Both the position numbers and the translations under genes were made by a program. The notes beneath the pieces are model-generated. The model did no database searches. It saw only the letters and a program-made list of their open reading frames with translations, and was not told where the DNA came from. This document shows, piece after piece, positions 1 to 64,000 of a stretch of DNA of 64,000 nucleotides. Within the stretch, counting starts at the first letter, position 1. Each line of letters starts with the position of its first letter. Source of the stretch: a virus (Duplodnaviria; Caudoviricetes); the IMG/VR virus record IMGVR_UViG_3300024270_000002. The stretch is one strand, 5' to 3'.

Positions 1-40
1 CATCTCAAAACTTACTGAATCGTCTTCAGAGCTTACTTGT

Positions 41-610
41 TTGCCGCTACGTCAGCACTATCAGTCAGTAACCAGCTATGAAAAATCACCAAATTTTTGT
101 ATTATCTGTAATACAGTTTTGCCCTATGAAAAACGGCATAATAAGACGTGTAGTAAAGCATGTAAAAATAAACTTGCGTCAATAAATGCAGTTAAAAATC
201 AAAATGGCGGTTTAACTTCTGGCGGCGGTCCTAAGAGTACAAAACACGGTAAATATTGTGGTTTTAATTGTGATAGTATTTATGAGTTAGTTTATCTTAT
301 TTATTGTTTAGATCACAATATTAAAATTGAACGTAATAAACAATATTTTACTTATGAATTTGAGGGTAAAATAAGAAAGTATTATCCAGATTTTTATCTT
401 CCAGAAACTGATACATTAATTGAGCTTAAGGGTTATAAAGATTCTAAAGTTGATTTAAAATTACAAGCAGTACTTAACTCAGGAAAAGAAATTAAGATCT
501 TGTATAAACAAGATTTATTGCCTTATTTTGAATATGTAGGAAAAACTTATAACAAAAAATATCATACAGATTATAATAATATTGAAGAGCTTTATGATGA
601 AAGCTGGTAA
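41..610 (+). CDS. PD-(D/E)XK endonuclease with N-terminal Zn-finger (homing-endonuclease-like); frame open to the window edge, so probably 5'-truncated
   Basis: CxxC...CSxxC, then DSxYE...YYPDFYL...IELKGY; frame has no stop from nt 2. Confidence 0.7.
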   Translation: MPLRQHYQSVTSYEKSPNFCIICNTVLPYEKRHNKTCSKACKNKLASINAVKNQNGGLTSGGGPKSTKHGKYCGFNCDSIYELVYLIYCLDHNIKIERNKQYFTYEFEGKIRKYYPDFYLPETDTLIELKGYKDSKVDLKLQAVLNSGKEIKILYKQDLLPYFEYVGKTYNKKYHTDYNNIEELYDESW

Positions 611-623
611 ATATTATTTATGT

Positions 624-703
624 GGGGTTGTAGCGTAATTGGCTAGCGCGCCTGCCTTCCAAGCAGGAGATTTTTGCGAGTTCAAGTCTCGTCAGCCCCT
701 CCA
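624..703 (+). tRNA. tRNA-Gly(TCC)
   Basis: GGGGTTG/CAGCCCC acceptor, CCTGC-CTTCCAA-GCAGG, T-arm, T73-CCA. Confidence 0.9.
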
Positions 704-707
704 TTAT

Positions 708-783
708 GGTAGTATGGCCAAGTTGGTTAAGGCAACGGTCTGCAAAATCGGTATCATTGGTTCGAGTCCAATTACTACCTCCA
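708..783 (+). tRNA. tRNA-Cys(GCA)
   Basis: GGTAGTA/TACTACC, loop CTGCAAA, T73-CCA. Confidence 0.9.
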
Positions 784-789
784 ACATAT

Positions 790-866
790 GGTAGCCGTAG
801 CTCAGTTGGTAGAGCGTCAGATTGTGGCTCTGAATGTCACGTGTTCGATTCACGCCGGTTACCCCA
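790..866 (+). tRNA. tRNA-His(GTG) with genomically encoded G-1
   Basis: G-GTAGCCG/CGGTTAC-C-CCA, TCAGA-TTGTGGC-TCTGA. Confidence 0.9.
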
Positions 867-1012
867 GCATATCTTATTATAGGAAACCATGGGCCTGATA
901 AGAAACTTCGATATATAGAAATAGAATAAGAAGGCTGAGTCCGTCGGTGCAGAGCAATATGAGAGAATGACTAACGGACTACTCTCAAAAAATATTTAGC
1001 ATAAAATAATTT

Positions 1013-1020
1013 GCTAAATT
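1013..1020 (+). promoter_or_regulatory. Putative late-promoter motif GCTAAATT (representative copy)
   Basis: Same motif at 7341, 23048, 27199, 36000, 39144, 43445, 52518, 59737, 62470, mostly just upstream of structural, lysis or endonuclease genes. Confidence 0.55.
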
Positions 1021-1028
1021 ATACAAAC

Positions 1029-1171
1029 GTCCGTAGGCAAGTATTAAAAGCCACTAAGACAATAGGAAGCTTCAACATTGGAACACTCGGAGGGCCAACT
1101 CCACATTTATCCGTTAGTATAAGGTTGTGAAATCCATAGAAGCTGCGTGAGGTTGCAACTACTCACCGGAC
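1029..1171 (+). ncRNA. tRNA-like structured RNA with expanded core
   Basis: GTCCG/CGGAC closing stem, D-like GGC..GCC arm, GTGAG-GTTGCAACTA-CTCAC T-like arm, AGCTTC/GAAGCT stem; directly after the GCTAAATT motif. Confidence 0.35.
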
Positions 1172-1181
1172 AATTTTTAAT

Positions 1182-1260
1182 GGGGGATGGGACTGCTTGG
1201 GGTGGTCGCCAGTTTTGCAAACTGGATTTCAGATGGGTTCGAATCCCATATCCTCCACCA
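1182..1260 (+). tRNA. tRNA-Ala(TGC)
   Basis: GGGGGAT/ATCCTCC with G3:U70, CCAGT-TTTGCAA-ACTGG, A73-CCA; unusual G8. Confidence 0.85.
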
Positions 1261-1329
1261 TACAAACGCTCAGTTCACTTTTGTGAGTCGGTGTACAACG
1301 ATCATCTTCGGAGGCTGAGCTTAAATTAT

Positions 1330-1406
1330 GCAGGCTTAACTCAGTTGGCCAGAGTGCGATCCTTACAAGTTCGAAGTCGGGAGTTCAAGTCTCTCAGCCT
1401 GCACCA
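1330..1406 (+). tRNA. tRNA-Val(TAC)
   Basis: GCAGGCT/AGCCTGC, loop CTTACAA, A73-CCA. Confidence 0.88.
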
Positions 1407-1522
1407 GACGAGTTCGGTTTATACTAGTTTTGTCGAATAACAAAGTCGAGAGACGAAAGGATGTTCCTCGAAGAGGTTGCAAACTCAGAGAGTTAGAAAG
1501 GTATGTAGTCCGCTCGTTGCCA
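1407..1522 (+). ncRNA. CCA-terminated multi-hairpin RNA with a tRNA-type acceptor stem
   Basis: GACGAGT/GCTCGTT-G-CCA; begins immediately after the tRNA-Val CCA. Confidence 0.45.
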
Positions 1523-1529
1523 ATTAAAT

Positions 1530-1602
1530 AGATAGTAAAAGGGACTCATAAGGCTGACGAGAAGTGTAGGCACTGAGGCCGGCTCGACTCCGGCTGCTAT
1601 CT
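1530..1602 (+). ncRNA. Degenerate tRNA-like element (acceptor stem plus T-arm, no CCA)
   Basis: AGATAGTA/TGCTATCT and GCCGG-CTCGACT-CCGGC. Confidence 0.35.
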
Positions 1603-1610
1603 TTATATTT

Positions 1611-1755
1611 CGGGATGTGGCTCAGTTTGGCTAGAGCACGTGATTTGGTCGGAATGATGTTAAGTAGCATACATTATAAATGAAGTGTGGGTTCAAATCC
1701 CATTTTCGGCACCAGGATCACGGGGTCGCAGGTTCGAATCCTGTCATCCCGACCA
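1611..1755 (+). tRNA. tRNA-Pro(TGG), interrupted in the anticodon (exon 1 1611-1647, exon 2 1715-1755)
   Basis: Joined exons give a canonical tRNA-Pro: CGGGATG/CATCCCG, CGTGA-TTTG^GGA-TCACG, A73-CCA. Confidence 0.88.
1648..1714 (+). ncRNA. 67-nt mini-tRNA inserted in the tRNA-Pro anticodon (tRNA-like intron)
   Basis: GTCGGAA/TTTCGGC-A-CCA; D arm ATGT/GCAT; stunted CATT-ATA-AATG arm; T arm GTGGG-TTCAAAT-CCCAT. Confidence 0.85.
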
Positions 1756-1758
1756 TAT

Positions 1759-1834
1759 GGAAAGTTGACGTACACGGTTGGCGTGCTGGACTGAAAATCC
1801 AGAGACTCTGGTTCGACTCCAGAACTTTCCACCA
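1759..1834 (+). tRNA. tRNA-Phe(GAA)
   Basis: GGAAAGT/ACTTTCC, CTGGA-CTGAAAA-TCCAG, CCA. Confidence 0.9.
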
Positions 1835-1867
1835 TTATTTTACTTAAATTTACGGTGAGGTATATTT

Positions 1868-2479
1868 ATGGCAGAGTTTTGTAAAGAGTGCTTTTTAACA
1901 AAGATTGATTCTTCAGTTAATCCTGATAATCTTGTTTTAAGTACAGAAGCAACTCTTTGTGAAGGCTGCGGTGAAAATAAGCCTGTTGTATTAGAAGTAG
2001 ATAATACACCTAAGCTTACTATCGCTGAATGTCAGGTAGAAACTCAGAAGCATATTGAGGCTGTTAGAAAGTATATCAGATTTATGATTGATAAGATTGA
2101 TATGCGCGGCGTAAAGCATGATGCTTCTAAGCTTGAGAGTCCTGAAGTAGAAGTATTTGCAGAGTATACACCAAAATTGAATAATACAACATTCGGTAGT
2201 GAAGAGTACTATCAGAATTTAGATCATATGAAGTCTGCTTTAGATCATCATTATGCATCTAATCGCCACCATCCGGAGCATTTTGTTAATGGAATTAATG
2301 ATATGACATTAATTGATATTTTAGAAATGTTTTGCGACTGGAAGGCAAGCACTCTTAGACATAATGATGGAAATCTGCTGAAGAGCATTGAAACAAATGC
2401 TGAGCGCTTTAACATGGAAGGTCAGCTTAAACAGATTTTAATCAATACTGCTAGAATGATTGACGAACATGAAGATTAA
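1868..2479 (+). CDS. DUF5662-like HD-type protein with N-terminal Zn ribbon
   Basis: HDASK...HHY..NRHHPEH...EMFCDW; paralog at 47169. Confidence 0.7.
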   Translation: MAEFCKECFLTKIDSSVNPDNLVLSTEATLCEGCGENKPVVLEVDNTPKLTIAECQVETQKHIEAVRKYIRFMIDKIDMRGVKHDASKLESPEVEVFAEYTPKLNNTTFGSEEYYQNLDHMKSALDHHYASNRHHPEHFVNGINDMTLIDILEMFCDWKASTLRHNDGNLLKSIETNAERFNMEGQLKQILINTARMIDEHED

Positions 2480-2490
2480 ATAAGCCTATA

Positions 2491-2524
2491 ATATTGCTAG
2501 GTCTTATGGTCTAGCAATATTTTT
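2491..2524 (+). terminator. Rho-independent terminator
   Basis: ATATTGCTAG..CTAGCAATAT hairpin followed by a T run. Confidence 0.6.
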
Positions 2525-2535
2525 ATATTTAAATT

Positions 2536-2612
2536 GGGCGAGTAGTTCAGTTGATTAGAATTTCCGACTGATAATCGGGAGGTCGTAGGTTTGAGCCCTA
2601 CCTCGCCCACCA
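2536..2612 (+). tRNA. tRNA-Ile(GAT)
   Basis: GGGCGAG/CTCGCCC, loop CTGATAA, CCA. Confidence 0.9.
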
Positions 2613-2850
2613 AAGTTTGTGCGTAGCTAATAATAAACGCTCACCGCAAGGGAAGAGGGAAAGCAGCGGTATATAAGTAGCATCACCGAACCTTATATTG
2701 ACTCCCTGTGAGAGCCTTGATTGACGCAGTATAAGTGAGTCCAAAAGCCTTGATAGTAAGACTGGGGTTGAATGCAAGTAGGCATCTTTGGTGCAGTACG
2801 CTAAAAGCTATCTGAAATACCTCTGGCAAATATGTAAATTTTTAAATTTT

Positions 2851-2868
2851 TATTGTATAATATATTAT
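2851..2868 (+). promoter_or_regulatory. Extended -10 promoter TATTGTATAAT (representative copy)
   Basis: TATTGTAT(A/T)AT-type motif recurs before operons, e.g. near 3738, 5569, 6948, 15595, 22316, 26873, 39952, 45308, 48037, 57386, 63890. Confidence 0.65.
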
Positions 2869-2896
2869 AGTGTTTTATAAAAAGGAACTTTAATAT

Positions 2897-3448
2897 ATGT
2901 TACTAAAAAATAATGAGGTAATGGAAAAAATTCTTAAGGAAACTGAAGAAAAAAAGATTCACGTACTGTATTATAAATTAGGAGCAAATATGCAAGCTCT
3001 TAATAAAACGATGATGCAGCTTAGAAGATTGTACGGTGACAGAATTATTGCATTACCTCAGGATATAGCTAAGCTTGAAAATAATGCATTGTCTATTCAA
3101 GATCTTCTTAATATCAGAATGACTATTAATATGCTGATTATGGATAAGCTTAGAGCTGAAAATGATGTACTTCAACCACCAGATATGAGAGTTGGTGCTG
3201 TTATGCCACCTAATGCTGGACGAGTGCCACAGAGTCAAAATGTGATACCTCAGATGACACCAGTTGCAGGCCCTAGTAACATAACAGTACAGCCAGGAAA
3301 CATGCGTCAAGAAGGTGTATATCAGCCACAGAATGGTCCTCAGAGACCTCCGGCTCCGCCTACATCAGGCAGTAACGCAACAAAACCTGCTGCTCGGTGG
3401 TTTAATCAAGGTATTAATTTACCGTTTACAAATGATGAAAGGAATTAA
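2897..3448 (+). CDS. Hypothetical protein with Pro/Gln-rich C-terminus
   Basis: SD AAAGGA plus promoter; N-domain resembles the broken ORF at 26621. Confidence 0.7.
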   Translation: MLLKNNEVMEKILKETEEKKIHVLYYKLGANMQALNKTMMQLRRLYGDRIIALPQDIAKLENNALSIQDLLNIRMTINMLIMDKLRAENDVLQPPDMRVGAVMPPNAGRVPQSQNVIPQMTPVAGPSNITVQPGNMRQEGVYQPQNGPQRPPAPPTSGSNATKPAARWFNQGINLPFTNDERN

Positions 3449-3453
3449 TTAAA

Positions 3454-3585
3454 ATGACGATTGCTGATAATATTAAGGCTATTGATCTTAGAATTGCACT
3501 TCTCAAGTCTCGTGGCGAGACTATGAATATGCGGCTTATTCGTAAGCTTGAGCGGAGAAAGCGCGCTCTGCAGACTCAAGCTTGA
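3454..3585 (+). CDS. Small basic protein (MTIADNIKAIDLRIALLKSRG...)
   Basis: SD AAAGGA, 43 codons, not in the ORF track. Confidence 0.55.
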   Translation: MTIADNIKAIDLRIALLKSRGETMNMRLIRKLERRKRALQTQA

Positions 3586-3759
3586 GTTAATATAAAACAC
3601 CATTATTGCAGTTCAATTCTGCGCTCAGAGGTTCATCCCAGTAGAGTTTATTAGGTTAAAAACTGGGTGGGATATGGTTCGATTCCATTAGGGCATGAGG
3701 TAAATAATGTAAACCTAATTTAAAATTTTAAAAAATATATTGTATAATATATTATGTTT

Positions 3760-3850
3760 GGAGGAGTACTCAAGTTGGTTAAGAGGACGCACTGCTAACG
3801 CGTTAGGCCGGTAACACGGTGCGTGGGTTCGAACCCCACCTCCTCCGCCA
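3760..3850 (+). tRNA. tRNA-Ser(GCT)
   Basis: GGAGGAG/CTCCTCC, loop CTGCTAA, long variable arm, G73-CCA. Confidence 0.92.
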
Positions 3851-3854
3851 ATAT

Positions 3855-3960
3855 GGATAAGTATACAAGCAGACTAAGTAGGGTAACGTAATATCCGTTG
3901 TTTAAGCTAGTGCACTTTGTTTAAACAATATCGTTGGTGCAAATCCAACCTTGTCCACTA
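3855..3960 (+). ncRNA. Pseudo-tRNA (Tyr-like) with an 11-bp variable arm
   Basis: GGATAAG/CTTGTCC, GGGTA-ACGTAA-TATCC, GTTGG-TGCAAAT-CCAAC; ends ACTA. Confidence 0.55.
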
Positions 3961-3970
3961 TTTATTATAT

Positions 3971-4058
3971 GGGTCGGTATGTCTAGTTGGCGATGACACC
4001 TGACTGTAAATCAGGCACACGAGAAACATCGGGGGTTCGACTCCCTCCCGGCCCACCA
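3971..4058 (+). tRNA. tRNA-Tyr(GTA)
   Basis: GGGTCGG/CCGGCCC, CCTGA-CTGTAAA-TCAGG, CCA. Confidence 0.9.
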
Positions 4059-4061
4059 TAT

Positions 4062-4233
4062 GGGTTGATTCGCACGGGGCGAATAAGTACTATAAGGAGC
4101 TATGAGAGTAAAAACTGTGGTGTGGAGATAAGCGCCCACTGCCACCTTGCGTGAGCGTACCGGTTAAGCTCGGATGGGTCTCCTCAGAAAATTATAAGAA
4201 AAAAGAGAGGTTCGAGTCCTCTATAACCCACCA
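4062..4233 (+). ncRNA. tRNA-like RNA with a large internal domain
   Basis: GGGTTG/TAACCC-A-CCA and AGAGG-TTCGAGT-CCTCT enclose about 135 nt of hairpins. Confidence 0.55.
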
Positions 4234-4469
4234 TTTAGGAAATAGCTGATGTGTAAGGCATCTTGTCGGTAAGGAGACAATAAACCCTTTATCAGTGTGC
4301 GGAGCGCGGTACTAAGGGACGCAGCTATAATTCTCCCGGACGCAGAATTATCCCAGGCAATTGTTGCAAGGTAGCGCTCAAGTTGCTGGATCTTATAACC
4401 AGAATCGTAGCGCAACGAAGAGGATGCTGACCGTAAACAACCTCTATAAAAACAACGGTCCATTAATAT

Positions 4470-4552
4470 GCGGGTGTGGTGTAATGGCAGCCACGTATGC
4501 CTTAGGAGCATATGCCTTGTGCGTGTGGGTTCGAATCCCACCACCCGCACCA
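4470..4552 (+). tRNA. tRNA-Leu(TAG)
   Basis: GCGGGTG/CACCCGC, TATGC-CTTAGGA-GCATA, CCA. Confidence 0.9.
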
Positions 4553-4563
4553 ATAACTTTTAT

Positions 4564-4640
4564 GGCGGTGTAGTTCAGCTGGTTAGAACGCGTGCCTGTC
4601 ACGCACGAGGTCCTCGGTTCAAGTCCGTGCATCGTCGCCA
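4564..4640 (+). tRNA. tRNA-Asp(GTC)
   Basis: CGTGC-CTGTCAC-GCACG, G73-CCA. Confidence 0.9.
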
Positions 4641-4967
4641 CTTGTAGAAATGTTAGCAAAATAAGCCACTACAGCAAACCAGAGGCGTGGGTAACCAATC
4701 CCACAGGGCTCGCTATGAGCTCTTGGGCACGGAAGCTGCTGGGTATCAAATCGGCGGATATGCGGTTGGTCGACCTTAAGATCACCATTAATTAAAAATA
4801 TTATTGGTCGCTGTGGTATGAACACAGACGCTGTCGCAGGTCGTAGCGGCGGAGCAAGGACGCGGTGAACAGACGACGTTAGTAACCAGTCTAAATGAGG
4901 TAAGGGCCATAAGCTTGCGTAAAGTGGTGCGTCTTAGCGGACAATTCCACGCCAATAAGTTATATAT

Positions 4968-5154
4968 CGTGAGGATAGACGAAGCATCGAGTCGGGTCTC
5001 TCATCATATGAGGCTGACAACACTAGAAGTAAGTTTGAATGTATCAGCTGTAGACTAAGAAACTGCTTCTTGAAGTGAAAAATAGGTGATGTACTTCGGT
5101 ACCATGTATTTAGTAGCAAGTTATAAGTAGGTTTAAGTCCTACCTTCACAACCA
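4968..5154 (+). ncRNA. Initiator-tRNA-like RNA with a giant variable region
   Basis: C1:A72 mismatch acceptor CGTGAGG/CTTCACA-A-CCA, TCTC-ATCATAT-GAGG arm (CAT), T arm GTAGG-TTTAAGT-CCTAC. Confidence 0.5.
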
Positions 5155-5160
5155 TTATAT

Positions 5161-5237
5161 TGCCGCTTAGCTCAGTCGGTAGTAGCACGTGACTGTTAAT
5201 CACGGTGTCCTGGGTTCGAGCCCCAGAGCGGCAGCCA
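5161..5237 (+). tRNA. tRNA-Asn(GTT)
   Basis: TGCCGCT/AGCGGCA, CGTGA-CTGTTAA-TCACG, G73-CCA. Confidence 0.9.
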
Positions 5238-5412
5238 ATAGAGTAAGAGCTACTCAAAAAGCTATTGCAAAGCTTTATAAAGCTCCATGCGATGCGAAGA
5301 TGCCGCAAGTGTCTCCTGTAATAAGCCACTATGCGAAAAAGCCGTTAATGGGCCTCTGCTAAACGTTAAATACAGAGGAAAAAGACTTGTGATACAGGTA
5401 CAAGTCTATTAT

Positions 5413-5488
5413 GCTCGGTTAGTCAAGTTGGTCAAGACGCGGGCCCTTCAAGCCTGAGGCAGGAGTTCGAACCTCCTACCGAGTACCA
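5413..5488 (+). tRNA. tRNA-Glu(TTC)
   Basis: GCTCGGT/ACCGAGT, CGGGC-CCTTCAA-GCCTG (C33), CCA. Confidence 0.85.
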
Positions 5489-5491
5489 TAT

Positions 5492-5549
5492 AGAGCCAAT
5501 GCTTATTTCTAACGTAAATTTTGGGAATTTAAAAGTAGTAGCTTGGCCA
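5492..5549 (+). ncRNA. Small RNA family, copy 1 (see 7203-7544)
   Basis: GCCAA-T-GCT-TATTTCT...AGC-TTGGC-CA. Confidence 0.55.
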
Positions 5550-5589
5550 AATTAAAAATTTAAAAAATATATTGTATAATATATTATAC

Positions 5590-6471
5590 GGGCCTGACCG
5601 ATAACTTCCCGTAAGGGAATGAAAGAGGTAAACTGACAAGACCTCGCTGTGATGAGCAGTACCTCAGGCAATGTGTGACGGGACCTGTAAGAATTGAAAA
5701 GATTCTTACGAATATGCTAACCCCATGTTCTAACTTATCAATGATGAAATGAAAAGAGTTTAGTTGAGGGTCAACTGACTGAACTATTCTCGCTCTCGCA
5801 AGGAGCTGGCTTCAACGCAAAAGGATTTGATGAGGTAAGGTAAGCTACAGGAAGTAAAATAGTTCGAGTTTAGCAAGCAAGGGCGACTTCCATTTATATC
5901 TGCTACGGTGGGTATAAGAAATATGAGTACAATGCGACGGAAAGTATTGAAGGCGGGTAGCATTCTTGCACTCAAAAGGTGTGAGAACTACGACAATAGT
6001 CTGTCTTCTGTCAATCTCAACTTAGCGTGGGTTGGAATCCCACCCCGGGTGCCAATTTGATTTTAACACCTCGGGATAGTTCGCACCTATCCCTTATATA
6101 CCCGGGTAGCTCAGTGCTAGAGCGGTTGTCATAGGAAAACAATGTCATGAGTAAAAATCTATTGTTAGAAACAGAGAAAAGTGTCTTAAGCCCACAGCTG
6201 GTAAGGCAATGTGGGATATAAGGTGTCACAAGCATCTTGTATTTGATTGAAATGAATCTATAGGGGTGTAGCAACCTCGAACAGCCCGCAAGGTTGATAG
6301 TGGAATGATAATCGAGTAGCTGTTTCTGTAAAGGCGTAAGCAAGCCTGGAGCCCTTGTGCTGGGGTGACGAATTGCAGGCATGAGCGGTACTTCCCAAAA
6401 GGAAGTGGAAAAGTGACTAAAAAATAAGGTCATTAAGTCGTAGCAACTGAAAGATATATTCTCAGTCTTTT
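5590..6471 (+). ncRNA. Large ROOL-like structured RNA containing a permuted tRNA domain (6018-6128)
   Basis: ORF-free unit from promoter to hairpin plus T run; long-range pair CTACGAC(5988)/GTCGTAG(6437); segments CTCAAAAGG, GAAAACAATG, ACTAAAAAATAAGGT recalled as ROOL-like (not verified). Confidence 0.55.
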
Positions 6472-6569
6472 AATTTTCTTACCATCCATTTTTGGATAAA
6501 GTATTATACTAATTGCCAATGAGGCGCTCGAAGACAGCGATATTCAGCCGCTGCCAATTAGTATTTTAT

Positions 6570-6645
6570 GCTCGATTCTTCTAGTTGGTCAGGAAGTAAG
6601 ATTCTCAATCTTAAAACAGGTGTTCAAACCACCTATCGAGTACCA
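6570..6645 (+). tRNA. tRNA-Glu(CTC)
   Basis: GCTCGAT/ATCGAGT, TAAGA-TTCTCAA-TCTTA, CCA. Confidence 0.85.
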
Positions 6646-6759
6646 GGCGCTGATGTGAAGCAAATAGAGGGGCAGCGACTTGGGGCACCCCAGGAGCGGT
6701 GTTACCAAACCCCAATGTGCGGCGAGAGCCTTAGGAGACCTTATTCCTGGCTTTTATAT

Positions 6760-6834
6760 GCGCGGTTAGTTTAATGGATAGAACGTGTGGCTACGGACCA
6801 TGAGATATGGGTTCGATTCCTGTACTGCGCGCCA
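6760..6834 (+). tRNA. tRNA-Arg(ACG)
   Basis: GCGCGGT/ACTGCGC, loop CTACGGA, CCA. Confidence 0.88.
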
Positions 6835-6837
6835 TAA

Positions 6838-6913
6838 GCCTCTGTAGTCTAGTTGGATAAAACAAGGGACTTCTAATCCCTCGTCCTGCGTTCAAGTCGC
6901 AGCGGAGGTGCCA
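6838..6913 (+). tRNA. tRNA-Arg(TCT)
   Basis: AGGGA-CTTCTAA-TCCCT, G73-CCA. Confidence 0.88.
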
Positions 6914-6990
6914 ATTTTACATAAGTTAATTAAAAAAATAAAATAAATATTGTATAATATAATATAAAATTTATTTAGTAGATACTTAAA

Positions 6991-7182
6991 ATGACTCAGT
7001 TTCAATTTGATTTAATTTGTAAGATTATTGAAAACGGAGCACCTGCTCTTGCAAATGAGCTTTGTAATTCGCTTGATGCTTTGGTTAAAGCCTATACTGA
7101 GTGTATGACTGAAAATGAGCAGTTGAAGGCAAAGCTTAATGATAACTCTGAACAGAGTGGCACAGCAGAAACTGTAAAGTAA
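6991..7182 (+). CDS. Hypothetical small coiled-coil protein
   Basis: ORF downstream of an extended -10 promoter. Confidence 0.6.
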   Translation: MTQFQFDLICKIIENGAPALANELCNSLDALVKAYTECMTENEQLKAKLNDNSEQSGTAETVK

Positions 7183-7202
7183 TTAAAGTAATTAAGTAAT
7201 AT

Positions 7203-7544
7203 AGAGCTTGTACTTATTTCTTTTTACTGGATAATAGAAATTAAAAAAGCAGTCAAGCCAATTACGCAAAACTTTTTGAGCCTATACTTATTTCTTTTAA
7301 AATTATGGGATATTTTACAGTAGTTAGGCCAAAGTTATTTGCTAAATTTAATATAGAGCTCATACTTATTTCTTAGCAATACATACAGTCCTGGACGTAT
7401 GGGCCAGGAATCAAATAAAATAGTTGAGCCACATATTTTAAATAGAACCTATGCTTATTTCTTAGAAAAAAGTAATGCGCCGGCGTTGCTGATAAGAGAA
7501 ACCTTATTACTTCCGCTGGCTTAAAGATAGTGTTAGCTAGGTCA
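7203..7544 (+). ncRNA. Tandem array of four small RNAs with a conserved bulged terminal stem
   Basis: Copies 7203-7260, 7278-7331, 7355-7431, 7444-7544; covarying stems and invariant TATTTCT. Confidence 0.6.
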
Positions 7545-7551
7545 AATATAT

Positions 7552-7628
7552 TGCCGAGTAGAGCAGCCTGGTAGCTCGTTAGCCTCATAAGCTAAAGGTC
7601 GTTGGTTCAAATCCAACCTCTGGCACCC
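7552..7628 (+). tRNA. tRNA-Met(CAT), atypical (initiator-type D arm, bulged acceptor, no encoded CCA)
   Basis: GAGC-AGCCTGGTA-GCTC, TTAGC-CTCATAA-GCTAA, GTTGG-TTCAAAT-CCAAC. Confidence 0.75.
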
Positions 7629-7703
7629 GCTGGCGTGGCTCAACGGTAGAGCTACTCACTTGTAATGAGTAGGTTGGGGGTTCGATTCCCTTCGCCAGCT
7701 CCA
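7629..7703 (+). tRNA. tRNA-Thr(TGT)
   Basis: GCTGGCG/CGCCAGC, ACTCA-CTTGTAA-TGAGT, CCA. Confidence 0.9.
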
Positions 7704-7794
7704 GAAATTATGAAGAAAGCTATTCATTTTTGAGTAACTTTCTTTTTTTTATTGTATATTATAATAGTAATTAATAACGTAAAGGAGAATTATT

Positions 7795-8355
7795 TTGAAT
7801 ACTACTATTACAGAAATCAAAGCAGCCTATGAGCATACTAAGGCAGGAATGTTTTTATTCAATATGTGTGCCGCTTGGACAATGTTTCTCGTGAAACATC
7901 GTAAGCTGTATTATATACTTGCCTGTACTTGGGGTATTATTATGACAGTTGCAGGGGTACTCGTATCAGGTTTACTTCAAGCAGTAAAGTTATTTGCAAA
8001 GGATAAGATTAAAATTACTTTTAAACCTTATCATTGGATCTATAGTATATCTGTTGGTCCTGATTATTGGGGAGGTTTTGAATGTGGGCTTTGCTTTCTT
8101 CGTGATCAGAAGTCTACTGGCTCTCTTAATGCTCATGAATTTGGACACACTTTCCAGAATTGCTTATTCGGTCCGCTATTTTTGTTTATTGTTGCCATTC
8201 CGTCGGCGACTTGGTATTGGTCTAGAGAGCTTTCAGAAGCTAATACTAAAAAGCCGTATGATTCTATGTGGTTTGAGGACGCTGCAACACAGTGCGGCTT
8301 GTACGTAATTAGAACTTTAAATGCTAAAGAGCTTGCTAAGATAGCGGAGGCTTAA
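7795..8355 (+). CDS. Membrane protein with HExxH motif
   Basis: Hydrophobic segments, AHEFGH, WFE; SD AAGGAG. Confidence 0.65.
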   Translation: MNTTITEIKAAYEHTKAGMFLFNMCAAWTMFLVKHRKLYYILACTWGIIMTVAGVLVSGLLQAVKLFAKDKIKITFKPYHWIYSISVGPDYWGGFECGLCFLRDQKSTGSLNAHEFGHTFQNCLFGPLFLFIVAIPSATWYWSRELSEANTKKPYDSMWFEDAATQCGLYVIRTLNAKELAKIAEA

Positions 8356-8356
8356 A

Positions 8357-8566
8357 ATGAAAAATTGGAATGCGTGTATTATAGCTTCAATAATTTGCAG
8401 ACTTATCGGTCTTGTTGCTGTTCTTGCTTTTGTATGTTTTATGGTAGTATTTACAGGTAGTTTACATTGTTTATGGTTGTTGTTTTTACTTTTAGCTGTA
8501 GATCTTGTGCCTACTTATGAATTTAAAAGAGAATTTCCAATAAATAAGGAGAATAAAAATGATTAA
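8357..8566 (+). CDS. Small membrane protein
   Basis: Two hydrophobic segments, SD GGAGG. Confidence 0.6.
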   Translation: MKNWNACIIASIICRLIGLVAVLAFVCFMVVFTGSLHCLWLLFLLLAVDLVPTYEFKREFPINKENKND

Positions 8567-9290
8567 AATTACTAAACCTGGCCAGAAAGAATTTCATGGT
8601 TTTTGTAAATGGTGCGGCTGTGAGTTTACTTATGAGATTTCTGACCTAAAGTTATCCGCGACTTCTGATAAGGTAAGTTGCCCTACTTGTGGTAAGGATT
8701 ATCATCATCCATCTATGGTACAAGATCCTACTATTCCTGGCGGTATTGGTTATGGAAGGTTGCAGGATATTACTTGGCCGCCTGATCCTATTCCTTGCAC
8801 GCCGGACATGACTAAAACAGACCCTTGTGCAGGCTGTGCGTGGAGAGAAAACTTACTTAGAGACGGTCTTTATGTTGGTGATACTCCCTGTACTTGGTGC
8901 TACAAGAATAAGTTTAATAGTATTACTTGTACTACGCCGCCTCTTACTGGAACCGTTCAAGGCGTAAGTAAACTTGAGACTTACTTGACACCTTGTGCTG
9001 AACATCTTGATGATACAAAGTGCACCAGTTCTGCACATGTAGCTGGCTCCACTTACACTATCCATAGTGAATATAATAAGCCTGAAGTAGATAAAAAGCT
9101 TCAGGAAGTTTATGACGCCGCAGGCGTAAAAGCTGAAGATATTGCACAAGGAACCGTTATGAGTACCCTTTTAAGTGCTTGCCATAATTGTACGAGCAAC
9201 CTAAATAAGTGTGGCGACACAGAAGGCTATAATTCTTGCTCTGGTGAGCATAATTGTGGTGGTAAGAAAAACTGCAAGGGCAAACATTAA
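8559..9290 (+). CDS. Cys-rich Zn-ribbon protein
   Basis: Multiple CxxC motifs. Confidence 0.65.
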   Translation: MIKITKPGQKEFHGFCKWCGCEFTYEISDLKLSATSDKVSCPTCGKDYHHPSMVQDPTIPGGIGYGRLQDITWPPDPIPCTPDMTKTDPCAGCAWRENLLRDGLYVGDTPCTWCYKNKFNSITCTTPPLTGTVQGVSKLETYLTPCAEHLDDTKCTSSAHVAGSTYTIHSEYNKPEVDKKLQEVYDAAGVKAEDIAQGTVMSTLLSACHNCTSNLNKCGDTEGYNSCSGEHNCGGKKNCKGKH

Positions 9291-9344
9291 AACACGATAC
9301 AGACGAAATATGAGCCAATTAGAAGGCAATTAAGGAGATTTATT

Positions 9345-9569
9345 ATGAAGCCATGTCCTTTCTGCGGAAGTTCTGATATTAGGTATTCAATAAAAACAGG
9401 AACTTCAAATTTTAAACGTATTTATCATGCTAGCTGGTATTGCTGGGATTGTAATACTTATGGTCCTAGAGTGCTTTATAAGCCGGCCGAAGGTGTTCAT
9501 CGTAGTACTGTAGAGAAAGATGAAACTTTGAAAGTGGCAGCACTGAAACTTTGGGAAAATCGTAAATAA
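9345..9569 (+). CDS. Lar-family (restriction alleviation) Zn-ribbon protein
   Basis: MKPCPFCG...CxDC...W pattern. Confidence 0.6.
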   Translation: MKPCPFCGSSDIRYSIKTGTSNFKRIYHASWYCWDCNTYGPRVLYKPAEGVHRSTVEKDETLKVAALKLWENRK

Positions 9570-9650
9570 TTTTTCAAAAATATATAAAAATATTCCTTTT
9601 GAAGTTGTATAATATTAATGTAATTACATAACTTCAGGAGGAATTTTATT

Positions 9651-9884
9651 ATGTATGATTCTATGGTTCGTGATGTGCTTAAGGAGTGGAAAGATGATGC
9701 TAAGGTAACACATCTTATGCTTTATAAGCTGAGAGATGGAGTACTTACTGTCTATACTGATCGTCCTGGCCCGCTTATTGGCTTTCATGGTGAAAGAGTA
9801 GATAGATTTAAGCAGAAGCTTCTTGCGCTTCCTATTTATCATATCAAGGACGTTCGTCTTGAAGAAACTCACGGTATTTTTTGA
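9651..9884 (+). CDS. Stand-alone type II KH domain (ribosomal S3-like)
   Basis: VYTDRPGPLIGFHGERVDRFK resembles S3 IHTARPGIVIGKKG. Confidence 0.6.
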   Translation: MYDSMVRDVLKEWKDDAKVTHLMLYKLRDGVLTVYTDRPGPLIGFHGERVDRFKQKLLALPIYHIKDVRLEETHGIF

Positions 9885-9893
9885 TGATTAATT

Positions 9894-10064
9894 ATGGAAT
9901 GTAAAATTGGAGATATGGTTGAAGCTTATAATGGTAACATCATCGGTTGGATTACCTACATTAATCATCAGAAAGAAGAAGCTGATGTTGAGTGGGATGA
10001 AGGCAACTTTGATTATAACTGTGCTGTTGTTCCTTTTAAATATTTAAAGAAAGTGGAGAATTGA
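9894..10064 (+). CDS. Small SH3/KOW-like hypothetical protein
   Basis: MECKIGDMVE...; not in the ORF track. Confidence 0.5.
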   Translation: MECKIGDMVEAYNGNIIGWITYINHQKEEADVEWDEGNFDYNCAVVPFKYLKKVEN

Positions 10065-10348
10065 CTATGAAAAAGCTTTTAGTTACAGTTTTATTTACTA
10101 TTTTGCTATTTAGCTTGGTTTCTTGTAGTAAGCCACAGATGAGCGGTAATATTGCCGATTGTGCCGAAGCAGTAGATTCTAGCTATATAAATTTCGAGGT
10201 GATAGACTTTAGCTACAGGGATGGCTGGACTATTTTGTATGATAAAAATACAAAAGTTATGTACATTATTCTTGACGGCTATCAGTCTACCGGTATGACG
10301 CCTATTTTAAATGCTGATGGCACACCTAAACTTTATGAAGGAGATTAA
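10061..10348 (+). CDS. Lipoprotein (DUF6440-like)
   Basis: Lipobox LVSC; DKNTKVMY...GMTPILNADG. Confidence 0.6.
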   Translation: MTMKKLLVTVLFTILLFSLVSCSKPQMSGNIADCAEAVDSSYINFEVIDFSYRDGWTILYDKNTKVMYIILDGYQSTGMTPILNADGTPKLYEGD

Positions 10349-10350
10349 TT

Positions 10351-10665
10351 ATGAAATCAACTGGAATTGTAAGAAGAATTGATGATCTTGGAAGAGTGGT
10401 TATCCCTAAGGAAGTAAGACGTACTATGCACATCAAGGAAGGTGATCCTCTGGAACTTTTTATGGACGGGGAATATGTATGCTTTAAGCGTTATGATAGT
10501 TGCCATCCTATTAGACAGTGCCTTGAAACCTTGCAGGAGTGCATTGCTGATGATGCCCTACTTAATGTAGATCAGGCTGAGGCGGCAGCTATTAAATCGC
10601 TTGTTATGCTGCTTAATAAGAATAAGAAGGCATTTGAACTTCAGCCTATTGAGGAGACTACGTAA
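10351..10665 (+). CDS. AbrB/SpoVT-family transcription regulator
   Basis: MKSTGIVRRIDDLGRVVIPKEVRR. Confidence 0.9.
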   Translation: MKSTGIVRRIDDLGRVVIPKEVRRTMHIKEGDPLELFMDGEYVCFKRYDSCHPIRQCLETLQECIADDALLNVDQAEAAAIKSLVMLLNKNKKAFELQPIEETT

Positions 10666-10934
10666 TGATGTTAGAACAAATGGAAACTGCACTTGAACAC
10701 GCTAAGAATGAGCTCAGCTATGCAACTCATCTTGAAGAGTGCGGCGCCAATACTGGTATTAGAAAGATAAATGCTAACAAAGCTGCTTGGCTTAAGTTGG
10801 TAGTTTATCTTGCGGAGCGTGGCCTTGAATACGAGAAATACTTAAATGAGCCTACTATAGCTGCCGTAGAAGAAGCACCTAAGACTGACTTTGAAAAAGT
10901 TATAGAATTTTTTCGAATGATTAATAGCAACTAA
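10665..10934 (+). CDS. Hypothetical protein
   Basis: Translationally coupled ORF. Confidence 0.6.
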   Translation: MMLEQMETALEHAKNELSYATHLEECGANTGIRKINANKAAWLKLVVYLAERGLEYEKYLNEPTIAAVEEAPKTDFEKVIEFFRMINSN

Positions 10935-10945
10935 GTAGTTAAGGA

Positions 10946-11809
10946 GTGGTTAAAATGCATGAGCTTTTACATGCTATAGTACATTCAGTTATTATATTAC
11001 CTTTTTTATATATTGCTTATCTTCTTATGGAGTTACTGGAGCATAAAGCTGGAGATAAATTTAAGGCTAATCTCGCTGCAGACCGTAGAACAGGCCCTGT
11101 CTTGGGTGCTTTCTTTGGGATAATTCCACTCTGCGGCTTCTCAGACCTTGGCGCAAGCCTTTATGCAGGCAGAGTGATTTCTTTAGGTACACTTATAGCA
11201 TTATTTATATCTACTTCTGGTGAAGCTGTTTTTATTGCAGCAGCACATCCTGAAAAATTACTTTCACTTTTCTTTATATTTTTACTTAAGTTTGCATTTG
11301 CCTGTATTTGTGGATTTATAATAGATTTCTACATGAGAGGTAAGCAACCAGATATTCACATTCATGACCTTTGTGAAGCAGAAAAATGTCATTGTGAGCA
11401 CTCAAATGTATTTGTCTCTGCTTTGAGACACGCTGTACCTATGTTTGGTGTTGTGCTTTTTGTGAATTGTCTAGTTGCTTTACTTGAAGCTTTAGGTATT
11501 ATGGAGACTATGAGTATTGCGGTTCAGAATTTTCCAGCTATCGGAGTAATTTTCTCAGCAGTGATTGGGTTTATTCCTGGCTGTGCGCCTTTAGTTCTTC
11601 TTATCAGTTTGTGGTATGAAGGAATGTTATCAGCAGCAGCTCTACTTACTGGTTTGATTACTTCTGCAGGCACCGGCTATTTGGTGCTGTTTAGTACAAA
11701 CAAAAACGTAAAGCATAGTATTTTTATTACAATGTTTATTCTTTCTTTAGCAATTGTTGTAGGCGGTTTTTTTGAACTTACTGGTCTACTTACTAAATTA
11801 GGTGTTTGA
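10946..11809 (+). CDS. Putative manganese/heavy-metal transporter (multi-TM permease)
   Basis: ELLEH, GIIPLCGFS, ISTSGEA, His/Cys-rich loop, GFIPGCA. Confidence 0.7.
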   Translation: MVKMHELLHAIVHSVIILPFLYIAYLLMELLEHKAGDKFKANLAADRRTGPVLGAFFGIIPLCGFSDLGASLYAGRVISLGTLIALFISTSGEAVFIAAAHPEKLLSLFFIFLLKFAFACICGFIIDFYMRGKQPDIHIHDLCEAEKCHCEHSNVFVSALRHAVPMFGVVLFVNCLVALLEALGIMETMSIAVQNFPAIGVIFSAVIGFIPGCAPLVLLISLWYEGMLSAAALLTGLITSAGTGYLVLFSTNKNVKHSIFITMFILSLAIVVGGFFELTGLLTKLGV

Positions 11810-11895
11810 TAATAAAAATTTATAAAAATATTAAAAAATAAGACTTCCTGTATTGTATATTAATATAGGAAGTTTTTACTATTTGTGGAGGATTT

Positions 11896-12465
11896 ATGGC
11901 AACTATTTATCATTACTTTGAAAAGGATACCTTTGAGCCAGAAAAGAACTATTTTTCTACTGAAAAGGTAAAGTGTGAGCGTCAGGAAACTGATGTCGAA
12001 AAGCAGCTTTCGGACCTGTCTTATAAGTGGTCAGCTATTGGCTTTCATTGCATTGGCTGGGGCTGTTTAGTTGGTTTAATTTTGATGCTTACTTTTGGCA
12101 CTCTTGGAAGTCTTTTTAGTTCTTGGTTTTATATCGGAGCTGCAATCGGCGGGATTCTTTTTGTAGGTGGTATTATCTTCGCAAACGCAGTCTGCTGGCC
12201 TACAGAGCAGAAGTATGCGGAAGAGCTTCGAAAGTATAGAATAGACTACGAAAATGTACTGTGGGCGGTAGCAACTACTGATATTAGAATTTATAATGAC
12301 GAACAGAAGAAAATTGCAGAAGCTTGGAGAGCAGAGCATCCTCTTGAGGAAAAGATCAGAGCTTGCCTTAAGGACCCCATGTCAAGTGTAGATATTGCTA
12401 ATCTTGCTAGGTACTATGCAGAAGAATACGTAAAGGAAGGTGTTTCACGTGAAACTGTGGATTGA
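11896..12465 (+). CDS. Membrane protein
   Basis: Two TM helices; promoter and SD upstream. Confidence 0.65.
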   Translation: MATIYHYFEKDTFEPEKNYFSTEKVKCERQETDVEKQLSDLSYKWSAIGFHCIGWGCLVGLILMLTFGTLGSLFSSWFYIGAAIGGILFVGGIIFANAVCWPTEQKYAEELRKYRIDYENVLWAVATTDIRIYNDEQKKIAEAWRAEHPLEEKIRACLKDPMSSVDIANLARYYAEEYVKEGVSRETVD

Positions 12466-12760
12466 TGATGTGCGCCCGGCACCTGATGGCTATTTGCCTT
12501 TTAGAACAGTTAATGACGCATTGCGTTATATTAGACTGAATAGTGATTTTATTGAGCTTATTGATCTCGATCATGATGCTGGTGATTGTGCAAAAGAGGG
12601 TGGCGATTATATTAATGTCTTGCGAGAAATGAATCGGTTAGCTAGAGTGCATAAAATGGACTTTAGTCACATCAGATTTAAACTTCATTCTGCAAATCCG
12701 GTTGGAGTTCAGAATATGCGGTATATTCTTCAGGATAATGGTTGGAAGGAGATTCGCTGA
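12440..12760 (+). CDS. Cyclic-phosphate-processing receiver-domain protein
   Basis: KLWIDDVRP..., DLDHD, HSANPVG. Confidence 0.7.
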   Translation: MFHVKLWIDDVRPAPDGYLPFRTVNDALRYIRLNSDFIELIDLDHDAGDCAKEGGDYINVLREMNRLARVHKMDFSHIRFKLHSANPVGVQNMRYILQDNGWKEIR

Positions 12761-12933
12761 TGTTTAAAATTATGGATTCAGAAAAGCTTTTTATTCCTGT
12801 AAAGTCCGGTTTTTCTACAGCAGCTAAGGCCCTTGATTGGGCAAAAAAGAATTTGCCTAAAGATAGCTGCAGACCATGGAGGCTATGGACTCCTGCAGAT
12901 AGATATAAAAAATATTTTATTCAGAAGTATTAA
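12742..12933 (+). CDS. Hypothetical protein
   Basis: ORF in operon. Confidence 0.5.
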   Translation: MEGDSLMFKIMDSEKLFIPVKSGFSTAAKALDWAKKNLPKDSCRPWRLWTPADRYKKYFIQKY

Positions 12934-12945
12934 GGAGATTTATTA

Positions 12946-13275
12946 ATGAAGCTTAGCAAGATGACTTGGTTTAATACTATTACAGCGGCATTTTGTCTAT
13001 TTTGTGGCATTTATTGCATTTGTCACGGTAATATATTATTTGGTATCTTAGATATAGTCCTCACAGCAGCAAATCTTTACTGTGTCTTTAACTATATTGC
13101 AGAGTGGTGGGAAACGTCAAAAAAGATTCAAAAGAAATTTGTATTTACTTGTAAAAAGTGTGATCATAAATTTGTTCCTAGTTTTTGGCGCTGGACTCTT
13201 GTTCCGCATATTTTTAGTAATAGATTCTTTAAGTGTGATAGATGTAAGTATTATAGCTGGATGAGGAGAAAGTAA
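12946..13275 (+). CDS. Membrane protein with C-terminal Zn ribbon
   Basis: TM segments plus CxxC...CxxC. Confidence 0.6.
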   Translation: MKLSKMTWFNTITAAFCLFCGIYCICHGNILFGILDIVLTAANLYCVFNYIAEWWETSKKIQKKFVFTCKKCDHKFVPSFWRWTLVPHIFSNRFFKCDRCKYYSWMRRK

Positions 13276-13751
13276 TGAAAGTTGTTAGACCGCCTTTTAC
13301 TTGGAGTACTCTTATACACGATTTTAATACAAAAACAGTAAAACCATATGACGTTTTGGCTTATAGAGAAGATCGTATAAAGAAACTAAAAAAGCAGCAC
13401 TCAACAAAAGAAGAATTTGCAGATGCTTTGAAGTTAGATTTTCAATGGCAATATTGGTCGCGCTCTGAATATGAAATGATTCTTTATATTGAAAACGACC
13501 GAGTTTATCTTGAGCCTTGGTGTGGTGATTTTAAAGACGGTAGAATTGATATTACTGACGGAGATACTCTTAATTGGCCGGTCTTTGCTAGGGAGATGCT
13601 TGAGCAGGCTTGGACGGATAAAGAGACTGGTTGTAAGTATGTAAAATTTGATGTATATGATCAACTTAAGTTTAGATTTGATGAGCTAATAGATTTTGTT
13701 TGGAATTATAGACATAAATATCAGAGAATAAAGAAGGAGGAATTAAAATGA
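13275..13751 (+). CDS. Hypothetical phage protein
   Basis: Coupled ORF; YWSRSEYE. Confidence 0.65.
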   Translation: MKVVRPPFTWSTLIHDFNTKTVKPYDVLAYREDRIKKLKKQHSTKEEFADALKLDFQWQYWSRSEYEMILYIENDRVYLEPWCGDFKDGRIDITDGDTLNWPVFAREMLEQAWTDKETGCKYVKFDVYDQLKFRFDELIDFVWNYRHKYQRIKKEELK

Positions 13752-13969
13752 AAGCAAAGATTAGACTTGATACAATGAAAGATATTAATCAGTTTGTTGC
13801 TGTTTGCGCTAGGATATCCACACCTGTTCATATCACTGACGGCGCTGGCCTTAGGGTGTCTGCTAAATCTGTTTTGGGTGTAATGTACTCAATGGAATTT
13901 GCTGATATTTGGTGTGAATGTGATGAGGATATTTATCACTTGATTGAGCGCTTCACTATTATTGATTAA
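13748..13969 (+). CDS. HPr/Crh-like protein
   Basis: VSAKSVLGVM (Ser46 region); no His15 equivalent. Confidence 0.7.
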   Translation: MKAKIRLDTMKDINQFVAVCARISTPVHITDGAGLRVSAKSVLGVMYSMEFADIWCECDEDIYHLIERFTIID

Positions 13970-13983
13970 TTAGGGGTTGCAAT

Positions 13984-14493
13984 ATGAGAGAAGAGATGAT
14001 TGTAAAATATATCGCAGACGACGGCGCTACTTTTAAAGATAAATTGGACTGTCTAAATTATGAAAAGCTTTGTGAAAAGTATAAGAAGTGGTTGGCAGAC
14101 GGTAAAGTGATGTTTTGGGATCACGATGAAAATTACATAAATTTCGACCTCGGCGGCTGTCATGAAGGTGTTAATTATCTTGACTGGCTTAAGAAGCGCC
14201 TGTCCACAGGAATCGGCTATATCATGATTAATGAGCATCCTTGTAGTAGCAGTTGGATTTCCATTTGGGAATTTGTAGTAAAGTTTTGCAACTTTGACAC
14301 AGACGAAATCAAGAAGCTTGAGCCAACGTATCGTGAGGGCGATTTGTTAAACTATGATCCGCATGATTGTAGCTTTCATAATATCGATTTAGTTATTAGA
14401 AATGCTACAGCAGCTAAAGACCGCTTGGTAAAAGACTTAGCACATAAGGCGTTTAATGCCGGTAAGGAGGAAGAAAATGAAGGAACTTGTTAA
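13984..14493 (+). CDS. Hypothetical protein
   Basis: YIADDG.F....C..YE N-terminal motif common in phages. Confidence 0.65.
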   Translation: MREEMIVKYIADDGATFKDKLDCLNYEKLCEKYKKWLADGKVMFWDHDENYINFDLGGCHEGVNYLDWLKKRLSTGIGYIMINEHPCSSSWISIWEFVVKFCNFDTDEIKKLEPTYREGDLLNYDPHDCSFHNIDLVIRNATAAKDRLVKDLAHKAFNAGKEEENEGTC

Positions 14494-14890
14494 CCTTGTT
14501 GCAGAGAATCCCGACCTGCCTATTATTGCCTTGGTACATGGAGAGGTCTGTGGAGATGACTGCGGCTACTGGCTTGGTTGCTGCGGTTCGGCTTCTGTAG
14601 AGCTTGTAGGCTGTATTGGTGAGCGATATTATACTGATTTCGAAGAGTTTATGGAAGTATACTATGATAGACACGATGAGGAGCTCTGTGAGAAATTTAA
14701 TTATAATCCACGTTGTTGTGCGGTTGCTGTAGAGCGTGGCGAATACACTCAGGAGCAGTTTGCAGCTAATTGTCTCGCAGAAGAGCAGCTTGATAATTAT
14801 CTTAAGGAAGTAGCTAATAAATATATGATAAAAGCTATTGTTATGTACGTAGATCTTCCCAAAGATAGTGTTATAATGGAGGTAGACTAA
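14456..14890 (+). CDS. Hypothetical protein (likely start near 14477)
   Basis: ENPDLPII; SD AAGGAGG. Confidence 0.65.
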   Translation: MPVRRKKMKELVNLVAENPDLPIIALVHGEVCGDDCGYWLGCCGSASVELVGCIGERYYTDFEEFMEVYYDRHDEELCEKFNYNPRCCAVAVERGEYTQEQFAANCLAEEQLDNYLKEVANKYMIKAIVMYVDLPKDSVIMEVD

Positions 14891-15333
14891 TGATAGAGCT
14901 TACTTATGGTGAACTTAAACAGGGGCTTCTTTGCTGTACAGTTTATAGAGACTGTAAGGGGTGTCCTTTATTTGATGAAGATAAAATGCAGACGGCTACG
15001 GCTGGTGATGTGTCTTGTACTGGGCAGCTGTTAAGTGCCGCAATGAACTGTATTAATGTGATGGAAAAAGATCTTGATGCTGCTACTAAACGCGCAGACG
15101 AGTGGGAAGCCACTGCAACAGCGCATGAGAAAGCTTTAATTGATCTTCATGATAGTTTAGATATAAAAGATATTAAAGCATTGGCTGCTAAAGAATTTGC
15201 TGGCTTTGTGCAGGAGTGGATGACTTATACTTTTCCATGTGCGGAAGACTGTGACCATAAGGTTCAGCAGGTACTTGATATTTATCTTAACTATTTAAAA
15301 CAACCTAAGCAGTCAACTGAGGGGAAATTCTAA
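14890..15333 (+). CDS. Hypothetical protein
   Basis: Coupled ORF, CxGCP. Confidence 0.6.
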   Translation: MIELTYGELKQGLLCCTVYRDCKGCPLFDEDKMQTATAGDVSCTGQLLSAAMNCINVMEKDLDAATKRADEWEATATAHEKALIDLHDSLDIKDIKALAAKEFAGFVQEWMTYTFPCAEDCDHKVQQVLDIYLNYLKQPKQSTEGKF

Positions 15334-15587
15334 TGGCTGACTTAAGAGGAGCTTTACTTGCTGCAGCTGAAGAAGCTGATAAAATGCAGGACCAGATTGA
15401 TGCCAATGAAGTAGACCTTCGTAATACTCAGGCTGAGTTAGAGAATACTAGGCAGTTACTACTGGACACTCGTTGTATAGTAGAAGAGCTTTATAACAAG
15501 AATGAAACACTTAAGAGGCAGCTTAAGAATACCGGAGAATTGATGCATAATATGGCAGAAATTTTGATTTCAGCGGCAGATTTATGA
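15333..15587 (+). CDS. Coiled-coil hypothetical protein
   Basis: Coupled ORF. Confidence 0.6.
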   Translation: MADLRGALLAAAEEADKMQDQIDANEVDLRNTQAELENTRQLLLDTRCIVEELYNKNETLKRQLKNTGELMHNMAEILISAADL

Positions 15588-15596
15588 GTAAAAGTA

Positions 15597-15917
15597 TTGT
15601 ATAATATAATAGACTTCGGGCTGCTTCGCTTTGAGGCAGCCTTATTATTTTTGGAGGAAATTAAGATGCTACAGCGAATTGATATTAAATTAGCAGAGTA
15701 CTGGTTTGGCTATAATGAGTACTATGTTTATTATGACGACGAATACATGACACAGGAGCAAGCAGAGAAAGCCCTTGAGTTTATCGACTGGGGCGGGTGG
15801 GAGCCTGAACTTACGCCTTATTATCTTATCGTGCCGGCAGTAAAGAAACCACTTTTAAACAGTATTAAAGAATATTTTGTAAGTGGACGTCACCAGGAGG
15901 AAAATAATGAAACTTGA
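15597..15917 (+). CDS. Hypothetical protein (likely true start 15666)
   Basis: SD GGAGG precedes the ATG at 15666. Confidence 0.55.
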   Translation: MYNIIDFGLLRFEAALLFLEEIKMLQRIDIKLAEYWFGYNEYYVYYDDEYMTQEQAEKALEFIDWGGWEPELTPYYLIVPAVKKPLLNSIKEYFVSGRHQEENNET

Positions 15918-16260
15918 TTTGCACGATATTGAGAAGTGTGAAGCTTGCGGAGCAGAAAATGTAAAAGGTCTTGTTGCTTGTTCTTTATTTGGAGCATACT
16001 CTGGGGCGTGGTGTGAAAACTGCCTTAGAGAAGGTAGAGATAGCTACAACTTGATGGTAGACTATATTGCTGATGCGGGGCAGTGGCCTGAGGATATAAA
16101 TGAGACTTATCAAGAAGAAGTTAGACGTCAGCTTAAATTGCATAATAAAACAGAAGAAGACTTTAAGAAAGACGTAGATAAGATTATTGAGTTTTTACGC
16201 TCAGATATGCCTACTACTTATATAGTTTTAGATACTATTGGTACAGAGGGGGATTTTTAA
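15883..16260 (+). CDS. Hypothetical Zn-binding protein
   Basis: CxxC...CxxC. Confidence 0.6.
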   Translation: MDVTRRKIMKLDLHDIEKCEACGAENVKGLVACSLFGAYSGAWCENCLREGRDSYNLMVDYIADAGQWPEDINETYQEEVRRQLKLHNKTEEDFKKDVDKIIEFLRSDMPTTYIVLDTIGTEGDF

Positions 16261-16780
16261 CATGAGATCAAGAATTTGTTTCCTTGATTATGACGGGGTC
16301 GTTAACACACCAATGTGGAATGAAGAAGGCACTCATTGCTCGTACAACCACAATGGTCATGGTAAAGTAAATAATTTTCAGGCAGTTCAGTGGCTTTCTG
16401 AGGCGTGCCAGAAGTTTGGCTATGATATTGTAGTCACTTCCACTTGGCGCATCTGGGACAATTATAAGGAATGTCTTACCCACGGTGGTCTTAGAGATGG
16501 TATTGAAATTCTTGGTAAAACTGATCGTCTTAGAGGCGTTTGTAGAGGTGCTGAGATTAAGAAGTACATCGATGAGCATCCCGAAATCCAGTATTATGTT
16601 ATTGTAGATGATGAAGCGGATATGCTACCCGAACAAATGGGTCATTTTATTATGACTAACGGAGATACAGGTTTTAATCTCAGTGAGTTTAAAAGATTTG
16701 AAGAAATTTTTAACAAAGATAATGAGCGGGGCGGGTCTTTTCCTGAAAGAAAACAGAAAGATTATAGGAGAACAGTATGA
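16238..16780 (+). CDS. HAD phosphatase of the Swiss-Army-Knife RNA-repair type
   Basis: FLDYDGV, VVTSTWR, RGAEI, VIVDD. Confidence 0.75.
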   Translation: MVQRGIFNMRSRICFLDYDGVVNTPMWNEEGTHCSYNHNGHGKVNNFQAVQWLSEACQKFGYDIVVTSTWRIWDNYKECLTHGGLRDGIEILGKTDRLRGVCRGAEIKKYIDEHPEIQYYVIVDDEADMLPEQMGHFIMTNGDTGFNLSEFKRFEEIFNKDNERGGSFPERKQKDYRRTV

Positions 16781-16971
16781 TTACAAAAAAGCAAGCTATT
16801 GATATTGTAAATAAATTTGAATTTTTCCAAGGGCAGAGAGCAGGAAGAGAGCTTTGGAGCTCAAAAGAGTACTCAGTACAGGAAGTAGATCTCGTAAGCT
16901 TTCGTCAAGATTGTTATGACTTGCTTGAATATTTAAAAAATACGGAGACTAAACAGAATGATAATGTATAA
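16777..16971 (+). CDS. Hypothetical protein
   Basis: FFQGQRAGRELW; coupled ORF. Confidence 0.6.
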   Translation: MITKKQAIDIVNKFEFFQGQRAGRELWSSKEYSVQEVDLVSFRQDCYDLLEYLKNTETKQNDNV

Positions 16972-17509
16972 TACTGGAATGATTATTGGCAGATTTCAAC
17001 CGTTCCATTTAGGACATTCTATTATCCTTGACAAAGCGCTAGACCAATGCAATAAAGTAATTGTGGTAATTGGTTCTGCTCAAGAAAGTGGAACACCTTT
17101 AAACCCATTGTCTGCATCTGAAAGAGAACAAATTATTATAGATAGTTTTACGAATAGACTTGATTATGATAATCTTGAAAAAATTGAATTCCTGCATCTT
17201 AACGATAGAGAACATTGGTGCAATGATTCTTCTTTTGGAGAATATGTTATAAATGCAATCGAGCATACATACGGAGTAACACCTAGCGTAGTATTTGAAG
17301 GAAAAGAATCTTCTCGTAATAGCTGGTTTGATACTATCGATATTGATGTAGTTCAGATATCAAGAAATAAATGTGCAGTATCTGGTACTGAATTAAGAGA
17401 GGCTATTTATAATGGAGATAGAACTACCTGGGAAAATCAATGTGCTCCTGGAATTGAATATTGTTTTGATAGTATAAGGGAGGCGATATTAAATGCTACA
17501 AAAAACTAA
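16958..17509 (+). CDS. nadM: NadM-type (Na)MN adenylyltransferase
   Basis: GRFQPFHLGH, GSAQ, NPL...ER, SGTELR. Confidence 0.8.
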   Translation: MIMYNTGMIIGRFQPFHLGHSIILDKALDQCNKVIVVIGSAQESGTPLNPLSASEREQIIIDSFTNRLDYDNLEKIEFLHLNDREHWCNDSSFGEYVINAIEHTYGVTPSVVFEGKESSRNSWFDTIDIDVVQISRNKCAVSGTELREAIYNGDRTTWENQCAPGIEYCFDSIREAILNATKN

Positions 17510-18245
17510 AGAGCTAATTACTTGGATTAGAGAACAGTTTAAAGATATTCCTGATGGTCATGCCATTATCGGTATTTCAGGCGGTAAGGACTCTACTATC
17601 GCTGCAGCGCTTTGTGTTGAGGCCTTGGGCGCTGATAGAGTAATCGGAGTATTAATGCCACAAGGCGTACAAAAAGATATTAGTGATTCTTATGAAGTTG
17701 TTGCAACTCTTAAGCTTCAGTATCATGTTGTTAATATTGGAGCTGCCTGTGAAGAATTATATCGTTCTATTAGCGATGCTGTTTTTCTTTGTGGCGGTAA
17801 AAATGCAATAGAATCTAATTCTATGATTACGACAAATGCTCCGGCAAGAATGCGTATGACTGCTTTGTACGCTATTGCAGCACTTTATACTAATTCCCGT
17901 GTGGTAAATACCTGCAACGCATCCGAAGATTATGTTGGTTATTCCACTAAGTATGGCGATGCAGCTGGGGACTTTTCGCCTCTCGGTAATCTTACTGTGA
18001 GAGAGGTGCTTAAAATTGGGGATGATTTAGGCCTTCCTAAGCATTTAGTGCATAAGCCGCCTTCTGACGGTATGTGCGGTAAAACAGACGAAGATAATCT
18101 TGGATTTACTTATGAACAGCTTGATGACTATCTTTTGGGAACAGGCGATGTTCCGCTGGATGTAGTTGAAAAAATTAAAAAACTGCATAAAGCTACTCGA
18201 CACAAATATGTACTTATGCCAATGTTTAATAATTTTAAAAAGTGA
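17493..18245 (+). CDS. nadE: NH3-dependent NAD+ synthetase
   Basis: GISGGKDS, ARMRM, GYSTKYGD, KPPSDG, TDE. Confidence 0.92.
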   Translation: MLQKTKELITWIREQFKDIPDGHAIIGISGGKDSTIAAALCVEALGADRVIGVLMPQGVQKDISDSYEVVATLKLQYHVVNIGAACEELYRSISDAVFLCGGKNAIESNSMITTNAPARMRMTALYAIAALYTNSRVVNTCNASEDYVGYSTKYGDAAGDFSPLGNLTVREVLKIGDDLGLPKHLVHKPPSDGMCGKTDEDNLGFTYEQLDDYLLGTGDVPLDVVEKIKKLHKATRHKYVLMPMFNNFKK

Positions 18246-19456
18246 GGAAAATAACTATGATGAAGCTTAGTCCTATTATTGTATCTTTGTTGGATACCGA
18301 CCTTTATAAATGGAATATGTGTCAGGTATTCTTTCATAAGCATACCAATATGAATGGTAAGTATATTTTTAAATGTAGAAACGAAGGAGTAGAGTTTACT
18401 TCTGAGATGGTTGAAGAAATCAATGCTCAGATCGACCACCTCTGTACTCTTACGCTGACTGATGAAGAACTTGACTATCTCGCTTCTTTGAGATTTATTA
18501 AGAAGGACTATGTTGAGTTCCTTCGTATTTGGAGACCACTTCGCAGATATGTAAATTGTTTTTATGATGATAGTAGCCCCTGCAAGATGAGAATTGAAAT
18601 CGAAGGGCCACTTTTCTCAGTAATGCAGTTTGAAATTTATCTTCTTGAAATTGTTAATGAGACGTATTTCAGAATGAAGTATGATTATATGCAGCTTGTA
18701 GAGTCAGCTAAAGACAGACTTTATTATAAGACTAATTCTTTTAGGCTGGAAGAATACGATTTTAAATTTGCTGAATTTGGTTGTCGAAGAAGACTTTCCA
18801 GAGAATGGCAGGATTATGTAGTTAGCGAGCTTCTAAAGACCGGCAAGTGCGTAGGCACTTCTAATACGTATCTTGCGATGAAGTATGGTTGTAAACCCAT
18901 TGGAACTTACGCTCATGAGTACGTTCAGATGTTCCAGGGAGTTCCTGGTATTCAGCTTGCGTACACAAATAAGGTTGCAATGGAAGAGTGGTTTGATGAG
19001 TATCAGGGAGATAATGGAACTGCACTTACTGATACTCTCGGAACAGACCTTTTCCTTAGAGACTTTAACAAGCTTCAGGCAATGTGCTATACTGGAGTAA
19101 GACATGATAGCGGAGATCCTTATGAGTGGGGAGAAAAAATTATCGCTCATTATGAGAAGCTTGGAATTGACCCCAAAACAAAGACTCTTCTTTTTAGTGA
19201 TAGCCTTGATTTTGTAAGGGCTCAGGCCATCTATGATTATTTCAACAAAAGAATTAATGTAAGCTTTGGTATTGGAACTTATCTTTCAAATGACACTAAT
19301 GTAAATCCTCTTAATATTGTTATTAAGCTTCAATATGTAAATGGTCACCCCGTCGCAAAGATTTCTGATAATCCCGGAAAGGCTATGTGCCAAGATGACT
19401 CCTATCTCGCATATTTGAAAAACGCAGTTGATTATAGATTAAAGGAAGGTATTTAA
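18242..19456 (+). CDS. pncB: Nicotinate phosphoribosyltransferase
   Basis: LLDTDLYK, EFGCRRR, GTSN, GTYAHE, RHDSGDP, FSDSLD, KISD. Confidence 0.92.
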   Translation: MRKITMMKLSPIIVSLLDTDLYKWNMCQVFFHKHTNMNGKYIFKCRNEGVEFTSEMVEEINAQIDHLCTLTLTDEELDYLASLRFIKKDYVEFLRIWRPLRRYVNCFYDDSSPCKMRIEIEGPLFSVMQFEIYLLEIVNETYFRMKYDYMQLVESAKDRLYYKTNSFRLEEYDFKFAEFGCRRRLSREWQDYVVSELLKTGKCVGTSNTYLAMKYGCKPIGTYAHEYVQMFQGVPGIQLAYTNKVAMEEWFDEYQGDNGTALTDTLGTDLFLRDFNKLQAMCYTGVRHDSGDPYEWGEKIIAHYEKLGIDPKTKTLLFSDSLDFVRAQAIYDYFNKRINVSFGIGTYLSNDTNVNPLNIVIKLQYVNGHPVAKISDNPGKAMCQDDSYLAYLKNAVDYRLKEGI

Positions 19457-19458
19457 AT

Positions 19459-20022
19459 ATGAAAGTATTGCTTGTAGTTGACGTTCAGAATGATTTTGTA
19501 ACTGGAGCTTTGGCAAATCCTGATGCACAGGCCAAGATTCCTGCCATTAGGGAAAGGATTCAGCAGCGAATTAATGAGGGCTGGCAGGTAATGTTTACAC
19601 AGGATACACATTATAACAGCTATAGTGCTTCTATGGAAGGTAAGTATTTGCCAGTGCCTCACTGTATTGATGGAACTTGGGGTTGGCAAATAGTAGATGA
19701 GGTCAAGGAGTTTGAAGCTTCTCAACTTCATATGCCAATTTGTAAGCTTAGATTTGGTGATGATTACCTATTTGAAAAGATTATTAGCCGTTTATTTCCA
19801 AATTGGCGAAGCATAAATAATTACTTTATTGAAGAAATTGAGCTTATTGGTTTCTGTACTGATATTTGTGTAGTTTCTAATGCTTTGATTTTGAAGGCAT
19901 CTGTTGATAATAATACTGTTATTAGCTGTGATGCTTCTTGCTGTGCTGGTACATCTATTGAAGCACATGAGGCAGCTATTAAAGTAATGCAGTCTTGTCA
20001 GGTAGAGGTAAGAAATGCATAA
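19459..20022 (+). CDS. pncA: Nicotinamidase
   Basis: VVDVQNDF, DTH, PHC, GFCTDICV. Confidence 0.88.
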   Translation: MKVLLVVDVQNDFVTGALANPDAQAKIPAIRERIQQRINEGWQVMFTQDTHYNSYSASMEGKYLPVPHCIDGTWGWQIVDEVKEFEASQLHMPICKLRFGDDYLFEKIISRLFPNWRSINNYFIEEIELIGFCTDICVVSNALILKASVDNNTVISCDASCCAGTSIEAHEAAIKVMQSCQVEVRNA

Positions 20023-20057
20023 TCTTTTTGACCATTGGAAAAGACGAGGTGAAGTAA

Positions 20058-20540
20058 ATGGTGAAATGTGATTGTTGGGTGGAAAATGGGCCGTATTGTA
20101 ATGGCACAAAAGAGCAAGATATTTGTTTTTGTAATGGCGATCGTAGAAAATGTGATTTTTATGAGGATGTGCGTGAAAAAGCAGTTTTAGCTGCAGCACA
20201 GAAATATAATGAAACTCCTACAAGAACTTTTATTCCTTTTCAATGGTATTCTATGGACTCTGCGCCAAGAGGTTTTGACTGTGAGCATCCTGACGTGTTA
20301 GTTTGCTATTTGGATAGAGGTATTCCAAAATACAAAACCTTTAAATTTTTAGACCGGTTTAATATGGAAAGCACCTTTATCGCTAAGCACGCAGTTGCTT
20401 GGTGCTATATTGAGCAGCCAAAAAATTTAATGACAAAAGAAGAGGCTATCAAAAATCTTCAGAATGCCGGTATTTTTGACGAGGCAGGCAACCTTAAGCC
20501 GATTTATGAGAGTATTTTAGTAAAGGTAGAGGATCTATGA
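20058..20540 (+). CDS. Hypothetical protein
   Basis: Cys-rich N-terminus, SD GAGGTG. Confidence 0.6.
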   Translation: MVKCDCWVENGPYCNGTKEQDICFCNGDRRKCDFYEDVREKAVLAAAQKYNETPTRTFIPFQWYSMDSAPRGFDCEHPDVLVCYLDRGIPKYKTFKFLDRFNMESTFIAKHAVAWCYIEQPKNLMTKEEAIKNLQNAGIFDEAGNLKPIYESILVKVEDL

Positions 20541-20812
20541 GAAAGAAATATCATCTATTTAATAAAGGCTTTGAGGCAATGAAAGATAATATCTGTGATA
20601 CTTCTTGTGGACTTTATCCAGCGCCTATGGAAGCACAGGAAGCTTTAGATATTTTGACCAGCTACCTGCTTGGTGATGATTGGTATGTAGTTGACTCTAT
20701 GAATACCAAGCAAGTCAATGCTATTATCACAGAACAGATTCTCGATAAATATTCTAAAAAATGGAAAAAAGATTGGAAAAATTATGAAAATTCCAATAAA
20801 TGTGTTGTATAA
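20537..20812 (+). CDS. Hypothetical protein
   Basis: Coupled ORF. Confidence 0.6.
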   Translation: MRKKYHLFNKGFEAMKDNICDTSCGLYPAPMEAQEALDILTSYLLGDDWYVVDSMNTKQVNAIITEQILDKYSKKWKKDWKNYENSNKCVV

Positions 20813-20818
20813 TATAAT

Positions 20819-20915
20819 ATCAGGTGCCACGAAGCAGATATGCAAGAAACGCTTTGAGAATGCGTCACGGTCTGATAAAGCAGCTGTGGTTATGGAGTTA
20901 GATGAACAGCCTGAT
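20819..20915 (+). ncRNA. Duplicated structured RNA motif, copy A
   Basis: ATCAGGT-GCCACGAAG...AGCTGTGGT.ATGGA....GATGAACA-GCCTGAT; directly after a promoter. Confidence 0.55.
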
Positions 20916-20944
20916 ATATTGTTGGAGTAGCTAACCAACTTTTT

Positions 20945-21192
20945 AAGCTGAGTTGAATGACTGACGTTGGGACGTTCCCCGTTCACCTTCGCTTGGGTGC
21001 TCAGCAACAAGCATTTTATGAATTATCTGGGCAGTAGAGCGAGCGTAGTCGCATTGGACGTAAGGTCCTGACCTGAGCACGGGTCCCTGGAAAGTGCAGT
21101 AATAAGCGAGTATGCCAAATAGAGTTGACCGTCAGAGAGCAGTCGGAATCGAGAGCCGATGAGTTGCCAGGAGTTGCTAACCTCGCCTCGCT
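20945..21192 (+). ncRNA. GC-rich structured RNA of unknown class
   Basis: Nested long-range stems CTGACG/CGTCAG, TTCGCTT/AAGCGAG, GTGCTCAG/CTGAGCAC; no credible ORF. Confidence 0.4.
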
Positions 21193-21202
21193 TTATGTTT
21201 AA

Positions 21203-21392
21203 TTGTAGGTGCCACGAAGGATCCTTAAGCCGTTAGCTTTATATATTGCCACGACGATGAAGTGGAGCGCAACAATATATAAATGAATCGGGGTGGTCAA
21301 AGCTCAAGTAACACCTTTAAATTTGGGGGTTGAACACTGGGCCGGGATTGTCAAAATAGCTGTGGTAATGGAATGTGATGAACAGCCTACAA
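21203..21392 (+). ncRNA. Duplicated structured RNA motif, copy B (longer insert)
   Basis: TTGTAGGT-GCCACGAAG...AGCTGTGGTAATGGAATGTGATGAACA-GCCTACAA. Confidence 0.55.
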
Positions 21393-21604
21393 AATCTTTT
21401 ATTTGAGGAAGGAGACCTTATTTATGTACTTCGTTATTTGTGAGGACACTCCACCTGTTAATGTAAAACGCTGACTAAGACGTTAGTTAGTGTCTGTGGG
21501 CGCAGGTTCGGCATCGCCGAGGAAAACGAGACATACTGCGAATTGAGGTTAGGTGGGAGGCCTCTTTAATAGGGGCGCTGAGGTAAAGGCGCCCTTTCTT
21601 ATAT

Positions 21605-21751
21605 CCACGATTGGCGGAACAGGCAACACAAATGTAAGTCCTGACTAAAGGCAGAATTAACGGTAAGTCCTTTTGGTGTAGACGCACCGCGGAGTAGCGG
21701 CGATACGCTGACGAGTGTATCATCTGGGTTCGAATCCTGGGTTGTGGGCCA
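21605..21751 (+). ncRNA. Class-II tRNA-like RNA with a large D-loop insertion
   Basis: CCACGAT/GTTGTGG-G-CCA, TGGCGGAA...AGACGC, variable arm GATACGCT/AGTGTATC, T arm CTGGG-TTCGAAT-CCTGG. Confidence 0.55.
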
Positions 21752-21773
21752 ATTTTATTTTTAGGAGACTAAT

Positions 21774-22325
21774 ATGGTCATCGGAATCGACTTTGACGGA
21801 ACAATTAACAGAATGCTTGAAACTTGGCTCGAGTGGCTGAATAAGAAACATAATAAGTATGTTTTATTCAATGACGTAAAAGACTGGGAGCTCGCTAAAT
21901 ATTATCCGACTCTCACTAAGGCAGAGCTTTTTGAGCCGCTTAACACACCTGAATTTTGGGATGAGGTTAAGATTTATGAAGATGCTCCAGAAGTAATCGA
22001 AAGGCTTATTCACGAGGGTGACCAAATTTATATAGTCACAAGCACTCACTATAAATTTGTAGCAGAAAAGCTTAAAAGATGTCTTTTTACTCATCTTCCG
22101 TTCCTGACAAAAGAGAACGTTATCATTACATATAATAAATCGCTTATTAGATGTGATCTTCTGTTAGATGATGCAGAACATAATTTAGTAAATTTTCAAG
22201 GTATTAAAGTAGTCTTTGACGCACCGTATAATAAAAATACTTCTGTAGCAGACTTTAGGGTAACTTCTTGGAAAGATTTTTATGAGCTTATTTCAGAATT
22301 AAAAATTGCTACTAATATTGTATAA
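21774..22325 (+). CDS. 5'(3')-deoxyribonucleotidase (NT5C-type HAD)
   Basis: IDFDGT, LLLDD, FDAPYN. Confidence 0.8.
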   Translation: MVIGIDFDGTINRMLETWLEWLNKKHNKYVLFNDVKDWELAKYYPTLTKAELFEPLNTPEFWDEVKIYEDAPEVIERLIHEGDQIYIVTSTHYKFVAEKLKRCLFTHLPFLTKENVIITYNKSLIRCDLLLDDAEHNLVNFQGIKVVFDAPYNKNTSVADFRVTSWKDFYELISELKIATNIV

Positions 22326-22357
22326 TATATTAAAAATAAAGGAGTTATAAATAAAAT

Positions 22358-22786
22358 ATGAGAACTAAGAAGTATTGGGAAGCGCAAGCTGATCAAAGAT
22401 ATAAAGAAAAACAGGAATTGGAAAACAAACTTAGCGCAGCTGAAAAATCACTCAGATTCTTGCTTGCTGATCCTAATCCTTATCGAGTAAAGCTAACGCC
22501 AGTTTCAGATATTTTTGCTTTAGGATCTTTTAAAACTAAAACTCGTTTTGAATATGTAGACGAAAAAGGTACATATCATAATCATATTCGTAATATCAGT
22601 CCTGGAGATATAGAAGTTTTAAGCACTAACAAAGAAACTGCTGTTCTTAAATATGAAACTACTAAAGGACACTATACATATTGGATTTTTAATAAAGCTC
22701 TTGAAACAGTCACTGAGATTTCAGTAGAACTTTTATCTGATCTGTGTGATTCTGAAGTTAGGAGGTTACTGAAAAATGTCAAATAA
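22358..22786 (+). CDS. Hypothetical protein
   Basis: Promoter plus SD AAGGAG. Confidence 0.65.
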   Translation: MRTKKYWEAQADQRYKEKQELENKLSAAEKSLRFLLADPNPYRVKLTPVSDIFALGSFKTKTRFEYVDEKGTYHNHIRNISPGDIEVLSTNKETAVLKYETTKGHYTYWIFNKALETVTEISVELLSDLCDSEVRRLLKNVK

Positions 22787-23015
22787 GTATTCAAATACTA
22801 CTTCTAGTGGTGGAGTCGGGTTTTGCACTGTTTTGTTTTTAATTTTTTTAGTCCTTAAACTTTGTGGTGTAATCACCTGGTCTTGGTGGTGGGTCACTGC
22901 ACCGCTCTAGATTCCTTTTGCAATTGTTATAGCTATTTGCGCGGTAGTTTTTATTGTGGGCGTTTTTATCGGAATTGCTCGAGCTATCTGTAAAGCTAAC
23001 AAAAGACGAGATTAA
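22776..23015 (+). pseudogene. Small membrane protein (WSWWWV.APLW family) with in-frame TAG at 22908
   Basis: GGVGF..VLKLCGVITWSWWWVTAPL*IP; Trp expected at the stop. Confidence 0.6.
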
Positions 23016-23106
23016 TAAATTTTATTAAAAGTTATTAAAAATTATTAGCTAAATTAAATGTAAGTGAAAAACTTAATATTTAATTTGTAGGGAGTCAATA
23101 ATTTTT

Positions 23107-23244
23107 ATGAAACAAACAATTAGTTTTCAATTAGACAAAGAATTGGTAGAGAGGCTTAAGCAGGAAGCAGATTCAAAATACTTATCCACATCAGCATTAC
23201 TTAGACTTATTCTACTTGAACATTTTTCGCTGGGTGGTAAGTAA
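23107..23244 (+). CDS. Ribbon-helix-helix (CopG-like) protein
   Basis: MKQTISFQLDKELVERLKQEA...STSALLR; SD GGGAG. Confidence 0.6.
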   Translation: MKQTISFQLDKELVERLKQEADSKYLSTSALLRLILLEHFSLGGK

Positions 23245-23246
23245 CT

Positions 23247-23975
23247 ATGATAGCTTCTTATATTTCTGAAGCTGTACTAACATCCGCAGCCGATAAAGCA
23301 AGTGCAGATCAATATTTGACCATTATACACAATGCACTCACAGCTAATCGTAAACGCTATAATAAGTCGGATAGCCGTTATGTTTATTATGAGCAACATC
23401 ATATATTACCAAAAAGTCTGTACCCTGAGCATCAAAAAGACAAAACAAATTTAGTTTTACTTTTAGCAGAAGAACATTTTGCTGTACACCAACTTCTAAC
23501 AAAAGTGTGGCCAGGTCAGGAAATGGCTTATGCTTTTTGGAGAATGTGTTATTGTAATGGTGCCAAGTTAACTATAACGGCTGAAGACTACGCTTATGGT
23601 AGACAACTTATGCAACAATACCCTGCTTTCAAAGGTAGACACTTTACTGACGAATCTAAAGCACTACTTAGCCAACGTTCTCGTGAATTTTGGCAGCGTG
23701 GCGGTTATACTCACTCTAAAGAACAAGATTTAAAAATGGTTGCTACACGAAAAGCAGATGGTTCATATAATCGTACTCCTGAACAAAATACTAAGTTAGC
23801 CACAACTATGAAAGGCAGTATTTTTATCAACAACGGTATCCAAAACAAACGAGTTTACGAGTGGGAATTAGATAAATATTTGGCACTTGGTTGGCTAAGA
23901 GGAAAACTCCCATTATCTGCAGAACACAAACGTCATATTGGAGAGGCTTCACGTAATCGTAAAAGAGTTAAATAA
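23247..23975 (+). CDS. HNH homing endonuclease with NUMOD3-like motifs
   Basis: EQHHILPKS...NLVLL..EEHF..H; KGRHFTDESK. Confidence 0.8.
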   Translation: MIASYISEAVLTSAADKASADQYLTIIHNALTANRKRYNKSDSRYVYYEQHHILPKSLYPEHQKDKTNLVLLLAEEHFAVHQLLTKVWPGQEMAYAFWRMCYCNGAKLTITAEDYAYGRQLMQQYPAFKGRHFTDESKALLSQRSREFWQRGGYTHSKEQDLKMVATRKADGSYNRTPEQNTKLATTMKGSIFINNGIQNKRVYEWELDKYLALGWLRGKLPLSAEHKRHIGEASRNRKRVK

Positions 23976-23984
23976 AATTAAATA

Positions 23985-24794
23985 ATGAAAGGCAATTATA
24001 TTATGGCAAATAAAAAAGATTCGCTCGGCGATAGAATGAAAGATAATTATGAAAATAGAGCTAAGACTTATCTTACCAGAAGGCTTCCTGTGGTGATCCG
24101 AATCGACGGCAAATGTTTTCATTCATTTTGTAAGAACTTTCAGAAACCTTATGACGAGGTTTTTCATAAGGCAATGAACTCTACCTTGCAGTATCTTTGT
24201 AAAAACATTCAGGGATGTAAGTTCGGATACACCCAGAGCGACGAAATTTCGCTTCTGTTGACTGATTACGATACACTGACTACAGATGCCTTTTTTGATT
24301 ACAACGTGCAAAAGATCTGCTCTATTGCGGCTTCTATGGCTACTCTGCACTTTAATAAGGCTTTCAGAACTTATGTTAATGAATATACTGCTGGTAAAAC
24401 TCTTGATAGCTATTCTATTGAGTTACTAAAGGCCAAGGATAAGGGAGCAATGTTTGACGCTCGCTGCTTCAGCATTCCTGCATCGGAAACGTGTAACGTA
24501 TTTATTTGGAGGCAGCAAGATGCGACTCGAAATGCTGTTCAGATGCTCGGGCAGACGTACTTTAGTCACAAGGAACTCCATAAGAAGTCTACTTCAGATA
24601 TCCAGGAAATGTTGTGGCAAAAGGGTATTAATTTCAATGATATGCCTATTGAGTTTAAGCGTGGTGTTTGCTGTTTTAAGAGAGCTATTGAGGTAAGAGG
24701 CGCAGCACGAACTGAGTGGTATATTGATAAAGAATGTCCTATTTTTACACAGGATAGAAATTATATTGAAAGATTTCTTCCCAAGGAGAACTAA
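23985..24794 (+). CDS. Thg1-like tRNA(His) guanylyltransferase / 3'-5' polymerase
   Basis: RIDGKCFH, YTQSDEIS, FDAR, WRQQDATRN. Confidence 0.92.
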   Translation: MKGNYIMANKKDSLGDRMKDNYENRAKTYLTRRLPVVIRIDGKCFHSFCKNFQKPYDEVFHKAMNSTLQYLCKNIQGCKFGYTQSDEISLLLTDYDTLTTDAFFDYNVQKICSIAASMATLHFNKAFRTYVNEYTAGKTLDSYSIELLKAKDKGAMFDARCFSIPASETCNVFIWRQQDATRNAVQMLGQTYFSHKELHKKSTSDIQEMLWQKGINFNDMPIEFKRGVCCFKRAIEVRGAARTEWYIDKECPIFTQDRNYIERFLPKEN

Positions 24795-25352
24795 ATGACA
24801 AACAGAGAAAAATTTATTCAACTTTGTGCTAAGATTGATAGGCCTGGAAAAGCAGAACTTTTTGAATGGCTAGAGAGTAGTGATTTTTTCAGTGCTCCGG
24901 CAAGCGCAAAGTATCACGGCTCCTATGAAGGTGGACTTGTTGAGCACTGCCTTAACGTATATGAAGCTCTATTTAAGCTTCTAACTATTTATCCTGAGAT
25001 CGAAGTTTCAGCTGAGAGCGCTTTGATTGTGTCACTTTTCCATGACCTCTGTAAAGTAAATATGTATGAGAAAGAAACTCGTTATCGTAAAGATGAGAAC
25101 GGCAAGTGGGAACCCTATGAAGCTTATACTCACAATGAGAAACTTCATTATGGCGGACATGGAAGTAAGTCAGTATTTATTCTTCAGAACTTTATTAAGC
25201 TAACACCTGAGGAAGCTGTTGCTATAAATTGCCATATGAGCTCTTGGGAAGACAATCCTAACGTAGGTGCCGCTTTTGAGCACTGTCCTTTGGCTTGGTT
25301 ACTTCATGTTGCTGACGAGAGTGCTACTTTTATTACGGAGGCTAGAAAGTAA
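24795..25352 (+). CDS. HD-domain phosphohydrolase
   Basis: APAS.KYH...GGLVEH, FHDLCK, HGSKS, HVADE. Confidence 0.8.
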   Translation: MTNREKFIQLCAKIDRPGKAELFEWLESSDFFSAPASAKYHGSYEGGLVEHCLNVYEALFKLLTIYPEIEVSAESALIVSLFHDLCKVNMYEKETRYRKDENGKWEPYEAYTHNEKLHYGGHGSKSVFILQNFIKLTPEEAVAINCHMSSWEDNPNVGAAFEHCPLAWLLHVADESATFITEARK

Positions 25353-25354
25353 AT

Positions 25355-26125
25355 ATGAAGTTATTTTGTGTTTCAGATATACATAGCTTTTATACACCGT
25401 TTAAAAAAGCTTTAGACGACGCTGGTTTTGAAAAAGATAATCCAACTCACTACCTTGTCAGCTGCGGGGATGTGCTAGACCGTGGTAGCGAAAGCGAGGA
25501 AGTGCTCCATTTCCTGATGTCACTTGAAAGAAAGATCCTTGTAAAGGGTAATCACGATCTTCTTCTTGAAGAATGTTGCATGAGAGAATTTCCGTATAGC
25601 TATGATGTATCGAACGGGACTGTAAAAACGATCAATGACATCGGCGGCGCTGGAGAAGGTTATCCTTTTGATAAGTGCTGTGAAAATACTTGGAATAGGA
25701 CCGCCGCGTATCGAGCTTCACTTGTAAATTATTTTGAGACTGAAAATTATATTTTTGTTCATTCGTGGGTGCCTCTTAAATGCTTAGACGACATGCCCAA
25801 GCATTATACTAAGAATAGACAGTTTGAATATGACCCTGAATGGCGTACTGCAGACAGAGATTCTTGGGAGCAAGCTATGTGGGGTAATCCTTTCGAACTT
25901 GCTGAGCGGGGACTTAATCATACAGGCAAAACTATAGTATTCGGACACTTCCATACGAGTTGGCCAAGAGCTAAATATGAGGGGAAGCCCGAGTTTGACG
26001 AGGGTGCGGATTTTTCATCGTATTACGGTGATGGTTATATTGCACTAGATGCTTGCACTGTCCATACCGGAAAAGTTAATGTTTTAGTTATTGAAGATAA
26101 TTTTTTAAATAAGGAAGGTATTTAA
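25355..26125 (+). CDS. Calcineurin-like metallophosphoesterase
   Basis: SDIH, GDVLDRG, GNHD, FGHFH, LDAC. Confidence 0.85.
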   Translation: MKLFCVSDIHSFYTPFKKALDDAGFEKDNPTHYLVSCGDVLDRGSESEEVLHFLMSLERKILVKGNHDLLLEECCMREFPYSYDVSNGTVKTINDIGGAGEGYPFDKCCENTWNRTAAYRASLVNYFETENYIFVHSWVPLKCLDDMPKHYTKNRQFEYDPEWRTADRDSWEQAMWGNPFELAERGLNHTGKTIVFGHFHTSWPRAKYEGKPEFDEGADFSSYYGDGYIALDACTVHTGKVNVLVIEDNFLNKEGI

Positions 26126-26127
26126 TT

Positions 26128-26403
26128 ATGTTTATTATTAGCGGTGAAAGAGGAACTGGAAAGACGAAAGCTCTGCTTGAAAGAGCAAAAGCGGAAGGCG
26201 GTATTGTAGTGTGTAGGGATCCTGAGAAGATGAGAGAGCGTGCACATAGATACGGTATTGTAGGACTTGATATTGTAGGTTATAACGACATTTATACTGT
26301 TGACTCTTATATCGCAAGTAAGCCTGTATATATTCACGATATTAATAAGTTTATTGAGTATAATATACCAGAGGCCAAGGGCTATACCTTGAGTATTGAC
26401 TAA
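26128..26403 (+). CDS. Small P-loop protein
   Basis: GERGTGKT. Confidence 0.6.
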   Translation: MFIISGERGTGKTKALLERAKAEGGIVVCRDPEKMRERAHRYGIVGLDIVGYNDIYTVDSYIASKPVYIHDINKFIEYNIPEAKGYTLSID

Positions 26404-26615
26404 TGGATAAGAAATTTATTTATGGTGCTCGCGATATTTCGACAGGTAAGCTTGTTAATGACATAACAAATCCCGGTCGAAAGTTTTGGGAAATGAAAGG
26501 TAATTGTATGAACGCTATTAACGCATATAATAACCGAACTTCTTATTCAAGACGTTGGCATAAGCACGGCCCGCTTGAGCTCGTTGTTTTTGAACTTGTT
26601 GAAGTTAAGGAGTAA
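26403..26615 (+). CDS. Hypothetical protein
   Basis: Coupled ORF. Confidence 0.55.
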   Translation: MDKKFIYGARDISTGKLVNDITNPGRKFWEMKGNCMNAINAYNNRTSYSRRWHKHGPLELVVFELVEVKE

Positions 26616-26620
26616 GAAAA

Positions 26621-26827
26621 ATGACAGTAATTTATTATGGCGCAGATTATCCTAGCGACCACCTTCTTAAGCTTACAAAAGTAATTAAAAAGCAGCTCGG
26701 TGATGATGTTTTGTTTGTACCTAAAGACTTTTAAGTAATGCTTGACTGCTCGTTAGAACAACTAGAGTCAGTTAAGACGACTATTGAAGAGGCTATTGAA
26801 AAGATAAAGCAAAAAGAAAATAAGTAA
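26621..26827 (+). pseudogene. Paralog of the 2897 N-domain with in-frame TAA at 26732
   Basis: VIYYG...LGDDVLFVPKDF*VMLDCSLEQL vs VLYYK...YGDRIIALPQDI...LSIQDL. Confidence 0.5.
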
Positions 26828-26918
26828 AGGCAAAAGAAAGTTGGTTTATAATGACTAACTTTCTTTTTATCTTATTGTATAATATTATAACTAAAAATAT
26901 ATCTAAAGGAGCTTTATT

Positions 26919-27092
26919 ATGAGTAGACCTGAAAAAATGTTTAAGATACTTTATGCAGCAGATGAAATTTGTCCAGCGTGTGGCACATATTCTGCTGATG
27001 GAAATGTCTGTAATGCATGTCAAGAAGCGTTTAATGTTTTTGAACCACATAAGTTTTACTCAGAAGATGGTGATGTATTACAGATGAATTAA
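26919..27092 (+). CDS. Small Zn-ribbon protein
   Basis: CPACG...CNAC; SD AAAGGAG; not in the ORF track. Confidence 0.55.
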   Translation: MSRPEKMFKILYAADEICPACGTYSADGNVCNACQEAFNVFEPHKFYSEDGDVLQMN

Positions 27093-27221
27093 TGAGACTT
27101 GCTATTAAACATGTTTAAAATGTTGTAAATTAATTATAAAGTTAAAGCTGTATATTGATTTATATGGTTTTAACTTTATATTTTTAATAAATCTATTTGC
27201 TAAATTATTTGATAAAAAGTT

Positions 27222-27893
27222 ATGTTAGGAGGTCTTGCTTTGATTACTAAAGCGATTATACAGTCAATAAATCCAGCTGGCAATCGTTGTAAAGTAAGAA
27301 TGCCGCTATTTGAAACAGCTGCAAACCATAATCCAATAGTTGCTGAAGCACTCGTAAACATACCACCAGGCATGTTTAACAGTTTTGCCGTAGGTGACGT
27401 AGTATTTGTAGCATTTGAAGAAAACGCTTTAGAAAAACCAATAATACTTGGTAAGCTATTTAGGGGTGCTGAAATAGAGGGAAATATTCGCGGTGGAGGC
27501 GGAGTGCTAGATACATTGAAAGTGCGATCTGCTGCTGCAATACCATCGTCGACGCTTTTCGTATTTCCAACTGCAACTCAACAAAACTATAAAGAATTTA
27601 ATACACCAAAAAAGCAAGCTGACTATATAAAATGGCTAGAAAAACTTACTAAAAAATTGTTTAAACAGTCAGAAGAACACTTTAAATGTTTTAAAAACTG
27701 GGTGCAGTGGCAGCTCCGCCCTGAGAATGTTGAAATAGACGACGGTGATTTGGACTTGGATGTTGCTGTGACTGAGCCTTTTAAGTACCAAGAAGAGGGT
27801 GACGCGTGTCAAATTTGCGGACGAGACTGTCCTAAAAATAAAAAACGTACTTATGCAGAGCTACCTATTAATAAAAATTATCCAGATACTTAA
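27222..27893 (+). CDS. Baseplate spike/assembly-type protein (OB-fold N-terminus)
   Basis: KVRMP...VGDVVFVAFE....PIILG; late motif upstream. Confidence 0.55.
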   Translation: MLGGLALITKAIIQSINPAGNRCKVRMPLFETAANHNPIVAEALVNIPPGMFNSFAVGDVVFVAFEENALEKPIILGKLFRGAEIEGNIRGGGGVLDTLKVRSAAAIPSSTLFVFPTATQQNYKEFNTPKKQADYIKWLEKLTKKLFKQSEEHFKCFKNWVQWQLRPENVEIDDGDLDLDVAVTEPFKYQEEGDACQICGRDCPKNKKRTYAELPINKNYPDT

Positions 27894-27905
27894 GTTAGGA
27901 GGTAT

Positions 27906-28301
27906 TTGATGCGTTCATTTAAATTTCCGAAAATGTTTAAATCAAATAGTTCTCAAATTTGGCGTGAAGATGAGTATGGTAAGGCTACTAAGCAAAATAG
28001 TTTATTGCTGTTGCAATCTGAGCGTGGTGAATTTGAATGTGACCCATATTTCGGTATATTATTAAAACACTATATGTTTAATCAAAATAGTTATATACTT
28101 AAAGATATGCTAATTGATACTATATATACTCAGATAGCAATTTTTTTGCCACAAATCAAGATATCTAGAAATTCAATCGATATAGTCTCCGATAATATAA
28201 AAGGTAGACTTTATTGCCGTTTTTCAGGAATTAACCAGATTGATTATACACACAATACTTTTAATTTATTACTATTTGACGAAACTCGCCAGATTTCATA
28301 A
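27906..28301 (+). CDS. gp25-like baseplate wedge / sheath initiator
   Basis: ERGEFECDPYFG...FLPQI. Confidence 0.7.
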   Translation: MMRSFKFPKMFKSNSSQIWREDEYGKATKQNSLLLLQSERGEFECDPYFGILLKHYMFNQNSYILKDMLIDTIYTQIAIFLPQIKISRNSIDIVSDNIKGRLYCRFSGINQIDYTHNTFNLLLFDETRQIS

Positions 28302-28317
28302 GAAAGGAAGTCTATAA

Positions 28318-31300
28318 ATGCTTACAAAAAATGAAATTGCCACCTTAAACTTATCTCCAACTAAAAAAGATTTTGTTCAAATATGGAATGAGCTTTTGGA
28401 AGTTGCAGGTAGGCTATCTGAACGGTGGGACCCGACAAGTACTAACGAGAGTGACCCTGGTATTGTCATATTAAAAGCACTTGCTGGTATTGCTGATAAG
28501 TTAAATTATAATATTGATAAAAACACTCTTGAGGCTTTTATGCCAACAGCAGCACAGGAAGACTCTATGCGCAAGTTATGTGACATGTTGGGCTATAACG
28601 TTAAATACTATAGATCTGCTGAGACTGCTGTTACCATTAGATATTATAATTCAGAACCCTCAGATGATGAAAAGTCAGCCTTAGAGATAGGCCTTGCTAT
28701 TCCAAAATTTACCGCTATTACAAACGGTGATCAAGATATTAATTATTTTACTACTAATCAGACTGACGTCTATATTTCATCAACAACCCCATCTATTACA
28801 CTCAGCTGCATGGAAGGTCAGATTGTTAAATGTGAGAGTACTTCAGATAATAATGTAATTACAGCAAGTCAGATTTCTGAACGTAATAGATTTTATCTGC
28901 CAGAGGCACAAATAGCAGAAAATGGTATATTTGTGTATAACGTAGCATTTGACCAGAAGGACGGTGCCAATTGGGAAAAGGTAGATAATTTAAATATCCA
29001 GAGGCGTGGATCTCGTGTTTTTAAGTTTGGTTACGATTCCTATGAAGGACGTCCTTATATCGAATTTCCAGAAGACTATAGTGAATTAATTAACGATGGT
29101 CTTTTTATATATTATGCTAGAACAAGCGGTGCAAACGGAAACATCTCTGCCAGAACATTATCTCAGCTCGAACCGCCAAGTTCCTGGAGTGGTATATCTG
29201 CTGAGAGCTTTAGTGTTGAGAATGCTTTTGCCGCTACTACTGGAGCCAATCTTGAAACGATTAATCAAGCTTATAACAGTTTTAAGAAAACTATCGGTAC
29301 ATTTGAAACGCTCGTTACATGTAGAGACTATATGAATAAAATCTATACAATGACTGCAGACGATACAGGTAAGCCTTTGGTGTCAAACGTATTAGTTACA
29401 GATATTAGAAATGACTTGAATAGGGCTATTACTATTTGCAGCTGTGATGATGCAGGCATTTTCTATAAAGATACTCCATTGACTGCACCTGTTACAAAGA
29501 CACTTAAAGTCAAAGATGGCAATGTTGTTAAAATGGTGACTGCTGAAGTAGAGGAGCCTGTAATAAATCACTTTGACCTGGTGCTATATCCGTTTAAGGC
29601 CTATAATCAGATTAGGGGCAATGTTACCGATATCCAAGAGGTTTACGATTCTTCTTTTAAGTATAATCCAAAAATGCTAACAGACATAAAAAGTAAGCTA
29701 GATGATTATAAAACAATCGCACACACTATAAAAGAGCCGAGACTTGGTGATGTTATTAGTATAAATAACTATCTTAGACTAAATGCGGTTATAGGTACTA
29801 ATACTAAAATTACAGTAGAAGAAAGAACCTTATTAGTCGATACTATTAAAATTGCTCTTGCTAATGCTTTTAATATGCGTGAGCTTGACTTTGGTGAGGA
29901 AATTCCTTTTGATAGCATTGTAGAAGTTATTGAGAAAGCAGATGCTAGAATTAAGATAGTATCTTTAGCAGAGCCTGCCTTATACACAACATTCTCTGTA
30001 TTAGACGGGTATAATGATAATACTCCAGTAGTTCGTGAGTACGCAGTAGCTTCTGATTGGCTGACCGAAGAGACTGCAGATGCAGTTGGACGGTTTGACT
30101 ATACAGACGGACACACATTTAATACACAAGAAGCAAAGAAGATTTATAATAGACTAGCAGTACGTAATGTGCTTGCCGGTAGAGTACCTTTATTTAAATA
30201 TAACGATACTTTTAAAACTAGCTTTTCTGAAGGCGCATACCGTACCACTAAAAATGTTTTAGAGGATGAGATACCTGAACAGCTACGTACGCCAACTAGC
30301 ACAGAACCATTTACCATTTATACTGATAAGAATGATACTTACACCGGTCAGTTGGTTTCACAAGTAGAAAAACCTGTGAATTTTCCTGACGATGTTTCTA
30401 AGTGGTATGATGATACTGAAAAGGTTTATTATGTTAAACAACCAGGTATTGATCAGCCTGTATACTCTAAGCTCGTTTATACGAAAACATCTGTTCCAAA
30501 AAACTATATTAATAATATAATAGCTAAGACAGACGACGGTAACAATATTACTGAAATTGTAACAAGCTGTGTGATAAATTCCGATAAAGATGCTGCAGGA
30601 GAACCTACATATGAAATCTCAGACGTAACGCTAGCTGCAGGTGAAACAGTAAAATTTAGGGCTCCTAATTTTACTACTGATAGAACATACCCTGCCTATG
30701 TTAACTATCATCTTAAATTGAAAACTGCAACCGCGCGTGTGGCGGAGGCTGCGAAGGCATACACATTATCCAGTTTGCTGAACTCTCAGGTCGATGGTCG
30801 CGGATTGACCCCAGACGAAAGGCGACAGAGAGCGCTTAATTACTTTGCAGCAGCAGGCCATAAGCATACTTTTACACTTACGCAAAAAGTACTGAAGAAA
30901 ACTTCAGATAGTATCGATAAAGAAGATGAGTTTACATTAATAAAAATTGAAAATGACTCAAGTATAATAACTAAAGAAAAACCAGAAGATATCTTAATTA
31001 AGAGTGGTTTTGTAAAACTTACTAACACAAAGCCAACTCTTGCCTGGATAGATGGGCCTAAGAACTCTAAGCCAGATTTGGATATACCTAAACTAGATTT
31101 AGGTGACTCTTTGTTTATTGTAAACGCTGGAGTGTTTACTAATATTAAAACGGAAGTAGACGAGTATATAACTTATTTAAATACAAATTACCCTAATAAG
31201 CTTCCAACAGAGTATGACTGGACGATTTCTTATACTTTTGAATATGTACCATTTGAGGAGGCAACACTATCAGAGTGGAAAAATTTTATCATTTCTAATG

Positions 31301-34300
31301 GTAGACTGCTCTTTGGCTTCTATCCAGTAGTAGAAAGCGAAACGGTGCTGTGGCACGCAACAGCTGGTGGATATAACTTAGGTAAAAATGTACTTTCAAA
31401 TACGGCTAAGTTATTAGCATTCACGCGGGGCGATTTCGGATTCCTAGACTCTTTTACAACTCGCTTATTAGGTGTGTATGTAGCAGAAGACCTTGGAAGC
31501 GATCAAAAAGCTACTAGTATCGCCAATGACGAAGAGTATATGCTACGTAGTGGCGAAAAGCTATTTATCGAGTATACTCCTTCAACTACTACGGAAGATG
31601 GTGCTAGCCAAGACCAAGCCGTAGTCACAGAAGTTTTTGGAGAAGGGACCATAATTAAGCCGAGTGGGTTTGAAAGTAATTTAATAGACTCTTCTGTTTA
31701 TCAACAGGACCACACTCCTCCTAAAAAGGTCAGCTTTACTGATAGTGATAAAGACATACCATTATTCAGCTTGGGGGCAAGCGAGCAAATAGAAATTCGT
31801 GAGCTTGCTAAAGTAACCTTGAATAGAGAAAATCTTCCTAATACACCACAGATTTATGTTTATAAAAACTTTAATAACTGCCCAGAATTAGAAAAGCTTT
31901 CTACAGACGGTAGTAGTTATTCAGGCGGAAAGCGTATAAATAGTTCTTACACTTTAAAAGACGGTGAGTACATTTTTTATACTGACCAAAACATGACAGA
32001 GTTTGCTTATTTTACTTCCGGCACTGAAGTTACCCTTTATGGTTCTACAGTTCTACCACAGTTTGATATCATAGACCTTGCGACTATTTTTGACAACGGT
32101 ATTCAAGAGATTCCTTGGAAATTAATACCGTTAGTAAATGATAATGGTATTAATTTCCAAGAGTATCAGTATGTTACTTTGGGTGAAGGCGATACCCTTA
32201 ATCGCATATTTTTAGCAGGTTTACGTCCATTAAATGAGTCATGGCAAATGTGTGATAAAGTAGAATATACTATGGCTGGAGCGAAGAAAGACGCGCTACC
32301 TAAGATTAATATATTTGATGCTACTAACAGCGGAAATGGCTGGGAAGCATGTAGCGCACTTGAATTAAAGGTATCTCAGGATACTGCACAGACGTTACGT
32401 AAAACGGATAAAATAGAAACTAAGATTGTTCTTAAAGATAGTAATAATGAAACGTTTATGACGCTAGAAGCTGAGAAGGAACATCCGGTATCTTTCAAGA
32501 CAAATCTTCCGTGTCAAACAAGTAGTGGTAAGTTAAACATTTCAGACCTATACACAAACCCAAATAAGCTGAAAAGCTTTGAACTGAAGGTTTTTGCAGA
32601 AGAGACGCCTGCTATAATAAAAACAAAAACTGGTACACTGATACCTTACCAAGATGATACTGCCAAAGACTTAGTAGATGTTGCAAATTGGCCAGTTGAC
32701 CAAACGCTTTCTGTCAATGACTTTGGTACTTTGTGGAAGCCCGTGGCATTATCAAGTCTTACTTTTGCCGAAGATGACCCTTATACTAATGCCTTAAGGC
32801 TATCAGTTAGTACAATACCAAATACTTATGGCATTTTTAGTATTTATCTAGACTACAGAAAAACAGAGCCCTTATATGCTCAGACCTGGATAGAGCTTCT
32901 TCCTGGAGTAGACACGCAAAATGTTGAGCTATTCAATAGTACAGTTAAATGGGAAGATAATAAGCTAATGTTACATTCTGGTATTAACTGTATTCGTGTT
33001 AATAAAACAAGTGATCTCTTTATTAAGACAAAAGCTACTGACGGTGCATTGTATTTTGACAGCATTAGACTTGTAGACTGCCGTCCTGTTGAGTATATAG
33101 AAAATGGTAATAAGGTAGCTAAAGTCACACAGGGACTGAATCTATCTCAAATAGGCTATTTAGATACTTCCGACGATAGTACTTTTAGTGTGTTTGACAG
33201 TCGTATTCGTAAAAAACTGCGTGATGAGCTTACGAATTCCGCCCTTGATAGTTTAGAAGAAAGGGCTAACGAAGAGTCTGCTATCTTTGCAAGTACTTGG
33301 GATGAGTTACTCGTGTCTAAGACGGCTATGCAAGATCTAGTAGACTGTATAACTAGCGCTATCACCGAGATTGAGTTACTTAATACATCTAACGGTACAG
33401 ATACACCTTCCGAAAAAGAAGAAGAGCTCATAGCCATCTTTGATAAATATAAGCAGATTTCGGAAAAACTAGATAAAGAGAAAAACCTAAAAACTGCTTT
33501 AGATAATAATAGTACTGTTGATGAGCTTGAGCGTCAACTAGCAGACCTTGCTAGCAGTCTTACAAATACTGAAACAGAGCGCCAAGACTTGCTGACCAAA
33601 TTGGAGCTTGTAAAAGCGGGCGCAGAAACTAACGCTAATAATTTTTCTAAGGATACTTTGCGTAATGGCGATATTTTAGACGATTTTGTGAATGCCGCTG
33701 ATATTGTATTGCAGCCAAGCCTAGTAGACGATATTAAATTTGCTAGTATGCGTAAAATAAATACTCGTTATGGAGAGCAGCTAGACAGTCTGGCGGCTGA
33801 TATCGAAAATGTTTTAAAATCAGAAGAAGCTTTAAATAATTCGTTAAGTTATTTACACGCGACAAAACATACCGTGTTATTAGAACAAGTCGAGGCACTG
33901 ATAAGCACGTATGAGGCATCTTTGAGCTCGTCTATTAAAGACGTACAGGATCTTGCTATAGGAACAGACAAAGAGGGTGTTATTGTAGTAGACTATACTG
34001 CCTTAGAGTCTGCATTAAATAGCTTAAAAGAGCATATAAGTACTACTGGTATTAGTCTACTAATTGCTAGAATTGAGTCTACTGCAGACAGTAGTTTATA
34101 TACTGAGCTTGCTGAAACGATAGATGCTTTAAAACTTTTACTTGAGGCGCAAGGAACAAATAGTAATATTATAACAGCTATCGATTCTGTAATTACTCTT
34201 GTACAAAATAAAAACAATAGCAAGCCAGATGAGACCATAAAAGGTAATTTGGAGTCTATTAAAGGTGATATTTCTAATTATTATACTGCAAAATTACAAA

Positions 34301-36009
34301 TTGCTTTGGACAGTATAGATAATATACTTTCCTCATTAGAGGATACTTATAAGGGAGCTAAAGACTATCTTGACAATCAAGAGGATGCGCAGATCAAGCT
34401 TATTTTAAGCAGACTTGAGAATATTTCTAACACTGCTACTGCCTGCTTAGACTTGGTGAAGACCTTTGGTGCCGCATCTGATTTTAACATTACGACTGAT
34501 TATGCGTGTTTACCGTTTGGAGAAGATGCCGTCTTGACGACTTGGCCGGTATACATGCGACAGGCGCTAATATCTGGAATTGGGTTACTTTATGAATATA
34601 CTCGAAATGCGGCAAATAGCCGACAAATAGATTTTGAAGCAGCTATTAATGCGTTAGAAAACCGAGCAGTTCTTGCACAAGCTGCCGACCTTAAAGCTTT
34701 TAATACACTATTTAATACTGCAAAAACTTTAGCAGCTCGTATTAGCCAGAATCATTATTATGAACTAGCTATTGCTGATCTTGCAAATCTAATCGTACCA
34801 TCAAGCGAACTAAAAGAGTTACTTGATGCCGAGAACGACTACGTATTAATGCATCTCATCTCCGAGTTTAAAGATACTGCAAATGTTGCAGAGCAGCAAC
34901 GATTAATTACAGAACTTAAGAGTGAGCTCGATAATGTAATTAAGCTAGATACGAAGTTAGCTGAAATAAGCGCAAAATTATTATGCCCTAGTATATTGCT
35001 TGCGGATAGCAATAAAAAATTATCTGAAAATAGTGTGTTCTTTGAAAGATTCTTGAATTACGCTGTTGGCAAAAAGAAGACACTTTTAACGTTGTCTAGT
35101 AACTTTACCATGGAGCTGAATTCACTGACAGCTGAACTTGAAGAAGCTCTTGCGACAACTGGTTCTCTGCTTAATGCAATAAAAGCTGGGGATATAGCTC
35201 AGTTTGACGTTAACAAGTGGGAAAATATTACTACTACAGATGAATCGTCAACTCTACTGTCAGAGTATTATTTAGAAAAGCTAACTAAGCTTAAAGGCAC
35301 TTTAGATATTCAAGAGCTAATAACTAAAATAAAAAATAGTAAGCTCTTTGATTTCTTGAAAAAAAATTTTGTTATTGCTTGGCAAATTTGTGAGATTTAT
35401 GATGAGAAGGTGGACGGCAAGTTAGTTGAGAATACTAGAGAAGTTTGGATAGACGGAGCCGGGGAGTATATAATCCAGAATACTGGCAGTAGCTGGCAAA
35501 CAGTAAATGGCGATATTGTAGAGCTAAGACATTACGCTGATGGTAGATGGACAGATTGCCGCAATGAACAAGAGGTAGAGCTTATCGTTAAATCTGGTGA
35601 TAGCTGGCTAATCGAAGGTAAAGAGGCCTTCTCTGTGACTGATGAAAAGCTAAGTTTGTTGCTAACCGGTACTGACGACAAACCAGGTCTACTTGAACAG
35701 GTAGCGAGCTTGTGCAATAATAGTATTACAAAGTCATTTAAAGATGCTTATAGCATAATAATACTAGAGGAACAGCTTTTAGAGGAACTTAGCGACCTCG
35801 ATAAGAATGGAGATTTTTATTACAGCGTTCCTGTGGAGTCTAACTTTGCTATAGACTTTAATAAAGGTGATTCTACCGCAAATACTTTAATGAACCCTAC
35901 TGTCAATTATGATATCAATAATGTAAATAATAATTTTGTTATTTCAAAAATAGATATTGATTACTTGACAAAAGGACTTCAAATTGCACATTCATCTAGG
36001 CTAAATTAA
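28318..36009 (+). CDS. Giant baseplate wedge protein (gp6/J-like N-terminus), 2563 aa
   Basis: KDF..I..EL, ESDPG, DKLNYNID, LGY, LVT.RDY; position after gp25. Confidence 0.7.
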   Translation: MLTKNEIATLNLSPTKKDFVQIWNELLEVAGRLSERWDPTSTNESDPGIVILKALAGIADKLNYNIDKNTLEAFMPTAAQEDSMRKLCDMLGYNVKYYRSAETAVTIRYYNSEPSDDEKSALEIGLAIPKFTAITNGDQDINYFTTNQTDVYISSTTPSITLSCMEGQIVKCESTSDNNVITASQISERNRFYLPEAQIAENGIFVYNVAFDQKDGANWEKVDNLNIQRRGSRVFKFGYDSYEGRPYIEFPEDYSELINDGLFIYYARTSGANGNISARTLSQLEPPSSWSGISAESFSVENAFAATTGANLETINQAYNSFKKTIGTFETLVTCRDYMNKIYTMTADDTGKPLVSNVLVTDIRNDLNRAITICSCDDAGIFYKDTPLTAPVTKTLKVKDGNVVKMVTAEVEEPVINHFDLVLYPFKAYNQIRGNVTDIQEVYDSSFKYNPKMLTDIKSKLDDYKTIAHTIKEPRLGDVISINNYLRLNAVIGTNTKITVEERTLLVDTIKIALANAFNMRELDFGEEIPFDSIVEVIEKADARIKIVSLAEPALYTTFSVLDGYNDNTPVVREYAVASDWLTEETADAVGRFDYTDGHTFNTQEAKKIYNRLAVRNVLAGRVPLFKYNDTFKTSFSEGAYRTTKNVLEDEIPEQLRTPTSTEPFTIYTDKNDTYTGQLVSQVEKPVNFPDDVSKWYDDTEKVYYVKQPGIDQPVYSKLVYTKTSVPKNYINNIIAKTDDGNNITEIVTSCVINSDKDAAGEPTYEISDVTLAAGETVKFRAPNFTTDRTYPAYVNYHLKLKTATARVAEAAKAYTLSSLLNSQVDGRGLTPDERRQRALNYFAAAGHKHTFTLTQKVLKKTSDSIDKEDEFTLIKIENDSSIITKEKPEDILIKSGFVKLTNTKPTLAWIDGPKNSKPDLDIPKLDLGDSLFIVNAGVFTNIKTEVDEYITYLNTNYPNKLPTEYDWTISYTFEYVPFEEATLSEWKNFIISNGRLLFGFYPVVESETVLWHATAGGYNLGKNVLSNTAKLLAFTRGDFGFLDSFTTRLLGVYVAEDLGSDQKATSIANDEEYMLRSGEKLFIEYTPSTTTEDGASQDQAVVTEVFGEGTIIKPSGFESNLIDSSVYQQDHTPPKKVSFTDSDKDIPLFSLGASEQIEIRELAKVTLNRENLPNTPQIYVYKNFNNCPELEKLSTDGSSYSGGKRINSSYTLKDGEYIFYTDQNMTEFAYFTSGTEVTLYGSTVLPQFDIIDLATIFDNGIQEIPWKLIPLVNDNGINFQEYQYVTLGEGDTLNRIFLAGLRPLNESWQMCDKVEYTMAGAKKDALPKINIFDATNSGNGWEACSALELKVSQDTAQTLRKTDKIETKIVLKDSNNETFMTLEAEKEHPVSFKTNLPCQTSSGKLNISDLYTNPNKLKSFELKVFAEETPAIIKTKTGTLIPYQDDTAKDLVDVANWPVDQTLSVNDFGTLWKPVALSSLTFAEDDPYTNALRLSVSTIPNTYGIFSIYLDYRKTEPLYAQTWIELLPGVDTQNVELFNSTVKWEDNKLMLHSGINCIRVNKTSDLFIKTKATDGALYFDSIRLVDCRPVEYIENGNKVAKVTQGLNLSQIGYLDTSDDSTFSVFDSRIRKKLRDELTNSALDSLEERANEESAIFASTWDELLVSKTAMQDLVDCITSAITEIELLNTSNGTDTPSEKEEELIAIFDKYKQISEKLDKEKNLKTALDNNSTVDELERQLADLASSLTNTETERQDLLTKLELVKAGAETNANNFSKDTLRNGDILDDFVNAADIVLQPSLVDDIKFASMRKINTRYGEQLDSLAADIENVLKSEEALNNSLSYLHATKHTVLLEQVEALISTYEASLSSSIKDVQDLAIGTDKEGVIVVDYTALESALNSLKEHISTTGISLLIARIESTADSSLYTELAETIDALKLLLEAQGTNSNIITAIDSVITLVQNKNNSKPDETIKGNLESIKGDISNYYTAKLQIALDSIDNILSSLEDTYKGAKDYLDNQEDAQIKLILSRLENISNTATACLDLVKTFGAASDFNITTDYACLPFGEDAVLTTWPVYMRQALISGIGLLYEYTRNAANSRQIDFEAAINALENRAVLAQAADLKAFNTLFNTAKTLAARISQNHYYELAIADLANLIVPSSELKELLDAENDYVLMHLISEFKDTANVAEQQRLITELKSELDNVIKLDTKLAEISAKLLCPSILLADSNKKLSENSVFFERFLNYAVGKKKTLLTLSSNFTMELNSLTAELEEALATTGSLLNAIKAGDIAQFDVNKWENITTTDESSTLLSEYYLEKLTKLKGTLDIQELITKIKNSKLFDFLKKNFVIAWQICEIYDEKVDGKLVENTREVWIDGAGEYIIQNTGSSWQTVNGDIVELRHYADGRWTDCRNEQEVELIVKSGDSWLIEGKEAFSVTDEKLSLLLTGTDDKPGLLEQVASLCNNSITKSFKDAYSIIILEEQLLEELSDLDKNGDFYYSVPVESNFAIDFNKGDSTANTLMNPTVNYDINNVNNNFVISKIDIDYLTKGLQIAHSSRLN

Positions 36010-36022
36010 GGAGGACTTCGTA

Positions 36023-36835
36023 ATGATTAAATTTAAAGACCAAGTACCTTCTGTCTACTCTAGCGCATCAAGAGATTTCCAATATTTAGGGTGGCTAATA
36101 GACATTGTGCTTAACTCGGTTAAGCACAATGTCGATGACCTATATAATTTACCGAATAGTACTGCAGACACTAGACTGACGGAACTATTAGCAATGACAT
36201 TAGGCTTTAAAGTAAAACGCAATTATGACCAAGATCAATTAAGAGCTTTGGTTGCTATTATTCCTAGAATTCTTAAATATAAAGGAACAAGGACTGCGGT
36301 TGAGATGGCGGGCAGAGCATTGGTAGCTGCATCTGGAACAACTCGGGGAGAGTTTTCTATTGATGAAGATAGAACTAAGGATGGTGAGCTTACCGTTATC
36401 TTACCTGCTGAGCTAGTAGATATTTCTCTGTTCATGGATCTGCTTAATTATATTTTACCTGCTGGCATGACTTGCCATATTATTAGAGAAAATAAAATAA
36501 GTAAAGATGCTGTTACTCATCTAGTATACAACGAAGACCTATTGGCTGAGTGGATTCCAGATCTTGACTGGACGGAAACAAAAAGTGAGCAAAGTGAGCA
36601 AACTGAGCAAACATTTCCTGGTTTGGCTAATATGTTTGATGTACCTGGTATTGACCCTGTTCTTTCTAACTATGTAGATTATAATAAAGACTTGCCGAAT
36701 GTTGGTTTGTTAAATAACAGCGTAATACCGGTGATTTCTGATACTATGTTGCATACAACAGCAGAAAGTACGCCTAAAAAAGATCCAACAACATTGTATG
36801 AACTAGCTGACGATGCTGGAGCCATGGAGGATTAA
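36023..36835 (+). CDS. Baseplate/tail protein (P2 gpI-like)
   Basis: LLAMTLGF...YKGT..AV...ILPAG. Confidence 0.6.
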   Translation: MIKFKDQVPSVYSSASRDFQYLGWLIDIVLNSVKHNVDDLYNLPNSTADTRLTELLAMTLGFKVKRNYDQDQLRALVAIIPRILKYKGTRTAVEMAGRALVAASGTTRGEFSIDEDRTKDGELTVILPAELVDISLFMDLLNYILPAGMTCHIIRENKISKDAVTHLVYNEDLLAEWIPDLDWTETKSEQSEQTEQTFPGLANMFDVPGIDPVLSNYVDYNKDLPNVGLLNNSVIPVISDTMLHTTAESTPKKDPTTLYELADDAGAMED

Positions 36836-36837
36836 TT

Positions 36838-37380
36838 ATGAAGAATAAAGCAATAAATACACTTAAATATACTGGGATAGTCACGCTATCCCAGTATATT
36901 GGAAAAAAGAAAGTTAAAATCGCTCAATTTAACAATACTGGCGGAGCATCTTTATTTGACTTCTTGGCAGACTGTCTTATAGGTGAAGAGCTAGAGACAG
37001 TCCGAATGAAAAGACCGAGAAAAATTATGTTGCTACATCGTATACCGCTTGGAGATAGACCTGAAGACGGGTATAGATATGAACCAGCTTCTGGGTTTAT
37101 TTTTCTGCTAGAGCAACCAAAGAAGATTCAAAGTTCTGTACAAAGTAGAGTACAATATAGCTTTTTAATACATCGAGATATGCTTGAGGCTATAACTGAC
37201 TTTAGCACTCTGGGGTTGGGATTATACGCCAATAGTGCAACCGACATAGATGTAGAGAACTTTACTGCTTTTTGTATGCTAAAGTTTTCTAGAAATGCTA
37301 TAGCTAGTTCTTCTTTAGTTGTAGACTGGGATTTGATTATTAATAACAGTGGAACAAATCCGTCTATTAAAAGTATATAA
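36838..37380 (+). CDS. Putative tail protein
   Basis: Position in the tail operon; C-terminal L.V.W.L. Confidence 0.5.
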   Translation: MKNKAINTLKYTGIVTLSQYIGKKKVKIAQFNNTGGASLFDFLADCLIGEELETVRMKRPRKIMLLHRIPLGDRPEDGYRYEPASGFIFLLEQPKKIQSSVQSRVQYSFLIHRDMLEAITDFSTLGLGLYANSATDIDVENFTAFCMLKFSRNAIASSSLVVDWDLIINNSGTNPSIKSI

Positions 37381-37406
37381 ATAAATAGATTACAAGGAGA
37401 GCTTTT

Positions 37407-39107
37407 ATGTTTATTGAAACGCATGACGAAAACATAACAAATGGTGATGTATCAGTACCCTTAGCCTTTATAAAAAGTACTAACGTTCAGGCCTATCCTT
37501 GCGGGCGCAGACGCAGTGAATTAGCTGCAGGTGGCAGTACCAGAATTCCTTTTGACCCAGAAGCACGTTTAAACACTGAGGCCAATAATAGAAAACATTC
37601 CGGAGTAAACGGTTATAAGCAAACATACCTAAAGAGCTGGGATGATGGATTACTGGCAATTTCACTCGCTGGCTATTTGTTTAACATTACACTGCCGGAT
37701 GGTTATTCTGCAGTTGGTGAGTTTGGAGCACAGTTGACAACTGCGTTGACAACACAGTTGTCAAGTAAAGTAGGTACAGACGCTAGTAAGCTTTATGCTA
37801 ATATCTTAATAGAAGATGCTCATTTATTTTCAGGCTTCCAGGAATACTTTACCGGTGTTTTACGTAACCAGTCTGGTAATCCAGATAACGAACCTGAGGA
37901 TGCACTTGACCTGCTGTCCAGTACTGTAGCTGCAGATGCCACTGATAAAGATAAAAAAGATAAATATTATTTTTCTGGATTATCTTTTTCAACAACACCT
38001 CTAACTGTATTAGCTGGTGACGAAGAAGATACTCGGACTATTTATGAAAAAGTTAGATACTTTGATAGAGACAATAAACAAGAAACTAGGGATGTTAAGC
38101 AAACTTTTGTTTCTTTATGTATCTTAGAGAAATCAGAAGATAGTAACACTTGGAAAATCCACGAGCCTGCTAGACTACCTCTCATTGAGCACGATACCCT
38201 TGAAGATTCTATTGTCGTCGGTGAAACCAGAGTACGCCATAACCTTAGAGTAGAAAAAGACGCTACTATATATAATAAGACTAATACTGCTGACTTAGAA
38301 GTTACTGATGAAGCCGCAGTAAGAACTACTCTTAGCGTACAAAATAATTCTAATAATGCTCAGGCGAACATAGATAGAGCCGATATCGAGTATGCAGATA
38401 TAGCAGATACTTATATAGACATCGCACGAATAGACAATGCTACTATAGACAGTCTTACAGTTCCTTATACTACCGGAGGTGCTACCTCTATTACAGAGGA
38501 TGGAATTGACACACAATATATTGACGCGATTAAGGCTGATGTTGCTGTTCTTAAAGTACAGGGCGAGGGTAGCAGCGCTACAATAGACACCGCTACCATT
38601 ACCACTGAACTACACGTAGAGAATGAGAATAGTAACGCCAAAGCCTATATAGACAGTGCTGACCTGGTGTATGCCGACATAGAAGATGCAGACATAGACG
38701 AAGCAGATATTACTACTCTTAGAGTGCAGGGTGACGGAAGCAGTGCTACGATAGATGTTGCACTTGTAACAAACACATTAACTGCACATAATGATGAAAG
38801 AACTGCATTGGTAGAAACTGATAAAATACAAATTCCTTATGGTACTAGTGCAGGCACATACACAGATATTACTAATACTGGCCTCTCTTCTCCCTTTGCT
38901 AGGATTGCAAAGATAGAAACTACCCCTGATGGAGGCGTTACGCTACAAGGCAATAATGTTACTGCAAAAGGTGAAGTAAAGGCGTCAGATTTCTATCAAA
39001 CAGTAGGTAATGCTTATATGAAAGTTCCTGTTATTGAACTTAAGGACTTAGGTACTGGTTATTATCAGCTGCAGATTTCTCGAGTAGGTCAGAAAGAATC
39101 AACTTAA
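37407..39107 (+). CDS. Tail fibre/spike-like protein with repetitive beta segments
   Basis: ADI/ATID repeats; duplicated VQG(E/D)GSSATID. Confidence 0.55.
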   Translation: MFIETHDENITNGDVSVPLAFIKSTNVQAYPCGRRRSELAAGGSTRIPFDPEARLNTEANNRKHSGVNGYKQTYLKSWDDGLLAISLAGYLFNITLPDGYSAVGEFGAQLTTALTTQLSSKVGTDASKLYANILIEDAHLFSGFQEYFTGVLRNQSGNPDNEPEDALDLLSSTVAADATDKDKKDKYYFSGLSFSTTPLTVLAGDEEDTRTIYEKVRYFDRDNKQETRDVKQTFVSLCILEKSEDSNTWKIHEPARLPLIEHDTLEDSIVVGETRVRHNLRVEKDATIYNKTNTADLEVTDEAAVRTTLSVQNNSNNAQANIDRADIEYADIADTYIDIARIDNATIDSLTVPYTTGGATSITEDGIDTQYIDAIKADVAVLKVQGEGSSATIDTATITTELHVENENSNAKAYIDSADLVYADIEDADIDEADITTLRVQGDGSSATIDVALVTNTLTAHNDERTALVETDKIQIPYGTSAGTYTDITNTGLSSPFARIAKIETTPDGGVTLQGNNVTAKGEVKASDFYQTVGNAYMKVPVIELKDLGTGYYQLQISRVGQKEST

Positions 39108-39164
39108 TAAATTACTAATTTAATAAAAGGCTACAGATTATTAGCTAAATTAAATGATAAAATT

Positions 39165-39878
39165 ATGTTTAAATTTAGTCAAAGGAGCCTTATTTACATG
39201 CCTGGCTGGTTAATAACTGTGTTGAGCGCGACCGGATCTGTCGTACTCACCCTAACTGTCACATTACTTTTTAATAAATTGGTTGCACTACCGAAAGAGA
39301 TTAAAAAGCAGAGGGCTGCAGAAGCAGCGGCTCACGCAGCAAGAGAAGCAGCTCTACAGTCAGAAATAGACACTATTAGACAAGAGGCCAAAGAAAAGGA
39401 AGAAAAACATCGTAAAGATGACCAAGTAAGAGACGCTAGAATCGCAGCACTTCAAGCTGCTGTAGATGCCTTACCTTCATATCGTGCACAGAGTCTTCAA
39501 ATTCAAACACAACTACAAACAACAGATAGAGAAATTCTCAGTGCTTGTGAAGCAATTCAAAGAGGCGTAGCTGATAACCAACACGTTCTAAATGAACGTC
39601 TTGACCGTTTAGAGAAACGTGAGAAGAATGCACTCAGACAAAAGATTTTACAGGAACATCGCTTATTTACAGATGAGTCTATGAATCCCATGAGAGCTTG
39701 GACAGAGATGGAACATCACTCCTTCTTCGAATTAGTAAAAGACTACGAAGATCTCGGCGGCAACGATTATGTGCATAGTGATGTTCTTCCTGATATGAAT
39801 AGGCTTCGAGTTATCCCTATGTCGGATAGAACCACTTTGTATGAATTAATGCACAGTAGAAGAATTAACGCACAGTAA
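39165..39878 (+). CDS. Holin-like/lysis-associated membrane-anchored protein (likely start 39198)
   Basis: N-terminal TM, coiled coil, YEDLGGN motif; late motif upstream. Confidence 0.45.
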   Translation: MFKFSQRSLIYMPGWLITVLSATGSVVLTLTVTLLFNKLVALPKEIKKQRAAEAAAHAAREAALQSEIDTIRQEAKEKEEKHRKDDQVRDARIAALQAAVDALPSYRAQSLQIQTQLQTTDREILSACEAIQRGVADNQHVLNERLDRLEKREKNALRQKILQEHRLFTDESMNPMRAWTEMEHHSFFELVKDYEDLGGNDYVHSDVLPDMNRLRVIPMSDRTTLYELMHSRRINAQ

Positions 39879-39992
39879 AAATTATACTAAATAAATTAAT
39901 AAGGTCTGTCAATAGATGGGCCTTATTTTTTTCTTAAATTTTGAAAAGAGATATTGTATAATATAAAGTAAGATAATACAAGGAGTAAAATA

Positions 39993-42047
39993 ATGTCAAA
40001 ACAATACACTTCTGATAATATTAAAGTTTTAAATGATATTGAACACATACAGCTTCGTTCTGGAATGTATATCGGAGAAGCAAATGACCCGAGGTCGCTT
40101 TTCTCAGAAATGTTTGATAATGCTATGGACGAAGTTTCTGCCGGGCACTCTACTGAGCTTATTGCCGAAATAGACACTAAAGAAAATCGATATACGGTCC
40201 ATGACTTTGGGAGAGGCATTCCACATGGCTTAAAAAAGCTAGACAATGGTGAAGAAAAAGAAGTAGTTGAAGTTCTTATGACTATCGCCAACTCAGGCGG
40301 TAAGTTTGATAACAATTCTTACAATTACTCTGCAGGTCTGAACGGTGTTGGTATGACTGTTACAAACGCACTTTCTGATACATTTACAATCAGGACTAGA
40401 CGTGGCGGTAAGTATGTTGAAGCAACTACTCACGGGTCTGCGGATGTCGAGTTAGACAGAGGAAAAACTCAAGAGCATTCCGGAACCTCTGCATCTTTTA
40501 TTCCTAACAAAAAGTATTTTCATTCCGTAAAAATTCCTCATGATTTTATAGTTAACCGCTGCAGAATTGCGTCTGCCCTCGGCTTCAGAGCACGCTGTAT
40601 TATCGATAGCGAGGAACAAGATACTAACTGTACAATTTTTGACTTGATCAAAGAGGAAGATTCTAAGATTGCAACTTATGTAGATATTCCTACTATTGAA
40701 GTTCAGAATGAGGCTGGTGAGTCAATGAAGGTAGCACTGCGTTATACTTCAGACACCAAAGATAGATACTTTGGTTATACTAATCTTCTTTCTAATTACC
40801 TCGGTGGTACACATATTCAGTGTTTATCTAAAACTGTTACCAATACTTGGGAAGCTTTGATTACTAAGTATAAAAATTTGAAGCCTACAGTTGACCTTAA
40901 GCCCTCTGACTATCTTGTTGGCCTACGCGGTATTTGTGCAGTATTTATTTCACATCCAGAGTTCTCTTCGCAGACAAAGGAGAAATTGGTAGTTAATAGA
41001 GCTTATTTTGATAGCCTTATGGAAGCTTTCAGTAAGAGCCTTACAAAATACCTTACTACTAACATAGAGGTCGCACAGCAGCTTTTAAAGCGCTTTGAGG
41101 AGTATCGTATCGCGCAGAATGCTTTGCTTTCGCATAAAGAGCTTTCTTCATTAATTAAAATTAACGAGGACTCTGGCGATAATATCAGGCGCCGTTCGGT
41201 TGTTTCTAAGCTAGTTGAGTGTACTTCACGAAAGCGTGACGATACTGAGCTATTTATTGTTGAAGGTGACTCTGCTATGGGTCCATACCTGTATGTAAGA
41301 GATAAAGCAACTCAGGCAGTGCTCCCTATTAGAGGCAAGATTTTGAATACCACTTATAAAGATCTTAAGGAAGTAATTCAAAATAAAGAAATTTGTGATA
41401 TTGCCAATAGTATCGGCTGCGGTATTGGAGCTCAGTGTGATGCTTCTAAATCTCGCTATGAAAGAGTAATTATCTCTGCCGATGCTGACCCTGATGGACT
41501 TCAGATTAACTGTCTTGTTCTTGCTGTGTTTATTAATCTATTTCCTGATATGGTAAAGCAGGGAAGAGTTTATGTATCACTTCCGCCTCTTTATTGTTGG
41601 GGCAAGTCTGCCAAGGATTACGGCTGGTGTAATAAGGTAGAGGATATTCCCGCTACTGCAAAAGATGTTCACCGCTTCAAAGGTCTTGGTGAAATGAACG
41701 ACGACCAGCTTTACTACTTCCTTGTAGATAAGAATACCAGAAACGTGCTTCAGATTGAATACCCATCTGATATTGATGAGTTTAATAAAATTTTAGGCAC
41801 CTCTGAAGGCAAGGGCAACTTGCTTAAGGACCTTGGAATTATTCTAAATTCTGAGTCTAAGGTATTCACAAATCCTGAGCCTATTGTTAAACCTACTAAA
41901 AAGGATGAGGAGCCTGTAGCAGAAGTTAAGACTATTGAAAAGAAAACTACTAAGAAAAGCTCTACAAAAAAGATTGCTATTGTTGGAGATGGTAAGCCCA
42001 CCTCGACAATGGTAGCATCAAATCTTTTTGCGGGGTTGTTTGACTAA
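39993..42047 (+). CDS. Type IIA topoisomerase subunit B (GyrB/ParE-like)
   Basis: EMFDNAMDE, DFGRGIP, GLNGVG, EGDSA, PIRGKILN, DADPDG, RFKGLGEM. Confidence 0.92.
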   Translation: MSKQYTSDNIKVLNDIEHIQLRSGMYIGEANDPRSLFSEMFDNAMDEVSAGHSTELIAEIDTKENRYTVHDFGRGIPHGLKKLDNGEEKEVVEVLMTIANSGGKFDNNSYNYSAGLNGVGMTVTNALSDTFTIRTRRGGKYVEATTHGSADVELDRGKTQEHSGTSASFIPNKKYFHSVKIPHDFIVNRCRIASALGFRARCIIDSEEQDTNCTIFDLIKEEDSKIATYVDIPTIEVQNEAGESMKVALRYTSDTKDRYFGYTNLLSNYLGGTHIQCLSKTVTNTWEALITKYKNLKPTVDLKPSDYLVGLRGICAVFISHPEFSSQTKEKLVVNRAYFDSLMEAFSKSLTKYLTTNIEVAQQLLKRFEEYRIAQNALLSHKELSSLIKINEDSGDNIRRRSVVSKLVECTSRKRDDTELFIVEGDSAMGPYLYVRDKATQAVLPIRGKILNTTYKDLKEVIQNKEICDIANSIGCGIGAQCDASKSRYERVIISADADPDGLQINCLVLAVFINLFPDMVKQGRVYVSLPPLYCWGKSAKDYGWCNKVEDIPATAKDVHRFKGLGEMNDDQLYYFLVDKNTRNVLQIEYPSDIDEFNKILGTSEGKGNLLKDLGIILNSESKVFTNPEPIVKPTKKDEEPVAEVKTIEKKTTKKSSTKKIAIVGDGKPTSTMVASNLFAGLFD

Positions 42048-42056
42048 GGAGGAAAA

Positions 42057-43439
42057 ATGAGTATAGCTATTCCTGTAAAAGATGCTCTTGAACTTGCATC
42101 TGAAAACTATAAAGAATATAGTATCTATGTCGCTGCCGGTAGAGCTTACGGATCCGTAATTGACGGAGCTAAGAGTGTACAAAAGAGAGTTATTTATTCT
42201 CTTTATAAAAAGGCACCGAGATCAATTATCAAGGTTGCAGAAGCTGCTGGTTATTGCCTTGATATGCATCCACACCCTACGGCTGTTCCTGAGGTTATTG
42301 TATCTCTCGGAGATAATAGTAATAAGTTTAATTTCTTAGATAAGCAGGGAAACTTTGGTAATCGTATTAAGAACATTGAAGCTTCCGCACCTCGTTATAT
42401 CGGCTGTAGACTCTCAGACCTTGCTATCGACCTTACCTGCGACGGAATTGAGTATTGCCCCACTATGACTGGTGAACTAGATAAACCTGAGCCTATTGCC
42501 CTACCTACACTACTTCCTTTATGTTTCTTAAACTCTATGTCAGGTATCCCCGCAGGTCTTCCTAAGCTCAATATTCCAAGTCTTGATATTGAGGGTATGT
42601 TTGACTACTATCTTGATATTCTTAAACATAAAGACCTTAATTGGGTACCTAAGAAGCTGCCTATTCCTAACGTTGGTGTGTCAATCTTGTCTGATAAAAA
42701 AGAGTGGGAAGAGGTTCTTAAGACCGGAAAAGGCTCTATCAGGCTTGCGCCTGAAATGACCATTGACAAAAACGGCACTATTACTATTACTGCAATGCCT
42801 GCATCTAAGACTGCTGAGCATGTAAGAAAGATTATAGAAAAAGAAATCTTACTTGATAAAGTAGATATGCGAGACGAGTCTACTTATGATACTCGCATTG
42901 TAGTTGAGAAGGTCTTTAAGAAGCAGTGCGACATGCAGGAGCTCTATGATAGACTTTATAAAAAGCTGCAGACTTCTGAAACTTATAATCTTGCTTTCTT
43001 TGACCAGGACCATATTTATGTACCTTGTAGTTTTGACCTTGTGGTAAAGTCTAATCTTAATTACCTTATTGAAACTCATACTAACAGGCTTACTCACCAG
43101 ATTCAGGATAATAAAGAAAAGCTCGAAGTACTTCAAATTATCGAAAAGCTTAAGAAAACAAATAATTGGAAGGCTATCTTTGATCTCACGTATGATGATG
43201 CTTGCAATTTCTTAGTAAGCACTTTTAAGTGTTCTAATGATACAGCTCAGGCAGTTTTGAGAAAGCCTATTTCTTACCTGACTAAAGAGCATCAGCAAGA
43301 AATTACAGACCTTCAAAATATTATCAATGAACTCGAAAATGACCAGTCTGATATTTTTGAAATGCTTACTAAGAAGTATAAAGCCGTAAAACAAAAAGTT
43401 CTTAAAGAAATTACTCCCAACACAACAAAATTTATTTAA
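42057..43439 (+). CDS. Type IIA topoisomerase subunit A (short, no C-terminal pinwheel)
   Basis: DGAKSVQKR, HPH, GNFG, SAPRY (catalytic Tyr). Confidence 0.85.
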   Translation: MSIAIPVKDALELASENYKEYSIYVAAGRAYGSVIDGAKSVQKRVIYSLYKKAPRSIIKVAEAAGYCLDMHPHPTAVPEVIVSLGDNSNKFNFLDKQGNFGNRIKNIEASAPRYIGCRLSDLAIDLTCDGIEYCPTMTGELDKPEPIALPTLLPLCFLNSMSGIPAGLPKLNIPSLDIEGMFDYYLDILKHKDLNWVPKKLPIPNVGVSILSDKKEWEEVLKTGKGSIRLAPEMTIDKNGTITITAMPASKTAEHVRKIIEKEILLDKVDMRDESTYDTRIVVEKVFKKQCDMQELYDRLYKKLQTSETYNLAFFDQDHIYVPCSFDLVVKSNLNYLIETHTNRLTHQIQDNKEKLEVLQIIEKLKKTNNWKAIFDLTYDDACNFLVSTFKCSNDTAQAVLRKPISYLTKEHQQEITDLQNIINELENDQSDIFEMLTKKYKAVKQKVLKEITPNTTKFI

Positions 43440-43510
43440 AATTTGCTAAATTAATCAGGTATAAGTCGTATTATATTATACCTGATTAAATTTTTAAGGA
43501 GTTTATACAA

Positions 43511-44422
43511 ATGATTACTGAAGCAATTTCTCTCGAATCTGATCTTCTTCTTAAGCTTAAGCCGCTCTCTGAGGTAGAGATTTTCGAGTTTATGAAGAAT
43601 CTTCGTGGCGGTACATATTTTAATATGGGAATGTATAGTTCTATTCCTGTTTCGAGAGCCTATAAGAGCACTATCAGAATTTATAAAGTTATTGATCTTA
43701 CTGCTATCGTAAGCGGTGTAAGCTATGAGAACGTTGGTACTACTAAGGAGTTTAGAGACCGTACTGGCGAAGCTCCCGGAAAGTCTTGGTATGACCATAC
43801 TCCTGGCTTTGAAAATAAGGTAGGTCAGAAGAAGAGCAATCCCGATGATAAGTACGTACTTTGGGACGTTAAGCGCGGAACAGGTACCTGTGTAAGATAT
43901 TACGTAGTTGATATTGATACAGGAGCAGTAACTCCTATTTCTCAAGCAGCGCTTGAGTCTTCTACATATCTTACTGAAACTGAAAAGGCCAAGATGAGAC
44001 CTAAGCCTGTTGTTGGTATTGATCTTAATACTGGCGAGGCGGTTGAGAACAAGACTGTTTGGAGAACTGCCAAGTTTGAACATATTTTCTGGCTTAATCA
44101 GGCAGGTAAGGCAACTCAGGAGTATGGAGTAAGATTTGAGGAAGACCTCGGACTTACTGAGGATGTTAGCTCTGATATTTTTATGGATGCTCATGCTAAC
44201 GTAAGAACAGACCTTGATGCTATTCTTTCCGGCGAGGTTGTTGAGTCTGTAGAAGAGCCTCTGGATGAAGAAGCTGGCTTCTTTATAGATGCTCACGCAG
44301 GGGTTGAGACAAAGCTTGATGATATTCTTTCTGGTGAAGAAGAGCTGAAAGAATCGTATAGACGTACAGTATCTCGTGGTAAGTCTTTAGTAGATAACGA
44401 ACTTTTCGTTGATTTTGAATAA
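43511..44422 (+). CDS. Putative virion-internal protein with duplicated acidic C-terminal repeat
   Basis: Late motif upstream; F(M/I)DAHA.V.T.LD.ILSGE occurs twice. Confidence 0.55.
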   Translation: MITEAISLESDLLLKLKPLSEVEIFEFMKNLRGGTYFNMGMYSSIPVSRAYKSTIRIYKVIDLTAIVSGVSYENVGTTKEFRDRTGEAPGKSWYDHTPGFENKVGQKKSNPDDKYVLWDVKRGTGTCVRYYVVDIDTGAVTPISQAALESSTYLTETEKAKMRPKPVVGIDLNTGEAVENKTVWRTAKFEHIFWLNQAGKATQEYGVRFEEDLGLTEDVSSDIFMDAHANVRTDLDAILSGEVVESVEEPLDEEAGFFIDAHAGVETKLDDILSGEEELKESYRRTVSRGKSLVDNELFVDFE

Positions 44423-44439
44423 TGCTAAATAAAACTTAA

Positions 44440-44478
44440 TAAGGACAGGTTTATTTTAGCCTGTCCTTTATTTTTTTA
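44440..44478 (+). terminator. Rho-independent terminator
   Basis: AAGGACAGGTT..AGCCTGTCCTT followed by a T run. Confidence 0.6.
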
Positions 44479-44482
44479 AGGA

Positions 44483-45271
44483 GTGATACTTATGACAATT
44501 AAAATTGGACACGCACGGTTAGACGAAAATAATGAAGCAAGAGATGGTAATGCAGGCGATCAAACCGGTCGAGAAATAGTAATACAGGATTGGTATAATA
44601 GGACAGACGGTTGGACGACCGTCTTCCGAGCCAAAGATAATAAGATTGCAGAAAAGATTGCAAAAGCTATGGAACAGGCTTGTGCTAATAATAACATTGG
44701 GTATGACCAAGGACAAAGAACAACTTTGTATGAAAAAGCAAGCATATTAAAATGGGATCTTTCTAAAGTTAAAGATAAATGTGAGTGTGATTGCTCTTCC
44801 TTGGTGGCTGTATGTGTTAATGCTGCCGGAATTAAAATAAGTAAAAATATGTATACAGGTAATCAAAAAGCTGTCTTGTCTGCCACAGGAAAATTTGAAG
44901 TACTAACAGATTCGAAATACTTGACGAAAGCTAATTACTTAAAACGCGGTGATATTCTTTTATGTCAAGGCCATACTGCAATAGTAGTATCTAATAATAA
45001 AAATATTACTGAAGATAGTACAGAAGCGGCTAAGAACTTTAGTAAAGCTTTGTCAGGCACATATAAGGTTATAGCAACAAAATTAAATGTAAGACATGGG
45101 GCAGGAACTACTAAAAAGGTTATAACTACAATTCCAAAAGAAACTGAAATAAGATGTTATGGTTACTATACTAAAGTATTAAATACTACTTGGCTTTATG
45201 TACAGTTTACTTATAACAGCAAAAAATACACTGGCTTCGTATCAATTAAATATCTTACAAAAATAGTTTAA
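44483..45271 (+). CDS. Endolysin: NlpC/P60-CHAP-like peptidase plus SH3b domain
   Basis: IGYDQ, CDCSSLV, GDIL..GHT; LNVRHGAG...W. Confidence 0.75.
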   Translation: MILMTIKIGHARLDENNEARDGNAGDQTGREIVIQDWYNRTDGWTTVFRAKDNKIAEKIAKAMEQACANNNIGYDQGQRTTLYEKASILKWDLSKVKDKCECDCSSLVAVCVNAAGIKISKNMYTGNQKAVLSATGKFEVLTDSKYLTKANYLKRGDILLCQGHTAIVVSNNKNITEDSTEAAKNFSKALSGTYKVIATKLNVRHGAGTTKKVITTIPKETEIRCYGYYTKVLNTTWLYVQFTYNSKKYTGFVSIKYLTKIV

Positions 45272-45350
45272 ATTAGTAAAAGACGATCATTAAATATAGT
45301 CGTCTTTTATTGTATTATATAATAAAATATTTTTATCTAGGAGTTTATAA

Positions 45351-45749
45351 ATGGTAAAACTTGATGAGAAAGATTTATATCAGCTTTTAATTGCTGAGTT
45401 CCGCTATGCGGTAAGACGAGATAATCATCTTGCTCCTGATACTTGTGTACAGCATACTAAAGATTATCTGCCTGATATGTCTAAACAGTGGAGAGCACAT
45501 ACAGCAAAGCAGCTTTCTGAAGAAATTATCCAAGAACGAATTTGGTCACATGGTACAAAACCTAGACTTAACTATGACGCAGACTGGGAAAAATTACAAG
45601 TCTTTTTACTTGATTACTTAGAGCAACTCCCCTATAATGCAGATAGATATATGCAATATATTTTTAATAAACCTACTTGGGAAGCTTATATTGACTACTT
45701 CTCAGTAGAAATTCATAATAAGATTGCTGAAAATATTGCTAAGAAATAA
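45351..45749 (+). CDS. Hypothetical protein
   Basis: Promoter plus SD. Confidence 0.6.
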   Translation: MVKLDEKDLYQLLIAEFRYAVRRDNHLAPDTCVQHTKDYLPDMSKQWRAHTAKQLSEEIIQERIWSHGTKPRLNYDADWEKLQVFLLDYLEQLPYNADRYMQYIFNKPTWEAYIDYFSVEIHNKIAENIAKK

Positions 45750-45790
45750 TGTATTATATAATATAAATTTTAACTAAGGAGAATTATTAA

Positions 45791-46636
45791 ATGAAAGCTT
45801 ATTTAGATTACTTGCAGTATGTACTTGATAATGGTGTTATGACTGCAAATCGCACTGGTGTAAATACTTTGGCCTGTTCTGGCTATATGCTTAAGCATGA
45901 CATGAAAGACGGATTTCCGCTTCTGACTACTAAGAAAATGGGTATTAAAAATATTGCCTCTGAGCTTGAGATGTTTATTAAGGGAATTACTGATAAGCAG
46001 TGGCTTCTCGACCGAGGCAATAAGATCTGGGCAGAGTGGTGTAATCCTCAGAAGGTGCCTTACGGTCATGATGAAGAGACAAAAGCCAAAATGATGGCTG
46101 AACGAGATTTAGGGCCCATCTATGGAAAACAGTGGGTATGCTTTAATGGAGATAGCGAAAAAGGAAACCAGTTGAAAACCGCTATCGAAACTATTAAGAA
46201 AGATCCTACCTGTCGCAGATTAGTGGTATCTGCATGGAATCCTCTTCAGATGGATCAGATGGCATTGCCGCCTTGTCACGTACTTTTTGAGCTGCTTTGC
46301 TATCCTGAACAGGGAACTATTGACATCTTGTGGTTTCAGAGAAGTTGTGATAGCTTTCTCGGAGTACCTTATGATCTCGCTTCCTATGCTTTGCTACTGA
46401 CGCTTATTTGTAAAGAAACTGGATACACTCCTGGCTGTGTTTATGGAATGCTTGGCTCATGCCATATTTATGAAAATCATCTTGATGTCGTAAAAGAGCA
46501 ACTTAGCAGACCTACTCATAAGCTTCCTACAATTGAAATTGAGAATTGGAAGAATATTTGGGAATGGGAATATACAGATGTAAAGCTACTTAATTATGAA
46601 AGTGAAGATCGTCTCATCGGAGCTATTGCAGTATGA
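45791..46636 (+). CDS. thyA: Thymidylate synthase
   Basis: NRTG, GFPLLTTKK, LGPIYG.QW, MALPPCH, QRSCD, HIYENH. Confidence 0.95.
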   Translation: MKAYLDYLQYVLDNGVMTANRTGVNTLACSGYMLKHDMKDGFPLLTTKKMGIKNIASELEMFIKGITDKQWLLDRGNKIWAEWCNPQKVPYGHDEETKAKMMAERDLGPIYGKQWVCFNGDSEKGNQLKTAIETIKKDPTCRRLVVSAWNPLQMDQMALPPCHVLFELLCYPEQGTIDILWFQRSCDSFLGVPYDLASYALLLTLICKETGYTPGCVYGMLGSCHIYENHLDVVKEQLSRPTHKLPTIEIENWKNIWEWEYTDVKLLNYESEDRLIGAIAV

Positions 46637-46899
46637 AAACAGTAATCGAATTGCCTTGCTCAGTTGGAGATACCATTTGGGCAAGGTCATGGTGTTATGG
46701 TGAAGCGGGTAATTGGAAGCCTTGGGTTATCACTAATCTTACTGTTACTGTTGGCAAGACCGGTATTTGGAATAGACGGTTTAGAGCTATGAAGTTGATT
46801 AATGGACAAACTTCTGTGCCTTCACTTGAATTTAGTATTGACGATATAGGACAAACAGTATTTTTGGAGGAGCCTAATGACAAAAATACCGATGAATAA
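46633..46899 (+). CDS. Hypothetical protein
   Basis: LPC.VGDT.W...IGQTVFL phage motif. Confidence 0.6.
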   Translation: MKTVIELPCSVGDTIWARSWCYGEAGNWKPWVITNLTVTVGKTGIWNRRFRAMKLINGQTSVPSLEFSIDDIGQTVFLEEPNDKNTDE

Positions 46900-47185
46900 A
46901 CTGACAGCTAATGTCGTTACACTTGCGGAGACCGATGAACTTTTAGCTGCAGTTGAATCAATTAAGCTTTGGCAGCTTGAAATTGAGTGTGCAGAAGAAG
47001 CTAAAAAGAAAGCAAGTGAATATTTAGATAAGGTACTTGCTGAATCTTTGAAACAATCATCCTTAAAGTTTTTGGAAGGAGAGCTTGTTGCTTTGCCAGA
47101 GTATCATAAAATATTTTGTTATGTGCATGAAGATTTTATTTCAATTCCAGTGCCTGAGGAGTATATAAATGAAGGAATTCTTTAA
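46877..47185 (+). CDS. Hypothetical protein
   Basis: Coupled ORF. Confidence 0.55.
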   Translation: MTKIPMNKLTANVVTLAETDELLAAVESIKLWQLEIECAEEAKKKASEYLDKVLAESLKQSSLKFLEGELVALPEYHKIFCYVHEDFISIPVPEEYINEGIL

Positions 47186-47738
47186 ACATCTTAAGATTAT
47201 TAGAACCCATAGAAAATATGTTAGAAAGGCTTGCTTTAAAGTAGGCCTTTGGTGGCAGGGGCTTACACATGACTTAAGTAAATACTCTATTACGGAACTC
47301 AAAATCTGTAAATATTATACCGGCAAAAAGAGTCCTCACCAAGTAGCGCGTGAGCAGCTTGGTTACTCGCCTTCTTGGATTCATCATTATCATACTAATA
47401 AACATCATTTTCAATACTGGTGGGATGAGGATGAAGAAGGTAAGATTATTCCTATGAAGATGCCTTATAAATATATTATGGAAAGTTTCTGTGATATGCT
47501 TGGTGCTTCTAAAGCCTATAATCCTGATAGGTGGGCACCTGAAATGCTTTTAGAGTACTGGGAAAATAAATGTAAAGGAAAGAGAATTCAGCACAAGGAG
47601 TCTGAAGAGTTTATTGGCTATCTTATTATGATGTTAGTATGTATGGAAGAAGAAGATTTCTTTGTATGGTATAAAGAATCCAAAGCTGAGCTAAAAGCGG
47701 CATACGAGGAGGGATTTGAATGGCCGAAACTTCTGTAA
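47169..47738 (+). CDS. DUF5662-like HD-type protein
   Basis: HDLSKYS, HHYHTNKHH, ESFCD. Confidence 0.7.
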   Translation: MKEFFKHLKIIRTHRKYVRKACFKVGLWWQGLTHDLSKYSITELKICKYYTGKKSPHQVAREQLGYSPSWIHHYHTNKHHFQYWWDEDEEGKIIPMKMPYKYIMESFCDMLGASKAYNPDRWAPEMLLEYWENKCKGKRIQHKESEEFIGYLIMMLVCMEEEDFFVWYKESKAELKAAYEEGFEWPKLL

Positions 47739-47968
47739 AAGATAGGGTACTTATTAGTGCAACAGAGCCTAGGACTACTTTTATTCCGGTAGAAAGCCGC
47801 CCACATATTACTATGTGTCAGTGCTGTTTACTTTGCGAAAATACACGAGAATTTATTAATGGCTATCCGCCTGGACCGAGTCCTTGGGTCTGTGATGAAT
47901 GTAGGGAGGCTATTGCTTTTGTAAAAGAAGTTAGGGCAGGTATTAAAGAAATTCCTGCTGCACAGTAA
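47720..47968 (+). CDS. Small Zn-binding protein
   Basis: CxxC...CDEC; similar to 48540. Confidence 0.5.
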   Translation: MAETSVKDRVLISATEPRTTFIPVESRPHITMCQCCLLCENTREFINGYPPGPSPWVCDECREAIAFVKEVRAGIKEIPAAQ

Positions 47969-48074
47969 AAAGAAATTAAAGCAAGTATTGCACTTCTTTA
48001 AAATACTAAGACAGGTTAGTAAAATAACCTGTCTTTTATTGTATTATATAGTATGAATTATTAAGGAGAAAACT

Positions 48075-48536
48075 ATGAAAAGACCTTCTTTAGATGAATA
48101 TTATCTTAATATTGCTAAAGCTGTTTCTGAACGTTCGACTTGTTTGAAGAAGCATTATGGCTGTGTAATAGTTAAGAATGGAGAGATTATTAGTACTGGC
48201 TATAATAATCCACCACGAGGAGAGCCACATTGCTGGCAGTGTACGAAAACCTGTACTGGTACGGGAGAAACAGCTTATCTTAGCTGTCCAAGCGTGCATG
48301 CAGAACAAAATGCAATAATTTCTGCTTCAAGAAATGAGATGCTGGGTGCCGACCTTTATTTAGCTGGATATGATGTAAAGTCCGGCGAGCCTATTGAGTG
48401 TGAAGCTTGGCCTTGTGAGATTTGTTTAAGACTTATTAAAAATGCAGGAATAGACCGTATTATAAATAGTAAAGATGTTATTTATATGCGCTCTGATGAT
48501 GGAATTCTGCTACAGCTTATAGAAAAGGAGTGTTAG
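48075..48536 (+). CDS. dCMP deaminase
   Basis: RSTC, GYN, HAEQNA, PCEIC. Confidence 0.9.
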   Translation: MKRPSLDEYYLNIAKAVSERSTCLKKHYGCVIVKNGEIISTGYNNPPRGEPHCWQCTKTCTGTGETAYLSCPSVHAEQNAIISASRNEMLGADLYLAGYDVKSGEPIECEAWPCEICLRLIKNAGIDRIINSKDVIYMRSDDGILLQLIEKEC

Positions 48537-48539
48537 ATT

Positions 48540-48797
48540 ATGGACAATAAAGTATATGTTTCTGTAAATTCTTCAACGGCTAATCCGCCTTCACATGTTT
48601 CACGTGTTGAACATTTGGATAAAATTATAGCTAATTCTGTCACTGCAGATATTATGGTCAGATGTGCTATTTGTGAAGAGCATGTTTCTATGAACTCTAA
48701 TGATTATAGGACTCAAGGAGTTTTTATTTGTGATAAATGTAAGGCGGCTATTAAGCACGTCAGAGATTATTTAGAAAATGGAGGAAGTGTAACATGA
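48540..48797 (+). CDS. Small Zn-binding protein
   Basis: CAIC...CDKC. Confidence 0.55.
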   Translation: MDNKVYVSVNSSTANPPSHVSRVEHLDKIIANSVTADIMVRCAICEEHVSMNSNDYRTQGVFICDKCKAAIKHVRDYLENGGSVT

Positions 48798-49282
48798 TTA
48801 TTGGAATTGTTTGTGTAGATCGAAACTTTGGCATCGGTAAAAAGAATGACCTTCTTTTTCATCTAAAGAAGGATATGGAGTTTTTTAAGAATACTACTAT
48901 GGATAGTATTGTATTCTGTGGATATAATACTCTCTTGAGTTTTCCAGGAAGTAAGCCACTGAAGCATCGTTCGACTATTTGCCTTTGTCCTGAAGGCATT
49001 GAAAGAGACGACTGCTTCTGTATTCATGATTTTAATACCGCAGTACAGCTTGTTAAGGAGCTTGCTAAGACTAAAAATGTGTATGTGATCGGTGGAGCCA
49101 TGCTCTATAAGTCGATGCTTCCTTACTACGATGAGGTGCTTGTGACTAAAGTAGATGCTGATGGCGGAGCAGAGGTTTTCTTCCCTAATCTTGACGAGTG
49201 TACTGAGTTTATAGCTCGACGTGTGTCAAGTTGTGAAGACATGGGATATGATACTAGTTTTTGGACTTACAAAAGAAAATAA
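48794..49282 (+). CDS. folA: Dihydrofolate reductase
   Basis: GIGKKNDL, DMEFF, PL..R, VIGGA, FFP. Confidence 0.9.
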   Translation: MIIGIVCVDRNFGIGKKNDLLFHLKKDMEFFKNTTMDSIVFCGYNTLLSFPGSKPLKHRSTICLCPEGIERDDCFCIHDFNTAVQLVKELAKTKNVYVIGGAMLYKSMLPYYDEVLVTKVDADGGAEVFFPNLDECTEFIARRVSSCEDMGYDTSFWTYKRK

Positions 49283-49300
49283 GGTATTAAGGAGAAACAA

Positions 49301-50035
49301 GTGTTAGATTTTTGTAAAGAGCTTCCTGGTGTTTGGAGCTGGGGTGAAGATGTTCCATTTCCAGATATTATAGAATATCTTACATCCTCTGAAAATAATA
49401 AAAGTAAAAACTTAAAGCTGGTACATATTGCAAGTAATTTTTATCAGTATTGTACTGCATATGGTCTTAATGACGAACATAAGCAGGTAGTTAAAAAACT
49501 TTATGAGAATAAACAACCAATTAATGATCAAGTTATTTTGGATATGGCGTTAAAGCATATCACAGTATTTATAAATGATGAATATTGTGTAGAAGAGGCT
49601 ATACTTAATAGTGAATATGGAACACGCTATAAATTACAATACTATAATAATACTCATAGCGGGCTTGGGCGGCCATTAACTTGGGAAGAACTACAGGAGC
49701 CTGATTTTATCAATGAAGATGGTTATTTGTTCGAAGCTAAGATGTGTTGGGAAGCTAATGCATCTAAATTTACTAGCGATGCAAATATAGATTATGAAAT
49801 TGACCCAGAAAACTTTAATGAAAAAGAGTTTTTAAAAGCCTTTAATAAGTTACCTCAGGCTAAAGCTATGCATAAGGCTCCGTTATGTTTCTGTTTAGTA
49901 AAGAAAAAGGCAACTTTTGGTTATGTAATCGGTATTAAAATACAAAAGGTTAATGGAGTCAATTGTGGTGTTAGTGCGAAGTTTCTCGGTCCATTAAAGG
50001 TGGATTACTTTAGAGCAAACTCAAAGTTTATTTAA
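49301..50035 (+). CDS. Putative PD-(D/E)XK nuclease
   Basis: PDFINEDGYLFEAK; resembles 61840. Confidence 0.45.
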   Translation: MLDFCKELPGVWSWGEDVPFPDIIEYLTSSENNKSKNLKLVHIASNFYQYCTAYGLNDEHKQVVKKLYENKQPINDQVILDMALKHITVFINDEYCVEEAILNSEYGTRYKLQYYNNTHSGLGRPLTWEELQEPDFINEDGYLFEAKMCWEANASKFTSDANIDYEIDPENFNEKEFLKAFNKLPQAKAMHKAPLCFCLVKKKATFGYVIGIKIQKVNGVNCGVSAKFLGPLKVDYFRANSKFI

Positions 50036-50083
50036 AATTTTAAGCTAAAATAATTACCCCTATAAAAGAAAGGAGTAAAATAT

Positions 50084-52312
50084 ATGTTACATTTACATCA
50101 TAGTGGCTTTGTAGAAGGCCCTTGGGTTGATAGCATTGATGTAAGAGATTTTATTCAAAAGAACTATAAACCTTATTACGGAGATGCTACTTTCCTTGAA
50201 GGTCCGACAGAGCGCACTAATAACCTAATGAAAACTGTTCAGCTTCTTTTTGAAGAGGAGCGTTGTAATAACGGAGTAAGAGCTATTGATACTGAGATAG
50301 TAAGTTCGCCAACAGCTTATGAACCTGGATATATTGATATAGATCAAGAAATTATTGTTGGCCTACAAACAGATGAACCGCTTAAAAGAGGTGTTGCTCC
50401 ATTTGGCGGTATTAGAATGGCAAGACAGGCATGCGAAGCTTACGGCTACAAGCTTAGTCCAAAAATCGAAGAAGAGTTTAAATATCGTACCACTCACAAT
50501 GATGGCGTTTTCAGAGCCTATACGGAGGAAATGCGAGCAGCTAGAAAGTCACACGTAATCACAGGGCTTCCTGATGCCTACGGACGCGGTCGCATTATCG
50601 GTGACTATCGTCGTGTTGCTTTGTATGGTATTGATAAGCTTATTGAAGAAAAAATTAAAGATAGAAAAAAGCTAGCTTCAGCTACTTTTAATACTGACAC
50701 AATCCGCTTAACTGAAGAGCTCCATCAGCAAATTGCGTTTCTTGGTAAAATTCAAGAAATGGCAAAGCAGTACGGTTTTGATATTAGCCAGCCCGCTAAA
50801 AATACAAGAGAAGCTATTCAGTGGACCTATTTTGCCTATCTCGCTTCAATTAAAGAGCAGAATGGTGCAGCAATGAGCCTCGGTCGTGTTTCTACATTTT
50901 TTGATATTTACGCTGAAAGAGACATTGCTCTTGGGGTTTTTACAGAGCAGGAAGTACAAGAGCTGTTTGATGATTTTGTAATTAAGTTACGACTGGCTAG
51001 ACACCTTAGAACACCTGAGTATAATGAGCTGTTCGGTGGTGACCCTATGTGGATCACCGAGGCAGTCGGCGGTATGGGTGAGGACGGAAGAACCCTTGTT
51101 TCTAAATCAAGTTTCAGAATTTTGAATACTTTGTATAATCTAGGTCCTGCTCCTGAGCCAAACTTGACAGTTTTGTGGTCTGAACAGTTACCAAAGCCAT
51201 TTAAAGAATTCTGTGCTAAAGTTTCTATTGATACTGACTCTATTCAGTATGAAAATGATGATATTATGAGGCCTGAGTATGGTGATGATTACGCTATCGC
51301 TTGTTGTGTTTCTGCAATGAAGATTGGCAAACAAATGCAATTTTTTGGAGCTAGATGTAATCTTCCTAAGCTTCTTTTAATTGCCTTAAATGGTGGTTAT
51401 GATACTACTTCCGATATTCATATAGGTCCTCAAATGGCTATTATGGATGGCGAAGTCTTAGACTACGAAAAAGTAAATGAAAGACTTGATATTTATATGC
51501 AGTGGTTATCTCATTTGTATGTAAATACTATGAACGTTATTCATTATATGCATGATAAATATTGCTATGAGAAAACTCAAATGGCTTTACATGATACTGA
51601 TGTACATCGCTTTATGGCTTTCGGTATCGCTGGCCTATCAGTTATTACTGATTCTATGAGTGCAATTTTAAAAGCAAAAGTTGAGCCAATTAGAGATGAT
51701 AGAGGTTATATCATAGATTTTAAAACTACTGGTAACTTCCCTTGCTATGGAAATGATATTGATGAAGTAGATTTTATAGCGAAAGATATTTCTCATCGAA
51801 TGATTACCTATCTAAGGCAGACGCCAGCATATAGAAATGCTGAACATACATTATCTATTCTTACTATTACTTCTAATGTAATGTACGGTAAACACACTGG
51901 TGCAACTCCTGATGGACGAAAAGCTGGTGAGCCTTTTGCGCCAGGTGCTAATCCAATGCATGGTAGAGATTGGACTGGACCTTTAGCTTCACTCAATTCA
52001 GTAGCAAAGCTTTCGTATGATGACTGTAGAGATGGCATTTCTAATACTTTCTCAATTATTCCATCAGCGCTAGGCCATTCTGTTGAAAATATGGTTTCTA
52101 ACTTAGTGGCAATTCTTGATGGTTATTTTAAACAAAAAGCACATCACCTTAATGTTAATGTTATGAATAGAGAAACACTCCTGGATGCATATGATCATCC
52201 GGAGAAATATCCAAACTTAACAATTCGTGTAAGCGGTTATGCAGTCCACTTTAATAAGCTTTCACGCGCACAGCAAAGAGAAGTAATTAGTAGAACTTTC
52301 CATAGTATGTGA
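50084..52312 (+). CDS. pflB: Pyruvate formate-lyase
   Basis: [30 protein letters not shown] glycyl-radical loop. Confidence 0.95.
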
Positions 52313-52320
52313 GGTAATTT

Positions 52321-52497
52321 ATGCAACAAAACAAAAAGCTGACACCATGCTCATTTTGTGTGTATCACACTGCTTCCGGCTGTAGCGCTAAACCAAATAG
52401 TGCTTATTGTACAGAAGCTAAAAATGAATATTGGCAGTACATAAATAATAAAAAGCAACCACAAGTAAAATCGTTAAGAAAATGGGACACAAAATAA
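52321..52497 (+). CDS. Small Cys-rich protein
   Basis: SD GAGGT; PCSFC...C...C; not in the ORF track. Confidence 0.5.
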   Translation: MQQNKKLTPCSFCVYHTASGCSAKPNSAYCTEAKNEYWQYINNKKQPQVKSLRKWDTK

Positions 52498-52555
52498 AAA
52501 TGTGCTTGAATTAATTAGCTAAATTAAATAAGGAAGCTGAAAAGTTTCCTTATAT

Positions 52556-52665
52556 TGATACAAGCATAATAAACTCAAGCGATACTAAAAGATACCAAAA
52601 GATAAATTAAAAGATACCTTTATAATAAAATATAAGATACCTATAATTTAATACTTTTATATCTT
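52556..52665 (+). repeat. AT-rich cluster of (AA)GATAC direct repeats; candidate replication origin
   Basis: About five GATAC copies in an AT-rich intergenic stretch upstream of the replication genes. Confidence 0.4.
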
Positions 52666-52782
52666 TTTAAGTAGCCGCTCGGGAAATATTCTGGGCGGTT
52701 TTATTTTTATCTTATAGCAAATTTTCAAAAAACTACACTGTATTATATTATATAAAAATTATTTAAAAGGAGAATTAAACCA

Positions 52783-53313
52783 ATGATTAAATTTTTTATT
52801 GAACCAGGTTATGATGTACAGGCACCCGAGAGAGACTACGGAAACGGTGGAGTAGACTTTTTTATTCCTTGCTACACAAAAATCTTTGAAGATGCTTTTG
52901 AAGCAAAGAATATTCCTGATAATGCCTTCATTTGTACTGATAGCACTGGTAGAACCGTAATTCGTATTATGCCACACGGTCGTGCAAATATTCCTTCTGG
53001 CGTACGTAGTTTTATTTCTACTAACGTAGCACTTGAAGCACAGAATAAGTCAGGTATTGCAACTAAGTACGGTCTTGTTTATGGCGCGTCTGTTGTAGAT
53101 GCAAATTATCAGGGTATTATTCATATTTCACTTATTAATACTACTAATCAGTCAGTAGACCTTCCGCTTGGAATGAAGGCAGTACAATTTTTGCCTAGGC
53201 TTATCGATATTTCTCCTATTGAAGTGTATAATAATATGTCGCTTGATGAGTTCTACAAAGACTTTGAGTTTTCCAATCGTGGAGAAGGAGCTTTCGGTTC
53301 AACAGGCGTTTAA
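52783..53313 (+). CDS. dut: dUTPase (trimeric)
   Basis: GVDF, NKSG, VVDANYQG, RGEGAFGSTG. Confidence 0.9.
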   Translation: MIKFFIEPGYDVQAPERDYGNGGVDFFIPCYTKIFEDAFEAKNIPDNAFICTDSTGRTVIRIMPHGRANIPSGVRSFISTNVALEAQNKSGIATKYGLVYGASVVDANYQGIIHISLINTTNQSVDLPLGMKAVQFLPRLIDISPIEVYNNMSLDEFYKDFEFSNRGEGAFGSTGV

Positions 53314-53335
53314 GAAATATCTCGGAGGAATTTAA

Positions 53336-54013
53336 ATGTCAACTTGTTTTTTGTATGAAGTTTGTAATCACAAAGACTGTGATAAAGACTTTTGTCTCAG
53401 AAAATATAAAATGGACTCGCTATACTCAGCAGCTCTTATGACAGAGAGTCAGAAGAAGCATATTACTTTGAGAGTAGATGAGGACGGAACAGACCTTGAG
53501 CAGTTTAAGCAGCTTGCAGCTATTGAGCAGGATATTGTTAATTTTATCGGTAGTGGTAAAAACTTGTATCTTCACTCAGCTAATTGTGGAAATGGTAAAA
53601 GTTCATGGAGTCTTCGTTTGGCAGAAGCTTACTTTAATAAAATTTGGGCACGAACAGAGGTAAAGTGCCGTGTACTGTTTATTAGTGTACCAAGATTCTT
53701 ACTGGCGCTCAAGGATGATATTACAACTAAAAATGCGTATGTAGCATATATCAAAGAAAACGTTTTGGAAGCAGACCTTGTTATTTGGGATGACATTGCT
53801 GCCAAAATGGGTTCAGAATTTGAACTTACTCATTTATTAAATATTATTGATAATCGTCTCGCCCTTGGAAAGTCTAATATCTATACATCTAATTTAAATA
53901 GACAGCAGCTTTATAATGCTTTGGGTGAGAGACTTACAAGCAGAATTGCAAATATGTCAATAGACATTGAGCTTTTCGGCGCAGATAAAAGAGTTTTAAA
54001 AATTGGAGGCTAA
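53336..54013 (+). CDS. DnaC/IstB-like helicase loader
   Basis: GNGKS, LVIWDDI, IYTSN, RLTSRI. Confidence 0.8.
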   Translation: MSTCFLYEVCNHKDCDKDFCLRKYKMDSLYSAALMTESQKKHITLRVDEDGTDLEQFKQLAAIEQDIVNFIGSGKNLYLHSANCGNGKSSWSLRLAEAYFNKIWARTEVKCRVLFISVPRFLLALKDDITTKNAYVAYIKENVLEADLVIWDDIAAKMGSEFELTHLLNIIDNRLALGKSNIYTSNLNRQQLYNALGERLTSRIANMSIDIELFGADKRVLKIGG

Positions 54014-54016
54014 ACA

Positions 54017-55330
54017 ATGATTGCACAATTTCAGATTATTAATAAAGTACTCCAGAACAAAGATTATTCTTTTATCACTTTAAATAACCTTACTGCTGAT
54101 CACTTCTATGGATATAAGGCAGAATATGAGTTTATTAAGGCTCATTATAATACTTATCATACCGTTCCTGATCGCCTTACTTTCGTTCAGCACTTCCCTG
54201 AATTTGTTATTCAGGATGTAAATGAGCCTGATAATTATTTGATTGAGCAGCTTTATAACGACTACAATCAGAGTTATCTTGCTACTCGTCTTAATAACTT
54301 AAAGAGGCTTTTGGAAGCCGACGATACTACTGGAGCAATGCAGTATTTCAAGGATTCTCTTGATAAGCTTCACACGGGCTCAGCACTTCAGTGCACTGAT
54401 ATTATGTCAGATACTTCAAGATATGATCGTTATCTTGATATGATTGCAAATCAGTCTAAATACTTTATTTCTACTGGCTTCCCTGAGCTTGATAAGATTA
54501 TTACAGGTATTGACCGTAGAAATGAGAATATGGTTATTGCAGCTCGTTCAGGTGTTGGTAAGTCTTGGGTTATGTTGTTGATCGCGGCAGCTGCTGCTAA
54601 GCAGGGCCTGACGGTAGGTATTTATTCAGGTGAAATGTCAGTAGACAAGGTAGCTTATCGTCTTGATACTCTTCTTGGTAAGATTGATAACAAGAAAATT
54701 TCCCGTGGTGACCTTTACTACAAGGACCATTATAAGAATTATTTGGACAGTCTTAAATGTTCTGGCTATGGACCGATTAAGGTACTTACGCCAAATGATA
54801 TTGCAGGTCCCGCAACAGTAGATGCTCTTCAGGCATTTATTGAGAAAGAAAATCTTGATATCCTGTTTGTAGACCAGTATTCACTTTTGGAAGATAATAG
54901 CAGAGCCAAGGTAGCTCATGAAAAGGTTGCTAATATCTCCAAGTCTATTAAGAACTTACAGGTTCTCAAGCAGATCCCGATTATTGCTGTATCTCAGATG
55001 AATAGAACTAAGAATGAAGATAAGTCTCAGGACACTTCTCAGATTGCACTTTCTGACCGTATCGGACAGGATGCTACGGTTATTCTGATGCTTGATAAGC
55101 AGGATGCCGAAGATCCTAATCATCCCGGCGCTCATAAAGTAACAGTTAATATTGTAAAGTCAAGAGATGGCGGTGACGGTAGAAAGCTCGACTACCTGTG
55201 GAACTTCAACACAGGTGATTATCGTTATATTTCAAATGGTAATGACGGAGTGACCTCAGAAGAAGATTTTGAAGAAATTGAGAATAGCTATAGCATGAAC
55301 TACCCGCCTGATGATGACTGCCCTTTTTAA
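54017..55330 (+). CDS. dnaB: Replicative DnaB-like helicase
   Basis: TGFPELD, ARSGVGKS, SGEM, FVDQ, VSQMNR, KSRDG. Confidence 0.88.
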   Translation: MIAQFQIINKVLQNKDYSFITLNNLTADHFYGYKAEYEFIKAHYNTYHTVPDRLTFVQHFPEFVIQDVNEPDNYLIEQLYNDYNQSYLATRLNNLKRLLEADDTTGAMQYFKDSLDKLHTGSALQCTDIMSDTSRYDRYLDMIANQSKYFISTGFPELDKIITGIDRRNENMVIAARSGVGKSWVMLLIAAAAAKQGLTVGIYSGEMSVDKVAYRLDTLLGKIDNKKISRGDLYYKDHYKNYLDSLKCSGYGPIKVLTPNDIAGPATVDALQAFIEKENLDILFVDQYSLLEDNSRAKVAHEKVANISKSIKNLQVLKQIPIIAVSQMNRTKNEDKSQDTSQIALSDRIGQDATVILMLDKQDAEDPNHPGAHKVTVNIVKSRDGGDGRKLDYLWNFNTGDYRYISNGNDGVTSEEDFEEIENSYSMNYPPDDDCPF

Positions 55331-55340
55331 GGAGTAACAT

Positions 55341-56312
55341 ATGCCAGTACTTAGAGTTGATAATTATATAATTGAAACGCCTCTTTATGAGATAGTATGT
55401 CAACTCAAGATGGCGTTAACAAATGGTAAACTTAGAGAAATAAAGTCTTGGAGCGAAGGTGATGACAATATCGTTGTCACCTGCCCCAACAGACACCATA
55501 AAAATGGCCGTGAAGCACATGCGGCAATGAATATCTACGTAGGAACCAGCTCAAAGATTCCGTATGGATATTGTAAATGTTGGTCTTGTGACTTCCAGTG
55601 TAGCTTTGTTAAGTTTGTAGCGGAGTGCTTTGAGTGTTCAGAAGAGTTTGCTAAGAATTGGCTTAAAGATAAATATGGTAAAATATCTAGCTCAGGCATT
55701 ACTTTGTGTGATGATATTGTTATAAAACAGAATAAAATGCCTGTCCGTATGCCACCGAGCTATTTAGACGCTTTTCAAGACTGGCACCCGTATTTAGCTC
55801 AAAGAAAACTTTCAAGAGAAGTCTGTGAGCTATTTAAAGTAAAGTATGACCCGCAAACAAGCCAGATCGTTTTTCCGTGCTTTGATGTTGCTGGAAAAAT
55901 TATTATGGCTCCGAGAAGGTCTATCTATAATAAAACTTTCTATATTAATAAAGATCAAGATAAGCCTGTTTACTGTCTTGATTATATCATAAAAAATAAT
56001 ATTTCAACAGCAATGGTTTGTGAAGGCCCGATAGATGTACTTACTTGTTATACTTATGGGTATCCGGCAATCGGTACCTGGGGCAATCCCTCACCTACAC
56101 AAATAGATGCAATAAATAAATCACCTATTAAGGTTCTTTATATAGCTATGGATAATGATTGGGCAGGGCAAAGAATGGCTAACGTAATAAAAGCTGGCCT
56201 TGATCCACGAATTATTATAAAAAAAGTTCATTGGCTTCCAAATAAAAAAGACCCAAATGAACACTCTTATGAAGAATTTCAAAAAGTTATGAATGAAGCT
56301 AAAAATTCATAA
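55341..56312 (+). CDS. DNA primase (Zn finger plus TOPRIM)
   Basis: CP..H...CWSC, CEGPID, MDND.AG, KDPNE. Confidence 0.85.
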   Translation: MPVLRVDNYIIETPLYEIVCQLKMALTNGKLREIKSWSEGDDNIVVTCPNRHHKNGREAHAAMNIYVGTSSKIPYGYCKCWSCDFQCSFVKFVAECFECSEEFAKNWLKDKYGKISSSGITLCDDIVIKQNKMPVRMPPSYLDAFQDWHPYLAQRKLSREVCELFKVKYDPQTSQIVFPCFDVAGKIIMAPRRSIYNKTFYINKDQDKPVYCLDYIIKNNISTAMVCEGPIDVLTCYTYGYPAIGTWGNPSPTQIDAINKSPIKVLYIAMDNDWAGQRMANVIKAGLDPRIIIKKVHWLPNKKDPNEHSYEEFQKVMNEAKNS

Positions 56313-56405
56313 ATCACATTGTATTATATAATATCGGCTGACATCCGATAAATATAAAAAATAAATAAAAAATACAAAAACAATACCAAAGGAGAAAATT
56401 CAAAA

Positions 56406-57308
56406 ATGTCAAATTCTACGTTTAATTTCGCACAGTATCAGCAGATCGCAGCTCAGGAGCAGACCCAGTCCGGCGACGGCACTAAGATTGGTTATTTCAA
56501 GCTCAAAGATGATGGCGACATCGCTATCGCACGTATCAACCTCAGTTCTACCGATGAGTTTATGTTCGCAGCAGTTCATACTCTTCAGGTAGGTGGTAAG
56601 TGGATGAAGGTAAGTTGCCACAATCCTCTCGGCATGAACGCAGCTGGCTGTCCTCTTTGCTCTGCCCATCAGGCAAATCCTAAGGGCTCTATTAGCAAGT
56701 CCGCTAAGAAGATGTTCATTCCTATGCTCGTTTCTTACCGTGATCCTCAGTCTGCAACCGGTTATACACCTGTTACTCCCGTTATTTGGGATCGTCCTGC
56801 TCAGTTCTCTCGTGAGCTTGCTAATAAGCTTATGGTAGCAGGTAATCTTAAGGATGTTCTCGTTCTCATTACCCGTAACGGTAAGGCGGGTGACATGCAG
56901 ACTACTTACTCTGTAGACGTTCTTCCTGCAACTCATCCCGTATTTAAGCCTGAGATGATTCCCGCTGACTTCAGTGCTTTCAATAACTTTAATATCGCTA
57001 AGCACTCCTACTGGGAAAAGACTGTTGAGGAAATTAACACCTTCCTTGCTACCGGTCAGTTCCCTGAGGTTCCTAAGGCAAACAACCAGCAGACTGTAAA
57101 TAACGCAGCAACTTCTGCTAACACTTATGCAGCTCCTGCAACTCCTGCTTACACGGCACCTACTCAGACAGTTCCTACTCAGACAGTTCCTGCCTACACT
57201 GCTCCTGCTTATAATGCGGTTAATACCGCACCTGCAACAGCTCCCGCTATTAACACTGCTGGTTCCGAGCAGACTCCTGTGAGAAACTTCTCCGGCTTCA
57301 GCTTCTAA
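56406..57308 (+). CDS. Single-stranded DNA-binding protein
   Basis: YFKLKDDGD, CPLC, ITRNG..GDMQTTY; flexible tail ending FSF; between primase and polA. Confidence 0.7.
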   Translation: MSNSTFNFAQYQQIAAQEQTQSGDGTKIGYFKLKDDGDIAIARINLSSTDEFMFAAVHTLQVGGKWMKVSCHNPLGMNAAGCPLCSAHQANPKGSISKSAKKMFIPMLVSYRDPQSATGYTPVTPVIWDRPAQFSRELANKLMVAGNLKDVLVLITRNGKAGDMQTTYSVDVLPATHPVFKPEMIPADFSAFNNFNIAKHSYWEKTVEEINTFLATGQFPEVPKANNQQTVNNAATSANTYAAPATPAYTAPTQTVPTQTVPAYTAPAYNAVNTAPATAPAINTAGSEQTPVRNFSGFSF

Positions 57309-57429
57309 TCTCAATTAGTTAAAACAAGATTAGGCTAATCTAAATTATACAAATTTAAAAGACGGGTCTAAAACGATCCGTCTTTTATTGTATTATATTA
57401 TATAAAATATATTTTAAGCGAGGTTATAC

Positions 57430-64000: not shown

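Follow-up and report, generated by a model that had tools for sequence, protein, structure and literature searches.

To our knowledge, the textbook view of bacteria and their viruses is that their only tRNA introns are self-splicing. For example, the tRNA-Leu(UAA) genes of cyanobacteria and plastids contain a group I intron, whose classical insertion site is between U34 and A35. In Archaea and Eukarya, tRNA introns are marked by a bulge-helix-bulge motif, cut out by the EndA or Sen endonuclease, and sealed by the RtcB or Trl1 ligase, and in the Thermoproteales these introns move between tRNA genes. There are also tRNA-shaped elements that are excised by RNase P and a 3' tRNase, such as the mascRNA of MALAT1, MEN-beta, and the "tRNA punctuation" of mitochondria. 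And in the PrrC/Pnkp/Rnl1 system of phage T4, the phage's ligase repairs nicked anticodon loops while the body of the tRNA bridges the two halves.

The tRNAs of Lak megaphages have "enigmatic" introns in their anticodon loops, and one of these (in tRNA-Thr(UGU)) matches the Rfam tRNA model and "itself may encode a tRNA" (Devoto et al. 2019, PMC6784885). The Lak introns are exactly present or absent between related phages, and no mechanism was given (PMC6784885, Fig. 4 and Table S6). The inserts are 79-114 nt long, have an extra 5' hairpin and a spacer before the tRNA-like part, and have no CCA end (PMC6784885, Table S6). We found no published explanation of these introns in the literature, nor a demonstration that they are spliced.

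Here we describe an interrupted tRNA-Pro(UGG) gene from an uncultured phage (Caudoviricetes; IMG/VR record IMGVR_UViG_3300024270_000002). By the window, we mean the whole stretch of 64,000 nucleotides that was analysed. The gene contains a 67-nt insert that almost certainly belongs to a family of tRNA-shaped inserts, and this family occupies the anticodon loops of tRNAs encoded by one clade of large (roughly 150-240 kb) uncultured phages. On balance, we favor the reading that the insert is a copy of a mobile intron that derives from tRNA-Leu(CAA) and would be spliced in three steps. The observation of a split tRNA-Pro gene is solid, while the splicing mechanism is an unproven proposal.

Like the Lak introns, these are short, tRNA-like inserts in the anticodon loops of phage tRNAs, with exact presence or absence. 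Unlike the Lak introns, the entire insert is tRNA-like (from +1 to CCA76), it lies inside the anticodon, and it appears to derive from tRNA-Leu(CAA); also, our phages belong to an unrelated clade. So tRNA-shaped introns are not new with our phages, as the Lak introns precede them, and our inserts seem to be a variant of a barely described kind of intron. The original prediction had proposed a wholly new type of intron whose ends are defined by its tRNA shape: the Lak precedent contradicts the first part, and all ten members of the family agree with the second.

The other known systems are more distant. Like the bulge-helix-bulge introns, our inserts are small, lie in anticodon loops, are not ribozymes, and would be removed by proteins and sealed by a ligase (removal being what we propose). 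But inspection of the splice sites revealed no bulge-helix-bulge, and its absence had been predicted; instead, there are two long helices separated by a 4-nt/7-nt internal loop. Furthermore, EndA and RtcB were not found in five related phages, the ends of our inserts are defined by tRNA shape, and the hosts are bacteria. As with mascRNA-type signals, a tRNA-shaped element defines the ends of the flanking RNA. However, those signals are eukaryotic or organellar, the flanking RNAs are not rejoined, and the CCA is added later, whereas here it is encoded. The T4 system is similar in that the insertion sites of our family (mostly 34/35, that is, between tRNA positions 34 and 35) match typical cuts by anticodon nucleases, but it repairs damage and does not remove an encoded insert. 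Also, the ligases found in our phages are Rnl2-like (PF09414) or Rnl5-like (phrog_968).

The tRNA-Pro gene is interrupted

ARAGORN in intron mode called one interrupted tRNA at 1611-1755 of the window, with an insert of 67 nt; standard ARAGORN passes over this region. If the exons are joined, ARAGORN identifies a 78-nt tRNA-Pro(UGG) with C1-G72, A73, the loop UUUGGGA, and an encoded CCA. In the spliced tRNA, the exon junction would read ...GUGAUUUG joined to GGAUCACG....

We collected relatives of this phage via the neighboring DUF5662 gene. The closest relative (locus L001 on contig G001; 90% protein identity) has an uninterrupted tRNA-Pro at 5591-5665, which is identical to the joined exons at 77 of 78 positions; the mismatch is one base in the variable loop. 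This gene shows that ARAGORN's own split of 1611-1755, as Leu(CAG), was wrong. Because L001 provides an empty site, we can place the insert at exactly 67 nt between anticodon positions 35 and 36, except that a flanking G leaves a one-base ambiguity (1649-1715, at 36/37, is equally possible). These were the boundaries that had been predicted, and removing the insert leaves a clean tRNA-Pro, as had also been predicted. There is no target-site duplication relative to the empty site. The comparison shows that the tRNA-Pro copy is a gain specific to this lineage.

The general concern with metagenomes is that repeats such as tRNAs can give rise to chimeric assemblies, and we know of nothing more than this prior to suggest an assembly or sequencing artefact. 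On the other hand, the same 145 nt recur in five assemblies that are independent of one another (four are from JGI and one is from ENA); these are all five of the loci with DNA among those that carry the exact DUF5662 protein, and similar inserts are present in six other related genomes or contigs. The samples that contain this phage are JGI 3300024272, 3300022753, 3300024303, and 3300018430 and ENA ERZ27248377. The agreement of the five assemblies excludes a chimera, and the chance of any artefact is negligible. The insertion is real and is fixed within this phage lineage. Contigs of 229-238 kb from many samples encode this exact DUF5662 protein, so the phage's genome is about 235 kb (for example, Ga0257077_10000143).

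The window's tRNA cluster contains 18 ordinary tRNAs at 624-7703 and a GOLLD RNA, and the interrupted gene is the only tRNA-Pro that we found in the cluster. The GOLLD RNA (RF02032, 160 bits; gathering score 150) is at 5948-6468, and L001 has one as well (11939-12454). The window also encodes two DUF5662 paralogues (1868-2476 and 47169-47735), one of which lies in the tRNA cluster, directly after the interrupted tRNA-Pro and a tRNA-Phe.

Table 1. Positions of the interrupted gene, the parts of its insert, the members of the insert family, and other features. A site such as 35/36 lies between those two positions of the host tRNA.
Feature	Sequence	Position	Strand	Details
tRNA-Pro(UGG) 5' exon, tRNA positions 1-35	window	1611-1647	+	Acceptor 5' strand, D arm, anticodon stem 5' strand, U32 U33 U34 G35; ARAGORN on joined exons; identical to uninterrupted L001 tRNA-Pro
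tRNA-shaped candidate intron, 67 nt	window	1648-1714	+	Rfam tRNA, family model R1, covariation, empty site in relative
tRNA-Pro(UGG) 3' exon, positions 36-76 with encoded CCA	window	1715-1755	+	ARAGORN, comparison with L001
Insert acceptor stem	window	1648-1654 / 1704-1710	+	7 bp
Insert D arm	window	1657-1670	+	4-bp stem
Insert stunted central arm	window	1672-1682	+	3-bp stem, 5-nt loop
Insert T arm	window	1687-1703	+	Loop UUCAAAU
Insert discriminator A and CCA	window	1711-1714	+	ACCA
Family member a	window			Pro(UGG), 35/36, 67 nt
Family member b	G001			Asn(GUU), 34/35, 75 nt
Family member c	L153			Lys(UUU), 34/35, 77 nt
Family member d	G004			Leu(UAA), 34/35, 67 nt
Family member e	G005			Gln(UUG), 34/35, 115 nt
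Family member f	G006			Lys(UUU), 32/33, 77 nt
Family member g	G006			Leu(UAA), 34/35, 51 nt
Family member h	G002			Ile(UAU) or Arg(UCU), 34/35 if Ile, 35/36 if Arg, 74 nt
Family member i	L235 (window's phage, 7.9 kb upstream of window start)	188-376		Leu(UAA), 34/35 (U34/A35), 102 nt; position of the whole interrupted tRNA
Family member j	G002			Leu(UAA), about 35/36, 46-47 nt
HAD phosphatase, "Swiss Army Knife" RNA-repair type	window	16238-16777	+	PF18143, 7e-22
HNH homing endonuclease beside Thg1	window	23247-23972		phrog_655
Thg1-like 3'-5' nucleotidyltransferase, first gene of RNA-repair module	window	23985-24791	+	PF04446, 3e-33
HD-domain phosphohydrolase, Thg1 module	window	24795-25349	+	PF01966, E 2.7e-4, 21.7 bits (cut-off 22); phrog_28876, 2e-53
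Calcineurin-like metallophosphoesterase, candidate RNA end-healing enzyme	window	25355-26122	+	PF00149, 1.5e-13
Short tRNA-Leu gene	L232	8826-8902
Short tRNA-Leu gene	L233	16726-16802
Short tRNA-Leu gene	L153	10981-11057	-
Short tRNA-Leu gene	L232	2697-2773

The insert resembles a small tRNA

By itself, the insert scores 36.0 bits on the Rfam tRNA model RF00005 (gathering score 29; E = 1e-4 in a search of 9 kb). Its anatomy (Table 1) also matches the prediction of a CCA-ended cloverleaf with a stunted anticodon arm. It is not an ordinary tRNA, as the D loop lacks GG, there is no standard anticodon arm (5 bp and 7 nt, with U33), and ARAGORN finds nothing in the insert alone. The predicted stability is unremarkable compared with shuffled sequences (the thermodynamic z-score is -1.1 for the insert and -1.9 for the whole gene), so the support for the fold is comparative and not energetic. 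The insert does have the features of an RNase P substrate (a 7-bp acceptor stem on a 5-bp T stem, a 7-nt T loop, G at +1, and RCCA), and we predict from this anatomy that it resembles one.

Could the insert be a very small ribozyme, either self-cleaving or self-splicing? Four members of the family (d, g, i, and j) share their host tRNA and site with the classical group I intron of cyanobacterial tRNA-Leu(UAA), which lies at 34/35, although member j is at about 35/36. But that intron is a self-splicing ribozyme of over 200 nt, while the inserts are 46-115 nt, which is far below the size of group I or group II introns, and they have no ribozyme core. For the window's insert, Rfam shows no group I or group II core (67 nt, versus more than about 200 nt expected), which agrees with the original prediction, and an Rfam scan with E values up to 1 gave only tRNA. 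Also, the conserved parts of the family are those of a tRNA minihelix only. We consider a ribozyme to be very improbable. Separately, we dropped a hammerhead-like pattern (CUGAnGA and GAAA at about 1450-1560) that had no match in Rfam.

A family of tRNA-shaped inserts

It had been suggested that related phages should be searched for tRNA halves that flank tRNA-like inserts. Using ARAGORN in intron mode and the Rfam tRNA model across the tRNA clusters of the relatives, we found nine more inserts of 46-115 nt, in G001, G002, G004, G005, G006, L153, and the window's own phage. Their hosts are tRNA-Asn, Lys, Leu, Gln, and Ile or Arg. The splice points from ARAGORN were off by 1-2 nt, and we corrected them using empty sites, features of the tRNA body, and the repertoire of tRNAs in each genome. 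We also replaced some of the identities (Leu(CAG) became Pro, Thr(GGU) became Asn, Thr(UGU) became Lys, and Pro became Gln), and the tRNA that ARAGORN called Arg(UCU) (member h) is probably Ile(UAU). Other intron calls were chimeras of adjacent tRNAs and not introns (L001 4994-5149 and 5592-5913, L002 4614-4767, L027, L086 5778-5934, and L199).

With the readings fitted to each genome's tRNA repertoire, all ten inserts span the tRNA-like +1 to ACCA (CCA76), so the predicted coincidence of tRNA-like ends and exon junctions extends to the whole family. Eight of them begin with G. In contrast, the insertion point within the host's loop varies (32/33, 34/35, or 35/36), with seven of the ten at 34/35 if member h is counted as Ile(UAU). 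Since the ends are constant while the position in the loop varies, the boundaries are set by the insert's own shape.

Both full cloverleafs and minihelix forms of the insert occur within this one clade of phages. In G001 (L001), tRNA-Asn is split by a 75-nt tRNA-like insert, and the window has an intact tRNA-Asn there, with the same upstream flank. This reciprocal presence and absence in tRNA-Asn and tRNA-Pro is what a mobile element would be expected to produce.

The family seems to descend from a tRNA-Leu(CAA)-type gene. A covariance model (R1) built from seven members gives scores of 62.8-76.8 bits for the members (62.8 for the window's insert), and the next best matches, at no more than 49.4 bits, are the phages' own tRNA-Leu(CAA) genes, to which the family is closest by this ranking. 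Also, when we searched metagenomes with a pattern for the T arm and acceptor, we obtained mostly ordinary tRNA-Leu genes (hundreds of them) and one new member, in L153. It is these two results that point to tRNA-Leu(CAA). The exact sequence of the window's insert has no match in IMG/VR, a pattern scan for both ends found the copy in L001 alone plus chance matches, and there is no free-standing copy of the insert in the 0.5 Mb that we searched.

We noticed other unusual tRNA-like elements in these phages. There are free-standing 77-nt tRNA-Leu(CAA) and tRNA-Leu(UAG) genes without the long variable arm that is normally the hallmark of tRNA-Leu (Table 1), and these resemble the insert in L153. 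The spacers between tRNA genes contain tRNA-like scaffolds that have an acceptor and a T arm but lack a normal anticodon arm (window, about 1525-1605 and 5085-5154; L001, 5471-5583). The one at 5085-5154 scores 23.5 bits on R1, and the one in L001, which is upstream of tRNA-Pro, scores 42.2 bits on Rfam's "drum RNA" (gathering score 43). Finally, a conserved tRNA-Tyr(GUA)-like gene has a structured insertion of 84-93 nt in the region of the variable arm (L228 3383-3555, L229 10760-10922 on the minus strand, and L235 4545-4707). ARAGORN wrongly reports this gene as an intron-containing tRNA-Asn.

Selection on the inserts and on the exons

In an alignment of eight members, 97.9% of the cells in the acceptor and T stems are paired, and in 9 of the 12 pairs both partners vary. 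None of 500 shuffles reached the observed values, and sliding the partner strand reduces pairing to 35-52%. So the covariation that had been proposed as a check on the insert is strong in these two arms. G1-C72, U2-G71, and A73-CCA are nearly invariant among the aligned inserts. In contrast, the central region can be as short as 11 nt or as long as about 60 nt, and the central arm is not conserved across the family. What the family retains is the acceptor/T-arm minihelix with CCA (and, in most members, the D arm as well). These are the parts of a tRNA that are read by RNase P and by 3' tRNases.

The exons also appear to be under selection, as judged by comparing the tRNA-Leu(UAA) genes. The insert in this gene is found in four diverged phages (102 nt in this phage, 67 nt in G004, 51 nt in G006, and about 47 nt in G002), with G005 supplying the empty site, and it is the oldest member of the family. 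The exons of this phage and those of G004 share 97.7% identity, and both of the differences belong to a single compensatory pair in the anticodon stem. Over the same comparison, the introns are just 58.8% identical, with a 35-nt central indel. If the exons are under selection, then the insert has to be excised from the RNA, and we think it is probably removed so that tRNA-Pro works. The case from the young Pro copy alone is weaker, as it would rest on the copy belonging to the family and being fixed in five samples.

Alternatively, the insert might stay in the RNA. The tRNA-Pro gene would then be a recent pseudogene, and either the small tRNA-like RNA would be functional, with the tRNA halves as a scaffold from which tRNA processing would release it, or nothing would be. 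Since the closest relative lacks the Pro insertion and its tRNA differs from the joined exons by one base, the insertion is young and its intact exons alone prove little; in addition, this phage has lost the ligase gene that lies beside Thg1 in a relative (see below). However, the interrupted form of the Pro gene is fixed across five samples. Also, for every member of the family, the tRNA clusters, in the regions that we examined, contained no second gene with the anticodon of the interrupted one, and relatives have an uninterrupted gene with that anticodon. The persistence of the Leu(UAA) intron with intact exons and a compensatory change is hard to reconcile with pseudogenes as well, and the decay of exons that might have been expected of a one-off insertion was not seen in the homologs. 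As for a functional insert RNA, the central arm is the least conserved part (inserts of 67 to 115 nt), which argues against a role in decoding or one that depends on an anticodon. Overall, retention of the insert seems quite improbable.

How the insert might be removed

We propose three steps for removal of the insert. First, the host's RNase P would read the insert's acceptor/T-arm minihelix and RCCA and cut between 1647 and 1648, which would leave exon 1 with a 3'-OH. Second, an endonuclease would cut after the CCA, between 1714 and 1715, which would leave exon 2 with a 5'-phosphate; the best candidate is an enzyme of the RNase Z/BN type that cleaves after CCA. Third, the body of the outer tRNA would hold the halves together while an ATP-dependent RNA ligase (Rnl2-like, with RlaP) seals the nick in the anticodon loop. 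Because both ends of the insert correspond to the ends of a mature tRNA, this is the simplest route, and we give it slightly less than an even chance of being correct.

The second step is problematic if the host is a Firmicute. In INPHARED, we found no close cultured relatives by DNA, and the DnaB protein is at most 31% identical to those of cultured phages. The nearest cultured phages by DnaB infect Firmicutes, so the host of this phage is possibly a Firmicute as well. Bacillus-type RNase Z is inhibited by CCA, so in Firmicutes there is no assured enzyme for the cut after CCA. The third step has a difficulty too, as Rnl2-type ligases favor nicks in duplexes over nicks in loops.

The original prediction noted that no RNA ligase was visible in the window, and our annotation of the window's genes agrees. 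But all five relatives have a single RNA ligase gene each, and its product is Rnl5-like (phrog_968 / TIGR02306) in G001, G005, and G006, and a 209-217 amino acid PF09414 enzyme in G002 and G004. Using the ligase from G004 as the query, we retrieved a 209 amino acid PF09414 protein (P0289), whose nearest solved structure is T4 Rnl2. (With the ligase from G002 as the query, the copy from the window's phage was not among the results.) P0289 is encoded directly after RlaP and a gene for a 132 amino acid protein on the 174-kb contig 0sr5bUD7. That contig also carries an exact 229 amino acid protein of this phage, followed by a run of genes that matches in order and in the lengths of the products. 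So there is good but indirect evidence, from the shared contig code, the exact protein, and the run of genes, that the P0289 ligase belongs to the window's phage. Two homologues of the Rnl5-type ligase from G001 (P0015 and P0095) belong to other phages.

In G001, the Rnl5-like ligase (77741-79159) lies just upstream of Thg1, between it and NT5C, and the contig of P0015 also has a ligase beside Thg1. The Thg1 module of the window is syntenic with both, and the ligase is cleanly missing from the corresponding spot (22325/22358). The metallophosphoesterase of this module has a partial match to phrog_8238, which is annotated as "RNA ligase". The HAD phosphatase (Table 1) has at most a loose association with splicing.

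Two other genes border the tRNA cluster of this phage: a KTI12/AAA_33 polynucleotide-kinase-like gene (L241 2618-3547) and a gene for a YafQ/RelE/ParE-type endoribonuclease toxin (L241 6045-6341), both of them upstream of the window.

It had been suggested that a ligase, either Rnl1, Rnl2, or RtcB, might be found elsewhere in the genome. An Rnl2-like enzyme is indeed present, with RlaP, on a contig that probably belongs to this phage, but the five relatives have no genes for RtcB, nor for RNase Z-like proteins or reverse transcriptases. A search of the relatives for Rnl1 gave no match, and the positive controls for that search did not score either. EndA (PF01974) is absent from the five relatives, and in this case the archaeal controls were positive. 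Given the absence of EndA, RtcB, and RNase Z-like genes, the nucleases would come from the host.

The repair genes might instead point to a different mechanism, in which a dedicated endonuclease leaves a 2',3'-cyclic phosphate and a 5'-OH, a kinase and phosphoesterases heal these ends, and a ligase seals them, much as with T4 Pnkp/Rnl1 or yeast Trl1. The phage's healing kit (Pnk-like, HAD_SAK_2, HD, and metallophosphoesterase, with RlaP by the ligase) would be superfluous for ends of the kind that RNase P and RNase Z leave, and the YafQ/RelE-type gene beside the tRNA cluster encodes an endoribonuclease. However, there is no candidate for the dedicated endonuclease, and EndA is absent from the five relatives. 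Nor would this mechanism explain why the introns' ends are mature tRNA ends in 10 of 10 cases, which is expected of processing by RNase P and at CCA. And large phages commonly carry such kits (RNA ligase, RlaP, Pnk, and phosphoesterase) as a counter-defence, with or without introns (PMC7824862), so the healing kit can be explained by defence against the host's anticodon nucleases. We think that this mechanism is unlikely. By the same token, because such kits are common, the presence of a ligase is weak support for the route via RNase P and a cut after CCA.

How the inserts might spread, and why they matter

We can only speculate as to how the inserts move. If the mini-tRNA is excised with a 5'-phosphate and a 3'-OH, then it would have ends that a repair ligase could join into a break in an anticodon loop. 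Position 34/35 is a typical site for cleavage by anticodon nucleases, and reverse ligation into loops that were opened by the host's nucleases would account for the hotspot there. The larger scenario, in which large phages splice tRNAs with the housekeeping enzymes of tRNA end processing (RNase P and a nuclease for the cut after CCA) and a repair ligase, and selfish introns that mimic tRNAs spread by reverse ligation and DNA copying, seems to us somewhat unlikely as a whole. The suggestion that the insert gates the production of tRNA-Pro or shields its anticodon was not borne out, and a selfish mobile element fits the data at least as well.

If the inserts are spliced, then tRNA splicing would have a third, independent solution: by mimicking a tRNA, the intron lets universal enzymes define both splice sites. 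The RNA ligases and RlaP of phages would have a routine job besides the repair of damage. Splicing would also explain many of the "missing" or "pseudo" tRNAs in annotations of phages: standard tRNA finders for bacteria skip the interrupted genes, so annotations miss them. And it would offer a natural design by which small RNAs could be released from scaffolds made of tRNA. With ten inserts, empty sites, and a series of sizes from 46 to 115 nt, our comparative set makes the question of splicing directly testable in vitro.

Other features of the phage

The window has three more features that are unrelated to tRNAs. First, polA is split or invaded by an intron: the family A DNA polymerase is encoded by two open reading frames (57430-59295 and 60960-61811) that are separated by a gene for a GIY-YIG/NUMOD homing endonuclease (59790-60806). 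Second, there is an NAD+ salvage block at 16958-20019 (NadD-like adenylyltransferase, NAD synthase, NAPRTase, and an isochorismatase/nicotinamidase-like protein), which is absent from the syntenic region of G001; a study of gut jumbo phages provides a comparison (PMC11662467). Third, the window encodes a full-length glycyl radical enzyme similar to pyruvate formate-lyase (50084-52309; PF02901, 4e-199), which suggests that the host is anaerobic.

Follow-up and report, generated by a model that had tools for sequence, protein, structure and literature searches.

The GOLLD RNA of a gut phage and its genomic setting

The window, that is, the whole 64,000-nt stretch of viral DNA analysed here (IMGVR_UViG_3300024270_000002), contains phage genes for topoisomerase II subunits, a DnaB-type helicase, a DNA polymerase and a nicotinamide phosphoribosyltransferase, together with 18 tRNA genes, called by ARAGORN, that form an array around an RNA of ~882 nt. 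The nicotinamide phosphoribosyltransferase-like gene (phrog_448) is located at 18242-19456 (+), and the largest open reading frame of the window, encoding 2563 aa, at 28318-36009 (+). A 742-aa glycyl-radical enzyme encoded at 50084-52312 (+), which is 58-69% identical to phage proteins annotated as pyruvate formate-lyase or formate C-acetyltransferase, is consistent with an anaerobic host. The tRNA genes between 624 and 7703 have very uniform flanks, with a TAT leader in most, and a low-scoring Rfam tRNA at 1648-1711 has no corresponding ARAGORN call. Entirely within the large RNA lies an ATG open reading frame of 138 aa on the opposite strand, 6017-6433 (-), which is in all likelihood spurious, though gene callers could be misled by it.

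A scan of the whole window with the Rfam covariance models identified the RNA as a member of the GOLLD family (RF02032), with a match at 5948-6468 (+) that scores 160.1 bits, compared with a gathering score of 150, and spans the complete model (positions 1-416). This was the only non-tRNA match of the scan, and a permissive rescan of 5560-6500 added a single weak match, to YrlA. A first-pass annotation, made from the letters of the DNA, had described the RNA as ROOL-like and named the ROOL, GOLLD and tmRNA models as the means of checking it. Only the GOLLD model matched; ROOL returned nothing at its gathering score over the window or at E<=1 over 5560-6500, while tmRNA was found neither by ARAGORN in the window nor by any Rfam tmRNA family over 5560-6500. 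The ROOL-like label is thus wrong, and the RNA at 5590-6471 is the GOLLD of a large animal-gut phage. It displays the traits of that family, being located in a phage beside tRNA genes and consisting of a variable 5' domain and a conserved 3' domain; the 5' domain lies outside the Rfam model, yet is conserved among relatives. GOLLDs are giant phage RNAs, other members of which form hollow 12- to 14-mer cages as determined by cryo-EM (PMC12286853, PMC12990946). The earlier idea of a nanocage with tRNA decoys would, by analogy, fit these published cages. The features of the locus are as follows.

5552-5580 (+): promoter-like TTAAAA-17-TATAAT (10/12 matches) upstream of the RNA; RNA contigs start at ~5586
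5590-6471 (+): entire GOLLD RNA, ~882 nt, delimited by contig depth; full length conserved in relatives
5590-5947 (+): 5' domain of GOLLD, variable and outside the Rfam model
5948-6009 (+): hairpin corresponding to positions 1-62 of the Rfam GOLLD model, just before the linker; closing pairs GAAGGC/GTCTTC 98% kept
6015-6021 (+): 5' strand of the outer helix closing the tRNA module; register uncertain
6022-6026 (+): variable loop TTAGC (tRNA nucleotides 44-48), in which C48 covaries with G15
6027-6043 (+): T arm GTGGG-TTGGAAT-CCCAC, in which G56 covaries with C19
6044-6050 (+): 3' strand of the acceptor stem, CCCGGGT (nucleotides 66-72); 100% paired, 6/7 pairs compensatory
6051-6054 (+): discriminator G73 (6051) and encoded CCA (6052-6054), the CCA invariant in all variants
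6055-6099 (+): 45-nt spacer joining the natural tRNA ends, with a hairpin at 6073-6093 whose loop ends in CAC; its 3' end is the invariant A6098 U6099 (tRNA positions -2 and -1)
6100-6106 (+): 5' strand of the acceptor stem, ACCCGGG (nucleotides 1-7), with a predicted RNase P cut between 6099 and 6100
6107-6124 (+): U8, A9, D arm GCTC-AGTGCTA-GAGC (6109-6123) and nucleotide 26 (G26, 6124), from the covariation alignment
6125-6143 (+): anticodon-like arm, GTTGT, 9-nt loop CATAGGAAA and ACAAT; 96% paired, 4/5 pairs compensatory, also found by RNAalifold
6144-6151 (+): 3' strand of the outer closing helix, from comparison of homologues and RNAalifold
6152-6468 (+): conserved GOLLD 3' domain, Rfam model positions ~112-416

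Relatives were gathered from viral, metagenome and genome collections with an exact 21-mer of the conserved 3' domain, and 15 loci align to the GOLLD RNA at 76-98% identity. A looser pattern search returned mostly chance matches, with ~10 of 116 loci being GOLLDs, and nhmmer was too insensitive for distant members of the family. The close relatives score 149-156 bits against RF02032, and their phage contigs range from 140 to 221 kb, one being complete with terminal repeats. Public runs containing DNA of the GOLLD RNA derive from animal faeces and bovine-gut metagenomes in 15 studies. As the RNA had no blastn match among 50,697 deposited phage genomes, there is no cultured relative. Two of the module contigs, L147 and L148, have been binned in metagenome-assembled genomes of Acutalibacteraceae and Bacteroidales, and may be prophages or mis-binned phage contigs. 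Another GOLLD-bearing phage contig, L100, encodes a full-length tmRNA (103 bits) at 6544-6940 (+), ~2 kb from its GOLLD.

A circularly permuted tRNA occupies the GOLLD linker

Direct reading of the DNA bears out the most unusual element of the first-pass annotation: the 3' half of a tRNA (6018-6054, ending GCCA) lies upstream of its 5' half (6100-6128), the two being separated by the 45-nt spacer with its own hairpin. The D arm is complete and there is no G3:U70, again as had been claimed; position 3:70 of the module is C3:G70. In order, the module comprises the outer helix, variable loop, T arm, acceptor 3' strand with NCCA, spacer, acceptor 5' strand, D arm, anticodon-like arm and, finally, the other strand of the outer helix. 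It fills an unaligned insert that follows the first hairpin, in the single-stranded linker of the Rfam model. The RF02032 match spans 514-522 nt in the clade with the module but 405-448 nt in the GOLLDs of other phages, and the longer span indicates that the insert is specific to this clade; GOLLDs that lack the module are ~100 nt shorter at the linker. The variable linker of GOLLD has been placed in the interior of the 14-mer cage, and phage tRNAs are sometimes present at this site (PMC12286853). According to a passage of a review that cites Morgado et al. 2020, a Mycolicibacterium tRNA-Phe is located in GOLLD J13/15 (PMC12990946).

The evidence that this module is a tRNA fold comes from covariation in an alignment of 11 distinct homologues, which two further variants from metagenome-assembled genomes extend to 13. 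Across the 11 homologues 93.3% of the cells of the proposed structure are paired and 19 of 33 pairs have changed on both sides; none of 500 shuffles was as good as the real alignment, and slid controls also fell far below it. Every variant has an acceptor stem of 7 bp, in which all cells (100%) are paired and six of the seven pairs switch (ACCCGGG/CCCGGGT, ACGCCGG/CCGGCGT, ACACCGG/CCGGTGT, AGTCCGG/CCGGACT, GCGTCCG/CGGACGC and GCGGCTG/CAGCCGC). Among the same homologues the 5-bp T stem is 100% paired and the 4-bp D stem is devoid of variation. RNAalifold recovered the same arms independently, and the two further variants contain other compensated T and acceptor stems.

The covariation extends to tertiary contacts that occur only in the L-shaped fold. 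The 15:48 pair, between the D loop and the end of the variable loop, covaries in 11/11 homologues (G:C in seven, A:U in four), as does the 19:56 pair between the D and T loops (G:C in seven, C:G in four), while U8, A14, T54 and A58 are invariant. In the window itself an unusual T loop, TTGGAAT, occurs with the D loop AGTGCTA. When the halves were rejoined in silico in the natural order ARAGORN called a tRNA in 11/11 homologues; with the halves left in their native order, no tRNA was called at 6018-6143 by ARAGORN or by the Rfam tRNA model. It should be emphasized that folding of the single sequence is not significant (z = -0.54), and that the support for the structure is covariation. Judged on this comparative evidence, the module is shown to be an authentic L-shaped tRNA fold in circularly permuted order that is under selection. 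Indeed the comparison with homologues that the first-pass annotation had called for reveals a module kept by compensatory changes in 11-13 homologues that are 76-98% identical. Searching 35 loci with a covariance model built from the module brought up no additional permuted copies; scores for genuine members fall at 100-175 bits, and matches at or below 36 bits are junctions of neighbouring ordinary tRNA genes. A parental isoacceptor was sought and none was identifiable, the module being 65-74% identical to many tRNA types.

The module has its own anticodon-like arm

In the first-pass annotation the anticodon stem (CAAC 6018-6021 with GTTG 6125-6128) lacked a loop and continued into the flanking RNA. 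This element does not survive comparison with homologues, in which the pairing is present in 73% of cells and breaks in divergent members. GTTGT (6125-6129) instead pairs locally with ACAAT (6139-6143), an arrangement that is 96% paired with compensatory change in four of five pairs (GTTGC/GCAAT, GCTGT/ACAGT, ATCTG/CAGAT, ATATC/GATAT and ACATC/GATGT). As the anticodon-like hairpin is local and covaries, the alignment indicates a complete tRNA that includes an anticodon-like arm of its own; the opening lies not in the anticodon loop but at the junction between the variable loop and the 3' strand of the anticodon-like stem, and the anticodon stem does not open into the flanks. Thus, the permuted tRNA as originally read is real and under selection, while the family label and the loopless anticodon stem that accompanied it have had to be abandoned. 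The loop of the arm comprises 8-13 nt, retains GGAA(A) in most variants and has no conserved anticodon; the assigned 'anticodons' differ among variants (AGG, UGA, UAA and UUG).

The outer helix that joins the module to the remainder of GOLLD is short, and its register, which differs among subgroups, is uncertain. Two further helices that had been proposed, TTCTGT/ATAGGA leading from the module into the flanks and 5988-5994/6437-6443 between the flanks, are complementary in the window, the former being 82% paired in homologues, but in both cases the changes in homologues are uncompensated. The GGAA(A) of the anticodon-like loop (6130-6138) is also complementary to UUCUGU at 6006-6011, just 5' of the module; a pseudoknot could form between the two, and no compensatory change supports it.

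Signals for tRNA processing are conserved within a rapidly changing module

Bacterial RNase P reads the 12-bp stack of acceptor and T stems, U(-1) and the 3' RCCA. The module contains these determinants, namely a 12-bp acceptor/T stack (7 bp plus 5 bp), U(-1) and NCCA, and an AU-rich trailer follows its CCA. A6098 and U6099 (positions -2 and -1) are invariant in 11/11 homologues within a spacer in which 84% of columns vary, and the acceptor stem varies in 86% of columns while its length is always exactly 7 bp. N73 switches with the 1:72 pair, G73 occurring with A1:U72 and C73 with G1:C72. The 18 ordinary tRNA genes of the phage have very similar ends: 15 have U(-1), 13 have A(-2) and 17 encode their CCA, and the TATAT leader of the module is identical in four of them. 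As the ends of the module resemble those of the phage's own pre-tRNAs, host RNase P would be expected to cut before A6100. No promoter-like sites were found in the spacer.

There is precedent for such a cut. The YrlA RNA of M. smegmatis, which shares the permuted topology of the module and has a 7-bp acceptor stem, undergoes RNase P cleavage in vivo, can be cut in vitro by M1 RNA, and gains CCA (Chen et al. 2014, PMC4201824); its halves remain in one particle after the cut, and YrlAs with shorter stems are not cleaved by RNase P (PMC4201824). The analogy with two-piece tmRNA, on which the first-pass annotation had based its proposal of processing, is also reasonable.

The spacer between the two ends is not without structure. 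All seven pairs of its hairpin (6073-6093) are compensatory across the 11 homologues, and the 7-nt loop ends in CAC (UUCGCAC, UUAGCAC, UAAGCAC and AAACCAC). Such covariation is surprising in a segment that would simply be discarded, and counts against its being so. The hairpin is missing from one homologue, L127. That it might mimic an anticodon stem was considered and rejected, as U33 is not conserved in the loop.

Turnover of the module exceeds that of the surrounding RNA. Within the close group of GOLLDs (overall identity >88%) the proportion of variable columns is 16-17% in the GOLLD domains and 40-43% in the acceptor strands, spacer and anticodon-like arm; the CCA never varies. In L127 the GOLLD, at 1382-2233 (-), is a mosaic: the 5' domain and the distal 3' domain match the L136 type almost exactly, while the tRNA module and the ~120 nt that follow it have strongly diverged, a pattern that suggests exchange of the module by recombination.

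The GOLLD RNA is an abundant discrete transcript

Contigs from four gut metatranscriptomes, belonging to two studies, cover 5586-6472 at a summed depth of hundreds to thousands, while the flanks of this interval, including the neighbouring tRNA genes, have a depth of 0-13. These data fit a GOLLD RNA that is a discrete abundant transcript starting just after the promoter-like sequence at 5552-5580. The RNA data consist of assembled contigs, which cannot show the ends of molecules or rank the depth of parts of the RNA. Two RNA contigs from one study, 5983-6304 and 6007-6304, cross the spacer, and uncut molecules therefore exist. The putative processing at 6054 and 6100, as originally proposed, has only conserved signals and precedent behind it, and faces the uncut RNA that these contigs represent.

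Two other aspects of the contig data were discounted. Contigs of runs X10 and X16 leave 6014-6115 almost uncovered, which might be read as excision; the loose ends there are variant modules and the gap is probably assembly breakage at a hypervariable spot. Similarly, the ~30% lower mean depth of the two spacer-bridging contigs compared with their neighbours was set aside, as contig depth cannot rank parts of the RNA.

A model for the module and its rivals

The interpretation that we consider the most plausible, by a modest measure of belief, is that the permuted tRNA in the GOLLD linker is opened by RNase P and 3' trimming, that its halves are held together by the tRNA body, and that the module likely acts as a bait or docking site. 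Host RNase P would cut before A6100, probably co-transcriptionally; its substrate would be complete once nucleotide 6106 had been made, ahead of the cage-forming 3' domain. It counts against such a cut that the interior-facing linker could be shielded from the enzyme once the cage has formed. Maturation of the 3' end may then trim the trailer back towards CCA6054. Were the embedded tRNA of the ordinary kind, its excision would separate the two GOLLD domains, whereas the permuted tRNA would only be opened, generating a two-piece GOLLD whose halves are tethered by the tRNA body. Each protomer would thereby present a non-decoding, CCA-ended tRNA body and its elbow towards the interior of the cage, probably to lure or dock a factor whose recognition depends on the general shape of tRNA and not on its sequence. 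Such a partner would have to read generic shape, because the sequence of the acceptor stem and the 'anticodon' vary freely. The variation of identity positions likewise makes specific aminoacylation unlikely, which weakens the earlier suggestion of an aminoacylatable handle: the positions concerned in the acceptor stem vary freely. Genes that might have pointed to the partner, for tRNA processing or Ro60, were not found in the related phages; five related phage records, of which four are >=95% complete, gave no match to the TROVE domain (Ro60/Rsr), the CCA-adding enzyme and RtcB are absent from the related phages that carry the module, and an RNA-ligase domain is a borderline match in one related phage record only. 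A more ambitious version of the bait model, which we put forward as a speculation with little probability attached, is that a cage with 12-14 tethered, CCA-ended, non-decoding tRNA bodies inside constitutes a tRNA-shaped sponge or docking compartment, the permutation keeping the bait attached despite host tRNA processing. Such a structure might, for example, sequester a defence enzyme of the host that targets tRNAs, or retain a tRNA-binding factor while infection proceeds.

It could be argued that the same GOLLD with the same permuted fold is never cut, but persists as a closed, nuclease-resistant, tRNA-shaped junction that clamps the 5' and 3' domains together or mimics tRNA for a partner, as most YrlA RNAs do, with the spacer hairpin as a functional arm extending the acceptor stem. 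We regard this as possible, although it is the less likely course. The RNA contigs cross the spacer at depths similar to those of neighbouring GOLLD contigs, the hairpin covaries at 7/7 pairs with its CAC loop end kept, the linker is inside the cage, and neither S. Typhimurium YrlA nor D. radiodurans Yrn1 is cut by RNase P (PMC4201824), all of which an uncut junction accommodates. An internal loop that is never cut, however, has no obvious need for a CCA and an A(-2)U(-1) that stay invariant amid the turnover of acceptor stem and spacer; the acceptor stem is always exactly 7 bp, the feature that Chen et al. tied to RNase P cleavage (PMC4201824), and L127 dispenses with the hairpin altogether.

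That the locus is a working permuted tRNA gene, whose flanks are removed and ends ligated, or that the opened module is aminoacylated and participates in translation like tmRNA, we consider very improbable. All of the arms and the NCCA are present, and the 18 ARAGORN tRNA genes of the window do not include a Pro, Gln, Lys or Trp tRNA, which might leave room for such a function. The anticodon-like loop, however, has 8-13 nt rather than seven, and its 'anticodon' differs between variants; the synthetase identity positions 1:72, 2:71, 3:70 and N73 all vary; and the flanks are two functional GOLLD domains, not an intron. Ligation of the ends is not favoured by related phages that lack RtcB and in only one of which the RNA-ligase domain appears, at borderline level, and a tmRNA-like role is countered by the absence of G3:U70, of a tag reading frame and of any ARAGORN or Rfam tmRNA match. 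A functionless relic of tandem tRNA duplication, or a chance tRNA-tRNA junction, is hardly credible: the module covariance model does also pick up junctions of neighbouring tRNA genes, but at no more than 36 bits against 100-175 bits for true members, and this reading is refuted by the 13 variants, in which compensatory changes have preserved all of the helices and two tertiary pairs.

Relationship to known permuted tRNAs and RNA cages

GOLLD RNAs, linker tRNAs and permuted tRNA mimics cut by RNase P are each already known; in the literature searched we found no description of a permuted tRNA form in GOLLD, and hence of the combination. The cages formed by GOLLD and ROOL are among the most striking of recent RNA structures, and a tRNA fold built such that processing cannot release it would tie the function of GOLLD to the recognition of tRNA shape. 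The module would also extend, with a phage-encoded example, the short list of natural permuted tRNA-like modules that comprises two-piece tmRNA, YrlA and the algal and archaeal tRNAs.

In the permuted tRNA genes of Cyanidioschyzon merolae and of some archaea the 3' half also comes first, a short spacer is removed by RNase P and 3' processing, and maturation proceeds through a circle, generated by the bulge-helix-bulge splicing endonuclease and a ligase, to yield decoding tRNAs. The module differs from these in its functional GOLLD flanks, its bacterial setting and its non-decoding loop. In the two-piece permuted tmRNA of alpha-proteobacteria and some cyanobacteria the acceptor 3' strand with its CCA similarly lies upstream of the 5' strand, the intervening segment is removed and the pieces stay paired. 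In contrast with two-piece tmRNA, the module has no tag reading frame or G3:U70, and possesses a full D arm and an anticodon-like arm.

The module has in common with YrlA the order of T arm, acceptor stem closed by a loop, D arm and outer closing helix. The YrlA model (RF02553) scores 28.2-30.3 bits against it (E ~2e-4), short of the family cut-off of 69 bits. It differs from YrlA in its encoded CCA, in the extra anticodon-like arm, in lacking the Ro-binding stem and in residing within an 880-nt cage-forming host RNA. The closest counterpart by setting is GOLLD with an ordinary tRNA in the linker (Kretsch et al. 2025, PMC12286853), which belongs to the same family and shares the context of a phage tRNA array and the interior linker site. 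In the RNA described here, however, the tRNA is permuted, a spacer links its natural ends, it is attached at the junction of the variable loop and the anticodon stem, and its loop is enlarged to 8-13 nt, such that tRNA processing would open the module rather than release it.

What the first reader, a model, noticed from the sequence alone, without database searches (positions are those of the whole stretch)
7203..7544. Five-copy small-RNA family with a covarying bulged stem, invariant UAUUUCU and swappable pseudoknot cargo
Seen: four tandem copies plus one at 5492-5549 share GA-[5 bp]-bulged T-[RCT]-TATTTCT...[AGY]-[5 bp]-CA. The outer stems covary fully (GCCAA/TTGGC, GCTTG/CAAGC, GCCTA/TAGGC, GCTCA/TGAGC, ACCTA/TAGGT), as do the inner ones (GCT/AGC vs ACT/AGT). 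The interiors differ in length, and copies 4 and 5 hold H-type pseudoknots (CATAC/GTATG + TCCTGG/CCAGGA; AAGTAAT/ATTACTT + GCCGGCG/CGCTGGC). Inference: a protein-binding handle plus variable module, architecturally like Y RNAs or decoy/antitoxin RNAs, possibly sponging a host defence or RNA-repair protein.
Basis: partly seen in the sequence, partly recalled or inferred. Interest (0 to 1): 0.72.

Follow-up and report, generated by a model that had tools for sequence, protein, structure and literature searches.

The report
Phage Y-RNA-like handle RNA family
Five small RNA genes in a large gut-type phage's tRNA cluster share one conserved stem "handle" with different inserts; relatives always pair this family with one unstudied protein and use the handle to display tRNA look-alikes, much like bacterial Y RNAs.

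Summary
Five copies (5493-5549, 7204-7260, 7278-7331, 7356-7431, 7445-7544, all + strand) fit GA-[5 bp]-U-[RCU]-UAUUUCU-cargo-[AGY]-[5 bp]-C. They lie inside a tRNA array.

The family is widespread. I found about 120 distinct members in large uncultured phages and a few gut Firmicutes genomes, with strongly covarying stems and no Rfam match.

Two results shape the reading:
- **Cargo.** In relatives it is often a circularly permuted tRNA look-alike with a capped acceptor stem, or an isolated anticodon arm. This is the build of bacterial Y RNAs (YrlA). Copy 1 here carries a Pro-like arm with loop UUUGGGA.
- **Partner protein.** A conserved ~660-aa protein (alpha-solenoid plus TerD-like domain, no Pfam hit) has a family member just upstream of its gene in 21 of 22 viral loci and about 11 of 13 genome loci.

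The family fails YrlA membership: no GNCGAA motif, sub-threshold Rfam scores, and no TROVE/Ro60 gene found in the genomes searched.

Best reading: a protein-binding handle with swappable tRNA-like modules, a Y-RNA-like RNP, probably acting in tRNA surveillance, repair or decoying. Transcription, binding and function are untested.

Earlier notes of this scan reached the same reading on the neighbouring windows of this same genome.

The parts
5493..5549 (+). Copy 1 (57 nt): handle GA-GCCAA-U-GCU-UAUUUCU ... AGC-UUGGC-CA. The cargo is a 5-bp hairpin UAAAU/AUUUA with the 7-nt loop UUUGGGA, an anticodon-arm look-alike (Pro-UGG type). It lies 4 nt after tRNA-Glu(UUC).
   Evidence: (68.8 bits, E 4e-13)
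7204..7260 (+). Copy 2 (57 nt): handle with stem GCUUG/CAAGC and inner ACU/AGU. Part of the 29-nt cargo (AGAAAU) can pair with the UAUUUCU strand.
   Evidence: 61.1 bits
7278..7331 (+). Copy 3 (54 nt): handle with stem GCCUA/UAGGC. The 26-nt cargo is an A/U hairpin with a UGGGA-containing loop.
   Evidence: 60.4 bits
7356..7431 (+). Copy 4 (76 nt): handle with stem GCUCA/UGAGC. The 48-nt cargo has the hairpin CCUGG-ACGUAUGGG-CCAGG and a possible pseudoknot CAUAC/GUAUG.
   Evidence: 45.5 bits; not in the model's training set
7445..7544 (+). Copy 5 (100 nt): handle with stem ACCUA/UAGGU. The 72-nt cargo has the stem GCCGGCG/CGCUGGC and a possible pseudoknot AAGUAAU/AUUACUU. It lies 7 nt before tRNA-Met.
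   Evidence: 46.4 bits; not in the training set
5413..5488 (+). tRNA-Glu(UUC) directly upstream of copy 1. It shows that the elements sit like tRNA genes in the array.
6930..6958 (+). Promoter-like site (TTAAAA-17-TATAAT) ahead of a 63-aa ORF (6991-7182). The likely transcription unit is this ORF, copies 2-5, tRNA-Met and tRNA-Thr.
   Evidence: consensus match only
7552..7703 (+). tRNA-Met(CAU) and tRNA-Thr(UGU) directly downstream of copy 5. The same order (elements, Met, Thr) is kept in relatives L043, L077/L106, L103 and L070.

Best explanation
The five copies are genes for small structured RNAs of one conserved family. They are embedded in the phage's tRNA gene array and most likely cut out of the tRNA precursor transcripts.

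The conserved part is the closing helix: a G-C pair, a bulged A, 5 covarying base pairs, a bulged U, 3 base pairs, and the single-stranded UAUUUCU. This is a binding platform ('handle') for a conserved ~660-aa protein with an N-terminal alpha-helical repeat domain and a C-terminal TerD-like beta-sandwich. That protein's gene is almost always preceded by a family member. Earlier notes and synteny with G003 place it about 9 kb upstream of this window.

The interior is an exchangeable module that the RNP displays. In this window the modules are an anticodon-arm look-alike (copy 1) and hairpin or possible pseudoknot modules (copies 2-5). In relatives they include whole, circularly permuted tRNA look-alikes with a capped acceptor stem, and isolated Lys, Pro, Cys and Ser anticodon arms.

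This is the logic of Ro60-Y RNA (YrlA) particles: one protein-binding stem plus a tRNA-mimicking effector module. Here it uses a different handle and a protein that is not recognisably TROVE.

The likely role, which is inferred, is in the fight over tRNAs during infection. The RNP may present tRNA-like baits to host tRNA-cutting or tRNA-binding factors, or recruit repair enzymes.

Shown: the family, its structure, its place in tRNA arrays, the tRNA-like cargos and the gene linkage. Inferred: transcription and processing, physical binding, and function.
For: - **Structure and family.**
- **Position.** Elements always lie in tRNA arrays, on the tRNA strand, a few to a few tens of nt from the flanking tRNAs in most loci that hold tRNAs (36 loci examined).
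- **Permuted tRNA cargo.** Nine long members rotate into canonical tRNAs when broken at about position 29|30. They have 5-7 of 7 acceptor pairs, D and T arms, and U33/R37.
- **YrlA resemblance.** Rfam YrlA hits these long members at 24-43 bits, E down to 2e-6. The YrlA order V-T-capped acceptor-D is given in PMC4201824.
- **Anticodon-arm cargo.** 54 of 120 cargos hold such a hairpin (the count includes T arms), against 10.9 in shuffled cargos.
- **Protein linkage.** All 22 viral loci holding the protein have family elements on the same strand, and 21 have one ending 34-154 nt before the start codon. About 11 of 13 genome loci do too, down to 34% protein identity.
- **Cellular loci.** Bacterial-type loci show a minimal element with its own promoter (TTGACA-17-TATAAT in L157) and a terminator made by an outer stem plus a U-run. 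Four of the five bacterial genomes searched gave a single match, at the protein gene (checked by coordinates for G006); G009 gave none, although a regex scan had found an element upstream of its gene.
- **RNA-repair context.** A Pnk-like kinase lies upstream in the close subclade. In G001 an RtcB gene sits in the tRNA array directly behind a family element. This window encodes a Thg1-like enzyme.
- **Precedent.** Thermus phage phiLo Ro60 binds two Yrl RNAs encoded upstream of its gene (PMC12135203).
Against: - There are no expression or binding data, so the protein-RNA link rests on gene adjacency alone.
- The upstream copy could be only a cis-acting leader or attenuator of the protein gene.
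- The window itself does not contain the protein. Its presence in this genome rests on earlier unchecked notes and on synteny with G003.
- One record, G004, has an element but no detectable protein. The element lies 680 nt from the contig end, so this exception is inconclusive.
- Homology of the protein to Ro60 is not supported by sequence (hhalign probability 1%).
- The window's copies 2-5 show no tRNA-like feature under my criteria.
- Some permuted cargos keep an encoded NCCA after the acceptor 3' strand. That would also fit real tRNA precursors.
Confidence: 0.6

Rival explanations
1. The handle is a processing and ligation signal, functionally like the leader-trailer helix of permuted or split tRNA genes. 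It brings together the two ends of a permuted tRNA so that an endonuclease and an RNA ligase can excise it and join the anticodon stem. Ordinary decoding tRNAs result once the acceptor cap is opened. Short copies such as those in this window would be remnants or by-products.
For: - Cargo rotates into canonical tRNAs with a consistent break near 29|30.
- Five of about 18 acceptor caps begin with NCCA, and one cap holds a whole nested element, like an intergenic spacer.
- RNA ligase domains occur in 5 of 5 carrier phage records, and RtcB follows an element in G001.
- This window has Thg1-like and phosphoesterase genes.
Against: - Permuted cargos duplicate anticodons already served by normal tRNA genes in the same locus, for example Thr(UGU) in L086 and Arg(UCU) in L005.
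- Several have non-canonical loops or 3-nt acceptor caps that leave no room for end processing.
- Short, non-tRNA cargos are conserved between phages and make up all five copies here.
- The bacterial-type loci hold a minimal element with no tRNA part, and where a whole-genome search matched it found only that one.
- There is no bulge-helix-bulge, and the distance from handle to tRNA body varies (2-6 nt and 3-8 nt).
- No splicing endonuclease was identified.
Confidence: 0.15
2. The element is mainly a cis-regulatory leader: an autoregulatory binding site or attenuator in front of the TerD-domain protein gene. The extra copies in tRNA arrays would be duplicated sites with little function of their own, or simple titrators of the protein.
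For: - An element ends 34-154 nt upstream of the start codon in 21 of 22 viral loci. In several loci it is followed by, or nested in, a terminator-like hairpin with a U-run just before the ribosome-binding site.
- Four of the five bacterial genomes searched gave only that one match.
Against: - The five copies in this window are not upstream of that gene. Copy 1 is followed by a promoter-like site and GOLLD RNA, and copies 2-5 by tRNA-Met.
- Phages keep 5-9 copies with elaborate conserved cargos, including whole tRNA look-alikes, which a bare regulatory site does not need.
- In some cellular loci the element has its own promoter and terminator, like a separate sRNA gene.
Confidence: 0.1
3. The repeats act at the DNA level or as plain transcription signals: terminators, protein-binding DNA sites, or ends of a small mobile element. 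They would not be functional RNAs.
For: The units are repeated and inverted-repeat-bearing in an AT-rich intergenic setting. Single-sequence folding energies are unremarkable.
Against: - Strict co-orientation with the tRNAs in every locus.
- No U-run follows the stem; the 3' flanks are A-rich.
- The helix is kept by compensatory changes while one strand (UAUUUCU) is invariant and asymmetric.
- Cargos are tRNA-shaped RNAs.
- No transposase-like gene or target-site duplications were seen.
Confidence: 0.03
4. Type III toxin-antitoxin-like antitoxin RNA array (ToxI-like), processed by and inhibiting a toxin endoribonuclease.
For: Several structured units stand in tandem (7204-7544). A PemK/MazF-like gene lies between elements in some relatives (L004:8535-9116).
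Against: - The units differ in length (54-100 nt) and in sequence outside the handle, so they are not near-identical short repeats.
- No Rfam antitoxin match at E<=5.
- No Pfam hit on the adjacent ORFs 6991-7182 and 7795-8355.
- PemK is a type II toxin and is not conserved next to the elements.
Confidence: 0.02

Closest known systems
Bacterial and phage Y RNAs of the YrlA type with Ro60/Rsr (Rfam RF02553; Chen et al. 2014, PMC4201824; Thermus phage phiLo Ro60 with Yrl1/Yrl2, PMC12135203)
   Same: - The 5' and 3' ends pair into a protein-binding stem with a bulge.
- The interior is an effector module. In long relatives it is a tRNA look-alike in the order (V or anticodon hairpin)-T arm-capped acceptor-D arm.
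- The RNA genes lie next to the gene of the presumed protein partner, and several RNAs go with one protein.
- The system occurs in phages and sporadically in bacteria.
- RNA-repair genes lie nearby in some genomes (RtcB, Pnk-like).
   Different: - The handle sequence is GAGCNNN-U-RCU-UAUUUCU, not GNCGAA(N)G.
- Rfam YrlA scores are 24-43 bits for long relatives (threshold 69), and the window's five copies get no hit.
- No TROVE gene was found in 5 phage and 5 bacterial carrier genomes.
- The linked protein has a TerD-like domain where Ro60 has a vWA domain, and shows no sequence-profile similarity to TROVE.
- Many cargos keep a complete, canonical anticodon arm, or are only an anticodon arm.
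- The genes are embedded in tRNA arrays.
Circularly permuted and split tRNA genes (Cyanidioschyzon merolae, some green algae, Thermofilum; split tRNAs of Nanoarchaeum) - from general knowledge and the review PMC3400036
   Same: In relatives the 3' half of a tRNA precedes the 5' half. The acceptor ends are joined by a short spacer, sometimes with an encoded CCA. The outer ends pair with each other.
   Different: - There is no bulge-helix-bulge motif.
- The host domain is bacterial or phage, with no splicing endonuclease identified.
- Most family members, including all five here, hold no tRNA.
- Permuted copies are redundant with normal tRNA genes.
Stable small RNAs co-transcribed with phage tRNA clusters (T4 species 1 and 2 / RNA C and D) - from general knowledge, not tested here
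   Same: Non-tRNA small RNAs lie inside a phage tRNA gene cluster and are presumably matured by the tRNA-processing machinery.
   Different: No sequence or structural relation was tested. The T4 RNAs have no known shared handle or linked protein.

Membership tests
YrlA / bacterial Y RNA (Rfam RF02553) | Score at or above Rfam's gathering threshold (69 bits) | tested here: not met
   No YrlA hit overlaps any of the five copies at E<=5. Long relatives reach only 24-43 bits.
YrlA / bacterial Y RNA (Rfam RF02553) | Rsr-binding motif GNCGAAN0-1G near the 5' end (PMC4201824) | tested here: not met
   The 5' strand is GAGCNNN-U-RCU-UAUUUCU in all copies, and none of the five sequences contains CGAA.
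YrlA / bacterial Y RNA (Rfam RF02553) | 5' and 3' ends form a stem that closes the RNA | tested here: met
   An 8-9 bp bulged helix with covariation.
YrlA / bacterial Y RNA (Rfam RF02553) | tRNA-like module (T arm, capped acceptor stem, D arm) | tested here: not met
   Absent from the five window copies; only copy 1 has an anticodon-arm-like hairpin. Present in long members of the same family in relatives.
YrlA / bacterial Y RNA (Rfam RF02553) | Encoded next to a Ro60/TROVE gene | tested here: not met
   TROVE PF05731 was found in 0 of 5 phage records and 0 of 5 bacterial genomes that carry the system. The neighbour is a different protein.
Ro60/TROVE protein family (for the linked protein) | Sequence or profile similarity to TROVE | tested here: not met
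   No Pfam hit in close or remote members. hhalign against 4 Bacillota Rsr proteins gives probability 1%. That TROVE alignment is small.
Ro60/TROVE protein family (for the linked protein) | HEAT-repeat ring fold | tested here: inconclusive
Type III antitoxin RNA (ToxI-like) | Tandem near-identical short repeats | tested here: not met
   The units are 54-100 nt and are alike only in the handle. No Rfam match.
Type III antitoxin RNA (ToxI-like) | Adjacent toxin endoribonuclease (ToxN-like) | not tested
   No toxin partner was searched for. The adjacent ORFs 6991-7182 and 7795-8355 have no Pfam hit.
Permuted tRNA genes of the archaeal/eukaryal type | Bulge-helix-bulge motif at the paired leader and trailer | tested here: not met
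   The handle has single-base bulges (A and U) and a 5+3 bp helix, with no 3-nt bulge / 4-bp / 3-nt bulge arrangement.
Intrinsic terminator | G+C-rich hairpin followed by a U-run | tested here: not met
   The 3' flanks are A-rich (CAAAU, CAAUU and similar). The terminator scan finds none at the copies.

The most novel reading that the evidence does not exclude
Gut and rumen phages, and a few Firmicutes, carry a previously undescribed ribonucleoprotein system that parallels Ro60-Y RNA but is independent of it or extremely diverged from it. It consists of an alpha-solenoid/TerD-domain protein and a dedicated, expandable family of 'handle' RNAs. These RNAs display interchangeable tRNA parts: whole back-to-front tRNAs, or single Lys, Pro, Cys or Ser anticodon arms. 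They would serve as programmable baits, sensors or repair platforms against tRNA-targeting bacterial immunity.
Probability: 0.4. Interest if true: 0.85.

Novelty: new variant of a known kind. Interest (0 to 1): 0.75.

Why it matters
If the reading holds, this is a second, sequence-unrelated solution to the Y-RNA design: a protein-binding stem plus a tRNA-mimicking module. It would be common in large gut-type phages. The protein has 251 clusters at 50% identity, and I collected about 120 distinct RNAs from a limited sample.

It would give a natural, modular RNA scaffold that presents tRNA bodies or bare anticodon arms. That bears directly on how phages cope with anticodon nucleases and other tRNA-directed defences.

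It would also provide many natural circularly permuted tRNA-like genes in bacterial viruses. My literature searches found no report of these in phages.

It would assign a first function to an abundant protein family with no Pfam domain. The bacterial single-copy version, with one promoter, one minimal RNA and one protein, offers a simple system for experiments.

Tried and rejected
- **Rfam.** Searches at gathering and at E<=5 give no family for the five copies or for the bacterial minimal elements. YrlA appears only weakly, on long relatives.
- **Cultured phages.** blastn of the region against 50,697 phage records matched only tRNAs. tblastn of the protein gave only weak, partial hits covering at most 40% of it, mostly its C-terminal half.
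- **My first reading.** I began with the handle as a ligation or circularisation signal for permuted tRNAs, at 60%. I downgraded it after finding redundancy with normal tRNAs, non-tRNA cargos, the single-copy bacterial form and the protein linkage.
- **ARAGORN junction scan.** Running ARAGORN on rotated cargos with all junction deletions was too permissive to fix the junction. I replaced it with an explicit stem and loop test.
- **TROVE.** Not found in carrier genomes. hhalign of the protein against TROVE is negative. Foldseek against the PDB gives nothing for the N-domain. PDB sequence searches are empty. The ESM Atlas search was uninformative.
- **Pnk-like kinase.** It is not a general neighbour, occurring in only 8 of 35 protein loci.
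- **Upstream sequence of this genome.** Exact-word scans of IMG/VR and JGI metagenomes for the window's first 40 bases found nothing, and no whole genome is held. So I could not see the protein gene of this very genome.
- **Strand argument from G-U pairs.** Too weak to use: only 8 G-U pairs among 960.
- **Pseudoknots in copies 4 and 5.** Only 2-3 homologues each, so they are neither confirmed nor rejected.
Full report
**Setting**

The window is part of a large lytic-type phage genome of an anaerobe community. It carries 18-19 tRNA genes on the + strand between 624 and 7703. It also holds a GOLLD RNA at 5948-6468 (160 bits) and genes for a Thg1-like enzyme, a metallophosphoesterase, NAD salvage enzymes, topoisomerase II, an NrdD-like glycyl-radical enzyme, a DnaB helicase and a family A DNA polymerase. 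No whole genome is held for it. No cultured phage resembles the region beyond its tRNAs.

**The observation**

Five units lie at 5493-5549, 7204-7260, 7278-7331, 7356-7431 and 7445-7544.

- The exact 10-mer RCTTATTTCT occurs five times, only here and only on the + strand. About 0.2 per strand is expected.
- Relaxed scans add no further copy.
- Minimum-free-energy folds recover the bulged helix in all five. The energies are not unusual for the composition (z -0.2 to -1.5), so single-sequence thermodynamics does not carry the case.

**The family beyond the window**

The 5' half of the motif alone, searched in IMG/VR, returned 114 stretches. Many are in contigs of 146-230 kb and hold 2-5 hits each.

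- Scripts then found the matching 3' half for about 100 sites, 75 of them distinct. After the later loci were added there were 120 distinct members, 42-179 nt long, using 34 different 5-nt stems.
- Of 135 unique sites defined by the 5' motif only, 74 have their own perfect complement plus the closing C within 220 nt. With stems swapped between sites the mean is 10.9 and the maximum 17.
- On an alignment of 55 short members, six of nine pairs change on both sides (74 cells; the inner pair alternates A-U, G-C and U-A) and 0 of 500 shuffles reach the score. Those rows had been selected for pairing, so the count leans towards the structure.
- RNAalifold predicts the same helix and leaves UAUUUCU unpaired.
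- A covariance model built from these 55 (R1) finds exactly the five window copies, including copies 4 and 5 that were not in the training set. It also finds all nine copies of the syntenic relative G003, and nothing else in 284 kb.
- In more distant phages the last base of UAUUUCU varies (A, C or G), or the word is UACUUCU. The bulge can be C or A.

**Where the elements sit**

In every locus the elements are co-oriented with tRNA genes. In most loci that hold tRNAs they stand among them like another tRNA gene, a few to a few tens of nt from the neighbours.

In this window copy 1 starts 4 nt after tRNA-Glu, and copy 5 ends 7 nt before tRNA-Met. The order 'elements, tRNA-Met, tRNA-Thr' is kept in several relatives. 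The 3' flanks are A-rich, so these are not terminators.

A promoter-like site at 6930-6958 precedes a 63-aa ORF and then copies 2-5. That is a consensus match only.

**What the cargo is**

This was the informative step. In relatives the long cargos (85-150 nt) are circularly permuted tRNA look-alikes. The order is: anticodon hairpin or 3' strand of the anticodon stem, variable loop, T arm, acceptor 3' strand, a 3-33 nt cap, acceptor 5' strand, U8, D arm, and the first bases of the anticodon stem.

- For nine of them an explicit test gives a canonical tRNA if the chain is broken at about position 29|30. They have 5-7 of 7 acceptor pairs, a 5-bp anticodon stem and a 7-nt loop with U33 and R37. 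The anticodons are Lys, Asn, Thr, Arg and Ser.
- Others have odd loops or 3-nt caps.
- A few cargos are unpermuted tRNAs or lone T arms. One long element holds a short element nested in its acceptor cap.
- Rfam's YrlA model hits these long members at 24-43 bits, with E down to 2e-6. Some hits span the whole model, but all are below the 69-bit threshold.
- The YrlA paper describes just this arrangement: a closing stem that binds Rsr, then V, T, capped acceptor and D (PMC4201824).
- Short and medium cargos are often a bare anticodon-arm look-alike. The loops are UUUGGGA/U (11 times), CUUUUAA (7), CUGCAAA (5) and CUGCUAA.
- Overall, 54 of 120 cargos hold such a hairpin, T arms included, against 10.9 in shuffled cargos.

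In this window copy 1 is of that kind (UAAAU-UUUGGGA-AUUUA). Copies 2-5 are not tRNA-like by my criteria. Copy 4 keeps the hairpin CCUGG-N9-CCAGG in its two homologues. Copy 5 shares only its flanks and one stem with its homologues. At the same array position the relative G003 has different cargos, so cargo really is exchangeable. The proposed pseudoknots are possible but rest on 2-3 sequences.

**The linked protein**

In several relatives a short element lies just upstream of a ~660-aa ORF, and long elements follow it.

- The protein has no Pfam hit, either in close members or in ten remote members.
- It has 557 close relatives at 90% clustering and 251 clusters at 50% identity, almost all 650-720 aa long.
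- The N-terminal 425 residues fold confidently with a diverse alignment into an all-alpha repeat domain (pLDDT 91, pTM 0.81). Its invariant residues include four arginines.
- Searching IMG/VR with the protein gave 22 loci at 41-100% identity. All 22 have family elements on the same strand, and 21 have one ending 34-154 nt before the start codon.
- Searching one genome per prokaryotic species gave 13 loci in gut metagenome-assembled genomes, mostly Clostridia and Christensenellaceae, at 34-70% identity. About 11 have an element in the same place.
- In five bacterial-type loci the element is minimal (cargo 14-20 nt, inner stem UCU/AGA). It is nested in an outer 8-bp stem followed by a U-run and preceded by a good promoter (L157: TTGACA-17-TATAAT). 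It looks like a discrete small RNA gene or a terminator-leader.
- In four of five such genomes R1 gave a single match. For G006 its coordinates are those of the element at the protein gene. G009 gave no match, although the regex scan had found an element upstream of its gene.
- One of these loci lies next to dnaG-rpoD, with a serine recombinase on the other side.
- The protein is rare in cells: only the centre genome matched among 301 sampled genomes of the phylum.

This window has no copy of the protein. It aligns to G003 over 33 kb at 72-95% identity. In G003 the order is: element, protein gene, three elements, 27 tRNAs, four elements, Met, Thr. Earlier notes of this scan place the protein gene 8.9 kb before this window's start, with three more copies around it. 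I could not read that DNA myself.

**Is the protein a Ro60?**

- By sequence, no. TROVE was not found in five phage records (four of them at least 95% complete) or in five bacterial genomes that carry the system, while the controls gave matches. hhalign against four Bacillota Rsr proteins gives a probability of 1%.

The parallel is architectural. Ro60 is a helical-repeat ring plus a metal-binding vWA domain. This protein is helical repeats plus a TerD-like domain, and solved TerD binds calcium (title of PDB 2kxt). Phage Ro60 with Y-like RNAs encoded upstream of its gene has been shown experimentally for phiLo (PMC12135203).

**Context pointing to RNA repair or tRNA conflict**

- A P-loop kinase of the AAA_33/KTI12 type (Pnk-like) lies directly upstream in the close subclade only, in 8 of 35 loci.
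- RNA-ligase domains occur in 5 of 5 carrier phage records.
- In the complete genome G001 an RtcB gene sits inside the tRNA array, 69 nt behind a family element. It is followed by tRNAs and three more elements. This echoes the Salmonella operon of rsr, its Y RNA genes and rtcBA (known from the literature; PMC7790460 turned up but I did not read it).
- This window encodes a Thg1-like enzyme.

**Mechanism proposed**

- Shown: a conserved, covarying RNA helix with an invariant single strand; exchangeable cargos that copy tRNA bodies or anticodon arms; placement in tRNA arrays; tight gene linkage to one protein family.
- Inferred: the RNAs are released from tRNA precursors; the protein binds the handle; the particle displays tRNA-like modules to other factors. 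Candidate factors are host anticodon nucleases as a decoy target, tRNA-binding enzymes, or repair enzymes such as RtcB.

I put 0.6 on the handle-RNP reading. I cannot choose between the decoy, tether and sensor roles.

The main rival, at 0.15, is that the handle serves to process permuted tRNAs into decoding tRNAs. It draws on the canonical features and on the NCCA in five caps. It does not explain the conserved non-tRNA cargos, the redundancy with normal tRNA genes in the same loci, or the bacterial single-copy minimal form. A purely cis-regulatory role (0.1) cannot apply to the five copies here.

**Novelty**

No Rfam family matches. My literature searches found no description of permuted tRNA-like genes, or of this RNA and protein pair, in bacteriophages. 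Absence from an open-access library is weak evidence.

I class it as a new variant of a known kind: the Y-RNA/YrlA design with a different handle and a different, or unrecognisably diverged, protein. The same family on this same genome had already been noted and followed up by other agents of this scan. Their notes moved me from the processing reading to the Y-like reading. I then tested that reading on relatives.

Noticed in passing
window 5948-6468 (probably from about 5590): GOLLD RNA (Rfam RF02032, 160 bits) lies inside the tRNA array, right after copy 1 and a promoter-like site at 5552-5580. A weak YrlA/tRNA-like hit (30 bits) lies inside it at 6001-6151.
   Followed up: no
window 1648-1711: An extra tRNA-like sequence found by Rfam (36 bits) but not by ARAGORN.
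   Followed up: no
window 5566-5587, 6944-6965, 7751-7766: The word TATTGTATAATATA (TATTGTATATTATA in the third) recurs before transcription units. It is probably this phage's promoter type with an extended -10.
   Followed up: partly
window 23985-24794 and 25355-26125: A Thg1-like tRNA 5'-end polymerase (E 3e-33) and a calcineurin-like phosphoesterase. An RNA end-healing toolkit accompanies the tRNA island.
   Followed up: partly
window 17493-19456: NAD synthase and nicotinate phosphoribosyltransferase genes, a phage NAD salvage pair.
   Followed up: no
window 28318-36009: A very long ORF (2563 aa) that I did not examine.
   Followed up: no
L087:10895-11073: A 179-nt family element whose permuted tRNA cargo has an encoded ACCA and a complete 55-nt family element nested in its acceptor cap. 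This looks like a footprint of origin from tandem tRNA genes.
   Followed up: partly
L174 (G001:C1:2913-4088, minus strand): An RtcB RNA ligase gene lies inside a phage tRNA array, 69 nt downstream of a 58-nt family element. It is followed by elements with permuted Thr, unpermuted Arg-tRNA and Ser anticodon-arm cargo.
   Followed up: partly
L004:8535-9116: A PemK/MazF-like toxin domain ORF (E 1e-7) lies between two long family elements in a relative.
   Followed up: no
L053:7108-7182, L074:5499-5594, L087:3606-3680; G003 (reverse strand) 88247-88335: tRNAs with anticodon UCA, or with an odd 4-base anticodon call, occur in related phages. These may be suppressor tRNAs or signs of recoding. A class of permuted cargos keeps the conserved strand UUUCAUU after the anticodon stem.
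   Followed up: no
BFVD hits H6SUA9 (Campylobacter virus IBB35) and A0A291I9M6 (Lactobacillus phage LpeD): Cultured phages may encode distant structural relatives of the linked protein (Foldseek E 1.7e-4 and 7e-3). They could offer a laboratory system. I did not check whether handle RNAs lie beside them.
   Followed up: no
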